Shown here: positions 1-64,000 of the stretch, in pieces
Position numbering within the stretch: position 1 is the stretch's first letter
How the letters are laid out: each line of letters opens with the position of its first letter
IMG/VR virus record: IMGVR_UViG_3300050343_000185
Direction: 5' to 3' (one strand)
Origin: a virus
Length of the DNA stretch: 64,000 bases
Translations under genes and position numbers: made by a program
The notes under the pieces: model-generated
Database searches by the model: none
What the model saw: the letters and a program-made list of their open reading frames with translations, nothing else
Told to the model about the DNA's origin: nothing

Positions 1-3000
1 AGTGTTGTATTGACTATCTTTAAAGTAGAAATTTCTTCCAACAAACTTTGTTCCTTTGTATGAAGATGTGTCACTGATATTATTTCCTGTTAATTTATTT
101 CCAGGACCCAGTGGAGGTGCGCTAAAGATAATATTATCACCACTTACTGTATATGCAACTCCTGGTTCTTGTAAAATCCCATTAAGAGTAACAATCAAAC
201 TTTCAGCATTAACTGGAGTAAATGCTAGTCCTGTATCATCTAATACCTGGAAAGATGTTGTTCCTTGTAATCTACCATCAGTATCAAAATATCCATCAAA
301 TGGAGCACTGAGAGTAAAGGAGAAAGCACGAGTTTCATTAAAGTTAAATTCAGAAGTAGCAGCAGAACCTTGTCCAGTACGTATTCTTGTATTTTTAACA
401 GTTTGAATAGTTTGAGTCGTTACTTGCTTTGTGCTTTCAACAGTAATTTTGTTTTTATTTGGATCCCATAGTTGAATGATTGAGAAAGTATCTGCTTTTC
501 TTTCGCCAGCAGATGGCATTTCAGATTTTGCATCTGTCTCAACATCAACTTGACCAAATAATTTAAATCCAGCAGGGTGTGTGGTAGATTTAATTAAATC
601 TCTCCACTGTTCAATAGAAGTTTTTGATTTAACAACGTAAGAGTAATCCTGATAGAAAAAACTATCAGTTAATTTTTGATTTGCTGCTCCAAGTCTTCCT
701 TTATCAGAAGTGTAGTAACCTAGGTTATCATACGTAGCTTTAGTTGTTGTATTAAATGTTGTAATGAATACCTTCTTAACTACACCAGAAGCACCAGATA
801 TAAAACCAACTACAGGAACATTTTCTCTGATAATACCGACAACTTTTTCAATTTTAATTAAATTTGATCCCTGCCTATATTCAGAAACTACTGCTCTGGA
901 AACTTCTACCCCGTTAATTGACTGAGTTAAAATTTCTCCTTTTTGGTATCCACCGCTGAAATTTTTCAACGCCAAAGTATATTTTGAAGTTACGGTTGAC
1001 GCTACGGTTTCATCTAAATGGTAACCAGCTCCATTGTTTATAATTCTTACACTTTGAGGAATTCCAATACTTTCACTTTCAGCATATAAATTTACCGCAG
1101 ATTCAATTATTACAATCTCAGGAGCATATGTGTAACCGATACCCGGACTTTTAACAGTAATTGAAAACAACTCACCATTACGTTGAATTACATTAAAATC
1201 TGCACCAGTTCCATCGGAATTAGTAATAATAACTTTGGGATTTACATAATTTGATCCAACATTGTCTATGTTAACACTAGTAATAATATTAGCAGATGTA
1301 TCAAATAAAACTGTTGCTGATCCTCTATATGGTTCTGAAGGATCGCAACCTACAACTAATGGAACTTTTTTGTAGTTTTGTCCTAAATTTATTATTTTGA
1401 CATCGTTAATTTCACCAATAGCAAATTGACCACTGGTGGTATACGAAATAGATCCAGAACCATCCCAAAGAGGAGTGCTTAAAACATCATATACGAAACG
1501 ATTTCTTGTGACATAATTAAGTCTCTTTGTTCCTTGTAGTGGATCATCAATAACTTGTAAGTATGCTCCTTCTGCGTTTACAATACCATTTTTATCAAAG
1601 TAATAAAAATTAAGAAAATCTGTTCCTACTTTAGTATTATAAGTATTTTGCGATAGAGCAGAACCAAATCCAAATTTAATTGTTGTTGATGATCCAGAAT
1701 TACCTGGTAAAATTGTAGTAGCAAGTTTTTCTGTAGTTAATAGATTATAACTTTTACTTGGACTCATATCAAAATATGTTCCAATCAAAGAAGAATGCGA
1801 AGTATCAAAAACATACTTATAAAACTCTTGTACATTAATATTTGGATTTGGTGTAAATGTAGTATTGTCTTCTGAGAATTCAAATTTAAAATCAATATCT
1901 CTAACCGAAACAATAGATACTAATCTTTGTTGACTGCTTTCATCAAAAAATGTTGTACTTAATGTTATTGTTTCTGCTTCTCGCTTATCGATACTGTAAT
2001 CAAATACGATAGTAGCATTTTGAGTATTCAAATCATACGACTGAATATATCCACTACCATTCGCAGAAGTAATTTTAAAATTATCTGAAAAATTATATCT
2101 AGGTTTGTATAATGAGAGAGATCCCCCATTGTAGTGATCTACTGCGATAGTTTCTTCTACAGATCGAATTACTGTTAGTATATTGCTATTGATAGCAGAA
2201 ATTTCTACAATCTCAGATCCAATACTTACTAAATCTCCTACAGCAAATCCTTTTGAAGTTTTAACTTCAATAGTAGTAGCGTTGAATGAAACACCTGCAT
2301 GATCAACATATAATGCTAATCTGGAAGAACTTAAAGATGCTCCTGATCTTTGTAGTTGATCATCATCTACACCAAGGTAATCTCCTCTCTTATAATCAGT
2401 ACCACCATTTGTAATAGTGATACTACTAACGACTCCGGTAGTAGATACTATAATGTCCGCAATAGCACCAGAACCAGAACCTCCTGTGATTGGAATATCT
2501 GTATATGTTCCTGGTGTATAATCTGCCCACCATTTAAATTGGTAAATCTACCAATACCATTAAAATTAATCGTTGTTGTATTAGACGGTGGTCTGAATGT
2601 TACTTGCTGATATAATCTTTTCCTGATGTAATAAATTTTAGTTTTTACTGCATCGTCTGGAAATATATTAATATCAACAGAGTCTCCAATTGCTAATCCA
2701 TGATCTTCTGTAGTTTCCACTAAAGCAACACTTTGATTTACTTCAAATGGTTCTAGATTATCACTTAACGAAACTAATGTGATAATTTTAGATCCAGATG
2801 TGTTGAACAGATTATCTGACTGAATATAATAATCATCATCAACAATCCATACACCAGATAATACTTTAATAGTAACTGTATTCTGTCTGCTAGTTCCTTC
2901 TAGAATTTCAGCAGTAGCAATTGCTGGATTAACACCATCAGTTAAACTTAAGGTGGCACCTTTTGTATATGAACTATCTTGATCAATAGTAAGAATAAAG

Positions 3001-6000
3001 GTTTTAATGTCAGCTGAAAAAGTTCCAGTGTTATTGAAAGTTCCTACTACATTTTTAAGTACAATCAAGTTGTCGTTAGAAACAGTTCCTACAATAGAAC
3101 CAGATGCTCCACTTGCTGGTTGTCTTAATGTGTCATCTACAAATAAGAAAGCATTTTGAATAGTTGTTAGTTTTACAACTTTATCTTCTTTACTCTGTAA
3201 GTAATTGACACTTTTTCCTTTAACCGAAGATACTAATGCATTAACATCTTTTCCTTCAGTTCCCAAATTATCAAAGTATAACTGTGAATTTACGGAGAAA
3301 TTGCTAGAAGAACTATCAATAGCAATAGTATCTACAGTTCCCGATCGTACTTCTGAAATAGTAGCTACTAATCCATCACCATTACCCAGCATCCCTGGAG
3401 TAAAAAATCTTTTAGCATTTTTGGGAATATCGTTTTGATTAATTCTAGTAGTGTAATTACTATCTACTGGCAGAGAATAGTATTTGTCTCCCAAAACATA
3501 TGGAAACTGTGGTACTTGACTACTATTAATAGTAATAAAATACGCATATGTTCCATTAGGGAAATCGGGGGTAATACAAAAACGACCATTGTTTTCATCC
3601 AAGGATCCACTTTTGTGTGAATAAACATAGTCATTGATAAAGGATCCTAATGGATACTCTATTGGAGAAGGACCATCTTGTCTATTTCCAGATAAAGAAT
3701 AACTAGAAGTCATTCTTACAATTGAGGAAGACTGATCTAATGGATTTTCATGTCCAAATGGACCATAGATTGGATTGCCGTCATACGCAAATCCTAAAAT
3801 AGGAGAATGCGTTTTGTTTGCTGGTTCTGTATCTGCAGAATTTAAATTATCATTTAATTGAATCCTAAGTGCTTTTGGATTCGCAACTTGACCATATCCA
3901 TATTCAAGAACATTGTTTATGTTTTCAAAAACATAACCATATTGCTTGTCTAAATTTGTTTCTAGTTTAGAATAGCGGTTTTTATTCCATTCTTTTAGTA
4001 GTGGTGTTACTTCAGCACCTGTTCCAACAGGAATAATTTCTACTTCGATGTTCTGTTGTGTGTATAGTGTACCACTGGCAACTTTAACAAAGTCTACAAT
4101 AGATCCATCTCTATCAATTACTGTGTTATATTCAGCAAACCTTCCTTTACCAACTTTATCAATAATTCTTACAATAGGTGGTGTTGAATAAAACTTGCCA
4201 GGATTTTCTACGACTATACTAGTTACTTCTCCACCTGTTACAACTGCTCTAGCAACACCATCTCTTCCCGAAGTAATCTCTACAGTGGGAGTAACTGGGA
4301 ATGCGATGTCTGTATCAACAATAATACTATCAACAACATTACCAACCATCTGTGCTCTTGCTCTTCCAGCAAGACCATCTACTATAACAAATGGAGGATT
4401 GATATATCCACGTCCTCTATTATCTACACGAATTTCTTCTAGTTTTCCGAAACGTAAACTTTCCGAATCTTTATATCCATAAATGGGAACACCATTTAAT
4501 AAGATACCAACATCTCTTTTTTGTGTTTTATAAATCTTCTGTTGTTGCTACAGGAGTTTTTCTAAGGATTCTAAGTATTTTTTGATCCTGAACAGGTTGT
4601 GCGATAATAGGACCATCAAAAATATTATATGACGGATAACTAGAAGATGTGATATAGTAATACTGATCATCTGCAAAAATAGCAGATACATTATTGGAAA
4701 CACCAGCAAGTGATTGTTCTACTGGTGTATTAGTACCAGATGTTACTGATGTTCCAGTGTCTTGAATCCACCTAAGTTGATTAGTTCCAGTCAGAACAAT
4801 TCTAGGATCCGATGTTTTAAATCCGGGTTGAGATACTTGTATAGCATCATTTGTGAACGAATACGGTTTGGAAACATCAGGCAAAGCATCATAAACAACA
4901 CCTAACGTTAGCAATGTAACATCAGAACCTTCAATTGTAACTGGTTTATAAACAAACTCACCTTGAGAATGTGGTACAGATAAACTTCTTTCACTGACAA
5001 TAAACTGAGTTATTGTTTTATCTGAAAACTTAATAATTTCATTGCCAATTAAAATTTCTCCAATAGAACTCCATCCCATCGTAGAAAATACATTAACTCT
5101 ATCACCAACTCCAAGAGATGAAGTGCTATAGCATTTTCTAATTTAGTTTTTGTTGAAATTTGAAATTCGCCATTGACAGTTTCTGGAGCAACAACAATAT
5201 TCCAGATTACTTCACCATCAATTGTACCTTGAGCAATAACATTATCTACAGTAGCAGATGCATATCCATAATCCTCTGTTGGAGACTGTACTATTTTCTT
5301 GCCAATTAAGTCTTTTGGATTTCCTGATACTACTTTTACCTTAAGGGCATATACATTAATCCAATCAGATTCAGATGATTTGTATGTAAATTCTCTTGGG
5401 TGATATACTTCTGGTTTGTTTTCTACATCATCAGATACAATAGTATTAAAAATAAATTTAATAGAATCATCTGTTCCTTTTGCTTTGTAGAACTTCTGAA
5501 TATTTTTAATCAGCGTTCTTTTATCTACCTCTCCCCTAAGATACTTTTCTGGGAATGATCCAAGGTATTGATTTTCAAAATTTCTTACAAAAGCATATAA
5601 GAATAGATTACTGATGTTATATACTTCAGCACCTGCTAAATGCTCTGTTGCTGTTGTACTAGAAAAATTAGAAGCATTATACAAGTCTCCTAACTTAGTA
5701 TTACCGCTTACTCCTCTAGAGCATTTAGTAATTGGTTACTAGTGCGACTTTCATAGAAAATAATTTCGTCATCAATTCTTACATATCCATTTTTCTCTGG
5801 AAAAGACTGAGCATCTACAAGAAGAATTGTTGTATCACTAATGTTAACGTTAGTAACGATAGAATCTTTCTGATTAAGTAGATTTTTTTCGTAATAATCG
5901 ATGTCAGCATATTTTTGGATGTTACTTAAAACATCCAAGGGACCACCCTGTACTTCCTGTGCTTCGTAATACTTCTCTACAAACTTACCAAATAGTTCAT

Positions 6001-6073
6001 ATTCAGAAGAAATGAATTCTGGAAGTTGTGATTCAATTAGAGTAGAAATTCTTTTAGTCTTTACAGAAGGCAT
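1..6073 (-). CDS. Giant baseplate wedge/structural protein (gp7-like of cyanomyoviruses), split by several indels and running off the left edge
   Basis: Starts MPSVKTKRISTLIESQLPEFISSEY directly after gp6; fragments 5708-6073, 5049-5684, 4528-5079 and 2448-4349 read as one continuous protein with repeated GxGY beta-rich motifs. Confidence 0.75.
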
Positions 6074-6078
6074 TTACT

Positions 6079-7875
6079 TTACTCTTTGTATGCAGTGAAC
6101 GATGAATTGGCAACGTCAACGTCAAGGTATACCTCACGGAGTGCCTTGATATCATTAAGAAGTGGTTTTACTCTAACAGAAATGCGGTTGTCAAAGAATG
6201 ATCCTTTTATGATAGTAAGAGCATACATTTTCAACTCACCTTTTTCATAATCAATATCCCCAACATTACTGTCTAGAACAACTTTTTCGCCGGTTACGCT
6301 ATCTATTCTATATAGGACAATTTTGCCATCCCTATCTTCCAAATACACATCAAATGTTGGGTATTCTGTTACTCTAAAAGCAGTTGATGACAGGGTGGGT
6401 TCGTCACAATCTTTATCGAAAGCATTTTGAAAACATACTTCATAATAGAAAGTAGAATTGAGACTAGGATAAAAATCCTTCCTCATAGTTACTTCTGTTA
6501 AATTTGAATTGATTGATGGGTCTGCGTCATCAATTACACTGACTAACTTACTAAATCTAAACTTGCCATTAAATTTCTCTATATCAGAAACGTCAAGATA
6601 TGATTGTACAGAATTAATTGTTTTATCTCTAATCTGTGCTGGTTTTAAATCTGTTGCCTCACCACTGTAATAAACCTTAGAAGTTAACTCAACAAACAAA
6701 ATTGATGGATCTACAATAACTGGTCTTACCGAAGCAACCATGTACTTCTTTAGATCTTCGATAATTTCTTGTTTTGTTAATGATGTAAGGAAAGAAGCAT
6801 CAGTTGGTTTTAATACAATAAAAACTTTACCATACTCTGGTGGGTCTTGGTCTTCGCCGCCAAAAATAATAATATCACTTACTGATGGATATACTTTACG
6901 AATGATAGCAGAGTAATCTTGAGCAGTTACAGCACGATCCTGTGTGCCATACATTTTTGGAGCATTTCTCTTAATGTTCTTAATAGACTCTTTATCTTCT
7001 CCACCTGTAGAAGCTTCTACATTAGTAATGGCAGTACTAAATGCGTTTGGAGATACACCATTTGGATTTTCAATAACTCCAGAAAACACAAATGTCTTAA
7101 CACCGTTGGACTCTGGTCCTGATGTTGTAATGTAAGATACTTCTACTCTAGATCCGTTATCAACTTTCTTACCTAAAACACCATCACCCAATAAAATTTC
7201 GTATCTATCATCTTCGATCTCTTCAATGAAGAAAACTTTTGATGTAGAATCAACGTTTAGGATATTATCAGCAACGAGATATGACTCATTGAAATTACTA
7301 CCAGAAGGATATACCTTCACTCTAATAGTATTAGTGTCAATGTTTTGGTTGTCAAGAACAAATCTTTGTGATTTTAATGATGTGTTAACAGTAAATGTGT
7401 TGAGAATCTGTGTTCCTTCTCTAACTTCAACATTATCAAATGTCGCAACGTTGTTAACTACTTGTCCTGTTACATCCTCTAATGTGATGTATTGATAAAT
7501 GTTGTTGTCAAACGAACTAATAAATCCTGTTCCTTTCTTCAGTAGGAGTTCAGTATCAGTTGTTGATGTTCCATAACTTACGTTAAAAGAAATATACGCA
7601 GTAGGAGAGGTGATACCTTTGGGTCTGTATCCTAATTGCTTCGCAATCGCTACTACGTTGTCTCTTAAGGTGGCAGAATCAATGAATAGTTCATTGACTA
7701 CCAGATTAGCATTAAACGCCGTATAATACGTATTATAGGCAAGTGTGTCAATTAATGTTGATAGGACTGATCCATCAAAATCATAGTCAGTAAAATCTGA
7801 CTGTGCTCTGATATATTCTTTCAGAGCAACTTTGATATCTTCAAAGTCTAAATTAGCAACCTGAGTATATGGCAT
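6079..7875 (-). CDS. gp6: Baseplate wedge subunit gp6
   Basis: N-terminal LDFEDIKVALKEYIRAQSDFTDYDFDGS and QDRAVTAQDY motifs typical of T4 gp6; follows gp25. Confidence 0.93.
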   Translation of the reverse strand: MPYTQVANLDFEDIKVALKEYIRAQSDFTDYDFDGSVLSTLIDTLAYNTYYTAFNANLVVNELFIDSATLRDNVVAIAKQLGYRPKGITSPTAYISFNVSYGTSTTDTELLLKKGTGFISSFDNNIYQYITLEDVTGQVVNNVATFDNVEVREGTQILNTFTVNTSLKSQRFVLDNQNIDTNTIRVKVYPSGSNFNESYLVADNILNVDSTSKVFFIEEIEDDRYEILLGDGVLGKKVDNGSRVEVSYITTSGPESNGVKTFVFSGVIENPNGVSPNAFSTAITNVEASTGGEDKESIKNIKRNAPKMYGTQDRAVTAQDYSAIIRKVYPSVSDIIIFGGEDQDPPEYGKVFIVLKPTDASFLTSLTKQEIIEDLKKYMVASVRPVIVDPSILFVELTSKVYYSGEATDLKPAQIRDKTINSVQSYLDVSDIEKFNGKFRFSKLVSVIDDADPSINSNLTEVTMRKDFYPSLNSTFYYEVCFQNAFDKDCDEPTLSSTAFRVTEYPTFDVYLEDRDGKIVLYRIDSVTGEKVVLDSNVGDIDYEKGELKMYALTIIKGSFFDNRISVRVKPLLNDIKALREVYLDVDVANSSFTAYKE

Positions 7876-8267
7876 TATCGTGTGCGCTCTAAGAAGAATT
7901 CTACTGCTACTGGTGTATCGTCTCTACCTACGATCGTATACGATAATTCAACTTCATATCCATTACTCATTTCATCTGGTATGCAGTTAATAGTATTAAC
8001 ACGAATTCGTGGTTCGTAACGATTTAATACATCTGCGATCTCTGATCTGAGAATACCAGCACTACCATAATCTAATGGTTCAAATAATATATTTTGAATA
8101 TCACAACCCAATTCCGGTTGAAATGGTCTTTCTCCCTTCCTAGTAAGGAGTAAGGCAGTAATCGATTGAACGATAGCTGCCTTATCTTTTACCGTTACTA
8201 AATCATCACTTACAGGATGCTTCTTAAAGGTAATACTCAGATCTTTAAATGTCTGAAAGGTCGGCAT
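7875..8267 (-). CDS. gp25: Baseplate wedge subunit gp25
   Basis: LLTRKGERPFQPELGC and LNRYEPRI motifs; late-promoter core ATAAATA upstream near 8293. Confidence 0.93.
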   Translation of the reverse strand: MPTFQTFKDLSITFKKHPVSDDLVTVKDKAAIVQSITALLLTRKGERPFQPELGCDIQNILFEPLDYGSAGILRSEIADVLNRYEPRIRVNTINCIPDEMSNGYEVELSYTIVGRDDTPVAVEFFLERTR

Positions 8268-8297
8268 CTAGACACAGCAGTAGGCTGTTACTATTTA

Positions 8298-8489
8298 TCA
8301 CTTACCAACGAATCCATCCGCCCATTCTTGAGAATCAAAAACCTCTTCGTTCTTTGCTTTGTTGCGATTACGTTTCGCTGACATGTTTAGATACTTATCA
8401 CTATCAGTCTCGGTGATAAGTGTCATACCTTCATTAACAAAGTCATCGCCTTTGTCAACTGATCCGTCTAATCGATTAGGGTGTCCCAT
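8298..8489 (-). CDS. Small hypothetical protein (MGHPNRLDGS...)
   Basis: Likely start at internal Met of the 8298-8537 ORF; abuts neighbours. Confidence 0.55.
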   Translation of the reverse strand: MGHPNRLDGSVDKGDDFVNEGMTLITETDSDKYLNMSAKRNRNKAKNEEVFDSQEWADGFVGK

Positions 8490-9135
8490 TTTGTTTCTCC
8501 TTTTGTGTTTGCCAAAAATAATCATCGGTGTCTCCAAGGCGTCCCCAGTCCGTTCCTGACTCTACTTGGTATTCTATGGTAGATACTTTAAAGTCGGGGA
8601 ACTTGGGTTCCTCAGGGGTGATAGAGAGGTCATACAGACGCATCCTGTTATTAGGATACAATGCATACTGACCATTGTTCAATGCGATACAATTATGTGA
8701 TTTGTGCTCTTGTGGCACTTCACTTACATTGTTATCTATTACATCTGGATTTGCGTGGTAGTTATCAAGTGTAAACAAGTATTGTCCCTTCATAAGACCA
8801 TGATCTCTAGTGAAGACCTCACAATCCATTGATGAGACAAATCCTTTGTTGATTGCCATGACACCATAATCCATGCAATTCCAGAATTGTAGATTCTCCA
8901 AACTCATGTCTATGACTGGGGTTTCGGGGGATCGTACAAACGCACTAATGGGTAGTTTGTCATACATTGCTCCATATGTGGGTAAGTATGTCTCAAAGTA
9001 AAAAGCACGCCCAGGTATGCTTTTAGCAGCAACCCAGACGCCCTCAACAAACTCCCCATGTCCATCTTGATGATCTCGTAAGTATTCCCTACGAACCCAA
9101 ACTTTCTCTGCAGGAAGATTGCAAATTAAATTCAT
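8476..9135 (-). CDS. Cyanomyovirus hypothetical protein
   Basis: Intact 219 aa ORF with ATGA overlap to the upstream gene. Confidence 0.7.
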   Translation of the reverse strand: MNLICNLPAEKVWVRREYLRDHQDGHGEFVEGVWVAAKSIPGRAFYFETYLPTYGAMYDKLPISAFVRSPETPVIDMSLENLQFWNCMDYGVMAINKGFVSSMDCEVFTRDHGLMKGQYLFTLDNYHANPDVIDNNVSEVPQEHKSHNCIALNNGQYALYPNNRMRLYDLSITPEEPKFPDFKVSTIEYQVESGTDWGRLGDTDDYFWQTQKEKQNGTP

Positions 9136-9281
9136 CCCCTACCTTGTCCTCTGTAACGCTTCTTAGCACTATTGCGTGACGTAGGTGTATACTTGGTGTG
9201 CTTACCACGTCCTTGACGAGTACGCTTCGGTCGAGACTCAATCGTCTCAGCACCTGATAATCCAACTCTACTCTTTGCCAT
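9132..9281 (-). CDS. Small, very basic 49 aa protein (MAKSRVGLSGAETIESRPKRTRQGRGKHTKYTPTSRNSAKKRYRGQGRG)
   Basis: Translated by hand, absent from the ORF track; TGA overlaps the next ATG; TATAAT-like -10 at 9306-9311. Confidence 0.7.
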   Translation of the reverse strand: MAKSRVGLSGAETIESRPKRTRQGRGKHTKYTPTSRNSAKKRYRGQGRG

Positions 9282-9335
9282 TGCTTTTTATCGTTTGACC
9301 TTTGTATTATAGCACATCAAACAGGAATCGTCATC

Positions 9336-9701
9336 TTAACCCGCAGGAACCGCAGGAATAATTGGAGCATCACCAAGAAAGACCGAATGCGATCCTGTAA
9401 GGACCCTAGAACCAAATCCAACACCGGGAGGGAGTGCTACGATATCACTTAGTCCAACAACTGCTGCTGGACCTCCTCCTATCCATACTGTAGCATGTCC
9501 TGTGAGAATTACATCCGGATGTATCGGTGGTGGTGGAAATGTAGGAATCGTATGTGGGATAAACGTATTACCTACATGATGTGCTGGTCTTCCATTAATT
9601 AAAACATTTGCAGCAAATCCTTCTGGTGCTGGTTTCGGAATTGGTACTGGATGAGAATCATGGTTACTATATGATCCAAGTAACCCTACTAACATCACCA
9701 T
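9336..9701 (-). CDS. PAAR-domain tail spike tip protein (gp5.4-like)
   Basis: His-rich metal-site motifs (HDSHP, PAHHVG, IPH, HPD), NVLINGRPA, TVWIGGGPAA, GSHSVFLG. Confidence 0.8.
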   Translation of the reverse strand: MVMLVGLLGSYSNHDSHPVPIPKPAPEGFAANVLINGRPAHHVGNTFIPHTIPTFPPPPIHPDVILTGHATVWIGGGPAAVVGLSDIVALPPGVGFGSRVLTGSHSVFLGDAPIIPAVPAG

Positions 9702-10822
9702 TAGTCAAATGCCCCTGGTTCATTAACAGCGGTTCTATTTAGAAGAAATTGTATACGATCCGGCACAAAATCACCGTTATACCTTACAGGCCAATAAAAA
9801 TACCATATATTATTTGATAAGTTAGAAGCAAACGTTTCTAATCCAACTTTACCGTATTCAACTAGTCCTGTTGCTACATCATCCGGAATTAGCACGTCAG
9901 GTATAATAACAGTAGTACATGAAACCTTAAGTGTAATTACTACGGTGTCAAGTTGACTACTTTTAACTTCAGCAATTGTTCCTACTGTACGTTTAGAACC
10001 CCTAGGTTTTGTTAGTTCATCCCATTTAGGACTACCAGAGTTTTTCGCATCAAATTCTTCGTCACTTATCGCAAGCAGATCATAACTAGCGTTCGGCGTC
10101 GTGTTCTTAAAACCTGATTCAAAAGTCGGATACCCGTTCTTCTTATCGATAACTAACGGTTCTCCAAATTTTGGTATAATCGCAGGGTTCTGTCTCCAAA
10201 CACCATCACCCCTTATATGAAGAAGCTCGGAGTCACTTTCCTCCAGATCCGGCATGTTATACTGTGGTGCATTTATAATTGTCAATTCTTGATCATAAAA
10301 AGGAAACTCAGAAACATAGCCCCGGATAGTAGATATACCTACGTACCCTAAGAACAACACAGGAGGCACTACATCGTTCGTAAGTATGATTCCGGGGTCA
10401 ATGTTCGGATATAGTCTGCCATCGTCTCCATGACCCCATGCGCTTACTCTGATTGCCTCATCGTATGGTGTCTCCTCATACTCTGGTAGATACTCACCAT
10501 CTTCCTCAGCATCTCTTGGCCATAGATCAATACGTTCTACCGTAACATTCATAGTGAGTATACGTTCATCCTCAAATGCTGGAACCATCCAGATCTGAGT
10601 ACTCTTTATCTCTTCCCATATTACCCACGGTGGGGTCTCTGAAAATAATCCTAACTCTAACCCAGAAAATACTGCCTGTGAATTTTTTGGATAAAATCTT
10701 CCAGCATAAAACGGTACGCCATTATAATCGGTGAGCTCCTCTAACTTATTGAAGTCGGAAATCTCGATCGGACCAATACCGCCCATCGATGGTGCTAAGA
10801 AATTAATCCATGGTACTGCCAC
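9701..10822 (-). CDS. Hypothetical acidic 373 aa protein coupled to PAAR
   Basis: Intact ORF with 1-nt overlaps at both ends. Confidence 0.7.
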   Translation of the reverse strand: MAVPWINFLAPSMGGIGPIEISDFNKLEELTDYNGVPFYAGRFYPKNSQAVFSGLELGLFSETPPWVIWEEIKSTQIWMVPAFEDERILTMNVTVERIDLWPRDAEEDGEYLPEYEETPYDEAIRVSAWGHGDDGRLYPNIDPGIILTNDVVPPVLFLGYVGISTIRGYVSEFPFYDQELTIINAPQYNMPDLEESDSELLHIRGDGVWRQNPAIIPKFGEPLVIDKKNGYPTFESGFKNTTPNASYDLLAISDEEFDAKNSGSPKWDELTKPRGSKRTVGTIAEVKSSQLDTVVITLKVSCTTVIIPDVLIPDDVATGLVEYGKVGLETFASNLSNNIWYFYWPVRYNGDFVPDRIQFLLNRTAVNEPGAFD

Positions 10823-11049
10823 TATACTGTCCTCGCAACCTGTAGTAAGTCTTTCTTGATACCTTCGATATTATTATGAAGATAATCTAATGTCTCTGAG
10901 AGACTCTCGTGCTCAGATTCCGTGGGACGACGATACATCAATCGTGGTCGCTCCAGCTGCGATATCCGTTGGTCCAGGCTCGTCAACTTCTCGGACAGCT
11001 TCAGGAGTTGACTCTCCAACTTCTGCTGCTGCTGTAACAACTCTTCCAT
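10822..11049 (-). CDS. Small coiled-coil protein (MEELLQQQQKLESQ...)
   Basis: GAGGAG Shine-Dalgarno upstream of the ATG at 11049; heptad pattern. Confidence 0.55.
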   Translation of the reverse strand: MEELLQQQQKLESQLLKLSEKLTSLDQRISQLERPRLMYRRPTESEHESLSETLDYLHNNIEGIKKDLLQVARTV

Positions 11050-11164
11050 CGTTTTGATCTCCTCTGTTGAATGCTTCTGATGCCCTCGACTCAAATGCGT
11101 CACAGAATGCATCGAAATTATTTAATATACTATCGAAATTTTTAAACTCGTCTTTTTCAGGCAT
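10913..11164 (-). CDS. Hypothetical protein (MPEKDEFKNF...)
   Basis: First ORF after late-promoter core CTAAATA at about 11222-11228; overlaps the next ORF. Confidence 0.55.
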   Translation of the reverse strand: MPEKDEFKNFDSILNNFDAFCDAFESRASEAFNRGDQNDGRVVTAAAEVGESTPEAVREVDEPGPTDIAAGATTIDVSSSHGI

Positions 11165-11350
11165 TTTTTTGCTGGGAAATTTTTTTGGGTTTCAAGGTTT
11201 TGAAAAAACCATTTTCAAAAATATTTAGTGGTCGTCTGGATACTTTTGTAGGTTAGGAGGGACCCATGGATTTTCGCTTGGCGCATCGCTAAGGGCGCTA
11301 GGGGGGGCAATATACAGTCCGTAGACTGTCCACCCCTGTCCCCGCTGTGA

Positions 11351-11620
11351 TCACAACTCTGCTAGCATCTCATTCATCTCATCAGCGTCGATCTCTGGAT
11401 TGTCCCATGCCACGCCGTCTGCTGTCTTGCAGAGCATACGACCGATCTGCCCCTCACACATGCAACGTTGGAACTTGTCCCATGGTGTCTCGTCCTCACT
11501 GCAGAACTTCACACATGCCTTTGCTGTGTTGTAGAGGAACTCATCGTTACCGATCCACAGCGACACGTTCCATGTCTCGTAGTTTGCCCAACCGTTGTAC
11601 GTGGTGTCGGTTGCTGTCAT
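11351..11620 (-). CDS. Early hypothetical protein (TYNGWANYETWNV motif)
   Basis: Intact ORF directly downstream of an early promoter. Confidence 0.7.
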   Translation of the reverse strand: MTATDTTYNGWANYETWNVSLWIGNDEFLYNTAKACVKFCSEDETPWDKFQRCMCEGQIGRMLCKTADGVAWDNPEIDADEMNEMLAEL

Positions 11621-11672
11621 GTGATGTCCTTTGTTTGGTATGTGCTTATTGTAGACCCTAGAGGGGCGTTGC

Positions 11673-11899
11673 CTATGCCAGCAGTGCCAGCTCCTGGGTT
11701 GTCACACTGCTGATGTCCTCTCCTTCATAGACCCGCACCCATGGGATGGGTTGACCAGAGGTGAGACGCCAGATCATCTGATCTCCCTCTTGCTCCTGCT
11801 GTCTGATCGCTGCGATACGGTAGGCACCGCAATGGTGGGTGAGTAGTCTGCACCGTACTCGTCAAAGGTGCCGAATGAAGTGGGTTGGACTGCGAACAT
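11673..11899 (-). CDS. Small early hypothetical protein, one indel
   Basis: MFAVQPTSFGTFDEYG... continues in a shifted frame; promoter immediately upstream. Confidence 0.45.
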
Positions 11900-12390
11900 G
11901 ATTTGATTGGTTGTTTGTTTGTTGAACTTAGTCTACAGGGTCAGCGTCTAATGTCTGTCGCTGATGTTCCAGTTCGTGGATTGGACGGGTTCGATGCGTC
12001 CTGCTCTCACTGCCTGCCTGTACTCATCTCTGCCTGTGCTGGCGTTGGATCTTCTCCATGACTGTCTGCATCATGAGGGGATGGGTTCTCGTTGTGAATG
12101 AAGAAACCGGTTCGTGTCATTGCTTTGTTTTCCATGCTGTTAGTATAGACCCTCGGATAAGTGCTTTGGTGATTCTGTAGACCAGTTTCAACGCTGTCAC
12201 ATCACTACCCATAGAGGGAGCGAAGGCATGTGTTCACTTAGTGATGAAGCAATAATGCAGGATCTTCTACGTGATGCCATCTTCGTGCTAGTATGGGTGA
12301 ACTATCTTCTCCCTGTTCTTTGGTCAGCTTGCCCTGTGTTACTTAGTGATGAAGCGATTAGTGTTAGTTAATCGCTTCACTATGTGAAAC

Positions 12391-12718
12391 TTAAGCAAAC
12401 TCGACGAATGTGTAACCGTTCACGAAATCATGGGTGACTTTGTTGTCACGAACGAACCACTGATAATCCTTCTGAAAGACACCATCAGTGAACGCATTGC
12501 AGAACTCGTTGATGATAGCGTTGAGACGTGATTTGGTTGTGTTTGACTGCCATACCCACCATCAAAGATGCGAACAAAATCATCACCAACCTCAGCAATC
12601 TTGTTGCCATGCAGGCGAACCTCTGACACACCATCCTCAGTGATAACTGATGTGTTGGCGTTGTCCAGTTCTTGTTTGCCTTGATGGCGGCGTTCATGTT
12701 GGATTCGATCTTACGCAT
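12391..12718 (-). CDS. Early hypothetical protein (MRKIESNM...VRLHGNKIA...), split by indels
   Basis: ORFs 12485-12718 and 12420-12629 join into one coherent protein. Confidence 0.55.
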
Positions 12719-12793
12719 GAGAGTCGTTGGTTGTTTGTCTTGAATGAATAATAGTTGCAGGGATGGGGGGCAATTGCAACCCCCTGTGTGACA

Positions 12794-12979
12794 CTAGGTG
12801 GACTGGTTGCTTTCGTCCACGTCTAGCATGATCATCATGGCAAGATCGCAGAGGTTGTCGTCTGCCTCAAAGGGGACGATCTGCGAGTCTACAAAATCCA
12901 TGACCATTTCAAAGTCTGCCTCAGGGTTGCTGATGCAGAACCCTCTGATGTCTGATGCGATGTTGTTGAGTTTGTCCAT
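12794..12979 (-). CDS. Small acidic early protein
   Basis: ORF between two dyad promoters. Confidence 0.6.
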   Translation of the reverse strand: MDKLNNIASDIRGFCISNPEADFEMVMDFVDSQIVPFEADDNLCDLAMMIMLDVDESNQST

Positions 12980-13038
12980 GTGTCTACAATACAGGGTTTA
13001 GAGTGCTGTGCCTATTTTGTGTGGCACTAGGTCAACTG

Positions 13039-13230
13039 TCACAGTCCGTTGAGATAGTCTGCCAGTTCCTCTTCATACTGTTCCTTGGTGTCAAAGGTGC
13101 GACCATGGATCACCCGTGGGTACGTGGCATCAAGACCAGCAGCAGCGACCATCTCACAGTCTGCCCGATCGTATCCCATCTCAACCAGGTTGTTGACGTA
13201 TGGGTTGTTGCTTGGTGTTTCGTTGTTCAT
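13039..13230 (-). CDS. Small early protein (MNNETPSNNPY...)
   Basis: Start follows the promoter -10; stop lies inside the next dyad. Confidence 0.6.
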   Translation of the reverse strand: MNNETPSNNPYVNNLVEMGYDRADCEMVAAAGLDATYPRVIHGRTFDTKEQYEEELADYLNGL

Positions 13231-13317
13231 GTGTATACAATACAGGATCTGAGGGACGAAATCAACCGATAGTGGACAGTTCAGCAATTGGAGCGAAGCG
13301 GCTGACCTGGATAACAT

Positions 13318-13527
13318 TTAGTGGACCTCATCTAGCAGCAGTTTGTGACATCTATCTGCCTCTTCTAATGTATCATCATCTAGTTCATCGAATTCAACAT
13401 ACTCATAAGCACCACGGTTTGATTCAACATTGCCATCAGATAGCAACGGGTGATACATAAGAATTCTCTGATGATTACCATCCAATGTGTATACTAACTC
13501 GTTTGCCTTTGAATAGATGAAAACCAT
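13318..13527 (-). CDS. Small early hypothetical protein
   Basis: ORF downstream of the dyad promoter at about 13545-13605. Confidence 0.55.
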   Translation of the reverse strand: MVFIYSKANELVYTLDGNHQRILMYHPLLSDGNVESNRGAYEYVEFDELDDDTLEEADRCHKLLLDEVH

Positions 13528-13784
13528 GAAAAAATCCCGAACATGTATATACTACACGAACGGGATTGAAAATCAAGTGATAGTGGACAGTTCAATAAGT
13601 GTCATCATACTCATTGACTTCTCGTTTAAACTTGCTTACCTTCTTTTTAGATGAACGTTTGACGTTTTTCACATCATATCCAAAGTCTTCAAACTCATCG
13701 ATGAATTGTTGCTTTGGATTGTCAGATTGATTGGATCGTTTACTCATTGTCTTGTTTGAATTGTTAACTCAATTGATGGCAAGA

Positions 13785-14030
13785 TTATTTAGATTCAACA
13801 ATCAAACCCTCTTTGATTTGATTGTGTAAGAACCGCCCAACACTGCCTCCTGTCTTCAATTCAACTGATATCAGTTCTTTACACAAAGTATCTTCAAATA
13901 CTTGTATATTACTGCAGTTAAATGTATATTCTTTGTCTATATTACTATTATATGTTACTATAACAGTGTTATCAACAATATTAATCGATTTAATAGCTGA
14001 ACTGATTAAATTGTTGTACATCTTAGTCAT
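13785..14030 (-). CDS. Possible KTSC-like small protein
   Basis: SSAIKSI...Y.F...SVGRFLHNQIK pattern resembles KTSC domains. Confidence 0.4.
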   Translation of the reverse strand: MTKMYNNLISSAIKSINIVDNTVIVTYNSNIDKEYTFNCSNIQVFEDTLCKELISVELKTGGSVGRFLHNQIKEGLIVESK

Positions 14031-14860
14031 TTGGAGTTAAATGAAGTGATTTAAAAAGGAAAAAAAAGGAAAAAACTTAAAAAAAGAACTTTCTCAGTTT
14101 CTTAAGTTTTTAAAAAAGTCGTTTTTTTGACTTTTTAAGATTTTGAGAAAACCTCGAAACCCATGAATCTATTATAACGTGCTTTGAGTGTTTCTGAGGG
14201 GTCTGTGTGCCACTTGGAGGTCTGTCACATGCTTTCTTGACTTTCGAGTGGTAGCGTGCTAAGCCAACATCTCCAGCGCACCTTACCTATATTTTTTTAA
14301 TGATTAATAAACAGTTGGGTAGTATCCAATACTATCATTGAAACCCTTGCTATCACTGGTGCGCTTCTGGTATGTATAGATCATGAACAATTACTGTTTG
14401 GTTAGTAATAGTTTGTTGCCACCAATATGCTCTCAGTTGTTCATAATCATCAAATCTTTTGTTGTTGATAGTGTAGTAATGTCTATCGTAAGGTTTGTCT
14501 GATGTTGATGTAAACCAGGTGTTATTAGTTGTTGTTGGTGTCATACTCTTTCTTTGTTTTGAAGTATAGTTTGTAGTATGGACGTTTGATTTGTTCGAGT
14601 GTGTTCATGTCATGTTCAAACCCCATATATTTGAGGAGTTGGTATGATCCTTCGAGTTCAGAGATTGAGTCTTAGTATGTTAGCAGGGTGTCTAGGTAGA
14701 CCATTAAACTGGTACTTTGCCAGTGAATTGGTAGCATTTGTATTTGGGTTTGTATCTGTCAATGTATTTCTGAGCATGATGTGTGCAAGTGAACCAACAA
14801 CGTTTGTTATCAGTTAGATCATGTAAGAAGATAGGGAACGTTTCGTGATAGGGGAATTGA

Positions 14861-15094
14861 TCAAAACTTACGAGAGTTGAGTACTGTAAGTGTATTGTCT
14901 GATTGCTTCTTCTTTCGCTTCGTACCAGTTGTGAGGTTTTTGTATTCTGAGATAAGGATTGCATCGTCTTGGATTTCCCAAGTGATTTCTGTTCCTTCTT
15001 TCCACCCGAGTTCTTGACAGAGTTCGTCTGGGATTTCGATGAAGAAGTCATCCGAGTCATTGCATTCTTGTATAGTAGTAATAAATTTAGACAT
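14861..15094 (-). CDS. AbrB/MazE/SpoVT-type DNA-binding protein
   Basis: FIEIPDELCQELGWKEGTEITWEI swapped-hairpin signature. Confidence 0.75.
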   Translation of the reverse strand: MSKFITTIQECNDSDDFFIEIPDELCQELGWKEGTEITWEIQDDAILISEYKNLTTGTKRKKKQSDNTLTVLNSRKF

Positions 15095-15238
15095 TTTGAT
15101 CTATGATAGTATACCAACGGAGACGACGATCATGTTGTTTTAACGATTGAATAATAAACCATTCACTAGCAGTTGAGTTAATGGTGTGAGTAGTGTATCC
15201 ACCATCAATGTATTCAATCGTAACAACATATCGATGTC

Positions 15239-15909
15239 TCATTCAATGTAACCGTTCTGTTCTAAGTATTTACGTGTCAAGGGAGTTGGTTCATATACTT
15301 CCCACATATTACCACCAGCACATGCTGCAAGAGCATTCATTGTCATATTTTCAGTACGACCTGCCCAACCTGCTTCTGCTTCCCAAGGTAATGCTGACTT
15401 AGGATATGTACGTTCTGCTAATACACGCCAGATCATAGGAACTTCATCCTCTGGCATAATAATAGCAATGAGTGAGTTATCAATAGTTCCTGCCATACAA
15501 TCTTGTGCAGCGTGCCATCCTTCATGTCTCATCACCATCATCAGAGTACCAGGTTTACCCATATAATCCTTATTCAGGAAGAAGTTATTGGATACTGTGT
15601 GATAGACACCACGATGACCTGAGGGAAATACTTTTGATCAGCAAGGAATACATTCACACCAACTTGATTGAGTGAGTGTAACATATTATGAAACTCACCA
15701 GTGACACTCGTGAATTCTTCAGTGTTATCATACTGTGATGAGATATCAAGCATCGAGTATACTTTCGTGACACCATCAGTGCATTCACCTAATAACATAC
15801 AACCCATACTATCCATGGAGTTGTATCCTTGAGTGATCTTACTATCATCAGCAAATGCTGGTGTAGTAAGAGTTAATGCTGCTGCTAGTAATACATTACG
15901 TAGTTTCAT
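15239..15909 (-). CDS. Signal-peptide protein with HExxH motif (putative metallopeptidase), split by an indel
   Basis: MKLRNVLLAAALTLTTPAFA signal peptide; RHEGWHAAQDC in the downstream fragment. Confidence 0.55.
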
Positions 15910-16027
15910 TTTGTTGCCCTTGTGCTTTGATTTGTTCAAGTATTTGTTCAGAGTCAGCATAACGTTGTTCATTACATGCTGTCATGTATTGTACAATGAG
16001 ATCACGCATCTCATCTGTAATAGGTAA

Positions 16028-16282
16028 TCATCCATCAATTTCAGGGAGTGAGAGATACAAGTTCAAGAGATCATCCTCATTATAGAATGCAGTCTCTTCC
16101 TTCTCCATACCATCAGGGTCCATCCATTCAAAGAACTCATCAGCAAGTGCTAGTGCCTTGTCAATCTCATCATTTGCCATGAAATAACGGAAACGTTCCA
16201 CACACCAGTCATAGATGTCATCACGTTGTTCTGAGAGACGATCAACAGTTGCAGCGTCGTCAGTGATTTTGTAGTTGCTCAT
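16028..16282 (-). CDS. Small acidic hypothetical protein
   Basis: Intact ORF in a contiguous operon. Confidence 0.55.
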   Translation of the reverse strand: MSNYKITDDAATVDRLSEQRDDIYDWCVERFRYFMANDEIDKALALADEFFEWMDPDGMEKEETAFYNEDDLLNLYLSLPEIDG

Positions 16283-16838
16283 GATTTGGTAGCGAAGAGA
16301 ATGTTGGCGAGGTGATCGTATTGAACGAATTCTACATCCTTAGGGAGTAGAGAGACGGCAGCAGCAGCAAAATCGTTAGGAAACTTCTTGAACAAGCGCC
16401 AATACTTCTGAACACCATCATAATCTAGATCTTCACGCGGAAGAACACGGATCTCCCACGCTCCACGAGTGTAACGATTAGGATACGGTTGGATGTAATT
16501 CCTTGATGTGATCTGATAGCATGTTCATTTGACAAAGACCTCGTTGAGTTTGGTGTGTTCTTCAGTTAGTTTAGCAATCTTGTTGCATGTGATATGCTAC
16601 ATGTATGCAAGATACTCTTGCTCTTCTTCATCAACTTCATCATAAGCAATGTCATAGCAGTCATCAATATCAACAGTGTTATCATCATAACACGTCATGC
16701 CATACATGGTATCCGTAGAAGAATCCATCGCATAGGCATTACCAGCAGCAACGAGATAGAACATAGAACGCGGGGAGTGAAAGCAGGGTGAATTTAGTAT
16801 ACTATGTATTTCAAAATTGATGAATGTGTCAACGTTTT

Positions 16839-17301
16839 TCACCCTGATATTATGCGTTCTTGATACAGATAACCTCCTGCCCAATCAGCATTCTCAAGCA
16901 AATTCACGCTCTGTGATGATACGAAGATCAAAACGCACTCCCTTAGCAGGTGCTTTGATAGATGCTGCTTTGTATACTTCACCAGTCTTCTTGTCAATGA
17001 AGCAGTGAACACTACGCGATTACCACCATCAGTAGTCATCATCACCTTGTGATACTTACGACCAGTGTCAACAGTGAAACGATAAGCACCAATGTTATTC
17101 TTCAGGTCAGCAATCTTCTGCTCATGATACTCTTTGTCATCAGGGATGCCATGAAAGAACTCTTGCACGACGGATGCTCTCGTTCACGAAGTCTTGCTCT
17201 AGTGCTTGACAGAGACGGAATGTGTGCCCTAGGATCGCTTGTGCGATGTCCTTACGTGCCTCAGCAGATGCAGCGTAGTCAGCGAAGGTGGTGGCAGTCA
17301 T
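16839..17301 (-). CDS. Early hypothetical protein (GRKYHKV...HCFIDKKTGEVYKAAS), split by indels
   Basis: Begins MTATTFADY after the dyad promoter at about 17324-17382. Confidence 0.55.
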
Positions 17302-17656
17302 GTGTGTTTGTTTGTGTGAACTTAGTATAGGGCAGATTAGGCGTTGCGGATCTCACCACCGACCACTACGTCAGCTGGCACACGAGAGACAGTGTAGCGA
17401 CGGATCTGACCCTCAAACTGTCTCCATGCCTCAACAGTCTCGTTCACGATGCGGTTGTGCTGACGATCCATGCCCTTAGCAGTGGTACACTTGCCTTCCT
17501 TGCGGAAATAGATGATAGGGTTGCTGGGGACGCATCAGTGTCGATCTCGATCTTGTAGAAGGAGTGCTTGACGACTGTGGTGGTCATGTGGTGTGTCCCG
17601 TGCTGATGAATATAGTATAGGGCATTTGGATGCCCTGTGTGCGTTCAGTGGACAGT

Positions 17657-17872
17657 TCACGAGGTGGTCAGTCGAGACATGCTGATCATGAATAGGAAGA
17701 CTACCATGATCACCACATCCCATGATTTTGTTCTGATGAAGTATGGGATGCTAATCAGATCAGCAACACAATTCAACATCACACCAGCGATCACATTCAC
17801 ATGAAGAATCACAAAATAGGCAGTGATAACACCAACGCTGCCTAATACTCTTGCTTTACTATCGAGTTTCAT
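17657..17872 (-). CDS. Small membrane protein, two or three TM helices
   Basis: Hydrophobic 71 aa ORF. Confidence 0.6.
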   Translation of the reverse strand: MKLDSKARVLGSVGVITAYFVILHVNVIAGVMLNCVADLISIPYFIRTKSWDVVIMVVFLFMISMSRLTTS

Positions 17873-18033
17873 TCATAGTAGATCCAATGCTTCTGGTGAT
17901 AGTTCATCACTAGCACTCTGACGCCAGTTCTTATTCACCTTGTCAAAGTCTTCTACAATATCCCATGCTGGTTGAGCATCATCGATGTTCTCCAGAATCC
18001 AACGGTCGAGCATTACTTCAGAAATAGACATGA

Positions 18034-18315
18034 TTAATCAGTTGATACGAATGATTTGAGTAGTGGCATAGCAGAGTATGCCGTAGTGTTGCTTACGTCT
18101 ACAGTTTTACCTGGACGTTTGTGGTTAATTGGGGCAATGTAACATTGTTTCTTAGTGTTGTAGAATCCCCAGATCGATCGGACAGGCTCATTAGTGTAAC
18201 TAAACCGAGCATGATTCCGAATCCAAATGCCAACGACGTTGGACTTATGTTCATGAATCTCATAGGTGAAACCTTCTGGTGGTTGATGAGGGAAATCAGA
18301 TGGTAGTTCTGTCAT
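18034..18315 (-). CDS. Hypothetical protein (FPHQPPEGFTYE...IWGFY)
   Basis: Intact 93 aa ORF. Confidence 0.6.
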   Translation of the reverse strand: MTELPSDFPHQPPEGFTYEIHEHKSNVVGIWIRNHARFSYTNEPVRSIWGFYNTKKQCYIAPINHKRPGKTVDVSNTTAYSAMPLLKSFVSTD

Positions 18316-19076
18316 TAAAGATCAGCATGGAGCATCTCATCAACAGTCATCTCAAGTTCTGCTGCTCGCAGTTCTAATGCATCCATACCAGCAGTGTCAT
18401 CATCATGCAGATCAATCATGTCAGTGTCAATATGCTTGGTGAACTTACCAAAGAGTTTATCAAGAAAAGAGATCATTTACGAACTGTTTGTTGCTGGATT
18501 GTTGAGTCATAGTAGTTCATCATCTTGGCATCACGCTGTGCTAAGAATAGCAGATAGCAAGTGATAGTGACAAAGGCAAAGATGCCACTTAGGAGAAACT
18601 GTGTGTACCTCTCATCAAACTGCCATCGGGGTGTACTCAGAGCGAGGCATCTGCTCAACGTTGTAACCTGTGACCTCAGCACCGTTAGCGATACGCTCTG
18701 CCCACTCGTTACGTGCTGTGAGCATGGTGACAGTGCTGTAAGACTTGAGACCGTTAGATTCCAGGTGACACGCTTCTGGAAACGCTTGACGATCACGCCG
18801 TCCTCTTCAGCGATGAATGCTTCAGGAAAGAAGTCAACAGTGGTGACGAGTGTGGTGAGTTGCATGTGGTGTGTTCCTTTGACTCTCTTAATATACACGG
18901 TTATGGGGTGCTGTGCGCGTTTGGTAGACAGTTCTCAAACTGGTTGTAAAGGGCAGCATCGTTGATTCCATTCTTTACCATACAGTCGGTTGAATATCCG
19001 AGAGGACACCCAACCATAAGATCCATCACGTATCGGATCTCAGAGGGCGTTAGAGGCACTTCTATAGTCTGGTCAG

Positions 19077-19961
19077 TCATAAGTGGTTCAAGACGCTTGT
19101 GGGCGATTGTGGAGGGGTCTCAGGACACACTGATCTTAGTCGATCTGATGCGATTTGGCAATAGTGCTCATCAGAATCAATTCCAATGAAGTTTCTATCA
19201 ATACCTAGAGCAGCAACGCCAGTTGTTCCACTGCCACAAAATGGGTCAAGTACGGTAGAATTAATGGGAGAATAGATTTTGATAAGATACTCCATCAAAC
19301 TCACGGGTTTAACTGTAGGATGATCGTTATCTTGTCCCTTCTCTTTACGTGTGGCACGAGGAGCATAGAAATACTTTTGATGCTCATGTTGTACATCACC
19401 AATGATATTTGATGGATAGCGTCCATCAGGATTAGCATCTACAGTTCCATACTCTTTCTGTGTACCTGTAGTTTTACCATCTTTACCAAATGTGCGACGT
19501 TTAGCACCTTGTGCCACCCAACCAGTAGGAGGTTTCTTATCCCACGGAATACGAGTGTTAGTTGTATCAATCATTCCGCATCCCCATTCCTCAAAGTTAT
19601 CCTTGAGCGTACCTTTGTACGGTTTCTGTGCTACGACAATGGGTTCGTGTGCGGGTTTAAGTTTATTATACTTGGGCATCTTGGTGGTAGTCATCCACAT
19701 GATCTGGTCTTTAATGATAAATCCCGCGTCTTCTACATTACATGCGAGTCTATGATACAATTCAGGAGAACAGAACGCAAGACAGAACGCACCAGGGCGA
19801 AGTGTACGATATACTTCACGCCAGATGTCTACATCAGGAACAGAATGATCCCAATGATCCATACCCATACCATACGGAGGGTCAGTAATACAAGAATGAA
19901 AAAAGTTCTCCCCATAAGTGGAGAGAACAGATTGGCAGTTACCAGTTAAAATTGAGAACAT
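19077..19961 (-). CDS. Beta-class N6-adenine/N4-cytosine DNA methyltransferase
   Basis: Motif IV DPPY near the N-terminus; HPTVKP and motif I DPFCGSGTTG near the C-terminus; likely start MFSILTGNCQ at 19961. Confidence 0.9.
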   Translation of the reverse strand: MFSILTGNCQSVLSTYGENFFHSCITDPPYGMGMDHWDHSVPDVDIWREVYRTLRPGAFCLAFCSPELYHRLACNVEDAGFIIKDQIMWMTTTKMPKYNKLKPAHEPIVVAQKPYKGTLKDNFEEWGCGMIDTTNTRIPWDKKPPTGWVAQGAKRRTFGKDGKTTGTQKEYGTVDANPDGRYPSNIIGDVQHEHQKYFYAPRATRKEKGQDNDHPTVKPVSLMEYLIKIYSPINSTVLDPFCGSGTTGVAALGIDRNFIGIDSDEHYCQIASDRLRSVCPETPPQSPTSVLNHL

Positions 19962-20472
19962 TAGACTCACAAAGTTGACGATCAGAGTGCTTGAAATAGT
20001 TGGTACGCTTCCAACCACCAGATTGAGTGAACATGTTACGAATGTAAAAATTAAATCCACGGTTGTCATCCTGCCACTCTGGCATCGCTTGATACTTGTC
20101 AAGAACTAACTGAAGTTCAGCAATCAGACAAGCGAACAATTCACGCTTACGATTAGAAACTACATCATCTGAAAAATAGATGGTAGTCTCGTTGTATTTG
20201 GATGAACTGAATACATAAACAGTGCCTGACTTAGGCAAACCACCATTATATGTGGGATATGCTTGCTTAGAAGACTTACACTCAATGTCAACAGTCTTGC
20301 CGTTGTCAAGAGTTACACGGAAATCAGGAGAGTTCTGAGGACCATTTGGTTGCCAAACGTATTTGTAACCAAACTTGTCAAGCAATGCCATGACTTGATT
20401 CTCATGAAGAGGATTATCCTGAGAGTTAGTCGTGAAAGGAAGAAGGAGTACTTCTGACCAGAATTTTTTCAT
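19939..20472 (-). CDS. PD-(D/E)xK nuclease, restriction-endonuclease-like
   Basis: QPNGPQNSPDFRV...DIECKSS catalytic pattern; overlaps the MTase start by 23 nt. Confidence 0.7.
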   Translation of the reverse strand: MKKFWSEVLLLPFTTNSQDNPLHENQVMALLDKFGYKYVWQPNGPQNSPDFRVTLDNGKTVDIECKSSKQAYPTYNGGLPKSGTVYVFSSSKYNETTIYFSDDVVSNRKRELFACLIAELQLVLDKYQAMPEWQDDNRGFNFYIRNMFTQSGGWKRTNYFKHSDRQLCESNVLNFNW

Positions 20473-20595
20473 TTGTTTTTACTTTTGAATGTCTCGGACT
20501 TAATTGCCCGTTGTACAGTGGAGTCTTTAGGGCGCTTCCTCTCCCATGAACCTAATATACACCAGTTTGAGGTCTGTGTCAACCCCCTAGTCCAG

Positions 20596-21165
20596 TTAAC
20601 GAAGTGGTGGACCAGTGAACCATCCAACGATGCTTTTTCTGATACCATGTGTCACTGGAGTTACCTGATGTAAAATGTGACTAGAAAAAACTATCAATGT
20701 GCCACGTTTTTTAGGCACAGAGAAAATATGATATGGATCTTCTGAGTCTGGTGTTTGTGGTGTTGCTATTTGTAGTACACCACCCTCGTAATCATCATTT
20801 AAAACTAATGAAAACGAGAGTTTTCGGACAGAAGATCTACGAACAATCTTCTTAGTATCAATAGCATCAACATGCCATTTATAGTAATCATTTACATTGT
20901 AATGTGCATATTGGAATTGGTTGTTATCAAATTGACAAATGTCGTAATTATACATCTCTAGGTTGACATCCATTACGTTGTCGTAACAAAGTTCTCCAAT
21001 GTAATGAGATGAATCAATAAACTTAACTTTAGTAGATCTCCAATTAGAATTTTGATTAAAAGTTAATGCTTGCTTCCAGTCACCTATCAGGTCCAACTCA
21101 GCAATCATCTCATTTAATATTAGATCGTCAATTCTAAGTTGGCGCACAGAAAAAGTGTCTATCAT
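20596..21165 (-). CDS. 2OG-Fe(II) oxygenase
   Basis: YKWHVD (HxD), RKLSFSLVLNDDYEGG, HQVTPV, RKSIVGW. Confidence 0.9.
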   Translation of the reverse strand: MIDTFSVRQLRIDDLILNEMIAELDLIGDWKQALTFNQNSNWRSTKVKFIDSSHYIGELCYDNVMDVNLEMYNYDICQFDNNQFQYAHYNVNDYYKWHVDAIDTKKIVRRSSVRKLSFSLVLNDDYEGGVLQIATPQTPDSEDPYHIFSVPKKRGTLIVFSSHILHQVTPVTHGIRKSIVGWFTGPPLR

Positions 21166-21249
21166 TGATCACTAAAGATAGGGATGATGTTAGTTTTAGC
21201 GTGTTCTGTTTTGTTAATGTGTTGTTCCCACATGCTAGCATCATCTAAG

Positions 21250-21483
21250 TTATAGAAGATCGCTTGCTGTTTCGCTTGCCCCTTCTTCTTGTTCTTCATC
21301 CACACAACTGCGTACTTCATCCCAATACTCTCGAAAAACACATAAAGTTGACTGATAACGACCATGACGACATGATGGGTCAGGTCGATCGACATAACAA
21401 ATAGTGATATACCTATCACTGATAAAGTCTACCCACCCTGTGGTGGCGTGATACTGAACCTTCATACCACGAGTAAATTTCAC
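21250..21483 (-). CDS. Small hypothetical protein
   Basis: ORF with 4-nt overlap to its neighbour. Confidence 0.5.
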   Translation of the reverse strand: MKFTRGMKVQYHATTGWVDFISDRYITICYVDRPDPSCRHGRYQSTLCVFREYWDEVRSCVDEEQEEGASETASDLL

Positions 21484-21680
21484 TCGTCAACCTCTTCAAA
21501 TGGTTGACGATTTTGATTCTCTACTTTAGGAAGACGGAACATCTCTTTCAAGTCATTCAACTGATTTAATTGACGTTGGAGATTGTCAATCTGTGCTTGT
21601 AAAATCTGAAAGTTAGAATCATTGTTATTCTGCATCATCAACATGTTGTTGATTGCTTGTTTAAAGTCTTCTTCAGTCAT
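21480..21680 (-). CDS. Small coiled-coil hypothetical protein
   Basis: ORF with tight overlaps. Confidence 0.55.
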   Translation of the reverse strand: MTEEDFKQAINNMLMMQNNNDSNFQILQAQIDNLQRQLNQLNDLKEMFRLPKVENQNRQPFEEVDE

Positions 21681-21931
21681 TAGTAGCGTTCAGGAATACG
21701 GTGGTCTAGGTTAAGAGCAGTGTTGCCGGTCATAAGATCTCGAAGAGACATAGCACGACAGTATGCTGTCTTGTGATATTCTATCACATCATCGACGCCA
21801 GATAGCATCTCTTCATACGTTTGTCGTGCTGATACTTTATCATCGTTGAGGTAATCATCGATCGCATCTTGCATACGATCTTTACGCTGTTTTGAATACT
21901 CATTTTTCCAGTTGATTTCAGTTTTCATTAA
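21680..21931 (-). CDS. Small hypothetical protein
   Basis: 3' part of ORF 21680-21973; start approximate. Confidence 0.5.
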   Translation of the reverse strand, partial: LMKTEINWKNEYSKQRKDRMQDAIDDYLNDDKVSARQTYEEMLSGVDDVIEYHKTAYCRAMSLRDLMTGNTALNLDHRIPERY

Positions 21932-22142
21932 AGTCTTCATTACGACGTTTGTCAAGGTATTCAATGATCTCACTACGCCATTCTAACAACTCATGATAGC
22001 ATTGCTGATCATGTGCGTCCTGACGTAGCTGATAGTCTGGTTTGAGAACGCTCTCATAGAAGATATAGAACGCATCTTTACGTTTCTCGTGTTTTGTGGT
22101 ACTATTCCAATCCATGGGGTTCGACGGACGCTCTGCTACCAT
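21918..22142 (-). CDS. Small hypothetical protein
   Basis: ORF near a TTGACA-18-TATGGT promoter-like sequence at about 22138-22167. Confidence 0.5.
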   Translation of the reverse strand: MVAERPSNPMDWNSTTKHEKRKDAFYIFYESVLKPDYQLRQDAHDQQCYHELLEWRSEIIEYLDKRRNEDFNEN

Positions 22143-22152
22143 AGCACAGGTG

Positions 22153-22614
22153 TCAACCTACTGTCAAGTCCTCAAATTGTCTCAAACGGCATTGGTGGAC
22201 ATAAAGATCTTTAATATTTCCGTTAACATCAATAATATACTCCAATTCAAATGTGGATTGACCAACGCAAATTGATCTGATATAGTCTTTCTGTTCATTA
22301 GTAATAAGTTCCAGTCCACCCTCACGAGAGAGCAGATCAAGAATACCATCAGCAATATTTGTATTCTTAACAGTCTTGTTTAAAAACAATTCATCATCAT
22401 TATCAAAAATCTCTGGATAACTGAATGCTAAATGTAATTTAATATCTGTACTATCTGTCAATAGAGATACAACTCCTTTACAAATATCATATCTTTTGGT
22501 AAGAAGACGATACAATTCTGTTAGGAAAGAATTCTCCGGTACATCAAAGTTGTAATGACCATCCCAGACAGAAACTTGAGTAACGACGCCATATGAGTTA
22601 TATGACATACCCAT
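22153..22614 (-). CDS. Hypothetical protein (AT-rich block)
   Basis: Intact ORF overlapping its neighbour. Confidence 0.55.
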   Translation of the reverse strand: MGMSYNSYGVVTQVSVWDGHYNFDVPENSFLTELYRLLTKRYDICKGVVSLLTDSTDIKLHLAFSYPEIFDNDDELFLNKTVKNTNIADGILDLLSREGGLELITNEQKDYIRSICVGQSTFELEYIIDVNGNIKDLYVHQCRLRQFEDLTVG

Positions 22615-23020
22615 TATTTACTTCTTCCATCGCATCATGATTGTTAGTAATGCTTCTAATCTTAGTTCTAAAATCTAAGATATTGTCATTACCAATCTCA
22701 CTAATAAATTTATTCCAAACAATAGGATGTTCAACAGTAGAGAATCGAATTGGATTTTTACAATAATATGACATTATATTATTATCTTTATGCTCAATAT
22801 AAAGATATTTGTCAAAAACGTAGTTGTAGTCTGTTGTGTGTTTTTGTTTGTAATTAAATAATTTATTTAATTTGATAATCATATCAGATTCCATGTCCGG
22901 AAGATATGCAGAATCAACCAAACATGTAAATCTTCGTGGCATCATCTCGATTGTCGAAACATGCTCTTGTGTGTTTACATTGTATTTCTCTACAATGTGA
23001 AAGTTATCTGAGAACATCAT
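22598..23020 (-). CDS. Hypothetical protein (AT-rich block)
   Basis: Intact ORF, 4-nt overlap. Confidence 0.55.
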   Translation of the reverse strand: MMFSDNFHIVEKYNVNTQEHVSTIEMMPRRFTCLVDSAYLPDMESDMIIKLNKLFNYKQKHTTDYNYVFDKYLYIEHKDNNIMSYYCKNPIRFSTVEHPIVWNKFISEIGNDNILDFRTKIRSITNNHDAMEEVNNGYVI

Positions 23021-23382
23021 TCGTTTGTCATTACGATTTGACCAATAGAGTTAGCAAGAGAATAGAAAATGTAATTTTCTGGTGTAGTAACACTCTCCTG
23101 ACTATCTGGTAGATTTGACTCCAAGAAATTTAACATATCATCAAAATCATCTACCTCAACAAATACGTGCTCAGAGTTCGTTAGAAGAGTCCACAGATCA
23201 GTAGGAAGAATATCTTTATACAGTTTTTGTGAGGCATTAATAGCATCTACATCAGAACTGGCATTCCAACCAGTCGATCTGAGATATAATATCGCTTTGC
23301 CTTTGAGAACAGCGTAATTCTCAATAAAATTATCAAAGTAGAATGCGTCGTAAGATGAGTTCATTTTAGTATTAGTTTCCAA
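23017..23382 (-). CDS. Hypothetical protein (AT-rich block)
   Basis: Intact ORF, overlaps. Confidence 0.55.
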   Translation of the reverse strand: METNTKMNSSYDAFYFDNFIENYAVLKGKAILYLRSTGWNASSDVDAINASQKLYKDILPTDLWTLLTNSEHVFVEVDDFDDMLNFLESNLPDSQESVTTPENYIFYSLANSIGQIVMTNE

Positions 23383-23891
23383 GCAACAGTTACTCTCAAC
23401 CCAGTAAATAATCTAGATGTTCCCTCTGCCATGTGTGGTATTTCACCGGGGAAAAGAATAGCAGAATTTGGAATAGGGTTTTTATATTCCAATTCATTTT
23501 GATTGCGGAGAAATATAGTTTTTCCTCCCCACTCTGGTCTCCATGTAGGGTTTACATAGTATACTAGAGTTCTACCATTCGATTCATACCAGTCAACGTG
23601 AAACTCTCCTTGAGTACCAAACGTGTGACCATTAGCATATACATCATATAGATCATAATCTTGATGGGTTTTTTCCCTAATGATATTTAGAAGATAATCA
23701 GAAAAATATGAATCTTCTAAAAAATCCATACGCCAAAATGGAATACTATCTGGTCTATTATATTTGTCAACATGTGACCCATGACCAAATCTCCATTTAG
23801 ATTCTTCTACTTTAGACTGTATCTTCCTAACATCATTAAAAGAAAAAAAATCATTATATTGTATAATATCATTCATTGTGTCTGTATCCAT
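23361..23891 (-). CDS. 2OG-Fe(II) oxygenase (prolyl-hydroxylase-like)
   Basis: YANGHT...FHVD, WRPEWGGKT, IPH...RVTVAW. Confidence 0.88.
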   Translation of the reverse strand: MDTDTMNDIIQYNDFFSFNDVRKIQSKVEESKWRFGHGSHVDKYNRPDSIPFWRMDFLEDSYFSDYLLNIIREKTHQDYDLYDVYANGHTFGTQGEFHVDWYESNGRTLVYYVNPTWRPEWGGKTIFLRNQNELEYKNPIPNSAILFPGEIPHMAEGTSRLFTGLRVTVAWKLILK

Positions 23892-24352
23892 CCAATAAAA
23901 ACATTTCTAGTCCCAAACTTAACTTCATTCACACGATGCAATAGATTTCCTGGATATAACACTGCTTTGCCTTTAGATAATTTGATATTTCTCCCATTCT
24001 CTATCACCAACTCTCCCCCATCATAATCATCATTGAGAAAACAAGTCATACTATAATCTGATCTCACACCACCACATGGATTAGCATCATAATGATCTTC
24101 ATATTTGTCTCCCACACCATATTTTACAAAATATATTTGCGACATTTCAGATACATGTAAGGGAACTGTACGTAATATTATATCACGACAATACATGTTT
24201 AGATCATAATGTCCCGGTCCATCAAATACTGTTTGGCAGCATTTATCTGCAGATGGATTACTAATCTTACCATCCTTGAACGTTAAGTAATTAAAATATT
24301 GACTGATATATGTTAGTTGTTCATAATTTAGTAAATCAATCTCATATATCAT
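23873..24352 (-). CDS. PKHD-type 2OG-Fe(II) hydroxylase
   Basis: YEDHYD, RSDYSMTCFLNDDYDGGEL, HRVNEV...RNVFIGW. Confidence 0.88.
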   Translation of the reverse strand: MIYEIDLLNYEQLTYISQYFNYLTFKDGKISNPSADKCCQTVFDGPGHYDLNMYCRDIILRTVPLHVSEMSQIYFVKYGVGDKYEDHYDANPCGGVRSDYSMTCFLNDDYDGGELVIENGRNIKLSKGKAVLYPGNLLHRVNEVKFGTRNVFIGWIQTQ

Positions 24353-25293
24353 AGTTCATTTTCATCAACAAAGTAATTTGTCCAATCAACTTCCACGTCT
24401 TCATTAATGTTCAACTCTTTCATTAGATCTAGTACTTTCTTAGTAACTTTTCTGGTTGGAGCTATTCCTCTTTGCGCTAAGTTAAACATGTTAACTTCTC
24501 TATTCTTAAAGAAGTCAGTAGATGCCTGAGAATCATGTTTTACCCACTGATTTGTATCATTAATATCCATGAATACTGGAGCATCAGTTACACCATCTTC
24601 CAATTTACCTTCCGGATACATCTTTCTATACTTAATCGGATCAATTGGAAACTTAAGATTGTAAGTATACTTAAAGTATTCCAATCCAGAGTTATGAAAT
24701 TCTGAGTCTGCAGGACTTGGTGTAGAGTGTTCTCTAATCCATTTTCTCCAAGTAATCCAAGCGTCTTTCTCGCCTTCATAACTATCTTCTATATCAGGGA
24801 GAATTCTCCAATCAGAAAGACTCAACATTTCACGCTTTTGTCTTTTTAATTTAAACTGACGTTGCTCAAAAAATGCTGCTTCTTGATCAATACCAGCAAC
24901 TACCTCATTGACCTTAGCATTTTTTACTTCTTGTACGACTTGAAAGAAAGTATCTATTAACTCATATAGTTCTTTTGCTTCTTGAGAACTGGCACCAGTA
25001 AACTTATAAGTTTGAAGATATGTACTCTCTGTATTAAAATCATACTTCACTCGTTTTCTTTGACAGAAATATGTATCGTCATTAAAGTATTGAAAATACT
25101 CAAGTAAATCTTTGTCGGTATGCCAAAACTCAGAAATTTTTGTATTAAGAAACTTATTCTTAATTTCCTCATCCATTTTATATCTTTTGCCGTTAAAATC
25201 TCCAAGCAATTTAAATCCAGATGATGCAGAAGCACCATCTATAATGGTATTATTAGCAAAATCAACTTGTATGAGAGCGATTCTTTGTTCCAT
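24349..25293 (-). CDS. Tail fibre assembly chaperone-like protein
   Basis: REMLSLSDWRILPD...W..WRKWIR resembles the DWxQLPD...WxxYRQxLRD chaperone motif; follows fibre genes. Confidence 0.55.
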   Translation of the reverse strand: MEQRIALIQVDFANNTIIDGASASSGFKLLGDFNGKRYKMDEEIKNKFLNTKISEFWHTDKDLLEYFQYFNDDTYFCQRKRVKYDFNTESTYLQTYKFTGASSQEAKELYELIDTFFQVVQEVKNAKVNEVVAGIDQEAAFFEQRQFKLKRQKREMLSLSDWRILPDIEDSYEGEKDAWITWRKWIREHSTPSPADSEFHNSGLEYFKYTYNLKFPIDPIKYRKMYPEGKLEDGVTDAPVFMDINDTNQWVKHDSQASTDFFKNREVNMFNLAQRGIAPTRKVTKKVLDLMKELNINEDVEVDWTNYFVDENEL

Positions 25294-25302
25294 GAGAGTT
25301 AA

Positions 25303-25965
25303 TTACGTTTAATGTACCATCCTGTCAAAATATATTTATCTTGAGTAAGTACAGTATTTCCTTTATGTGTATGTGTATATCCTGCTGGCCAGATAACTAC
25401 AGTTCCAGCAGTAGGTTTGATTCTACGTCTTTGATAAAAAATTCTGTTTCAGCTTCACCATCTGGCATATCATTAAGATATATCATCCAGACTAATTCTC
25501 TACTAGCATGTGTCTCATCAGAATTTTCATAGTGCCAAAGATGATAACCACCACCAGGAGGAGTTTTCTGTATTTTAATATCAGAAGAAATCATTTTTGT
25601 TTTAATCAAAGATTGATATTCTGAAACATAATGTTTTACACAACATCTTAAAATTGAATTGATTTTTAAGCAAAGATCTCTATTTGCATAATTCATGACC
25701 ATCGCAAAATCGTTTCGATTTAATTGTCCACCATATACATCTTCGGACCTGATCACATGATCAGGAGCGCCATATTCTTGTATTTTAAGACTTGGATTGA
25801 CAACACATGCTTGATCAATTTGATTGTCTACAAATTCACGAATTTCTTCACATAAGGGACGAGGCATAAAATTTTTCCATACCCCTATAAAATCGTCAAA
25901 TTCACAATGGTGATATTTTTATCATACATCAATTCATGTGGTCTATAATCAGGCAATGATGACAT
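25303..25965 (-). CDS. 2OG-Fe(II) oxygenase, split by indels
   Basis: KIQKTPPGGGYHLWHYE; shifted frame continues WPAGYTHTHKGN...KYILTGW. Confidence 0.85.
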
Positions 25966-25967
25966 AA

Positions 25968-28900
25968 TCAATAAGCTTTGATAATATATTTAGTCTTGTG
26001 GAAAGGGTTGATAATTGGAACTTGTATCTGTGGTTCCATTGTAACAGATGGAAATGGTTTGGCAAAACTTTTATTCCATGTAAATATAGCGTCTGTCATA
26101 TCCATAAAGATTTCAGTTTGGTTGAATATTAAATTAATAGAAGTAGCACCATTTCCTAATCCAGATCCATCTGGTGCCGCAAGAGTACCAGCGCCACTAT
26201 TATTGCCACCACTAAAATCAGATTGTATATTTTGAATGGGATCTAGCGTTAAGAAGTGACTGTGACTATTTGTATTTCCACTAACTGGTAAGTATACTGA
26301 CTCAATTGTAAAGCGAAGAGGTTCTGTATCAACGATAGCAGCAACTGCTCGTTAGCACCACTTGCTATAGTATTCATAACGATCTGCTCCACTCAAACCA
26401 CTACTGGAGATAACCACCAAGTCATAAAATCAACTTCTGTTGTAGCATCATCATCTTTATTCTTTGAAAGTCCAACAGCATTTGAAACACCAGTGGAAGA
26501 GTGGGAAACTACCACCGTCTACTTCATAGTTAACTTCTGATGTTCCTGTTTGTAAGTTCTCCAGTGCCCATTGTTCGTAAATTAAATCCATCTCCATAAT
26601 ATTTGTTCAGTTCTGCCTTAAATTTACCACCACCAAGATCTTCCAGGAAATCTTCCCATTTCCTGCTTGTGTATTAAGATTATTAGTTACAAGTTCCTTC
26701 TTGTGTAGATTCGTCCACCATACCACCAAACATACCCCTACCAGCTAGGTGGACCCCATGGTAATTAAGAGGGTCTCCACCATCTCCATCAGACAACTAG
26801 CAGCAAGATATGCATGATCATGTTGAGGAGCTTGTACAACAACATCTTCTAATGGACCAATCTGTCCAACAACAGTACCAACAATAGCAAATACTAATAT
26901 CGTCTGTTACTGTTTCCAATCCCGCTAATTTTACTGTACCTAAGAGTAAAATATTCACTATCTAAACCTGTAGTTCCAGTTCCTTGAATTTGCTCTAATG
27001 GATCAGTACCTAAAACATCTACTTTATCAAAATACCAATATCCACCTTCATTACCAACACCAAAAATAGATCCACCACTTGATATGGGTTGTGAAACCGA
27101 ATTACCTCTACTAGCATCAACTTGTCCAGTACCACATAGTCTTCTGTTTCTATAATCAGGAAGATTAAAACTAGAACCAGACCCACCATAAGTGTATTTA
27201 ATAACATCAAATAGCATGAAATATAGTGTTGTATCTAAGGCTCTACCATCACATGAAATAAATCCAGGATATCTATCACCAAGAGATCCATCAAGATCAC
27301 CATAAGTTCCAAGATTATCTTTTAAAATTGGCAATACAGTGCCAATTGGATAACCATCAAATTTTTCAACTTTCTTACTATACCAAACACCTAAATTATT
27401 TGCTGGAAGTGGTGCTGAAGCATAACTAGATACCGTCCACGTAAAAGGGTTGTTTAACGATCCTGTTCCAACCGTTACTGTTGTACCTTGTGTAGTATTA
27501 AGATTTGATGGTACTAAACTTACCACGGTAAATGAAGTATTTACATTGGGATCAAACGTTCTAGGACCAACAACTGGTGTATCGCCATCAATAGAAATCA
27601 ATGATCCATTTGTAGCATTAATAGTAATAGGTACATTAATGCCAGCAACAGTAACCGGAGAACTACTTACATATGTTCCAGGAATTTGATTAATTAAATT
27701 TGATGGAATATTAAATGTAGCGTCACTATCTGGTCCACTACCTGTTATAACAGTCCATGTTGATATATCTCTATCACCAACACTGAATCTGAAGTTCCCT
27801 AGGTGTGCATTAAATGTGGGAGCAGACTGTAGATAGATGAATAATTTATCGCCATTTTGTACAGATGTTGGGAATACACCAATAGATCCATTATTAACCT
27901 GTACACGAACTAAACTAGAATCTGTAGAAACAACCTCCACAGGTACAGACAACCCAGCAGTTAACCCAGTGATGCCAGCAGGTTGCTGATCTGATCCAAT
28001 TAATGTATCTGTAAGAACTCCAGTTTGATCTGTAAATGAGAAATTAGACGGAGTAGTATCAGATGCTACTCCTGTAGTAACAGTCCAATTTGATCCATTG
28101 GCATCATCAGCAATAGACAAATCCGTCGATTTTGGAGTTAAATTAGTTGATGGACTTAAAATTCTCAATTGTAAATAGTCACCATTACTGACAGTTCCAC
28201 TAGTACCCCAACCAGAACCAGATAATACTTCATATCCATCAGCATTTGTAGATGTATTACTAGTCAAAGATAATAAATATTCTCCACCATTACTAAGACT
28301 AATAGATCCATCCTCATTCATTCCTTGTACTCTTAATACTTCACTATAGATAAGAGTATCTACTTCAACAGGATCTAAGTCTGTAAAATCTGGAAATGGT
28401 ATAGCATTGTTTCCAGGAACTGCTTCATTCCTTACTTTCCAAGTCTCATTGGCAGTTCCAATTACCAAACTTATATTCATAAACTGAGTGTAGAAAGTAG
28501 AAGTTCTACCCCTTACCTGAATTCTAGCACCATTTTCAACACTTTGAGTGCCATCAGCGGCAATCCATCCAGTATCCCATGTTCCATCACCATTATAATC
28601 AATACGTAGCGCAACATAATCAGTAATAGACGCTCCACTTGGAATTGGAACATTACCAGAAATAGCAACAGGTGCTTGTGTTGTTGGTGTTAATCCACTG
28701 ATAGTAGGTATCACTTCACCTGGTCTACTTCCATCACCAAAAGTATACAAAGTATCCAACTCAGCATCTTCAAATCCTTGTAGTGGAAATGGATCTGGTG
28801 TGAAATCTTCAGGAATGGTTGTGATTAACCAATATTGAACAAGATCGCCAACCTGAATAGTGACTGTTTGCGTTGTATTCCAACTAGGTGGCGCTTTAAA

Positions 28901-28969
28901 TTTAAACTGAACGTAATCGCCTTCGGATACGTAAAGTGGTTCATTATTTGGTGCAAATGAAAATGCCAT
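25968..28969 (-). CDS. Tail fibre/structural protein with Ig-like repeats and a C-terminal tail-collar domain, indels in the 3' part
   Basis: YPIGTVLP...GFISCDG...FNLPDYR collar motif; ends KYIIKAY. Confidence 0.75.
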
Positions 28970-29011
28970 TCCTCTTACAGTGTATCCCAGTGTTAGTATT
29001 TATCTATGATG

Positions 29012-30771
29012 TTAAAGTTGACGAACATCTTTCCAATCATCATCTTGATTTAAATCAACTTGAATTGGATAGTTTGACTTTAATCTCTACTTTAATATCA
29101 ACATCATCAATTAAGATTAACTCAGATAAAACTTCTACCTCTGGTGAAACAACAGGGGGTCTGATCTTTTATTAAATCCTCACTTTCTGGAATATTTAAA
29201 TTTTCCGGAGTATCGTCAATAATAATCGGTACAGTAAATGACTCTTCTTTAAAATTACCTAACTTACCTGTTGCCCTAACTACATACGAAACACTTAGTG
29301 GTCCTCTGTCATTATAAGGTATTGTTGTAGTGTATCCATTAGTGGATTCGGTTCCCCCAATTTCAGCACTGTCATTGACTGATAAATTAGCAGCAGAACC
29401 TGTAGTAGAACCAACGTAATCATAGTTATATGTTGGTGTGACCGTTATAGAATCTGTAGCATATTTTGTGGTAACATTAATAGTTCCTTGATTACCATAC
29501 AATAAATTAGTTGGAGGATCTACAGATAATTCTACTGGTTGATAAACAATAACGGTTACGCTGCCTGTGGCGGTTCCACCAACACCAGAAACTTGTCCAG
29601 TATATACTGTAGTAACTGATGGAGTTACGTCCGAATTACTGGTTAAATTTCCATTAGTGAGACCACCAGCCAACCACGTCAATGTAGGAGTCCAATTCAA
29701 TCCACCACCATCACCAACGACAGACCAAGAAATATTAGCTGTATCCGTGAGCATCATTTCCGTCTTATTAGTAGAAATACTAAAAATAGGTGGAACGTAA
29801 ACAGTAGCAGTTGCTGTTGCTGTTGCGGAAAGACCATTTCCAAAAACAGTTAAAGTGTAAGTAGTAGTATTGGTGGGACAATTTACAGTGCTTCCATTTA
29901 CACCAACTGCTCCAACACCTTGATTAATGCTAGCACTCGACGCATTTGTAGATGACCAAGATAATGTAGTACATTCTCCACGTTTAAATGCTGTAGGATT
30001 TACCGAAAAACTGCTAATTGTGGGGATTGCAATGTCATAATAAACAGTTGCGAATCCATTACCAAAATGCTGTGATCCTGAATTGGAATTAAAACTACAA
30101 TAAGTGCTATTATAACCAGATTGACCGCCACTACCGCCGCCACCTCCTCGGTTACTATCAACGCCATATGCACCACCGGCACCGCCAACACAACCACCAC
30201 CGCCGCCGCCTCCACCGCCGCCATCAGGACCACTCTTATTGGATCCATTTTCAGTCGTATTTTTTTGACCAGTACCACCAACAGTACGATTGTTTGGATT
30301 TCCTGTTAATAGTCCAGTACCAGTGCCACCATTGGTGGCGGATCTCCCCAACGAAGCGCCACCTCCACCGCCGCCGCCACCAAGGACAGCAACCCATGTA
30401 TTACTATAAGTATCGAAAATACCACTAGCACCACCGCCACCGCCACCAGCGCCAGAAGATCCATAATCAGCAGAATTTCCACCCTGTCCACCACTAGCAG
30501 TTAGAGATGATCCGCCACTACCACCAGGACCATTGCCACCTCCACCGCCGCCGCCACCTACACTTCCGAGATAGAAATCTAATCTTCTAGCAGTAAGATT
30601 AGGAAAATATATATTTGCTCTTCTTCCAGCACCACCTTCTCCACGACTGGCGTTAGCATCGTTGCCACCTGCACCACCGCTAGCTCCAGCAATATCTACA
30701 CGAATATTAATCGCATAACTTGGAATTTGTACTGATCCGTTGCTGTTAAATGTTTGCTGAAAGTCTGCCAT
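29012..30771 (-). CDS. Virion structural protein, Gly-rich N-terminal domain plus Ig/PKD-like stalk (paralog B)
   Basis: GGGGGG..G motifs, TTLSWSSTNA; C-terminal part duplicated in the upstream gene. Confidence 0.7.
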
Positions 30772-31565
30772 TTTAGATCTCTCTTACATCGGTCCAATCA
30801 TTATCTTGATTAATGATCAACTTGAATTGGATAGTTACTTTTAACTTCTACTTTAATATCGACATCATCAATCAAGATTAACTCAGATAAAACTTCTACC
30901 TCTGGTGAAACAACTGGTGTTTGATCTTTTATTAAATCCTCACTTTCTGGAATATTTAGATTCTCTGGAGTATCGTCAATAATAATTGGAAAGCTAACTA
31001 CTTGTTCTTGGAAGTTGCCCAATTTACCTGTTGCTCTGACTACATATGAAACACTTAATGGTCCTCTGTCATTATAAGGTATTGTTGTAGTATATCCTGT
31101 AGTAGATTCGGTTCCACCCATATCAGCAGCATTATTGACAGGCAAATTAACCACAGATCCTGTAGTAGATCCAACATAATCATAGTTATATGTTGGTGTT
31201 ATCGTTATAGAATCTGTAGCATATTTTGTTGTAACATTAATAGTTCCCTGGTTGTTATATACCAAACTAGTTGGAGGATCTACAGATAATTGTACTGGTT
31301 GATAAACAATAACAGTTACAGTACCTGTATCAGTTCCACCTACACCAGAAACTTGACCTGTGTATATTGTAGTATCTGATGGAGTTACGTCTGAATTACT
31401 AGTTAAATTACCATTAGTAAGACCGCCAGACAACCATGTTAAAATAGGAGTCCAATTTAATCCACCGCCATCACCACTAACAGACCAAGAAATATTAGCT
31501 GTATCTGTAAGCATCATTTCGGTCTTATTAGTAGAAATATTAAAAATAGGTGGAACATAAACAGT
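29035..31565. repeat. Direct repeat of about 770 bp (about 29035-29805 and 30797-31565)
   Basis: Long identical blocks with mostly third-position differences between two adjacent genes. Confidence 0.9.
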
Positions 31566-32263
31566 TAAAGTTTTCGTGACTGAATTACTCGTAATTCCAA
31601 AATAATCTGCAGTTAAAGTGCGACTAATGCTATTAGTGGGACTATAGGGCAAATTACCAACTGCTCCAACACTACCTTGACCAGTTAAACTTCTTGATGT
31701 AGAATTACTGACTGACCAAGTTAATGTAGATGATAATCCCCTTTGAATAGCAGTAGGATTAAAATTTAAAGTAATACCTGGTGTGGGATATGTACAAGTT
31801 CCATTATCAAGATCTGCGCTTGGATTATAGTTTGTAGCACGGGGATCTGTACATCCAGGAACAGGTGGGGGAGGAAAAAATCCAATCCAATCTATAGCAA
31901 CACCCCAAGGTCCACCACCAGAATTAATAACAGTAGCACTAAGAGTATATGTACCCGGACCATAGTAATTTGCGGTAGTAACTGCACTTTGACTTCTAAA
32001 ACCACCCATTCCCATTTCATAGTTGCCATTAATATAAATCGCCCCACTATCATCTACATTGGCATAGAATATTTGTCTGCCATAATTTGAGAAAGTAATA
32101 GTCCAATAAAATGTTCTATTGGAGCCACCTACCACTTCCACCAGGGTCATTACCCCCAATATTATATCCGTTCATAAAAGAAGACCATGCACCATTAGTG
32201 GTGGTGCCGGTATATCCTTGAAGTATTAGGAGATCTACTTGTGAAACTAGAATCTTGGGTCAT
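30773..32263 (-). CDS. Virion structural protein, PA14/lectin-like N-terminal domain plus the same stalk (paralog A)
   Basis: ANVDDSGAIYING motif, GCTDPRATNYNP repeat; start restored across an indel. Confidence 0.7.
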
Positions 32264-32265
32264 TT

Positions 32266-33155
32266 TTAAAACTTAATAATGTATTCTACAAGAATAAAAG
32301 GTGTAACTAACTGATCAATTTTCTCTTCATTTGATATATCAACATCAACTTTTGCTGTAACTCCAGACATATCGATATCTTGCTCAGAATATGAATAAGT
32401 AAAGTTATGAGTATATGTTGTGGGTCTAGTAACTCTGTGATCATGAATAGATTCTCTACCACCAGTGGCAGTAAAATCAAGTTGTGTTTCCAGCGCCACT
32501 ATTTCCACTAGCCGTGCCACCATCTTTACCACCTTCACCACCAACTAGATGTCTAGTAGAATAATTTAAATATGATTGATTTGAATTATGTAAGATGACC
32601 TTGAAAATTTTCAATCTCCAATTCTGTTTCTGTGGTATTTCTTTCCAAAACATATCTGGGACTTCCTAACATATCCAGAGCACCACTAGCAGTAACACGA
32701 GCATTACCCAAATATGTCGTATTAATAACATTTCCCTCATTACATATAACTTCAATTTGAGGACCAACTCTGTTCGTAGCAGCAGCAGATGCTTCTTCTC
32801 TATCAACAAAATCATTATTATATGTTCCTGATCCTCTACCACCAACAATTACTTTAGATCCCAAATCTGGTAATTGAAACTGCCCCAAGTCCCCAGTAAG
32901 AGCATCAGCATCTCTCACAGTTGATGCTTCTCTTTTAAATCTAGTCTCATTTCCAACTCCAAGAACTTTAGATAATGCTAAAAAATCTTTACAATTTAAT
33001 ACAGAACCATCACATTTTAAATATCCCGCTGGAATATCATCTTTAAATTGCGCTGAAAGTGGATCATTGCTAGAAGAAATTCCTGGTGTTGAATGTATAA
33101 TAATACTCCCAACACAACCACCATATTTTGATCTTTCGTATGTATAATTTGCCAT
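32266..33155 (-). CDS. Tail-collar domain protein, split by indels
   Basis: GYLKCDG...FQLPDLGSK; ends VEYIIKF. Confidence 0.75.
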
Positions 33156-33156
33156 T

Positions 33157-34484
33157 TTAGTATGCTCGGATGATGTATATACAGGTCATTGATGGTTGAC
33201 TAGTGTTCATGCTAATAGTCAACACTCCCACATTTGATGTATTATCAAGATTTGTGGTGCCAGGAATATTGACATCAGCAACCAATCTAGATTGTGGTTT
33301 TAAACTACGTTGATCATAAAACTGTTATTGGTTCGTGATCATGAGCGATAACGTTTGCCTGTGCTGCTACACTAGTATCAGTTTCAAAACTAGATCCAGG
33401 ATTACTTAGTAAAAGACCATAAGTTTCCAGCAGCTGGCACATCGTAGTAATAATTAGTGACTCCTTCTGGAATTATAGTATTACCACCACCCTGAGCAAA
33501 TGGCACGGAATTTACTCCACCACTACTGCCAGAAATATTTCCTAAAACTGGATAATGGCTATAATTTACTTTCAACGCAAGAGAAGTTCCCGCAACTTTC
33601 TGTGGTGATAAATTAGTTGGAGGATTTTCACTATTACATCTCATTACAGTTCTTCCTTCATCACCAGAACCAAATCCACTAAAACTTCCAAAAGATCCCC
33701 AGTTCTCTGGTCCAGCTAACTCAACATTATCTTTTGTAAATCTACTAATACCAACTCGCATGTCTGTCAATTTCACCATCATCAAATCTAGTATCCAAAG
33801 CAATCGCAGGTGCTTGGTCAAAAGCAGCATAAGTTAAACGTTGCCGGTAATATTATCGTATGGAATAACACCTTTTCCAGGCTTTGTCTTGCCCCAGGAC
33901 CCGCAGCACCAGTTGATTGCTCCACTACAGTGATTCATAAATACCACTATGACCATGACCTCTAATATGCGTATGTCCCTAATTTTCGACCACCAATAAA
34001 AATAGATTTTTCGCCTTCACCGTCAATAATTTTATTGCCAGTAATATTACCACTATATCCAGTTCTCTCATTTAATGAGAAAATGACATCAGTGTTTACA
34101 TTGTTCCAAGAGACATTGATACCATTATCTGTATTTGTTCCAATATATGGTTTAATTAAATTACCAGCAAAGGGATCATTATCTCTAACATCAGTTAAAG
34201 AACCAAAATAAGATTCTTCAATATCCATTAACATTTTACCACTAACCAAATTTGGAAGAGTAAAGTTACCGGTATATGCTGGAAATCCTCCCCCTAAGTT
34301 AGTCGGATCCGCCATTATAACTATCCCCAATTGTTTGTACAAGTAGAGGATATTCATTTGCTGGTGGTTGAGATCCATCGCAAATAATCCAACCTTTTGG
34401 TATATTACTGACAGCTCCAGTCCATGGCATAATGGTGCCAATGACGGCACCTTTCATGGTTCTTGTTTCTTGATAAAAAGGCAT
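33157..34484 (-). CDS. Tail-collar domain protein, split by indels
   Basis: IGTIMPW...PKGWIICDG...FTLPNL; ends YIIRAY. Confidence 0.75.
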
Positions 34485-34487
34485 CTC

Positions 34488-37400
34488 TTATACGTCCATT
34501 AAGTACCAACCGGCAAGGGCACCAGCACCAGCTGCTCCAGCAATTCCGCTTTGTCCAGCATATACCAGTCCAAATGCAGCATTAGGTGTTTGTACAATTA
34601 ATTCACCCCCGTTCCAACCAGCAGTCTCAGTAGGTTGAACACCCGATAATAGTGCTTGTCCTGTATTTGATACTTCTTTCTGAACTTTGGTATTGTCAGG
34701 TGCTCTAACAACCATGGTTTGATTATATGTAAGACTACCACTTATATCTATAATACGAACCATATCACCCATTTGAGGATTGGGAGGTAATCTCAAAAGA
34801 GTATTACCACTACAGTTAACAAAGTAATTAACATTAGCGTCTAAAGTTACTGCAGTATCACCAATATACTCCCACTTACGACCACCACTACTGGTGATGT
34901 AATTGTCAATTTGAGCAACTCTTAATGCTCCATTATCTGAAACTTGGAAGATGCTATTACCATCTGTGTTTGTAATTTCAAACTTAGAATCAATTGCCGT
35001 TCTACCAACTCCTTCTTGGAACTCAAGGTTGATTCCACCATCGATGTCAAGTGATCCACCAAAAGTAGAAACACCTGTACCTAAAGCAGAGAACGAACCA
35101 TATACAGTACGAAGTCTCCAGAAGAGTTATCAAATGTCAAGCGTGGACTAGTGCCATCAGTTCCAAAGAAGTTCATGTCACCACCGTTGATCGTTAGATC
35201 GCCAGTTGCGGTATCAACTTCTAGAGTTGTTCTGATTGGAGTTCCAGTAGCACCACCGTTAGTGATAGTGAAGAATTGCTGATTCTCAATCGTAGAACCA
35301 TTAATCGTTAGTGTATTTTCTGTGGTTAGAGTTCCTTCAACAAAAGTATTACCAGTTACAGAATTAACAGTAAACTTATTAAATCCAATACCAGCAGCAA
35401 TATCTCCAAGAATATATGTGTCACCAGTTGTAGACTCAACCCTGAATGTATCAGATGCAGGATCACCACCATCATTAACAATTAGTGATTGTGGTGAAGT
35501 AGAAACTAAATCAACAACAGAAACAAATTCATTCTGTGATAGTCTCAAGAAATCAGCAGTTGTTAATGTTCCACCAAATTCAGCAATACCAATTCTTACA
35601 TTACCGGATCCATTTCCAATACCAGATATTGGTTCATCTATTTGACCATCACTATTAAGGTCAGAACCAGTAATGTATGAAGCATTTGCTTGCTTATCAA
35701 GAATAGCAATTACACAACCATCTGGGTGATTTGTATAAGTTCCTGTTCCTTCCTGTCCTCTATTAACAATTAATCTGTATCCATTTGGATCAGCAGGATT
35801 AGCAACGTTAGCAATACCAGTGATTCTAACAATTTCACTTTCTGCTTCAGTTCTTAATCCAGTTAAGATATTTGCTCCGCTGCCAACACTATCAGGAGAA
35901 AATGCACTACCACGATCAAGAAGAAGTAGTTGACCAACTTGGAAGTCAACAATAGAAGGAGTACTAATTGGTAAGTAATAGTTATTGCCAGTAGAGTTAG
36001 TTCCATTTACTTGGAACGTAAGATCTCCACCGCCACCACCACCTAACTGAGCATCAGTAATGGTGATTGTTTCATCATTAGCATATCCTTCACCAGGACT
36101 ATCAATTGAAATATCAATTGTCTTGTCAAATCTAACAAGAACGGTAAATGATGCTCCTTCACCAGCACCATCAGAAGTTCCCTCAAGGAAAGCATAGTTT
36201 CCAGGAGTTCTATTTGCTTCACCATTATTAACAATATTATCAATAGCAGCGATTTGTCCACCAGCAACCAAGAATGTGTTTGATCCCCAAGCAGAAACAC
36301 CAGCAGTATCAATTACTCTTCCAGTAGTTACATACTTATAGAAGTCGATATTTGGATTGTCAACTCCACCAACTTGATGTCCTACTCTAGTAGTACCAAA
36401 TCTACCTCTTCCAATCTCAATAATACCAGCATTTAAACCACCGTCTAATCTAATATTACCTTCAACAATTGCCGAAGCAAGAACATTTAAAGTATTTCTA
36501 ATGGTGGTAGTACCACCGCTAGATCCCATCTGTAACGTGGTTGCGTTTGTTGCGAAGTTAATAGTATTTGTTTGGTCGCCATCAAATAGATTAGCAACTC
36601 TTGTTTGTGTAAACAATCTAGAGCTACTAGTTCCAGCACCATATCCAGTACCAATCTCAAGGTTACCAGAAAGTCCTGTGTAGAAAGTTCCAATCTTGAA
36701 ATATGAAGCAGTATCGGACTGTGTTGCCCATGCTCCACCCATAGTGATATTACATGTAGAAGTTACATCATTAGTAACTGTAGCAATATCTACTGTCGAT
36801 GAAGATGTATTTCTGTGGATCTTAATCGTTCCATTACTTACAACCTCGCCCACTAATAAAGTCTGATTTCCAGTAGCATTACCAATATTAATTGACTGAG
36901 TAACACTGGAGTTGTTCAACAGATTAAGAATCTGACCTTCACCAGCCCAGTTTAGAATATTAGCATTCTGATTGATGAAGTTGAATGCATTGTTTGTAGT
37001 TGTAAGGTCACCATCATTAACTTCAAGATCACCTGTAACCTCTAGATTCTCATGAATCCTAGCATCACCAACGACAACAAATGTCTTATCAAGACTCTTG
37101 TATGGGTTGATTGTATCGTTAACCGCAGTGTTAATACCAACTCTACCATTATTGGTAGTCATCACTCTGAACGTAGCATTATCACTTGGATTAGTCACTA
37201 TCGCCACCAACTAACAAGGCATCGTCAGTGATTAGTTTCAGTCTTGACAACAGATGACTTCAGTTACAGATAAGAATTGATTGTCTTACCACTAATGAAG
37301 GTTGTTCCAACAATGTCCAAGTTAGCTCTTGGTAGAACTTGATCAGAACTAAATGCGTCTAAGCAATCATCATGTGAAGATCTAGCAACAGTATTAATAC

Positions 37401-40400
37401 CTAATTTGTAGTCACCAATAGTTTCTGTGTTAGCACGTAATACTTCAGCACCAACTAATCCATATTCTTTCCAACTAGAATTAGAGAAGTCAACTGCTGG
37501 TACTGGTACACCAGGAGCAACATCAGTAATACCACCAGCACCTTTCCAAGAAACAGTTGCGATATTAATATTATTATAAATTTGGAAATGTACGTAGTTA
37601 TTGGTAGAATTAAACGCATCGCCATTAGGACTAAAGACTGTCCAAGTAGAGTTAAATCTAGAATCTGGATAATCTCTGAATCTAATTTGTGATTCGTTAG
37701 TAATTCCAATACCGGCATTGGTAACGTCTACACCAAAGGTCATCTTTAAAGGTCAGTTTAACTACGTTTGTACCATCAAATTCAATACTAAAGATGCTGT
37801 TAGTAGGAATCTGTGCGAAGTAGTTTGCATAAACCCAACCCAAAGAACCAGTTCTTCCAACTTGCTTTCCTTTTAGGAGGATATCACCAGATTTAGCAGC
37901 AACACCACTATAATCTACGAATTGAGGAGAAAGTAATCTACTACCACCAGACGAAACTAAAGCAGAGTTGTTTGGTGTGATATTAGAAGGAACACCAGAA
38001 GTAATATGAGTCTGAATTTGATAATTCTGACCCATTCCTCTTGAATTAAATCCAAATACAGCAGCATTAACTCTATTCTTACTAATTCTAACATCACCAG
38101 AATTTGGTGGTTGGAAATTAGTTCTATCTAAAGTTTCATCTTGCTCATCTAAAGTAACAGGATCTATACTTGATACGTTAGAACGAACAGTAAAGGAGTC
38201 TCTTACTTCAGTTAGATCATTATCCTGAACCGAAACGATCAAAGGAGATTGGAATACGTTCTGTTGAGTACCATCACCACCAACAACTGTAATATTCTGG
38301 TTGAACGTTACAGGAGTATCGAATGATGTGACTAGGTTTCCTACATCTTCATCTTCATCCTCACTATCTGCAAGAACTGCTCTTTCTAGGAATGTCTCTT
38401 CACCAGTAATAGCATTAATCTTACGATTACCAATATAAAGATCACCGTTGGAGTTTAGACCCGTGTAGAAGACAATACCAGCGTCCTCTTTCTTACTTTG
38501 GGCGTAGAAGTCCTCAGTAGGTGATAAGACGATCTCCTGACGCGCAGGGAGACCAGTAGAGTAGTTTCCTGGACCGAATCCAAGATACTCAAACGTATGG
38601 TTACCAGCACGAGCAATAGAAGGTCTTCTAAGTTCAACATAGTAACGTTGATCAGAAACTACCGTGCTATCACCAACAATCGCAATTCTACGATCTTCAG
38701 AACCAGAGGTTGCGTTACCAGTTTGTGCTTGGAGTTGATTATTTCCAGTAGAATATGTGTTATTTACAAATGCTGGTTGTAATACAAGATCCTGAACTAG
38801 TTCTTTTGTTACAGAGTTTTTGTAGTCATTAGTCGTAACAAGACCATGAACATAGTTGTCAGCAGCAGAAATTGTAGCAGGAGGATCAAGCAACTGAGAA
38901 GCAAGATTAAGTTCTTGTGTTGATGTGCCTGCTTTCTGGAACCAAAGAGGATCGTTCTTATAGTTAAGAGGATACAAACCACTGACTGGTTGCGAGAAGT
39001 TAAACTTCTTGAAGTTTTCAGCAACACCAGCACCAGTTGGGAATGGTGAAATATTACCACGTAAGCAACTTAAGTAATAGATACCGTCTTGCTGACCAGC
39101 AATTCTACGCTGTAGAGTTTCATAACTGAAGACATAGAACGTATCTTCAATAATTCCAGCATCTTCAACACTCTCAACATAGTATTCAATACCAGCGTCA
39201 TCTTGAATACGATCACCAGGAGTGATAGTATAAACGTTAGCGCCGTTTTGCTTGTAATAATACTCAGGATATTTTTTCGCGATTAGTGTTTTTAGAGGTA
39301 GCGATTTGCCATAATCCTGATCATTAAGCATGTCAGCAAAAACACTACCCTGAGTGAATCTGGTATTAGTGTACTCTGAGTACTCTAATTTTCCGCCGCG
39401 AATATTTTTCAGAATTAGGTAATGTAGTCCACCAATTGTGTAATAGGCATGGATATTAGCAAGACCAGAAGAGTTTCCAGTCCATTCAATTTGATTAGCA
39501 ACAATACTAGCAGTTTTATTAACTACAAATGATCCACCTTGAGGTGCATTAATCTGAACCGTAGTAAACGATTCGTTTCGTAGACCAGGGAAATTCAGTG
39601 TATCGACACTATGATCATATACAGTTAACTCAAGATAGTTAATTGTTGGATCTAATTGATCTTGTACATAACGACCAGACTGAATAGTTGCTTGAATACC
39701 AGAAGAGAACTTGGCAAACGCACGATATTCAATACCCTGTCCTGTTTGATCTTTCTTGTATGGATCGTATGAGTTTTCCGTATTCAATCCAGCAGTACTG
39801 AAATCAGTATCAGTGAATCCAATAAATTCATTTGGTTGAACTGGGTTGCTGAAACGAGCACCATATACAGTACCAGCAACGGGTTTTAGGAGAAGTTTTT
39901 GTGGTACTAACTTACGTGTGTCATCAGTTCTTGTCTTGATAACAAATCCGTTGATAGGATCTCTTGCGTTCTCAAGATACTTAGGAATAACATAACGTAG
40001 TTTGTATGTTCTGTCATTTGCTTCACGCTCATCTTCTAGACGAGTGAACCACATATCTGTAGATCTTGGACGATCTGATAGATCTTGCTGCTTGATTCTC
40101 CAGAAAATATTTTCGTCTCTAATTGACTGTGGAACAGTAGTTGATCCTTCATCCTTACAGTTAATGAACCACTTACCAGTAGTAATAAGACCGTTACTAA
40201 ATCCTGGATCATATTTTACAGGACTTCTACGCTTGTTCGAGAAAATTCTAAACCCAGCACTTTGACCTGCTGTAAATGTAATTGGGAATACATTATTGAT
40301 AGCATCAGCATGAGTCTTGTGAATCGTAAAGACTCTATCATTCTGATAACGAGCAAAGAATGACTTGTTGGGATTAATCTTACCGAAGTTAGCATCTGAT

Positions 40401-43400
40401 ACATCAGTTACTGCTACGTCGCTATCATTAGCATACGTTGTAGAAACATCAGGAAGTACTTCACCGTCAAATGCTCTAATGAATACCTCATGAGGTGTTA
40501 CAGAAGAGAATGGAACGTCAAAGATATGTGATACTTCAGTTTCAATACCAGCGTTAACAGTATTAGTTAACTTAGATTTGTATGTGTGTAAATCATACTT
40601 CTCATCAAGAATAAACTGATAGACATCAATTTCAACGTTAGCATCAATAGACTCAGACTCAGAAGCATAGATGTAAATACCTGCTGCAGCATTCTCTTTA
40701 GAGGTTGCTAGCATCAGTTTTGTCTGATCACTACCATTAAAGAATGTAGTAGTAGAATAATCTTCTGGTTGTGTTCTTCTGCCAGGAGCAATTACATAGT
40801 AAGTTTTGTTAGTCTCAAAACCATTAGGTAGTCTGACGAGACGCTTGTCTACATCAACATATTTACCAGAAGCAACATCAAAACGTGGACGTGGAACTAA
40901 TCTGACTGGTGTTCCAGTTTCAAAGTCATGTGGATTAGAAGCACCAACACCAGAAGTGTTGATTGTAAATACAGTTGCTCTAGACGCGAATAGTGAAACA
41001 CTAGCGGTTTGCTCTTCTCTATCAACTGATCCCACACCACTGTTAATAACAGTAGTAATGTTACCAATCAAAGTAGTAATAGCATCAGCAGTTCCAGAAC
41101 ATTCAAGACCAGGAGTTGTATCTACTAGTACATCAGGAGCAGGAACAGAACCAGCTGGTCCAACAATTACTGTCTTAGGTAAGGTATCTGCCCACTGACC
41201 TTTTTCAAATGTGAAGTATAAACCTAATCCATTAGTATTAGTTTGCTGTGCGATGATAGTATTACCAAAATCAAATCTAGAGTTCTGAACTCCAAGTTCA
41301 ATTTCAGTACTACTTACAATTCTCTTGACATATACGTTATCTTGAATTGTAGATATAATTGGTGTAGATCCAGGAGTAAGAAGACCATTAACAACACTAC
41401 TGATACTATACTCAACTACTCGCATACCAATTAGAATGCCACGAGTATCATTAACGTCAACAATCGCACTACCAGCAGTGGTACTACAACCATCAATCCA
41501 AACATCAAAGTTTCTCATGGCAGCAGTTGCTACCTGACCAACGTAGTTCCATGCATCAAGAGTTTCAGTCTTCTCACCATCAATGTAAGTTAGGTTGTTG
41601 CCAACATAGTATGCTTCACCTGCCTGTACTGAATTAATGTTACCGCCTAGTCTTAGGTCATTAACAACAGCATCAACAATATATGAAACGTCACGATAAC
41701 ATTTAGATTGCTCAGCATCTGTAGTAAATCCACCCCTTGTTACAACAGGTAGAGTTGCTAGTGAAGTTCCAGAGAAAGCATCATCAGCAATATCAAATAG
41801 AGTCTCAATAGATCCACGAACGTTAGCACAATCCCACTCACCTTGATCTAGTGGAGGAAGACTATCTAGATTACCGGCAGCAGTTGTATCACAAATAATT
41901 TCAACTAAAGTATTAACAGTAGATACAACGTCAGAACAATTGCCTGCTACATATCCACCTGGTTGTGGCAGAACACTACTTGTGCTTGGTTGTGCTGGAG
42001 CAGTTCTTGTGATACCACTGATACTACCAACACCAGCATCTGTTCCAATTGCTTGAATGATAGTGTCTAGATTAGTTGTTGTTGCGTTGATAGCATCAAC
42101 ACAAGCAGGTGTATCCCAATCAGTAACAATGTTGTTGTCAATTACCTGAGTTTCTAAGTTGGCAGACTTAGGAGTAATAGATATGTTTCTGAGAACATCA
42201 GCAATAAGGTTCTTAGCAGCAGTAAATACAGCAGCTGCTTCATCACGCTCAGGATCTAGGAATGTTGCTGCAGCAACACCATAACTAACACAGTTATTAG
42301 TCGCAGAAACAAATGTATGAGCAGATTGTGGGTTATGTTGTACAGCACCAGCAAGAGCACTTACAAATGTATGTGGAACACCAACAGCAGACCCAGCATT
42401 ACCAACATTAACAGTAATAGTAGTTGCGGTTACTGCTGTGATTGGAATAGACTTACCAGCGTAAGGATCAGATCCAGGACGTGGGTAAGTATGTTGAGTT
42501 ACATTGTTATCTTGATCACAAGTAAAGGTGAATGAATTATCAGAAAGAATAACACCTTCAGTCACACTCAACGAATGATTGCCAATGGTGATTTCCATAT
42601 CACCAGTTGTGGAATTGTATACTGCGTTAGATGGATTAAAACTCTGGTTAGCACTAGAAGCACCAACATTTACAGTCACTGTAGAAGCATCTGCTGCAGT
42701 GATTAGCATCCACTGACCAGCATAAGGATCATCAGCACTTGGTGATGCGTGTTGTGTCTGGTTGCCATCCATAGTACACGTAAAGATGACACTTCCGGTA
42801 TCAACTCTAATGTATCCACCCTGTGTCATATCATGACCAGGAATAGTAAATACTGAAAGACCAGTTGCTGGATTATAAGATACCGAGGTAGGGGTGAAAT
42901 TCTTTCTCTGCTTACTTAATCCAAAGTAAGGCATTATGTTAGTAACGTAAATCTCAGCAGAATCATAAGTTTTAGCATTTCCGCCAAACTTAACGTCATA
43001 CATAACTTCTTCTAAGACGTTATAGACATCATCTAAACAATCTTGCTCAGTATTAGTTGCCTGAGGAGTGTACGAAGGATATGATTCCTTCATTGTTTCA
43101 TATGCTTGCTTAGCAATAAACTTCTTATTTGCTAATACAAGATCATAAGCATCCGCATTCATATCGGATACAATAGGAGGATCTCCTACTTGATCAAGCG
43201 TAATTGTAGAATCTTTATAGTATAGTTGGTTGTTGATTGCTAAGTTAATAGCATCAGCGGCTCTCTTAAATGCTGTGATAGATGGTGATTCTTCTCCAGC
43301 AAGACCGTCACTAATTGGTGCGCCTAGGCGATCAAAATATGTCCTCGCCATCGCGATAGAATAGGCATTACCACCAAACCAAAGATCTTGTCTTATAGCG

Positions 43401-46400
43401 TCAACAATATGTCCAATGTCTCTTCTACACTTGCTCGCACCCGTTAGTAAATCTCTTTCTGTAGGAGTAACATAGTTTGCGTTTTGTACATTTAGAATGC
43501 TGGCACTACTACCATCACTAATACATTGAGTTATAATTGACGTTAAAGATGCAATTGAATTTTGTACATCAGCACAAGCAGTGGTGTCAGTGTTAACAAC
43601 ATCTCCGTTTCCATTTCCATATATCGACTCGCCAGTAGAAACGGTAAGGTCTTGATATCCAGAACTCAATTGGTTAGATACAGCATCCTGTAGATAATCT
43701 CTAGCAGCGTTGAATGCAGCAATACTCTGTAGTTCTTCACCTTGTAATCCACCAGTTATCCATTGCTGACTGCCAGAGAAATATTTACCAATAAAGGTTC
43801 TACTCCATAAGTTACCACCAAGGAAAATATCCATCGCTACAGCATCGATGAAATATCCAATATCTCTTTTACACTTTGCAGATCCACCAGGGAAGACAAA
43901 CGATGGATATAAAGTAGAGACCTGACCAATAGCATAGTCTTGGGCATCTGCTTTGTTTCTTCTGATTAAACGATATGCTGTCTTAAATCTATTCGTAGCA
44001 GTTTCAGCAGGATCTCCAGGGAAGGAGAAGAATGGAGCTCCATCATAAACAGCAATTTCAGCAAGAGCATTATCAAGAATGTAATCTCTATTTTCTGTAA
44101 TTAGATTGTATGTGTCTCTGTACCTGGCAGCAGGATCAATTTTCTGTGCTAGATCAATGGTTACACCATTTGTAGTGTCTCCATCATTCTCTGCTTGAGA
44201 TCCTGTCTTACCAGAAGTAATACTGCCACATGGAAGATTGCTATAGAAATTATAAGGACTGTCGGCAAAAGAAACAGGATCATATAGATTTGCTTTTACA
44301 CTTAGCAAGTTAGCTACTGCTTGCTTACATAGATCGCGAGCTCTTCTAAATGCCCAAAGTAGATTTTCTTCTTCGCCAACCAATTGTCCAGTAAGTGTCG
44401 TATCATCAGCAAAGAATCCTTGTACAGCAGCAACTGTATTATAATTACCGCCGTCTCTTAAATCTTCTGCTACAGCATCAACAATAGTGCCAATATCATC
44501 AACACTAACAGGAGTACCACCAGGACTAAAGACTGACAAAGAATTTAGAGTCTCGTTAATGATATTCTGTCTATTAGCAATAATTAGATTGCGAGCATCA
44601 AAATAACGATTCGCGTTAGGATCTCTTCCAGGATTAACATAAGAAATGTCCTGAAGTCTTGGATACTTCTCAATGATATATCCAAAGACTTCCTCTTGGA
44701 TCATCTTGCGGTTGCTTTCAATTAAATTAGCAGCATCTGCATAGATGCTATTAATAGCGAATCCAGAAGGATTGAGAATTTGAGGAGCAGCAATATACTT
44801 AACAAATCCAGTTGGTTCTAGCGTTGCGTTAAACTCTTCAGTTCCACCAGCAACTGCTGGATCTAGTCTAACATATAGTTTTTCTCCAGACTTAGAACCA
44901 AGTCTATATCCACCAATGCTAACAGCAGGACGATTTAGTGGACTGGTAATCTCTTCACTACCAAGGAATAATTTAGTGTAGTTACTAGTATCTTGAGTTG
45001 TTCCAGAAATATCAATAGTATAGTATTGAGTTCTCGTAATATTAGCAGTACCACTATCAACCGCTTCAGGTGGAATGATATCAGTAATGAAACCACCTTT
45101 ATCCTGGTTAAAGGCAAATCCTTTGAAACCAATCGCATGAAGTGATGTATTACCAAAGTTAGAGTTCGAGTTCGTGATGGACATATCGCCACCACTTTCC
45201 ATCAGGAAGTGATCAGCGAAACCAACAGCGAAGATAGAAACGTTCTGAATGAATGCGTCTTCTGATGCTTTAACGTGGAAGGTTCTCCAGTCATCCTTCC
45301 AATAAGAATCACCCTTAGCGTGATAAGGAACAGTAGCAAACGCATCAGTTAGCGATGCTTGGTTCCAGGTGTTAGAATACTCATCATAACGGATGAATGC
45401 TCTGTCATCCTTTTGCAACGAAACGCCCGTATACTGAGCGATAACCATTGACTTAAATCCTGTCGCCTTAAGACCATTCGCCCAGATGCCACAAATACCC
45501 CACGTAGAGCGAATTGATACGTTAAAGACATATGGAGAGGCAGACTCTACACTATCAACTTCAGCGAGTGTCTGAGCGTTCTGACCGAGTGCTGGTGTAG
45601 TATCTACACTAACTGTTTGACCCGAAGCAATACCTGTACCAATTGCGCTGACAACTTCAGCAACTTCGTAAGTAAACTTGCGTGGATCATTTTGATCAAT
45701 ATCAATGATTGGGAAGATACCTTCCAAAACACTATCGATATTTGTATTAGAAATAGCAACGAACTGACCAGCAAAGTATCCGTGGTCTACTTTAGTTGTT
45801 ACTTCAATTTCAGATGTTGATGCAGCAATGCTAGGAATAGTCGTAGCATCATTAAGTGTTAGTGACTCAATAACTCTAGAGTCAGATAGAGGACCAACAA
45901 TACGGTTCTCCTGAATTCTAAAGTCAAACTCACCAGGATCATCAATTGTTGGTTGATATTCAGAGAAACCTTTAGCAATCTTTCTGTAGTAAAGACTTAA
46001 TTCTTCTGTATCTGCGTATTCAAATACAGTTAGTTTGTGGTGAGAATAGTTGGGAGCAGTTTTTCTAGTGAAATCATTAGGATCGTAGTATACCTCACCA
46101 GTTCCTTCTACAGTATTGTAAAGAGGAGACTCAGCAGTAGTTTGACCATCTTTTAAAGTAAACTGCCAGAAGTAACAACCACCGGTTACGTTAAAGATAG
46201 CAGAGCGAGGAACAGTTACTGAAGCAGGATCAGGAACATATAAAGGACGTATAACTGTACGACGGAGGTCATAACCTACCAGAGATGAACCCCTAGGGAT
46301 GATAGCACCACCCTCAGTGTTGTTAAACTTATAAAGGACATTATCAGGGTTGGAAATATCAAGAATGGAATTATCAGTCCACTCATTATTTGCTTGATCA

Positions 46401-46690
46401 AATCCAAACGCAGAGATACCACTAGTGTCTACAAGACCAGGGCGGTTATCAATGTAGTGAATACCAGGCATCAGCATAATGCTGAACTGGTCAAACCTAT
46501 CATTACCAAATCCAGGTAGATACGAATATCTTGCAATCTCTAGAAAAGCACGCTGGATGCTCTTGAATGGCGTTACAGGTGAGTTACCTCTATTAGATAA
46601 CGCATCTGTAGCGTTGAAATCATCAGGAGAAACATAAAGATACTTACCAGTTTTGCTGCTGATAAGGTTATCCAGACGTGTTAAAGGCAT
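34488..46690 (-). CDS. Giant tail fibre/virion protein of about 4000 aa (fragments 37697-46690, 37264-37743, 35081-37210 and 34488 to about 35090)
   Basis: N-terminal beta-helix-like segment (GNSPVTPFKSIQRA), central helical repeats, C-terminal fibre domains; TATAAATA late promoter at about 46731-46738. Confidence 0.8.
41040..44740 (-). repeat. About five phycobiliprotein-like helical repeats inside the giant fibre protein
   Basis: KCKRDIGY, KCRRDIGH, DCLDDVY, KCYRDVSY, each followed by ...(F/L)GGN, plus a Cys-less copy VDDIGTIVDAVAEDLRDGGN. Confidence 0.7.
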
Positions 46691-46840
46691 GATTAATCTG
46701 ACCCTGCGGTATATCTTTTATCCTAGGATTTATTTATACACGGGGTCTATACCTATCTCTGAGAATAAGCATTAATGCTATTTCTTTAAGACACATGTAA
46801 ATGTATCCAAATTGTTCTCTATAAGTTGTTCTATACATAA

Positions 46841-46912
46841 CTCCCCTTCCTGGGATCGAACCAGGGACAAATTGATTAACAGTCAACCGCTCTACCGCTG
46901 AGCTAAAGAGGA
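46841..46912 (-). tRNA. trnN: tRNA-Asn(GTT)
   Basis: Cloverleaf TCCTCTT...GTTGA CT GTT AA TCAAT...GTTCGATCC; no encoded CCA. Confidence 0.95.
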
Positions 46913-46917
46913 ATGAG

Positions 46918-46990
46918 AGCCAAACACAGGACTTGAACCTGCGACCTGAGCTTTACAAAAGCCCTGCTCTACCAGCTGAGCTAGTTTGGC
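46918..46990 (-). tRNA. trnT: tRNA-Thr(TGT)
   Basis: GCCAAAC acceptor stem, anticodon loop TT TGT AA, GTTCAAGTCC. Confidence 0.95.
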
Positions 46991-47505
46991 ATCCTAGTAA
47001 AATTGAATGGACCGTAATCAGATCCCCATACTTTTTGATGAGTTTCTGAATGAAGACCACGGTCCATTACTTGGTAATTTGTTTCAGTAAGAAGAACTTC
47101 GTTATTAACATAAGTTCTAACTCCTCCACGCATTACATAACACTCACAAGTATCATTCTTACCGGTGAATGTCTTTGTTGCTGTCTCTTTGATAATATTA
47201 TCACATCCCTCTCGGTATGTCAAGAGGTCATCAGTAAGCTTATCAAGGTTCATACATCCAACAAAATCTGATGGTGTTCTGATCTCATAGTTCTTGAGTC
47301 TAAGGTAATCACCTTCATCAACTACATCAATTACAAATTGTCTATAAGGGCGATTTAATTGATAGTTGTATGCTTGCTCTCCATAGAATCTAGTCTCCCC
47401 AATTTTACGATGACTAACACGAATGTGAGCATAACGAGTAGGATGACTTTGTGCTTGACGTTTGTTAGCAAAAGTTCCCTCAAATAATTCAAGAAACGTG
47501 TTCAT
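46981..47505 (-). CDS. cpeT: T-type phycobiliprotein lyase (CpeT/CpcT family)
   Basis: GTFANKRQAQSHP..YAHIR, FYGEQAYNY...PYRQ, DRG...KVWGS..GPF.F motifs. Confidence 0.92.
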   Translation of the reverse strand: MNTFLELFEGTFANKRQAQSHPTRYAHIRVSHRKIGETRFYGEQAYNYQLNRPYRQFVIDVVDEGDYLRLKNYEIRTPSDFVGCMNLDKLTDDLLTYREGCDNIIKETATKTFTGKNDTCECYVMRGGVRTYVNNEVLLTETNYQVMDRGLHSETHQKVWGSDYGPFNFTRMPN

Positions 47506-47770
47506 CGGGCATCACTTCAGGATTAATAAGATCTAATTCAAATAATACAGGGTGGCATTCTTCAGCAATCAAGTAATCAGAGTACTTAAAAATTTCTTCT
47601 AGTGTATAGTCTTGATTCATTGCTGCTTCTGCCAGTATCCATTTGTTATCTTTTTCCTCTTTTTCGAGAACGTCGAATGCAAATGGCATACTCTCAATAT
47701 AATACATCAGGACTGGTTCACTATCAACAAACACATGTTTGCGTGTGATTGTATACCTGAACTGTGCCAT
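47489..47770 (-). CDS. Hypothetical protein (MAQFRYTITRK...)
   Basis: Start at 47770 with AGGA SD; upstream of it lie a hairpin and tRNA-Leu. Confidence 0.65.
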   Translation of the reverse strand: MAQFRYTITRKHVFVDSEPVLMYYIESMPFAFDVLEKEEKDNKWILAEAAMNQDYTLEEIFKYSDYLIAEECHPVLFELDLINPEVMPDEHVS

Positions 47771-47781
47771 GATGTTATGGT

Positions 47782-47809
47782 TTCCTGTTAATGTTATATT
47801 TAACAGGAA
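47782..47809 (-). promoter_or_regulatory. Perfect 10-bp hairpin containing a late-promoter core TAAATA and covering the SD of the next gene
   Basis: TTCCTGTTAA-8nt-TTAACAGGAA. Confidence 0.6.
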
Positions 47810-47894
47810 TGCGAGTAGGGAGACTTGAACTCCCACGAGCATAATGCTCAACAGATTTTAAGTCTGGTGCGTCTACCGATTCCGCCATACTCGC
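47810..47894 (-). tRNA. trnL: tRNA-Leu(TAA)
   Basis: GCGAGTA acceptor, CT TAA AA loop, long variable arm. Confidence 0.95.
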
Positions 47895-47897
47895 AAA

Positions 47898-47970
47898 TGC
47901 TTCCTGAGAGGATCGAACTCTCCTTAGGCAAATTATGAGTTTGCTGCATTCACCAGATTGCTAAGGAAGC
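47898..47970 (-). tRNA. tRNA with CAT anticodon (Ile2 or elongator Met)
   Basis: GCTTCCT acceptor, GCAAA CT CAT AA TTTGC; promoter -10 TATAAT at 47980-47985. Confidence 0.9.
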
Positions 47971-48143
47971 ACTCCGTATATTATAACACGGATTAGGCAG
48001 GACGGGTAGGGGGTGCTGACAGATTGGTAAATGACTGTCGTTTAATGAATTCCCTTAGTTCAGGAGTCTCTTCCCACTCCCAAGTCTCTTCGTGTCCGTG
48101 TCTATCGATCTTCTTAAACTGTCTTTTTCATTGGAAAACTCCT

Positions 48144-48446
48144 CTAATTTATCCATAATACCATCAAATGATCCGATACTGTCAATCTCTGAGATAAGAT
48201 TGGCAATCTGTGTACAAGCATCCCAGCATCCTTCATATAGTGTAGTGTGTCATGCATATTACCAAGATGCTTGGCACCAATAGCGACCTGAGGATATGTT
48301 GCTTCAGATCCAAACTCTGCTTCAAATGCTCTTTGAGTAAAGTGTTCGTTGAGATTATACTCATGAAACTCTCCACCCATTGACTTAAGTAGTGCTGCGA
48401 TACGCTCACACTCTTGACTACCGTTTGAATAGATTACTGCTTGCAT
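48144..48446 (-). CDS. Glutaredoxin-like protein, 3' end uncertain
   Basis: AVIYS..., TYPQVAIGAKHLG (TVPQ-like); only one Cys (QECER). Confidence 0.7.
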   Translation of the reverse strand: MQAVIYSNGSQECERIAALLKSMGGEFHEYNLNEHFTQRAFEAEFGSEATYPQVAIGAKHLGNMHDTLHYMKDAGMLVHRLPILSQRLTVSDHLMVLWIN

Positions 48447-48637
48447 GTGTCTTCTTTGTAGGTAATAGTGATTTGATTATATACTTCATCTCGATTGTCA
48501 CTGTTGTATACACGACAACGTTCTACTCTTAGCATCTAATATCTTCACAACATTATCTAGTTGTAATTCAACTATAAACTTTTTGAATCCATCATCCATC
48601 CAAGACTTATTAGATCCTGGTGTGTTAAAATCATCCA

Positions 48638-48913
48638 TTATTCAATACCTTTAGGAAAGTCTTCAATCTCAGTCAATTCATAGTCCCAGTCTTCCATGAC
48701 TGTATTAGCAAGAAATCTATCAGATAGCATTTCAAGTTCCTTCTCAGCATACTCTCTGGTCTCTGCTTCCAACCAAACATCAATCACCTTACCCAATCTA
48801 AGTTTCTTGATGTCTAACTCAGACAATCGCTTACAGGCATCTCTCACAGCATTACCAGGAGAGTCATCCACCTGTGATCGTAGTCGGATGAATACTAATG
48901 CTTTAAACTTCAT
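48638..48913 (-). CDS. purS: Phosphoribosylformylglycinamidine synthase subunit PurS
   Basis: DSPGNAV, LRLGKVID, FLANTVMEDW motifs. Confidence 0.88.
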   Translation of the reverse strand: MKFKALVFIRLRSQVDDSPGNAVRDACKRLSELDIKKLRLGKVIDVWLEAETREYAEKELEMLSDRFLANTVMEDWDYELTEIEDFPKGIE

Positions 48914-49727
48914 GCTTGTTCCCTCTCGTCAAGTGCTTCATGAATAATTTGTTTCAACTCAATACGTTCTTCTGGTGTGAAGATTGTACGAATTTTTACT
49001 GGCATAGGAGCATAACTACTTGGTTTCTTTGATTTACCAGGAAGACTCATTGCCCTGTGTGTCAATTTTGTCCATTGTTCTTTTTAACCAACAAGGTTTA
49101 CATAACGAATTTGTCCAACTACCATCAGGTGCTTGGCATCCTACCTGAGGACTTGATTCGCTGGCACCATTTTACCACACCCAACACATTTTGTCTCCCA
49201 CATCTTCATAATGTTCTCTCCAATCTTTCGGTTGGTTGATCTGGGAAGTCTCTTGGTCTACTATCAGTAGCATTATCAGTCTTAGGAGAACCTTCGTTCG
49301 CCTTCATAGTATGCTGATAGTTTGGTCGTGGATATCTCATTAGAATGGATCAGGCATCCAATATGTTACCTGCCATTCTTGTTAGGATTTAACTCAAGAT
49401 GCTTCTCTACACTATGAGAGAAACTACCAAGTTGAATGTATCCATCGTGAGTGATACATCTGCCATTGTCACCAGCATCAACTAGGAACATCATCTTGCT
49501 ACTCATAGCAGTTCTTGCTCTGGGTTAAGATTTTTCACGAATTGCTCAGGATCCTTTTCTGACTTGTGAACCCAATGATAGCGCATCATCTCGTAAATAG
49601 GATCCCACATGGGGATACAGACATAATCTTTCATGTGTGTCTCGCAGCAAGTTCTTTGAGTTCCTTTGCTGTGAGTTTATCTAATTGCTCTGTAAAGTGG
49701 TCCAGTAGCAATTGTTTGTATTGTTTC

Positions 49728-49904
49728 TTAGTCATGGTATTGTTTAATTAATCGTTCAACTTGTTTCTTGTCTGATCCACAAGGAGCATTTTTTAGACAC
49801 CTAAGAATTAGTTCAGTATCACTGATAGTAGGTTTGATTGTAAACCCCCATTTGTCAACTTCACCCTCTGTAGGTGCTTCGACGTAATCAAATTCACTTG
49901 GCAT
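49728..49904 (-). CDS. Small hypothetical protein
   Basis: MPSEFDYVEAP... part of the ORF-track entry. Confidence 0.5.
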   Translation of the reverse strand: MPSEFDYVEAPTEGEVDKWGFTIKPTISDTELILRCLKNAPCGSDKKQVERLIKQYHD

Positions 49905-50218
49905 TAGTCTCTTTGTCTCCAATCATCAGGTTTGTCTTGCTGAAACCAACCCTTAATATCGTCAGCATCAGTAAATCCCTTCTTATGGTTGGATGGATCG
50001 GGATCTCCTAAACCCATCCTATTCAGAAAATCGTCTGTGCTACCCTCTTCAATATTTTGTGATGCTTGGCGTCTTGCCATCTTTAACATCTCATTAGCAG
50101 ATGTATTTGCCTTAGCAAGTTTCTGTGCCCAGATCATATCATCTAGTTTTACATCTTCATTATTTGCGATACATTTACAAATAAATTCTAGTCGTAGTCT
50201 ATATTGTGTAGATAACAT
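49904..50218 (-). CDS. Cyanomyovirus hypothetical protein
   Basis: Intact ORF; CTAAATA late-promoter core at about 50241-50247. Confidence 0.7.
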   Translation of the reverse strand: MLSTQYRLRLEFICKCIANNEDVKLDDMIWAQKLAKANTSANEMLKMARRQASQNIEEGSTDDFLNRMGLGDPDPSNHKKGFTDADDIKGWFQQDKPDDWRQRD

Positions 50219-50254
50219 ACGGCACTCATTTCCACGTAATTATTTAGAACCATG

Positions 50255-50276
50255 AAAAAAGGGACCCGAAGGTCCC
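50255..50276 (-). terminator. Intrinsic terminator
   Basis: GGGACC-TTCG-GGTCCC followed by TTTTTT on the minus strand. Confidence 0.9.
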
Positions 50277-50329
50277 CTTGGGTGTTCCGACTTTCGTAGA
50301 GACCGCACGAAAGGTCTCAACGTTATTTA

Positions 50330-50701
50330 TCAGAAGCTGTACTTCAAACCGAGTTTGGTTCCATAACCACGGTCGATGTCGCTGTCGCCACTACCAACGA
50401 AGGAGACTTCGCCATATGCTCCAAGAGCATCGGTCAAACCGATACCAACGCCTGCCTTACCAGAAGGAACGGTGTCGCTCTCAGCACCATCAGGAGAGAC
50501 TACAGTAGCGCCGCCTTGGACGTAGTATGAAGCGTTCTCGCCAAGAGCGCCTTCATAACCTACGTGAAGGTCAGTCGCGGTTCCGTTGTAGCTGGATCCC
50601 GTGAAACCGGAGTTGGCTTCTACGTTAACGTAGGGTCCTGCGAAAGCAGCACCAGCAGAGACGGACAGGGCAGCGGTTGCTGCGAATACAGATTTGATCA
50701 T
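50330..50701 (-). CDS. Small outer-membrane beta-barrel (porin-like) protein
   Basis: Signal peptide ending AAFA, alternating beta-strand pattern, C-terminal LKYSF. Confidence 0.8.
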   Translation of the reverse strand: MIKSVFAATAALSVSAGAAFAGPYVNVEANSGFTGSSYNGTATDLHVGYEGALGENASYYVQGGATVVSPDGAESDTVPSGKAGVGIGLTDALGAYGEVSFVGSGDSDIDRGYGTKLGLKYSF

Positions 50702-50782
50702 TGTTGTTTAATTACCTTTGTTTACTTGCGGAATTTATACCCGCAGATGATGGATCGGTTCGACTCCCGATCGCATGAATAT

Positions 50783-50811
50783 ATTATAGCAGAAGACGCT
50801 CGATGCGTCAA
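50783..50811 (-). promoter_or_regulatory. Near-consensus sigma70 promoter TTGACG-17-TATAAT
   Basis: Plus-strand cgtcaa 50806-50811 and attata 50783-50788. Confidence 0.85.
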
Positions 50812-50927
50812 CCAGGTTATGCAAGTAATTGCGGCACTCGCCTGATTTGCTACAAGAGTAATTTATCACACCATAACCCTAAAAGCAATGGGGCTTGTGC
50901 CAGTTTACTATCAGTATCAGTGATCGT

Positions 50928-51953
50928 TTAGTTAAGTAAAATTAATGCGCCTGTGATTGTAACGTTTCCTAATGCCGACATTGTAACGTTACCACCACCA
51001 GCAATAGTCATTGCTCCAGTGGAACCAACAATCATTGGTCCGGTAGAAGTCATTGTTGATGCACCAGTTGCTGCTGATACGATTGCTCCACCTGCTGTCG
51101 TGGCAATAGCATCTGTTGCTTTAATTGAAACACCACCAATAACAGTATTAACACTATAAGAAGTATCTCTTGCTTTAATTAACGGTGGCACTGATGGTTT
51201 TCCAGCAATGACAGTTTGTGCTATGCCACCAACCCATTGCTTATAATCACCAAGAATAGACCAATTAACATGTCCAGGTGAAACAATGTTTTGTGATGCT
51301 CTAGGGTCAAACTGTACAGATGTTTCTTCACCAGCACCAAATGTCATCTTCTGACCAAAGATAATATCTTTTTTATTGTCTACAATTTGCTCAATAGTGC
51401 CAGCACTCATTTGAATAGTACCACCACCATTAGATCCTGCCTGAATGAATACTTGTGATTTTCCAATCAAAAATAATTCTTCTTCGGCAGTAATAACAAT
51501 TTTCTGTGCTTTAATATGTCTTTCACTACCGGTAGCTTCTTCTACAATATCTCCATATGCAATAATGTTTAGTGCTTCATGACCATCATCACCACAATTA
51601 TATTCAATGTGAGTTACTTGTTCATGTTTTTGTTGCTGTCCATGAGTGTGTATACACAATTTTCCACTAGAAGCACCTTTTTCTACATTTTTTTCTCCAG
51701 TAACAATAACAATAGATCCATTGTTTTGAAGTGAAAGAAACCCAGCAGTGCCTTCGGGACCATCTATTCTTAGCGTTGATGTCTGACCATCAGGATACAT
51801 ACGTTCATAAATCTGTGAACGAGTCAACACACCTTTCCAGCATGTTGTGAAGACAGGACCATCTTTTAAGTTCTGTGTTTCATCTGCCGTGGTTTGTTTG
51901 AAGATACCTGTAGGGTATTCATTAGCGGGTACAGCGTGTGACATTATGGACAA
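50928..51953 (-). CDS. Baseplate spike-associated protein (gp5 C-terminal beta-helix-like)
   Basis: Follows gp5; repeated short beta-strand units at the C-terminus. Confidence 0.55.
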   Translation of the reverse strand: MSIMSHAVPANEYPTGIFKQTTADETQNLKDGPVFTTCWKGVLTRSQIYERMYPDGQTSTLRIDGPEGTAGFLSLQNNGSIVIVTGEKNVEKGASSGKLCIHTHGQQQKHEQVTHIEYNCGDDGHEALNIIAYGDIVEEATGSERHIKAQKIVITAEEELFLIGKSQVFIQAGSNGGGTIQMSAGTIEQIVDNKKDIIFGQKMTFGAGEETSVQFDPRASQNIVSPGHVNWSILGDYKQWVGGIAQTVIAGKPSVPPLIKARDTSYSVNTVIGGVSIKATDAIATTAGGAIVSAATGASTMTSTGPMIVGSTGAMTIAGGGNVTMSALGNVTITGALILLN

Positions 51954-54810
51954 TCAATATAACGACCAGTTCCGATCTTAGTAGATCCAACTGTAGTGAG
52001 TGCTTCAGTATCTAGGCATCTGAAAGATGGTAATAGTTTAGCACCATATCCACCGCCACCAACGATTACAATCTCAGGGAATTTTTCAAATGTCAATTGT
52101 CTATCTAAAATTCTAGCGCCAACGACAAATCCATCTTCGTTGATAACTGCTTCCGCAACACCAAGTTCACCATTTATATACATATCAGGTTCTGATGTAT
52201 ATCCAATTCCGGGGCGGATTATAGTAAATGCATCAATAATACAACGAACGCCAGATTCATTAGCAAGATTTAATTTATAACCATATCCAGATGCTTTAAT
52301 ACGAATTTCTGTAATAAATCCATCTTGATCTAGTAAAGGAGTTGCTACAGCACCAATTCCTTCACCGCCAATAAAGACATATGGTGGTTCTGCCCAGGGA
52401 TCTCCAGGTTGACTGATAGGTATTTCAATAATTCCTCCATTATCATCTGTAATAATAGTTTCAGGAATAACTTCAGGAACAATAAATTCATCTGTGGTTG
52501 TTCCTGGAGTATCACCCTCACCATCATCTTCTGGTGGTTCAGTATTAATTTCCGGCACCACCAGCACATTTGCAGTAGCACCAGTTCCATTTACAGTGAA
52601 TATAAGTAACTCTTCATCTTCATCTAAAGAATCTTCAGAAATTCCAATTATTACTTCAGCAGTATTATTATTAATAACAAAAATACCTGTTGTTTTTCCA
52701 CCAATAATATCATCAGATTCAATATCACCTGTTAATGTATAGTATGCATATGTACCATTTTCTACATTTTCTGTAGTAATTGTATATGTCACAAAATCAC
52801 CTTCCTTGACAGATACCTTATCAGCAATTACTTCATATGAAGGTGGAGTATCATTTGTTGTATCATCTGTTGTGCCATCAGAAAATGGGTCATCATCAGG
52901 AGATGGTGTATCATCAGGAGGTGGAGTAGGAATATCTTCTACTACTTCAGGTGGAAAAATATCAGGTATAATTGGATTGGGATTTAATGGTCTAGGAGAG
53001 TATGGATTTCCTGGTTCTTTTATATTACGCTCTGTAATCACACACCTACCAACATTTTTTATAAGTCTAGATCTAACTCTACTACCTTCACCCGGAGAGT
53101 TTATCTTTAGAATGACATAAAAGTCTTCATCACCTTCTTTTTCCTCTGAATAGAAAGTTCTAATACTAATTCTTTTTACAGTTTCTCCTTGAGCAAATCC
53201 AAGAATACCACTATCAGACAAGTAATCTTCATCTGGAGTAGCAGTTCCTTTCTAGATGTTCTATAAGACACAGATGAAGCAGATTCAGTAACTCCAGTTC
53301 TAGTTACCTCAAATACAGCATTAAATCCCTCCTCTACAATAATATCAGATATCGTATAAACAATTTTTGGTGATTTTGTTGGTTTATCACTGTAACGAGG
53401 AACTCCACCAGTAAACCCAACTGTTGTAATAGATAATGGTTTTCCAGTATAAGCATCTTCACAGGTATACTGATTAAAGTCAGCTCCTGTAGCAGGGAAT
53501 AAATTATCAATGTTGGAAAGAAGATCATCTAGGAAATCATTTCCTTTTTTGTCCTCTTTATCTTTTTTCTCACCATCTGTACAAATTTGTTTGTATCCGG
53601 CACATTCATTATTAGGTCCAGAGCAAGAAATACCAAGTAATTTTAAGACGAAATTAATTGCTCCACCTAAAATATTAAGTGGTCCGGCAATAGCACCAAG
53701 AATATCCTGAATAGGTCCAAGGATACTGCTGAGTATAGTCTCCATCAATGAATTAATCTTTGATAGAATACCATTTACTAGTGTGTCTACTTGACATGCT
53801 GCAGCACGATAAACCTGATTAACTAGACCCATTAAAACGTTCGTCAACCATTCTGCCAAACGATCTCCAAGATCTGCCATTTTACACCCAAGATCTTTGA
53901 GCAGATTATTGAACCATTCTGTAACTGGAGTAAGGGCATTTCCAGTTTCATTTGGATACAATACTGCTTTAATTAGATCCTTAACAGCATTAGTAAGTTT
54001 CTCAAGCACAAAACCTTTTACCTTTGCGATAAAATGCCTGATTACAGCCATAAACTTATTGACATACTTTCTTGCTATGCCAATACCACTATTAATTGTT
54101 CCACTGATAGGACTGATTAAATACGTGCCAATGTTTCCATCATTTTTCTGAACTTCATTTAAAAATTCACCAAGTAAAATTTTGGTTTTGTCAGTTAAAT
54201 TTTGTTTGTCGCATTTTTCTGCTACAGATTGACACCATTTTTCATCATCCCGACCCCTCAGCATTCTTGGGGGTATTGGGACTGTATCATCACCAGTTGG
54301 CAAAGCACCAGTAGTTTTGTTTGCTTCTCCTTGTCCACCTTCAGGATTTTCTGGTGCTGGTTGTCCGTCTGTAACAGGATTTACCGGATTATCAACTGTA
54401 TTATTGACTGTTCCAAAAGCTGTGCTGCCATCAGGTCTCTCACTCTTAGAGATAGTTGTAGCACCAGGAGTTTGTCCAATAGAACCCATGATAATGGGTT
54501 TCTGCTTTAAGTTATCTAAGTAAAAACCAACAACCCAACACCCCTTAATAAGTTGTGGATGTGCTCCACCAACATTACCAGGCATGAAGGGCACATTGAC
54601 TGGCATCATCACATTTGCCCATGGCAAGTCTTTCGTATCAAGGATCTCCTTACTTGCGGGGTGATCTCCTACGATACGAACCTTAAAACGATAACCACCT
54701 TTGTTAGTTTTTTCTTCTGAGGCAGTTTGTTCGACTTGGCCCACCCACCAATTGAAACCATCGGATCCAATGCGCTGAGTAGGAATCAACTGTGATAATA
54801 GTTGGTCCAT
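51944..54810 (-). CDS. gp5: Baseplate hub/spike gp5-like protein with Calx-beta-like region, split by an indel
   Basis: GFNWWVGQVE...RFKVRIVGDH...LPWA...GCWVVGFYLD OB-fold signature; FAQGETVKRISI...EGDEDF. Confidence 0.8.
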
Positions 54811-54815
54811 GTTAA

Positions 54816-55050
54816 TTAATCATCGTAAGACTTTACACTCTAGTGCGCTTGGATTCCATTGATCACAATAAAGTTCTAAAGTGCAGTTGGATCATGATGA
54901 TCTCCTGCCTCAATTTCTTGTTTGTGATGTTCTGCATAATCTTCTAAGTTCCTGAAGTTCACCTTCGATATGACGACGTTGGTTGGGAGAAGTCATAGGA
55001 TTGTCAAGGATCTCTTTGTCCTTAGCAATGTGGGCTTCGATATTTTCCAT
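54816..55050 (-). CDS. cp12: CP12 Calvin-cycle inhibitor, disrupted by indels
   Basis: MENIEAHIAKDKEILDNPMTSPNQRRHIEGEL...HHDPT..LELYCD..NPSALECKVYDD after frame correction. Confidence 0.85.
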
Positions 55051-55070
55051 AAGTAATTGCTTCTACGTTT

Positions 55071-56491
55071 TTATTTAGTGCCGTGGTTTGATGGTCTATC
55101 TTTAAGACCATATGAATCTCTCATAAGTCTGAGAGTTGTTGTGAACTTACCATTAGTTCCTGACTGTAGTATCATAGGTATGAGTTGCCTCGTCTGAGAT
55201 TAAATAAGTTCCACTAGATTCTGTAGTCGTATTGATCTTTTCTTGCTTCAGCATGTTGGAAGCTTTACTCGACTAACCTAATGTCAATTTTATCTCCCGC
55301 ACAAATATCAGGATTTCCAGGAATTACTATGAGTGCATATTGATTATTTAATAACTGATATCTCGCGAGAGATTGTGCAGGAGTAAAATTTCTGCCAGTC
55401 AGCAAATTTAGTAGGATCTTGTACTACCGTCTTTTGGATCTGGTGAAGCGGGGGTTTTTTCGTTATACCATGATTCGTGATCTAAGTAGATAGACATCAT
55501 TCTACTCGGATAATCAGATAATTCAATCTGATTTGAGGGAATCAAAGTAATTCCTTCTTGACCACCCAAGATGTGCCATATTATCATAACTGTCTTTAAT
55601 CTTGTAAACATACTCTTCATACTGTCCTGTGGAGTGGTTGAAGAACACCATCATAGAAGAATATTTACCTCTGCGTAACGAAACGAGCAGATTAATTTCA
55701 GACGCAAAATTTGATTCCAAAATTTGAAATCTAGTATCACCATCTTCCTGGTTGCCCAATCTCTCTACATATTCTCCCCACGTTTGTGAATCTAATTTTT
55801 TTGATTTTAATTCGCTATTATCATCAGCACATAAAGAATCGACAGCAAAAAAATTATATCCTCTGATTGTTTCCCAAAAGAAAAATCCACCGGATCCTTT
55901 AATTTGCTGCTCTGATTCATTATTATTTGAACTATTACTAGAACTATAATTTGTTTGCGGAGATACACTTCGTACAGAAAGATCAGCAATTAAATCAAAC
56001 GGTCTTTTTCTGCTTGGAATCATCTTTGTCTCAAACTTTGATGGTTCCGAATATACTGTTTTTGTCGTCTTTAAAGAATTAACAAGAAGATCATTTATAA
56101 TACTCTCAGAATTTCCAAATAATGGTTTATTGATTCTGGTAACTTCATTTATTAATGCTTCAGCAGAAACTAAACCAATATCATATGACTGTTTTTTCTG
56201 TTGGGCAAATCTATTTTGTACAGTCCAAATTACAAATTCGTATTCTATCTTTTTTTTAAATGCGGTAGAATTAACTTCTATTATTACTTTCTCCCCACCC
56301 TGTATTGGAAGACCTATAAGCAATCCAGCACTATCAACAACCCTCATTTTTGCTGATAAAAAAGGAAAAGCAATATTTTCTACGTATTCTATATGATTGA
56401 CTAGTCCCGTAATAGGACGTGGTTTTTTATCACCATTTGGATAAATGATAACTTTTGTTAGCGTAAAGTCAGTTGGATTTGATACTACCAT
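55071..56491 (-). CDS. Baseplate hub protein (gp27-like), split by an indel
   Basis: IEYVENI...MRVVDSAGL..GLPIQGGE; C-terminal SGTYLISEA.H.Y...TTLRLMRDSYG. Confidence 0.65.
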
Positions 56492-56493
56492 GA

Positions 56494-59159
56494 TTATTTT
56501 ATAGCAGCAATATTTGCGAAAGCAACCAAACCGTGCCCGCTAGATCCAAGAGTTGCCATTGAGGTAGTAGCTTGAGATTCTTGCGTGGATGATTGTGTGG
56601 TGGGTGCTGGCACTGTAATAACAAATGGATTTTGTTGAAGTTGCTTTTCCTGCTGTTGTATCATAAAAGACTTCAGAAAAAGATTATCACTTTTGTCTTC
56701 TACTGGATCCATTAATGCTGATAAAGGATTAATTGGAGGAGTTGTAGTTAAATCACCAAATTGCCCACTTCCAGAGTTTGCTTTCTTCAGCATATCACTA
56801 TACAGTTTCATAGCACCAGATTCTGTAATATGATTGTTTTCCACAGAAAGTCCTTGCCATCCTGCCATTGATCCAGCTTTTGATAACGAAGCAGAATCCA
56901 TTGCTTTATTTGGATCAACACCAAGACTCATCAAATGAGCTAAAGCAAGTTTTTGTTGATTTTCAGGAGTATATAAAGTTGTTGTTGGATCCATTCCTGC
57001 GTCCTTCACTCTCGCCATCATTGTACCTGGATGGAATTGGAAAGCACCAGCAGCATGAGAAGAATATACTGTACCATCTGGGGAAGCATATTTAACTTTT
57101 CTACCGCCAAATCTTTCTGGCAAGAATCCTTGTCCAATAGAACTTCCATACGCCATATCATAAACTTCCTGCATTGTCATTTTTGTCAATTCAGGAACAA
57201 CCTCACCACCAACTATTGTGTTATATCTATCTTTACCACCCGCTTCTGTAGCGTTAATTGCTGCCAACCATGCTTTTGCTTCTGGGGTATCACCAGCAAG
57301 TTTAGATACATCAATGTCTCCACCACCGCCAGGAGTACGATCGCGATCGTCATCTCCACCACCTCTCATCCATTTTGGTAAGAGTTTGCCAAGTGCATCT
57401 AATAGTCCTTTCCACCATGGTTTTTTATCAAAATACTCAGAGAATCCCGATGCTTGTAGTTCGGCATATTTTCTTTTGTTATTTTTTTGTGCCTCTAACA
57501 TACCTTCACCAAACATAAGAAATGTTTTTCTACCTCTAGCACCTTCAAGTGGAAAAACACCTTCTTGACCAGCTTCGCCAACTAGACCAGCAACTGGTTT
57601 AGTAACAATACCACCAGAAGCAAATGGAGTCAAACTCTCTGAGTTAGAGTTGCTAGATTTATTTCCACCGGTTAAAGCATCATAAATTGCTCCACCAACT
57701 AAATCACCAGCAATACCACCAAGAATAGTGCCAACACCAGGAATTGGAACAAACGATCCTAGACCAGCACCAAGTGTAGCACCAACTGCCTTTGCTGCTG
57801 CTCTACCAACCGATTCTCCCAAAGCAAGACTTATACCAAAATCTAATAGACCACCAACTATAGGAACTCTCTTTAATACAGGACTCAAGAACTTCATCAC
57901 TCTTGCTCCTTTAGCAAGACCCATTCCTGCTGCTTCCAAACCTTCTGCGCCAAAGCGTTTCATGGCAGCTTTTTGACCATATCTTTGAGCGTATCTCTTT
58001 GTTATATCGTTTTGTGCTGTACCAAGCGCATCACCTGGACCAGCAGTGCCAGCAAAAATTCTATTAATAGATAACTTACTACCAGTCATACCGTTGTTGC
58101 GGAAATTCATTCCACGGATACCAGGTCCCCCAGCATTAGCAGTAGATAATCCTGATGCTCTTTGTGCTCTTCTCCCAGCACGACTCATTCTACCAAGACC
58201 ACGACGGCGACCACGGCGACCACCACCAAGCATACTCAATCCAGTATCTAAAAGATTTCCCATGCCACCAAGCATGTTACCAAGAATTCCACCTTGAGGG
58301 ACCTTCAAAACCAGATCCTTCAGGATCTAAATCTCCACTAGACTTACGTTGCAGAGACATATTTGATTTTTCAGCAGCTGCTAATTGCCTGGAAGCAATT
58401 TTTTCTTGTGTATTCTCTGCATTTGAAGCAATCAGCATTTGCTGTTGTAATTGACGCTCCGCAATACCAACCTGAAGTTGTCCTAAACTTTGAACACTAT
58501 CAACTACTTTTACATTTATTCTTTGTACACTATCAATTGCTTGAACAGTGGTATTATTGGATCTAACAATTATTTGCCCAATTTGATTTAAAATACCAGC
58601 AATATCTTTAATTTCAGTTGCTGTAGTATTAACACTACTAAATCCCAGCAGCATTAGTTTTAGTTCCTTGGTATTTGGCAACTTCTCCACCAAGAACTTC
58701 AGGATTAATTGCTTGTGGTCCTGCTTCTAATAAGTTTTGAGCAACTCCGCCACCTGCCTGAGCAACTCCACCAAAAAAAGATGCTAACCCACCACCATCT
58801 TCAGCAGGAGAAAAAATCTCATTTGAAACGTTATAATCAAAACCACCACGAAAACGAGATGCCTGAGATCCTGTAGGATCTCTACCAGGACCAGGATCAG
58901 ATTCAAATCTACCTCTAGTCCTGGCAATTCTATCACCACCAAAACTAGATCCTAATGCTCTCTTAAAGAAATATCCTTTACCAATTCCTGCTTCTTCTAA
59001 GGATGTGCCACCATCTTCTGCTTTTTTTGAAGCAAAAGCACGCTCTTTACGAGCCATGTTTGATGAGTTTCCTATTCTATCACCAATAGCACTAGCAATA
59101 CTACCGAGAAGATTTCTCTCAGTTCTTAAATCTGTTGGGTTTAAAGATCCGTGTGCCAT
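56494..59159 (-). CDS. Tape-measure/hub-like protein with a lambda-R-like muramidase domain, split by indels
   Basis: Coiled-coil and Gly/Ala-rich segments; WLAAINATEAG...YNTIVGG...AAGAFQF. Confidence 0.65.
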
Positions 59160-59349
59160 TATCGTTGTTTAGCGGCGGCTTCGTTTTGTTGTTTAACTTG
59201 TTCTAAGTGTTGCATCAATAAAGAAACATATACTTGCCTCTCAAATGGCATCATATTTTCAACATCACTTAAACTATATTTATGATGCTGCATCAAAGCA
59301 AAGTTAGTTTTGTAGTACCCCTCCAAAGTATTATGGAAGAGTGCTATCC
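59159..59349 (-). CDS. gp51: Baseplate hub assembly protein gp51
   Basis: YYKTNFALMQHHKYSLSDVENMMPFERQVYV signature; first Met only at 59293. Confidence 0.85.
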
Positions 59350-60057
59350 GAAAAAACTTGATAACCCGGAAAATACGACCCTCATTCTCAACACCAGTAT
59401 TTGGATTTTGTATTTTTATGGTGTGCTCTAGTTTAGGAGCAGATTCAAAGAATTTTTGAATTTTTTCAAATTGACTATTAGTAAGATTTTCTAAAAATTC
59501 TACAAATTCTTTTTTTGAAGTAGTAGAACTATCGTAAACATCTTCACCATCAAAAAGTTGATCAATACAACCAGAAATAATATCAATTATAGAATCAGCA
59601 GTTGGTTGTATCCCAATAATAGATCCAGTAACAAAAGTATCAAATTTTGGATATTTCATCACAATTCCCATATCATCAGATAACATAATTTTATTAGAAT
59701 GCCCTTCTGGTTTTGAACTCGAACTTCTAACAAATTAAGATTATAACGAACTTTTGTAGATCCATCATCTTGACATGTAATTGACAATTCTACAATTTCA
59801 CCAATCGACACAGCACGAATTTGGAGAAAAATGTATTCTAAATCAAAAATTGCTAAATCATCTAGTTTTACACGAGATTGAATACAACCTTTTAATAATT
59901 GTTTTACTGCATTTTCAATATGTTTCTCGTCTTCTGATTCCAACGCTAGTAAAAGTAATTTTTCTTCTTTTACTACAAATGGGCGATATTTGATTTTTTT
60001 GCCATTAGACGGAATTTCCAACTCATAGGTTGGAAGCACAACTTGTGGTAATGCCAT
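59344..60057 (-). CDS. gp26: Baseplate hub assembly protein gp26, split by indels
   Basis: LPTYELEIPSNGKKIKYRPFVVKEEKLLL, DLEYIFLQIRAVSIGE, MKYP; ends GLSSFFG* after correcting one base. Confidence 0.85.
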
Positions 60058-60158
60058 TATGTTCAGATCATATCATATTAATATTTAGTGCGACTTTTTT
60101 AAGCAAAAATGAGCAGGAAAAATTTTCCCACTTTCATGGAATTGAAAAATTAATTTTG

Positions 60159-60788
60159 CTATGCTGCACCACCATTAAAAATTTTAACTGCTTGTTCCAA
60201 TGGTTTTCCTGTTACTCCAGTAATATCTCTATCGATAGTATAGTGTCTCTGATATTTAAACTGAGCAGTAACCTTAGTAATTTGAGAAGATCCAAACTGA
60301 AGTGGAACAGCATCTATGGCATATGGATATGCCTTCTCCATGACATATGTGATTGGTTTTCTTTGTGTTGGCGAATCAGGACCAGTTTCAGATTTTGTAA
60401 TTTTTATAGTGCCAGCATATTCATTTCTATATTTTACTCTAACAGTTCTATTTTCTGATGTGCCAGTCTCATCAAACATAGATCCATACCACAAATTCAA
60501 AGATTTCAACAAGATTCAAATCAGCATCTAACATAAAAGAAAGTTGAAATTCAGTAAAGACCCTAGTATGTGGATAATCTACAGATGCCCAATCCAACAT
60601 AGAGACCATTTTGTGTCCCAGTAGCAGTATTTACATTTGGTAATTGTGCTTCATCACAAAAAATTCAACTTCCTTCAGAATTAAAACTACTGCCGCAGCA
60701 GGTTCTTCAAAACTAACAACAAAGTTATTACTAAATGACATACCGCCATTTTTTGCATACTGTGACATAAGAATCTATTGATTGACAC
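60159..60788 (-). CDS. Tail-tube-like baseplate protein (gp19/gp54 family), split by indels
   Basis: GMSFSNNFVV, CDEAQLPNV, AYPYAIDAVPL.FG..QITKVTAQF.Y; GTG start. Confidence 0.65.
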
Positions 60789-60819
60789 ACTAAATACCTA
60801 TGTTGGTCCTTCTATATTT

Positions 60820-61252
60820 ATGGCGTACTCTGGATTTTACAAACCTAAAAAATCCTACTAAGTACCGTGGCAATCCTTCAAACATTGTTTATAGGTCGCT
60901 ATGGGAACGTAAGTTCATGGTGTTCTGTGATAGTAATCCCTCAATAATCGAATGGGGTAGCGAAGAGATAATTATTCCCTATCGCGCACCCGATGGTAAA
61001 GTAAGACGATATTTTCCAGACTTTTACATTAAAGTAAAAGAAAAGAGTGGCAAACTTACTAAGTATATTATTGAGATCAAACCCAAAAAACAAACAAAAC
61101 CACCGAATGAGAAAAATAAAAAAACTGCTGCCTATCGTAATGCCGCACTGACTTACGTAAAGAACCAAACTAAATGGTCCGCTGCGCGAGAGTATTGTGA
61201 AGACAGGCAGATGAACTTCTTAATACTAACCGAAGATCACTTAGGAGTCTAA
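60820..61252 (+). CDS. gp4: Head completion nuclease gp4, 5' indel
   Basis: KYRGNPSNIVYRSLWERKFM..CD...W.SEE..IPY...RYFPDF, IEIKP; CTAAATA upstream. Confidence 0.92.
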
Positions 61253-61253
61253 A

Positions 61254-61944
61254 ATGGCAACCGGATTTGCGTCAGTCCAACGTAATAATACAAATAAGAA
61301 CTCAGGATATAAGACATTATTTGAAAGAGTAAGTAATTCTACAGGAGGAGAAAAGAAATCTCTAACTTGGTACAGATCTGCAGTAAAAGCAGAAGCAAGT
61401 AAATACAAAAAGAATTTTAACAAGTACATCTTAGACGAAAGAAAGATCGTGCTGGTGCTGTTAAAGAACAAGATAAGAATGAACTGCGTAGATATGCAGT
61501 AGCAGGTCATCTTTATATGTTTGAGTATAAGGCAAAGATGAAGTGGTTGCCTTACTATGATAGATTTCCTTTAGTGTATTGTTTTAAAGCACCAGGAAAG
61601 CATGAATTTTGGGGTGCTAACTTACACTACCTCTCTCCAAAGAAAAGATTGATTGTTACAAAGAAATTGATGCAAGGCAGAGTTTGACATACCTAAGATA
61701 TGTTTCCATAAATATCTCAGTAGTAATGTAGATGGATTATATCTTGACCTTGCTGCAGATGAATGGGACACTGCTATTCTTTTGCCAACCGAGGATTATG
61801 TGAAAAATGTTAACGGAAGAGATTTTCCTATCGATAAAAAAATCGTATGGGAAGAGACCGATGACAAATTCTACGATAAAATCTCAGGTCAAAGAATGAT
61901 TAAAGGATACGGTAGCTAAGCAGTCTAAGGAGATGGCTAAGTAA
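61254..61944 (+). CDS. gp2: DNA end protector gp2, split by indels
   Basis: SLTWYRSAV; GHLYMFEYKAK..LPYYDRFPLV, FWGANLHYL. Confidence 0.85.
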
Positions 61945-63163
61945 TGGCAGAAGAACAATCACCATCAGCACAACCTACACAAAACCCCTTAGCATATAAT
62001 CCTGGGAGGACTATTTTATATCTGGGGGTAAAACATATTGTTTATAAAACCGATGATTTTAATTTTGGTACTGGACAATTAAATTATACTTGGGCAAGAG
62101 CAACCATTTTCCTTTAAACCAGAAGGAGGAAAAACAGCTTGTCGCGCCACCAACCGGACTTATTGCTGCCGCGACAGGATATGACTTTCAAACACAAGCA
62201 GAAAATGAGATAGGAGACCTAGTCAACAAAGTTAATTATACGATCATTTGCACCTGTATCTAGACCTCCAGAAGGAGCAGGAACTCTTCGTTATCCTTTA
62301 CCAGGAGAAGGTGAAGGTGGAATATCACAAGATGGCGACTACGTATTATTTCAATTTTACGATTATGCGCCACCGTTTAGAGATAGAGATGGTATCGGTA
62401 GTGGGATTGATTATAACCAAGCAGGAGAATATACTGCCGCAGCAGGATATAAACCAATCATGCTTTATATGCCAGAAGATATTTCATCCGGATTTAAAGC
62501 AAATTGGGATGGCAAAAACATGAGTAACCTAGCTACCGATTCTTTACGTGCTGCAGGTCGTACCGGTACATTAAATAAACTTGGCGGAGCTCTAGAGGGT
62601 GCCGGTAATTTGGTTGATAAAGCTGGATGCACTAGCGGGTGCTGCAGCAATTCAAGCTGCTACATCAAAAATAGCAGGCGACTCCTCTATCGTATGATGA
62701 TATTTTTGGTGGTATATCTGGAGCAATCTTAAACCCAAATACAGAACTATTGTATGGTGGTACTCAACTGAGAAACATTCAATTAAGTTTTAAATTAGTT
62801 CCAAGACATCAAAAAGAATCTGTAGAAGTAAGTAAAATTATAACACAATTTAACAAAACATTACTTCCATCAAAGAGTCCAGGAAACGGTGTATTTAAAA
62901 TCAATAATAAGGGCACACAACTAGGGTTTATTGGAGTTCCAAAACTAGTAAAGTTTCATTTATGAAGGGATCAGGAGAGAATACTAGATTACCAAGATTT
63001 AAAATGTGTGCTCTAACATCATCTGATATAAACTATACTCCAGATGGAACTTATGCTACATATCTTGACGGACAACCAGTAGCAGTTGTTTACAATTAGT
63101 TTTCAAGAAACAAAAATTGTATTTTCAGAAGAAATTGCAAACGACTCAGAGTCAATAAGGTAA
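61944..63163 (+). CDS. gp48: Baseplate tail-tube cap gp48-like protein, split by indels
   Basis: LRYP, LYMPEDI, NPNTELLYGG..LR...SFKLVP, FKMCALT...INYTPDG.YA. Confidence 0.75.
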
Positions 63164-63164
63164 A

Positions 63165-63830
63165 ATGTATTTTTCACTCATTCCAAACATCTCATACGAT
63201 GAGAAACCAATTAGTTATCCATTTTCAAATTCTGATTTTGTAACTGCTAAAAATTTCTTTCGCAGATATAGAATTAACGATGATGTATTTTCGTATGCTG
63301 TTATTTTTCAAAAGTATTCAATTGAAGACGGCGAACGTCCAGATACATTAGCAGATAAAGCATACGGAGATCCATTCTATGATTGGATTATTGTTTTAAC
63401 AAATAATATGGTCAACGTCAAATATGATTGGCCAATGACAAACTACGAGATGTATAAGGTTCTAGAAAAAGAATACGATGATCCGTATGGAACTATTCAC
63501 CATTATGAAACAGACGAGATTGGACCATACAAAAAGGGTCAACGTGTTGATGAGACATTTTACAACGAGACGCACAAACTAAACATTGACGGTGCTATCA
63601 CAACAAAAAACGGCAACGAGATTTGTGGTCCCGTCACCGTTGCTGAGTGGTATAATAATGAGAATGAAAAGAAGAGAGAAATCTTTTTACTGAAACCTGC
63701 ATATCTAGAATCATTTATTAATGATTTCAGAAGACAAAATTTATACAAAAAAAGACGCTAACTTTATTAGTCAGCGTCTAAAGAAAACTGGTTGACTTTT
63801 TCGGGCAAAAAAATGCTAGAAAAATTTTCC
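63165..63830 (+). CDS. gp53: Baseplate wedge gp53, 3' end uncertain
   Basis: MYFSLIPNISY, GERPDTLADKAYGDPFYDWIIVLTNN, YENEKKREIFLLKP. Confidence 0.9.
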
Positions 63831-64000
63831 CAGTTTTATTCGTTTTGAAAAACCCATTTTGTAGCAACTAGGTTTTGCTAGTTGTGGGTCTTTTTTTAAT
63901 GCTCTAAACACATGACCGTGAACGTCTGCTTCATAAGTAAGGTGTGCTTTGGTATGCACGAACTGAATCACAAATAACATTCCAACAAACGTAAGGTTTA

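Follow-up and report, generated by a model that had tools for sequence, protein, structure and literature searches.

In the 64,000-nucleotide stretch of DNA analysed here, from a marine cyanobacterial virus (IMG/VR record IMGVR_UViG_3300050343_000185; hereafter the window), a gene for a T-type bilin lyase homologue, cpeT, lies directly upstream of the gene for a giant tail fibre, in whose repeats there are helices resembling bilin attachment sites. Do these genes encode an enzyme and its substrate, as the initial annotation had proposed, or do they adjoin because of the architecture of the genome? The locus touches on two questions that have stood for 15–20 years: the purpose of the widespread phage cpeT, which is carried with the remainder of the host lyase operon absent (PMC3037559), and the light-dependent but photosynthesis-independent adsorption of some cyanophages (PMC6628666). 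A virion protein with β-type phycobiliprotein modules and both attachment cysteines would give both questions one concrete and cheap test.

The cpeT cassette and putative promoters

The CpeT of the window is a full-length member of its family, with residues 4–171 matching positions 2–181 of the 181 in the PF06206 profile (E 8.5e-41, 140.3 bits, cut-off 21). The gene is separated from the fibre gene downstream by 290 nt, which hold tRNA-Thr and tRNA-Asn, and both genes are on the minus strand; the coordinates, the strands and the two-tRNA gap had been annotated correctly (Table 1). The upstream ORF, suggested earlier as a further component, indeed overlaps cpeT, by 17 nt, and is its constant partner: a homologue of this 93-aa ORF lies directly upstream of cpeT in all 77 long-type loci with room for one (77/77), while none was found upstream of cpeT in S-CAM8 or P-HM1. 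The ORF belongs to phrog_4134 (E 8.6e-40). Its AF2 model (pLDDT 88) matched no fold in the PDB (best E 0.64), and the ORF had no NCBIfam match and no Atlas lead above 0.77. A borderline Pfam match to Pathogen_betaC1, at 25.6 bits where the cut-off is 25, came from a TTG-extended frame and was set aside as probably due to chance.

Table 1. Features of the cpeT–fibre region, with positions in the window
Feature	Coordinates	Strand	Basis and remarks
Giant tail-fibre gene, 2997 aa	37697..46690	-	phrog_4527, phrog_529 (PHROG tail-fibre families)
Cys-capped helix 5 (C1864, P-G-L-E-C-S-G-T)	41042..41101	-	sequence
Phycobiliprotein-like module R5, K-C1664-Y-R-D-V	41474..41893	-	module HMM and sequence
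Cys-capped helix 4 (C1621)	41771..41830	-	sequence
Cys-capped helix 3 (C1585)	41879..41938	-	sequence
Cys-capped helix 2 (C1530)	42044..42103	-	sequence
Phycobiliprotein-like module R4, partial, D-C1218-L-D-D-V	42905..43180	-	module HMM and sequence
Phycobiliprotein-like module R3, K-C1088-R-R-D-I-G-H	43196..43627	-	module HMM and sequence
Cys-capped helix 1 (C1039), helix H of module R2	43517..43576	-	hhalign against host CpcB, CpeB
Phycobiliprotein-like module R2, K-C940-K-R-D-I-G-Y-F	43631..44122	-	AF2 fold, structural alignment, profile
Phycobiliprotein-like module R1	44297..44734	-	module HMM; Val at Cys82-equivalent, helix V-S-V-D-D-I-G
Putative T4-type late promoter, TATAAATA	46731..46738	-	motif match; function from T4-like phage biology
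tRNA-Asn (GTT)	46840..46913	-	ARAGORN
tRNA-Thr (TGT)	46917..46990	-	ARAGORN; overlaps last 10 nt of cpeT
cpeT, T-type bilin lyase homologue, long type, 174 aa	46981..47505	-	PF06206, phrog_488
93-aa ORF, partner of long-type cpeT	47489..47770	-	phrog_4134; ATG at 47770
tRNA-Leu (TAA)	47809..47895	-	ARAGORN
tRNA-Met (CAT)	47897..47971	-	ARAGORN
Putative host-type (sigma-70-like) extended -10, TGtTATAAT	47980..47988	-	read from sequence

Two promoter motifs divide the region. The host-type extended -10 element lies 9 nt upstream of tRNA-Met, at the putative start of the unit comprising the tRNAs, the 93-aa ORF and cpeT. The T4-type late motif, of which the window holds a single copy, lies downstream of the tRNAs and precedes the ATG of the fibre by ~40 nt, and so, by motif matches only, cpeT and the fibre gene do not share one promoter. 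They are probably separate transcription units, with different timing of expression suggested by the motifs; our literature search found no paper that reports when cpeT is expressed. The difference in promoters, and probably in timing, argues against an enzyme–substrate pair, but different timing would be compatible with an action of CpeT on the fibre, since a protein made early may still be present when the late ones appear.

The adjacency itself, previously taken as a sign of coupling, loses its force because of the two promoter motifs and also because the fibre core occupies the same position with or without long-type cpeT. The N-terminal 610 residues of the fibre constitute a core cyanomyovirus fibre domain, present in the same genome region in 447 phage records, as against 57 records with long-type cpeT (tblastn with the window CpeT, which detects the long type only; short and divergent types were detected by Pfam or profile).

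We lean, with modest confidence, towards the explanation that cpeT and the fibre gene adjoin because of genome architecture, that CpeT acts in trans on the host, and that the co-occurrence of cpeT and the modules reflects their joint inheritance in a single phage clade. Under this explanation, cpeT, the 93-aa ORF and the four tRNAs would make up an accessory cassette in the known variable gp5/tRNA hot spot, expressed from a host-type promoter, next to the fibre, a core virion gene with a T4-type late promoter motif of its own. CpeT would be a bilin-binding T-type lyase homologue, most likely acting on the bilin/phycobiliprotein system of the host in the classical role of an auxiliary gene. The phycobiliprotein-fold modules of the fibre do keep both pigment-site cysteines.

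Phycobiliprotein-like modules in the fibre

Five larger repeats of the fibre each include a C-x-[RD]-D...GGN helix, with the cysteine kept in four of them, and their self-similarity (E down to 3e-18 by windowed BLAST and HMM) is far beyond chance. In the AF2 model of module R2 (pLDDT 88.8), every top Foldseek match was a phycobiliprotein, although with weak E values (0.025–0.25). VIA-align matched the model to phycobiliproteins only, with Z scores of 15–17.7 and an rmsd of 1.7–4.1 Å (~2 Å in most rows) over 133–155 residues, aligning model residues 12–202 with phycobiliprotein chain residues 7–177. The sequence identity between modules and phycobiliproteins is ~10–20%. A profile of the five modules searched against the PDB matched phycocyanin or phycoerythrocyanin α chains in 33/33 cases (best E 2.8e-4), and hhalign of the modules against ten host phycobiliproteins gave a probability of 91% (E 1.2e-7). 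A CpeT profile search of genome contigs turned up only two phage-like contigs, both deposited with MAGs, and no cpeT locus of a host, but one of these MAGs provided true host phycobiliproteins for the alignment. Taken singly, the modules of the window remained below the PF00502 cut-off (at best 16.6 against 22.2 bits; E 0.008), the S-PM2 orthologue reached 30–31 bits when same-frame matches were summed, and many homologues have a precomputed PF00502 match. On the predicted structure and these profiles, the fibre repeats have the globin-like phycobiliprotein fold and are relatives of light-harvesting pigment proteins.

Two types of cysteine site are retained. The K-C-x-R-D motif, aligned to phycobiliprotein Cys82/84, is invariant in R2 and R3 across 40 orthologues; hhalign against the host proteins places the cysteine of the C-x-R-D helix on β-Cys82, and the K-C-x-R-D-[IL]-G-Y stretch of the modules differs hardly at all from the Cys84 helix of CpcA. 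The R[FY]xDAxxLIxxN helix of the modules aligns with the β-type RLDAVNxIxxN helix, the holder of Asp39. The second type consists of the Cys-capped helices, all five of which were found as initially described, the fifth ending at ~41042 where the annotation had begun the region at 41040. They share the motif C-[ASV]-[DNG]-[VAT]-x2-[STA]-[ITV]-x-[ST]-L. In R2, C1039, invariant in the 40 orthologues, aligned to CpcB Cys153 and to the cysteine of the CpeB G-D-C motif, the site of T-type lyases; the E value is only 0.003 because the β profile is thin, and the aligned ranges agree with those of the structural alignment. The earlier description of these helices as β155-like accordingly stands at alignment level for C1039 of R2 only, the other four being assigned by motif.

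The β-type fold of R2 and the placement of its conserved C1039 on the T-type site speak for the alternative in which CpeT, possibly with its 93-aa partner, attaches bilin to the β-153/155-like capping cysteines and yields a pigmented virion; the substrate modules would belong to the fibre in this phage and to a gp7-like protein of the baseplate in others. On sequence and model, the fibre may legitimately be considered a candidate substrate of CpeT and the pairing is plausible, but when all the evidence is weighed we regard it as a tentative proposal that is unlikely to be correct. No paper describing such a pairing was found in our literature search.

A different route to a pigmented fibre would leave cpeT irrelevant: the bilin could be attached autocatalytically, or by host lyases of the S/U or E/F type, mainly at the Cys82/84-type site. 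This site is the best conserved in the modules, its helix is also present in the cpeT-less phages S-SKS1, S-B43 and Sf-CH5, and in established phycobiliprotein biochemistry it lies outside the range of T-type lyases (PMC10452541). Against such attachment, the cysteine has been lost in several modules (R1 here and all three of P-SSM3), and D, T or E often stands in place of Arg86. Moreover, virion pigment was not reported in the literature searched, which counts against attachment by CpeT as well. We consider the host-lyase or autocatalytic route distinctly improbable.

The modules may also be free of pigment, as structural domains derived from a captured phycobiliprotein whose cysteines help to pack an extracellular fibre or form disulfides in it. 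Even copies that lack the cysteine invariably have the D...GGN motif and the Asp that aligns with Asp87, so this helix probably has a structural function. The capping helices occur in runs (C1530, C1585 and C1621) and do not correspond one-to-one with the C-x-R-D helices, and the number of modules varies from 2 to 10 per fibre, as expected of a spacer. However, retention of K-C-x-R-D-I-G-Y and of the β-153-type cysteine, when overall identity to phycobiliproteins is so low, is hard to explain without pigment. A disulfide within one module is also presumably unlikely, since the two cysteine sites lie on opposite faces in phycobiliproteins. A pigment-free structural role is a real possibility that we would still rate short of even.

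Distribution of cpeT and modules across phages

Two of the checks that the initial annotation had called for, synteny and co-occurrence, came out in part as it expected. In the S-PM2/ACG-2014e lineage, to which the window belongs, all fibres adjoining cpeT carry phycobiliprotein-like modules (43/43 loci), and the small ORF, the long cpeT and the module-bearing fibre are constant, as is the order of cpeT and then fibre. Elsewhere the expectation failed: in S-CAM8, P-HM1, ACG-2014a, S-IOM18, S-MbCM6, P-SSM3, ACG-2014d and S-ShM2, the position of cpeT is again close to gp5 and the fibre, and the modules are ~40–60 kb away, in giant ORFs of 3681–7312 aa that are gp7-like where annotated ('similar to gp7' in P-SSM3). 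In most of the cpeT-bearing phages sampled, the modules are thus not beside cpeT, which tells against the pair.

Among the 21 species sampled, modules were found in 11/11 with cpeT and 3/10 without. The three exceptions, S-SKS1, S-B43 and Sf-CH5, carry Cys-bearing modules, and no CpeT was found in them by Pfam, single-sequence search or a broad CpeT profile; because of them, a restriction of modules to cpeT-bearing phages does not hold. Capping-Cys helices, the proposed CpeT sites, are present in cpeT-less S-SKS1 and S-B43, a further point against the pair. P-SSM3, on the other hand, favours it: this phage has cpeT, and all three of its modules have lost the Cys82-type cysteine, yet the phage retains one capping Cys helix (S-D-C-S-D-V). 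A tblastn signal for modules in P-SSM2, obtained with the mixed repeat region as query, was rejected: the matches fell in the β-strand repeats (aa 1257–1430) and outside the phycobiliprotein-like modules, and the module profile found none in that phage.

On the fibre tree, the presence of cpeT requires only two changes. The two independent contrasts that result both go in the direction predicted by an enzyme–substrate pair, but two contrasts cannot reach significance, and co-occurrence therefore gives no statistical support. Adjacency and co-occurrence alone do not show coupling. The distant modules, the three exceptions and the two changes on the tree speak for the favoured explanation by genome architecture and clade inheritance.

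As separate observations that speak against that explanation, the pigment-site residues are retained in the modules, no phage in the sample had cpeT and lacked modules, and each of the 43 fibres beside cpeT in the lineage of the window has them; the last two observations also favour the pair.

Light-dependent adsorption and known systems

S-PM2, P-HM1 and P-HM2 adsorb only in the light, and P-SSM2 also in the dark (PMC6628666). The first three all have both cpeT and phycobiliprotein-like modules, whereas P-SSM2 has neither. If CpeT and the 93-aa protein put bilin on the modules of the fibre and baseplate, the virion might be its own photoreceptor, which would explain both the purpose of phage cpeT and the light-only adsorption of these three phages; we consider this a doubtful prospect, more so than the attachment of bilin by CpeT as such.

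The phage CpeT is a full-length match, at 140 bits, to the family of the cyanobacterial CpcT/CpeT (PF06206), and R2 combines a β-type phycobiliprotein fold with a cysteine aligned to the β-Cys153/155 substrate site of these lyases. Unlike a host antenna subunit, however, the candidate substrate is a series of modules built into a virion fibre of 2997 aa, with no α/β partner or linker. Compared with PF00502 proteins (CpcA/B, CpeA/B, ApcA/B), the modules share the fold, the K-C-x-R-D-I-G-Y helix, the G102-G103 turn and the β-153-type cysteine, but are tandem, partly truncated and endowed with an added invariant D...GGN motif.

The CpeT of P-HM1 belongs to the same family and its phage also carries phycobiliprotein-like modules, but it is of the short type (134 aa, ~40 Pfam bits, no 93-aa partner) as against the long type of 174 aa in the window, and the modules are in giant ORFs at 54–57 kb and 82–83 kb, not in a neighbouring fibre. 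In work by Gasper and colleagues from 2017, P-HM1 CpeT reportedly bound phycoerythrobilin tightly but failed to pass it on to CpeB of the host, so that the phage CpeT may have another substrate. In hosts, cpeT belongs to a cpeESTR operon, of which phages carry only cpeT; its role there was called unresolved (Sullivan et al. 2010, PMC3037559), which leaves room for a phage substrate.

In T4-like cyanophages, Sullivan et al. (2010, PMC3037559) described a hot spot of variable accessory genes located 'near gp5 with tRNAs'. The cpeT of the window fits this description: it is grouped with four tRNAs and flanked by the gp5 baseplate-hub region and the fibre. An identical cpeT/tRNA/fibre layout is found in ACG-2014e, a phage with 95% identity. 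In contrast to the variability of the hot spot, its content in the S-PM2/ACG-2014e lineage is not variable.

Phycobiliprotein relatives in the giant tail fibre

Five units of the giant tail fibre share a C-x-[RD]-D...D...GGN helix, the Cys being present in four. When the five-unit profile was compared with the PDB, all 33 matches were alpha chains of phycocyanin or phycoerythrocyanin (best E 2.8e-4), and the alignments pass through K-C-A-R-D-I-G-Y-Y, the Cys84 site. An AF2 model of fibre residues 857-1170, based on an alignment of 40 orthologues (pLDDT 88.8), matched phycobiliproteins only, and these made up all of the top Foldseek rows. VIA-align gave Z scores of 15-17.7 at ~2 A over 133-150 residues, pairing chain residues 7-177 with model residues 12-202. 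Profile-profile comparison of the modules with ten true phycobiliproteins from a marine Synechococcus genome gave a probability of 91% (E 1.2e-7), and PF00502 is among the precomputed matches of many homologues in a large protein collection. By these several independent lines, the fibre units are phycobiliprotein relatives.

In the alignment to host beta subunits, the partner of fibre C940 is beta-Cys82, and that of C1039 is Cys153 in CpcB and the Cys of the G-D-C stretch in CpeB. A recurrent fibre helix, R[FY]xDAxxLIxxN, aligns with the Asp39-bearing helix of beta subunits, RLDAVNxIxxN. C940, C1088 and C1039 do not vary among 40 orthologues with identities as low as 38%. The initial annotation had described the five short Cys-capped helices (C1039, C1530, C1585, C1621 and C1864) as beta155-like. 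The C1039 alignment supports this reading for module R2, one of the five repeats; in the remaining four helices the assignment is by their common motif. The modules likewise retain a site of the Cys82/84 type, which is not a target of T-type lyases (PMC10452541). Structurally, the fibre qualifies as a candidate substrate of a T-type lyase.

Fibre residues 1257-1430 (window ~42400-42920, minus strand) form two tandem beta-rich repeats of ~86 residues each, with the motif F-T-C-x-x-D-x-N-x-x-x-H-x-Y-P-R; the gp7-like protein of P-SSM3 has at least 12 copies of this repeat. Phycobiliprotein-like modules suggested in P-SSM2 by tblastn were rejected, as the matches are to this beta-rich repeat and P-SSM2 has no modules. 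The orthologous fibre of ACG-2014e (NC_026928.1) is annotated as 12.2 kb (~4075 aa versus 2997 aa in the window), with 94% identity in the N-terminal domain and only 73% in the repeat region. Fibre length is therefore evolving fast, and gained or lost modules are the probable cause. In the S-PM2 RefSeq record (NC_006820.1), 16 tRNA features are placed inside the 11.3-kb fibre CDS (14001-25340); since this frame is open across 3792 aa with zero stops, the tRNA coordinates look misplaced.

The cpeT locus and its upstream ORF

The window derives from a T4-like cyanophage with ~95% identity over the locus stretch to Synechococcus phage ACG-2014e (Kyanoviridae). Re-derivation of the features confirmed the cpeT-tRNA-fibre arrangement described initially, down to every coordinate.

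Features of the cpeT-fibre locus, from upstream to downstream, with the S-CAM8 cpeT locus for reference
Feature	Position	Strand	Remarks
Extended -10 promoter motif TGtTATAAT	47980-47988	-	9 nt ahead of tRNA-Met
tRNA-Met, then tRNA-Leu		-	upstream of 93-aa ORF
93-aa ORF	47489-47770	-	phrog_4134, family without assigned function
cpeT	46981-47505	-	PF06206 match, E 8.5e-41; 17-nt overlap with 93-aa ORF
tRNA-Thr		-	10-nt overlap with cpeT stop region; tRNA-Asn next
TATAAATA promoter motif	46731-46738	-	sole copy in the window; ~40 nt upstream of fibre ATG
Fibre gene	37697-46690	-	2997 aa
S-CAM8 cpeT locus	5158-5613 (record L164)

Since their promoter types differ, cpeT and the fibre probably form early and late transcription units, respectively. 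In the 64-kb window, ~6.5 copies of TATAAATA would be expected by chance versus the one observed, which directly precedes the fibre gene; selection against misplaced late promoters may account for the shortage in the rest of the window.

At least three types can be distinguished among phage CpeT proteins. Long-type CpeT has ~174 aa and 140 Pfam bits, short-type proteins have 134-157 aa and 23-62 bits, and a divergent CpeT of ACG-2014f (record L244, 1034-1453) has 139 aa and a Pfam E of only 0.03. BLAST counts with a single type greatly underestimate the spread of cpeT.

The 93-aa ORF lies upstream of long-type cpeT, overlapping or abutting it, in all 77 loci with room (33-100% identity), and has the invariant motif Y-L-x2-E-x2-H-P-x2-F. 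The ORF, initially proposed as a possible further component, is a genuine partner that consistently accompanies long-type cpeT. It is missing beside the short-type cpeT of S-CAM8 and P-HM1. Its AF2 model is confident (pLDDT 88), with three strands and three helices, and has no fold match in the PDB.

Association of cpeT with the modules

A screen of 21 species used Pfam CpeT and the module profile, and cpeT-negative species were re-screened with the divergent CpeT sequence and a broad CpeT profile. Eleven species have both cpeT and modules (window, S-PM2, P-HM1, S-CAM8, ACG-2014a, S-IOM18, S-MbCM6, P-SSM3, ACG-2014d, S-ShM2 and ACG-2014f), seven have neither (P-SSM2/P-SSM5, S-SM2, S-SSM7, Bellamy, S-SRM01, S-CAM9 and S-TIM54), three have modules only (S-SKS1, S-B43 and Sf-CH5), and none has cpeT only (raw Fisher test, p = 0.001). 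Modules are therefore not confined to cpeT-bearing phages. On a fibre N-terminal-domain tree built without S-TIM54, a single-gene tree and hence only a proxy for phage phylogeny, cpeT presence requires only two changes, at the deepest split and between ACG-2014f and P-SSM2. This leaves only two independent contrasts, both concordant and far too few for a test.

All three cpeT-less species with modules retain a Cys of the Cys82 type, and a capping-Cys helix is also retained in two; P-SSM3, which carries cpeT, has lost its Cys82-type cysteines (3/3) and retains one capping-Cys helix. These cases fit equally well a lyase that needs its substrate, with a substrate that can use host lyases, and shared descent.

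Within the cpeT lineage of the window phage (long type, at least 44% identity), the order of cpeT followed by a module-bearing fibre is constant: the fibre starts 270-3600 nt downstream of cpeT in 65 of 80 metagenomic loci, most of the others ending too early, and all 43 cpeT-adjoining fibres with at least 6 kb of sequence bear 2-10 modules. Two cyanophage contigs (L213 and L214), one of 194 kb, were deposited as part of MAGs that carry the names 'Lewinella sp.' and 'Synechococcus sp.', and are phage DNA binned into bacterial genomes.

The adjacency had been taken to suggest a functional linkage, against which the differing promoter types, the core status of the fibre and the position of the modules in other phages all argue. 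The fibre N-terminal domain occurs in the same genome region in 447 phage records, and long-type cpeT in 57 records. The variability of the gp5-fibre interval, where tRNAs also lie, is already known (PMC3037559). In eight other sampled cpeT-bearing phages (S-CAM8, P-HM1, ACG-2014a, S-IOM18, S-MbCM6, P-SSM3, ACG-2014d and S-ShM2), modules are missing from the neighbouring fibre and reside instead in further giant ORFs (3681-7312 aa), ~40-60 kb from cpeT; the ORF of P-SSM3 is annotated 'similar to gp7'. Genome architecture and lineage history account best for the adjacency, and we consider it less likely than not that CpeT and the fibre form an enzyme-substrate pair.

Light-dependent adsorption

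In an earlier survey, cpeT was present in 12 of 16 cyanomyoviruses and its role was termed unresolved (Sullivan et al. 2010, PMC3037559); our literature search found no paper on virion proteins of cyanophages with phycobiliprotein-like domains. P-SSM2 adsorbs in the dark, unlike P-HM1 and P-HM2, and the light-dependent adsorption of S-PM2 is independent of photosynthesis (Liu et al. 2019, PMC6628666). P-HM2 has cpeT, and its species includes P-HM1, the member covered by the module screen. In a comparison of only three or four phages, cpeT and modules occur together in the screened light-dependent S-PM2 and P-HM1, and both are missing from P-SSM2.
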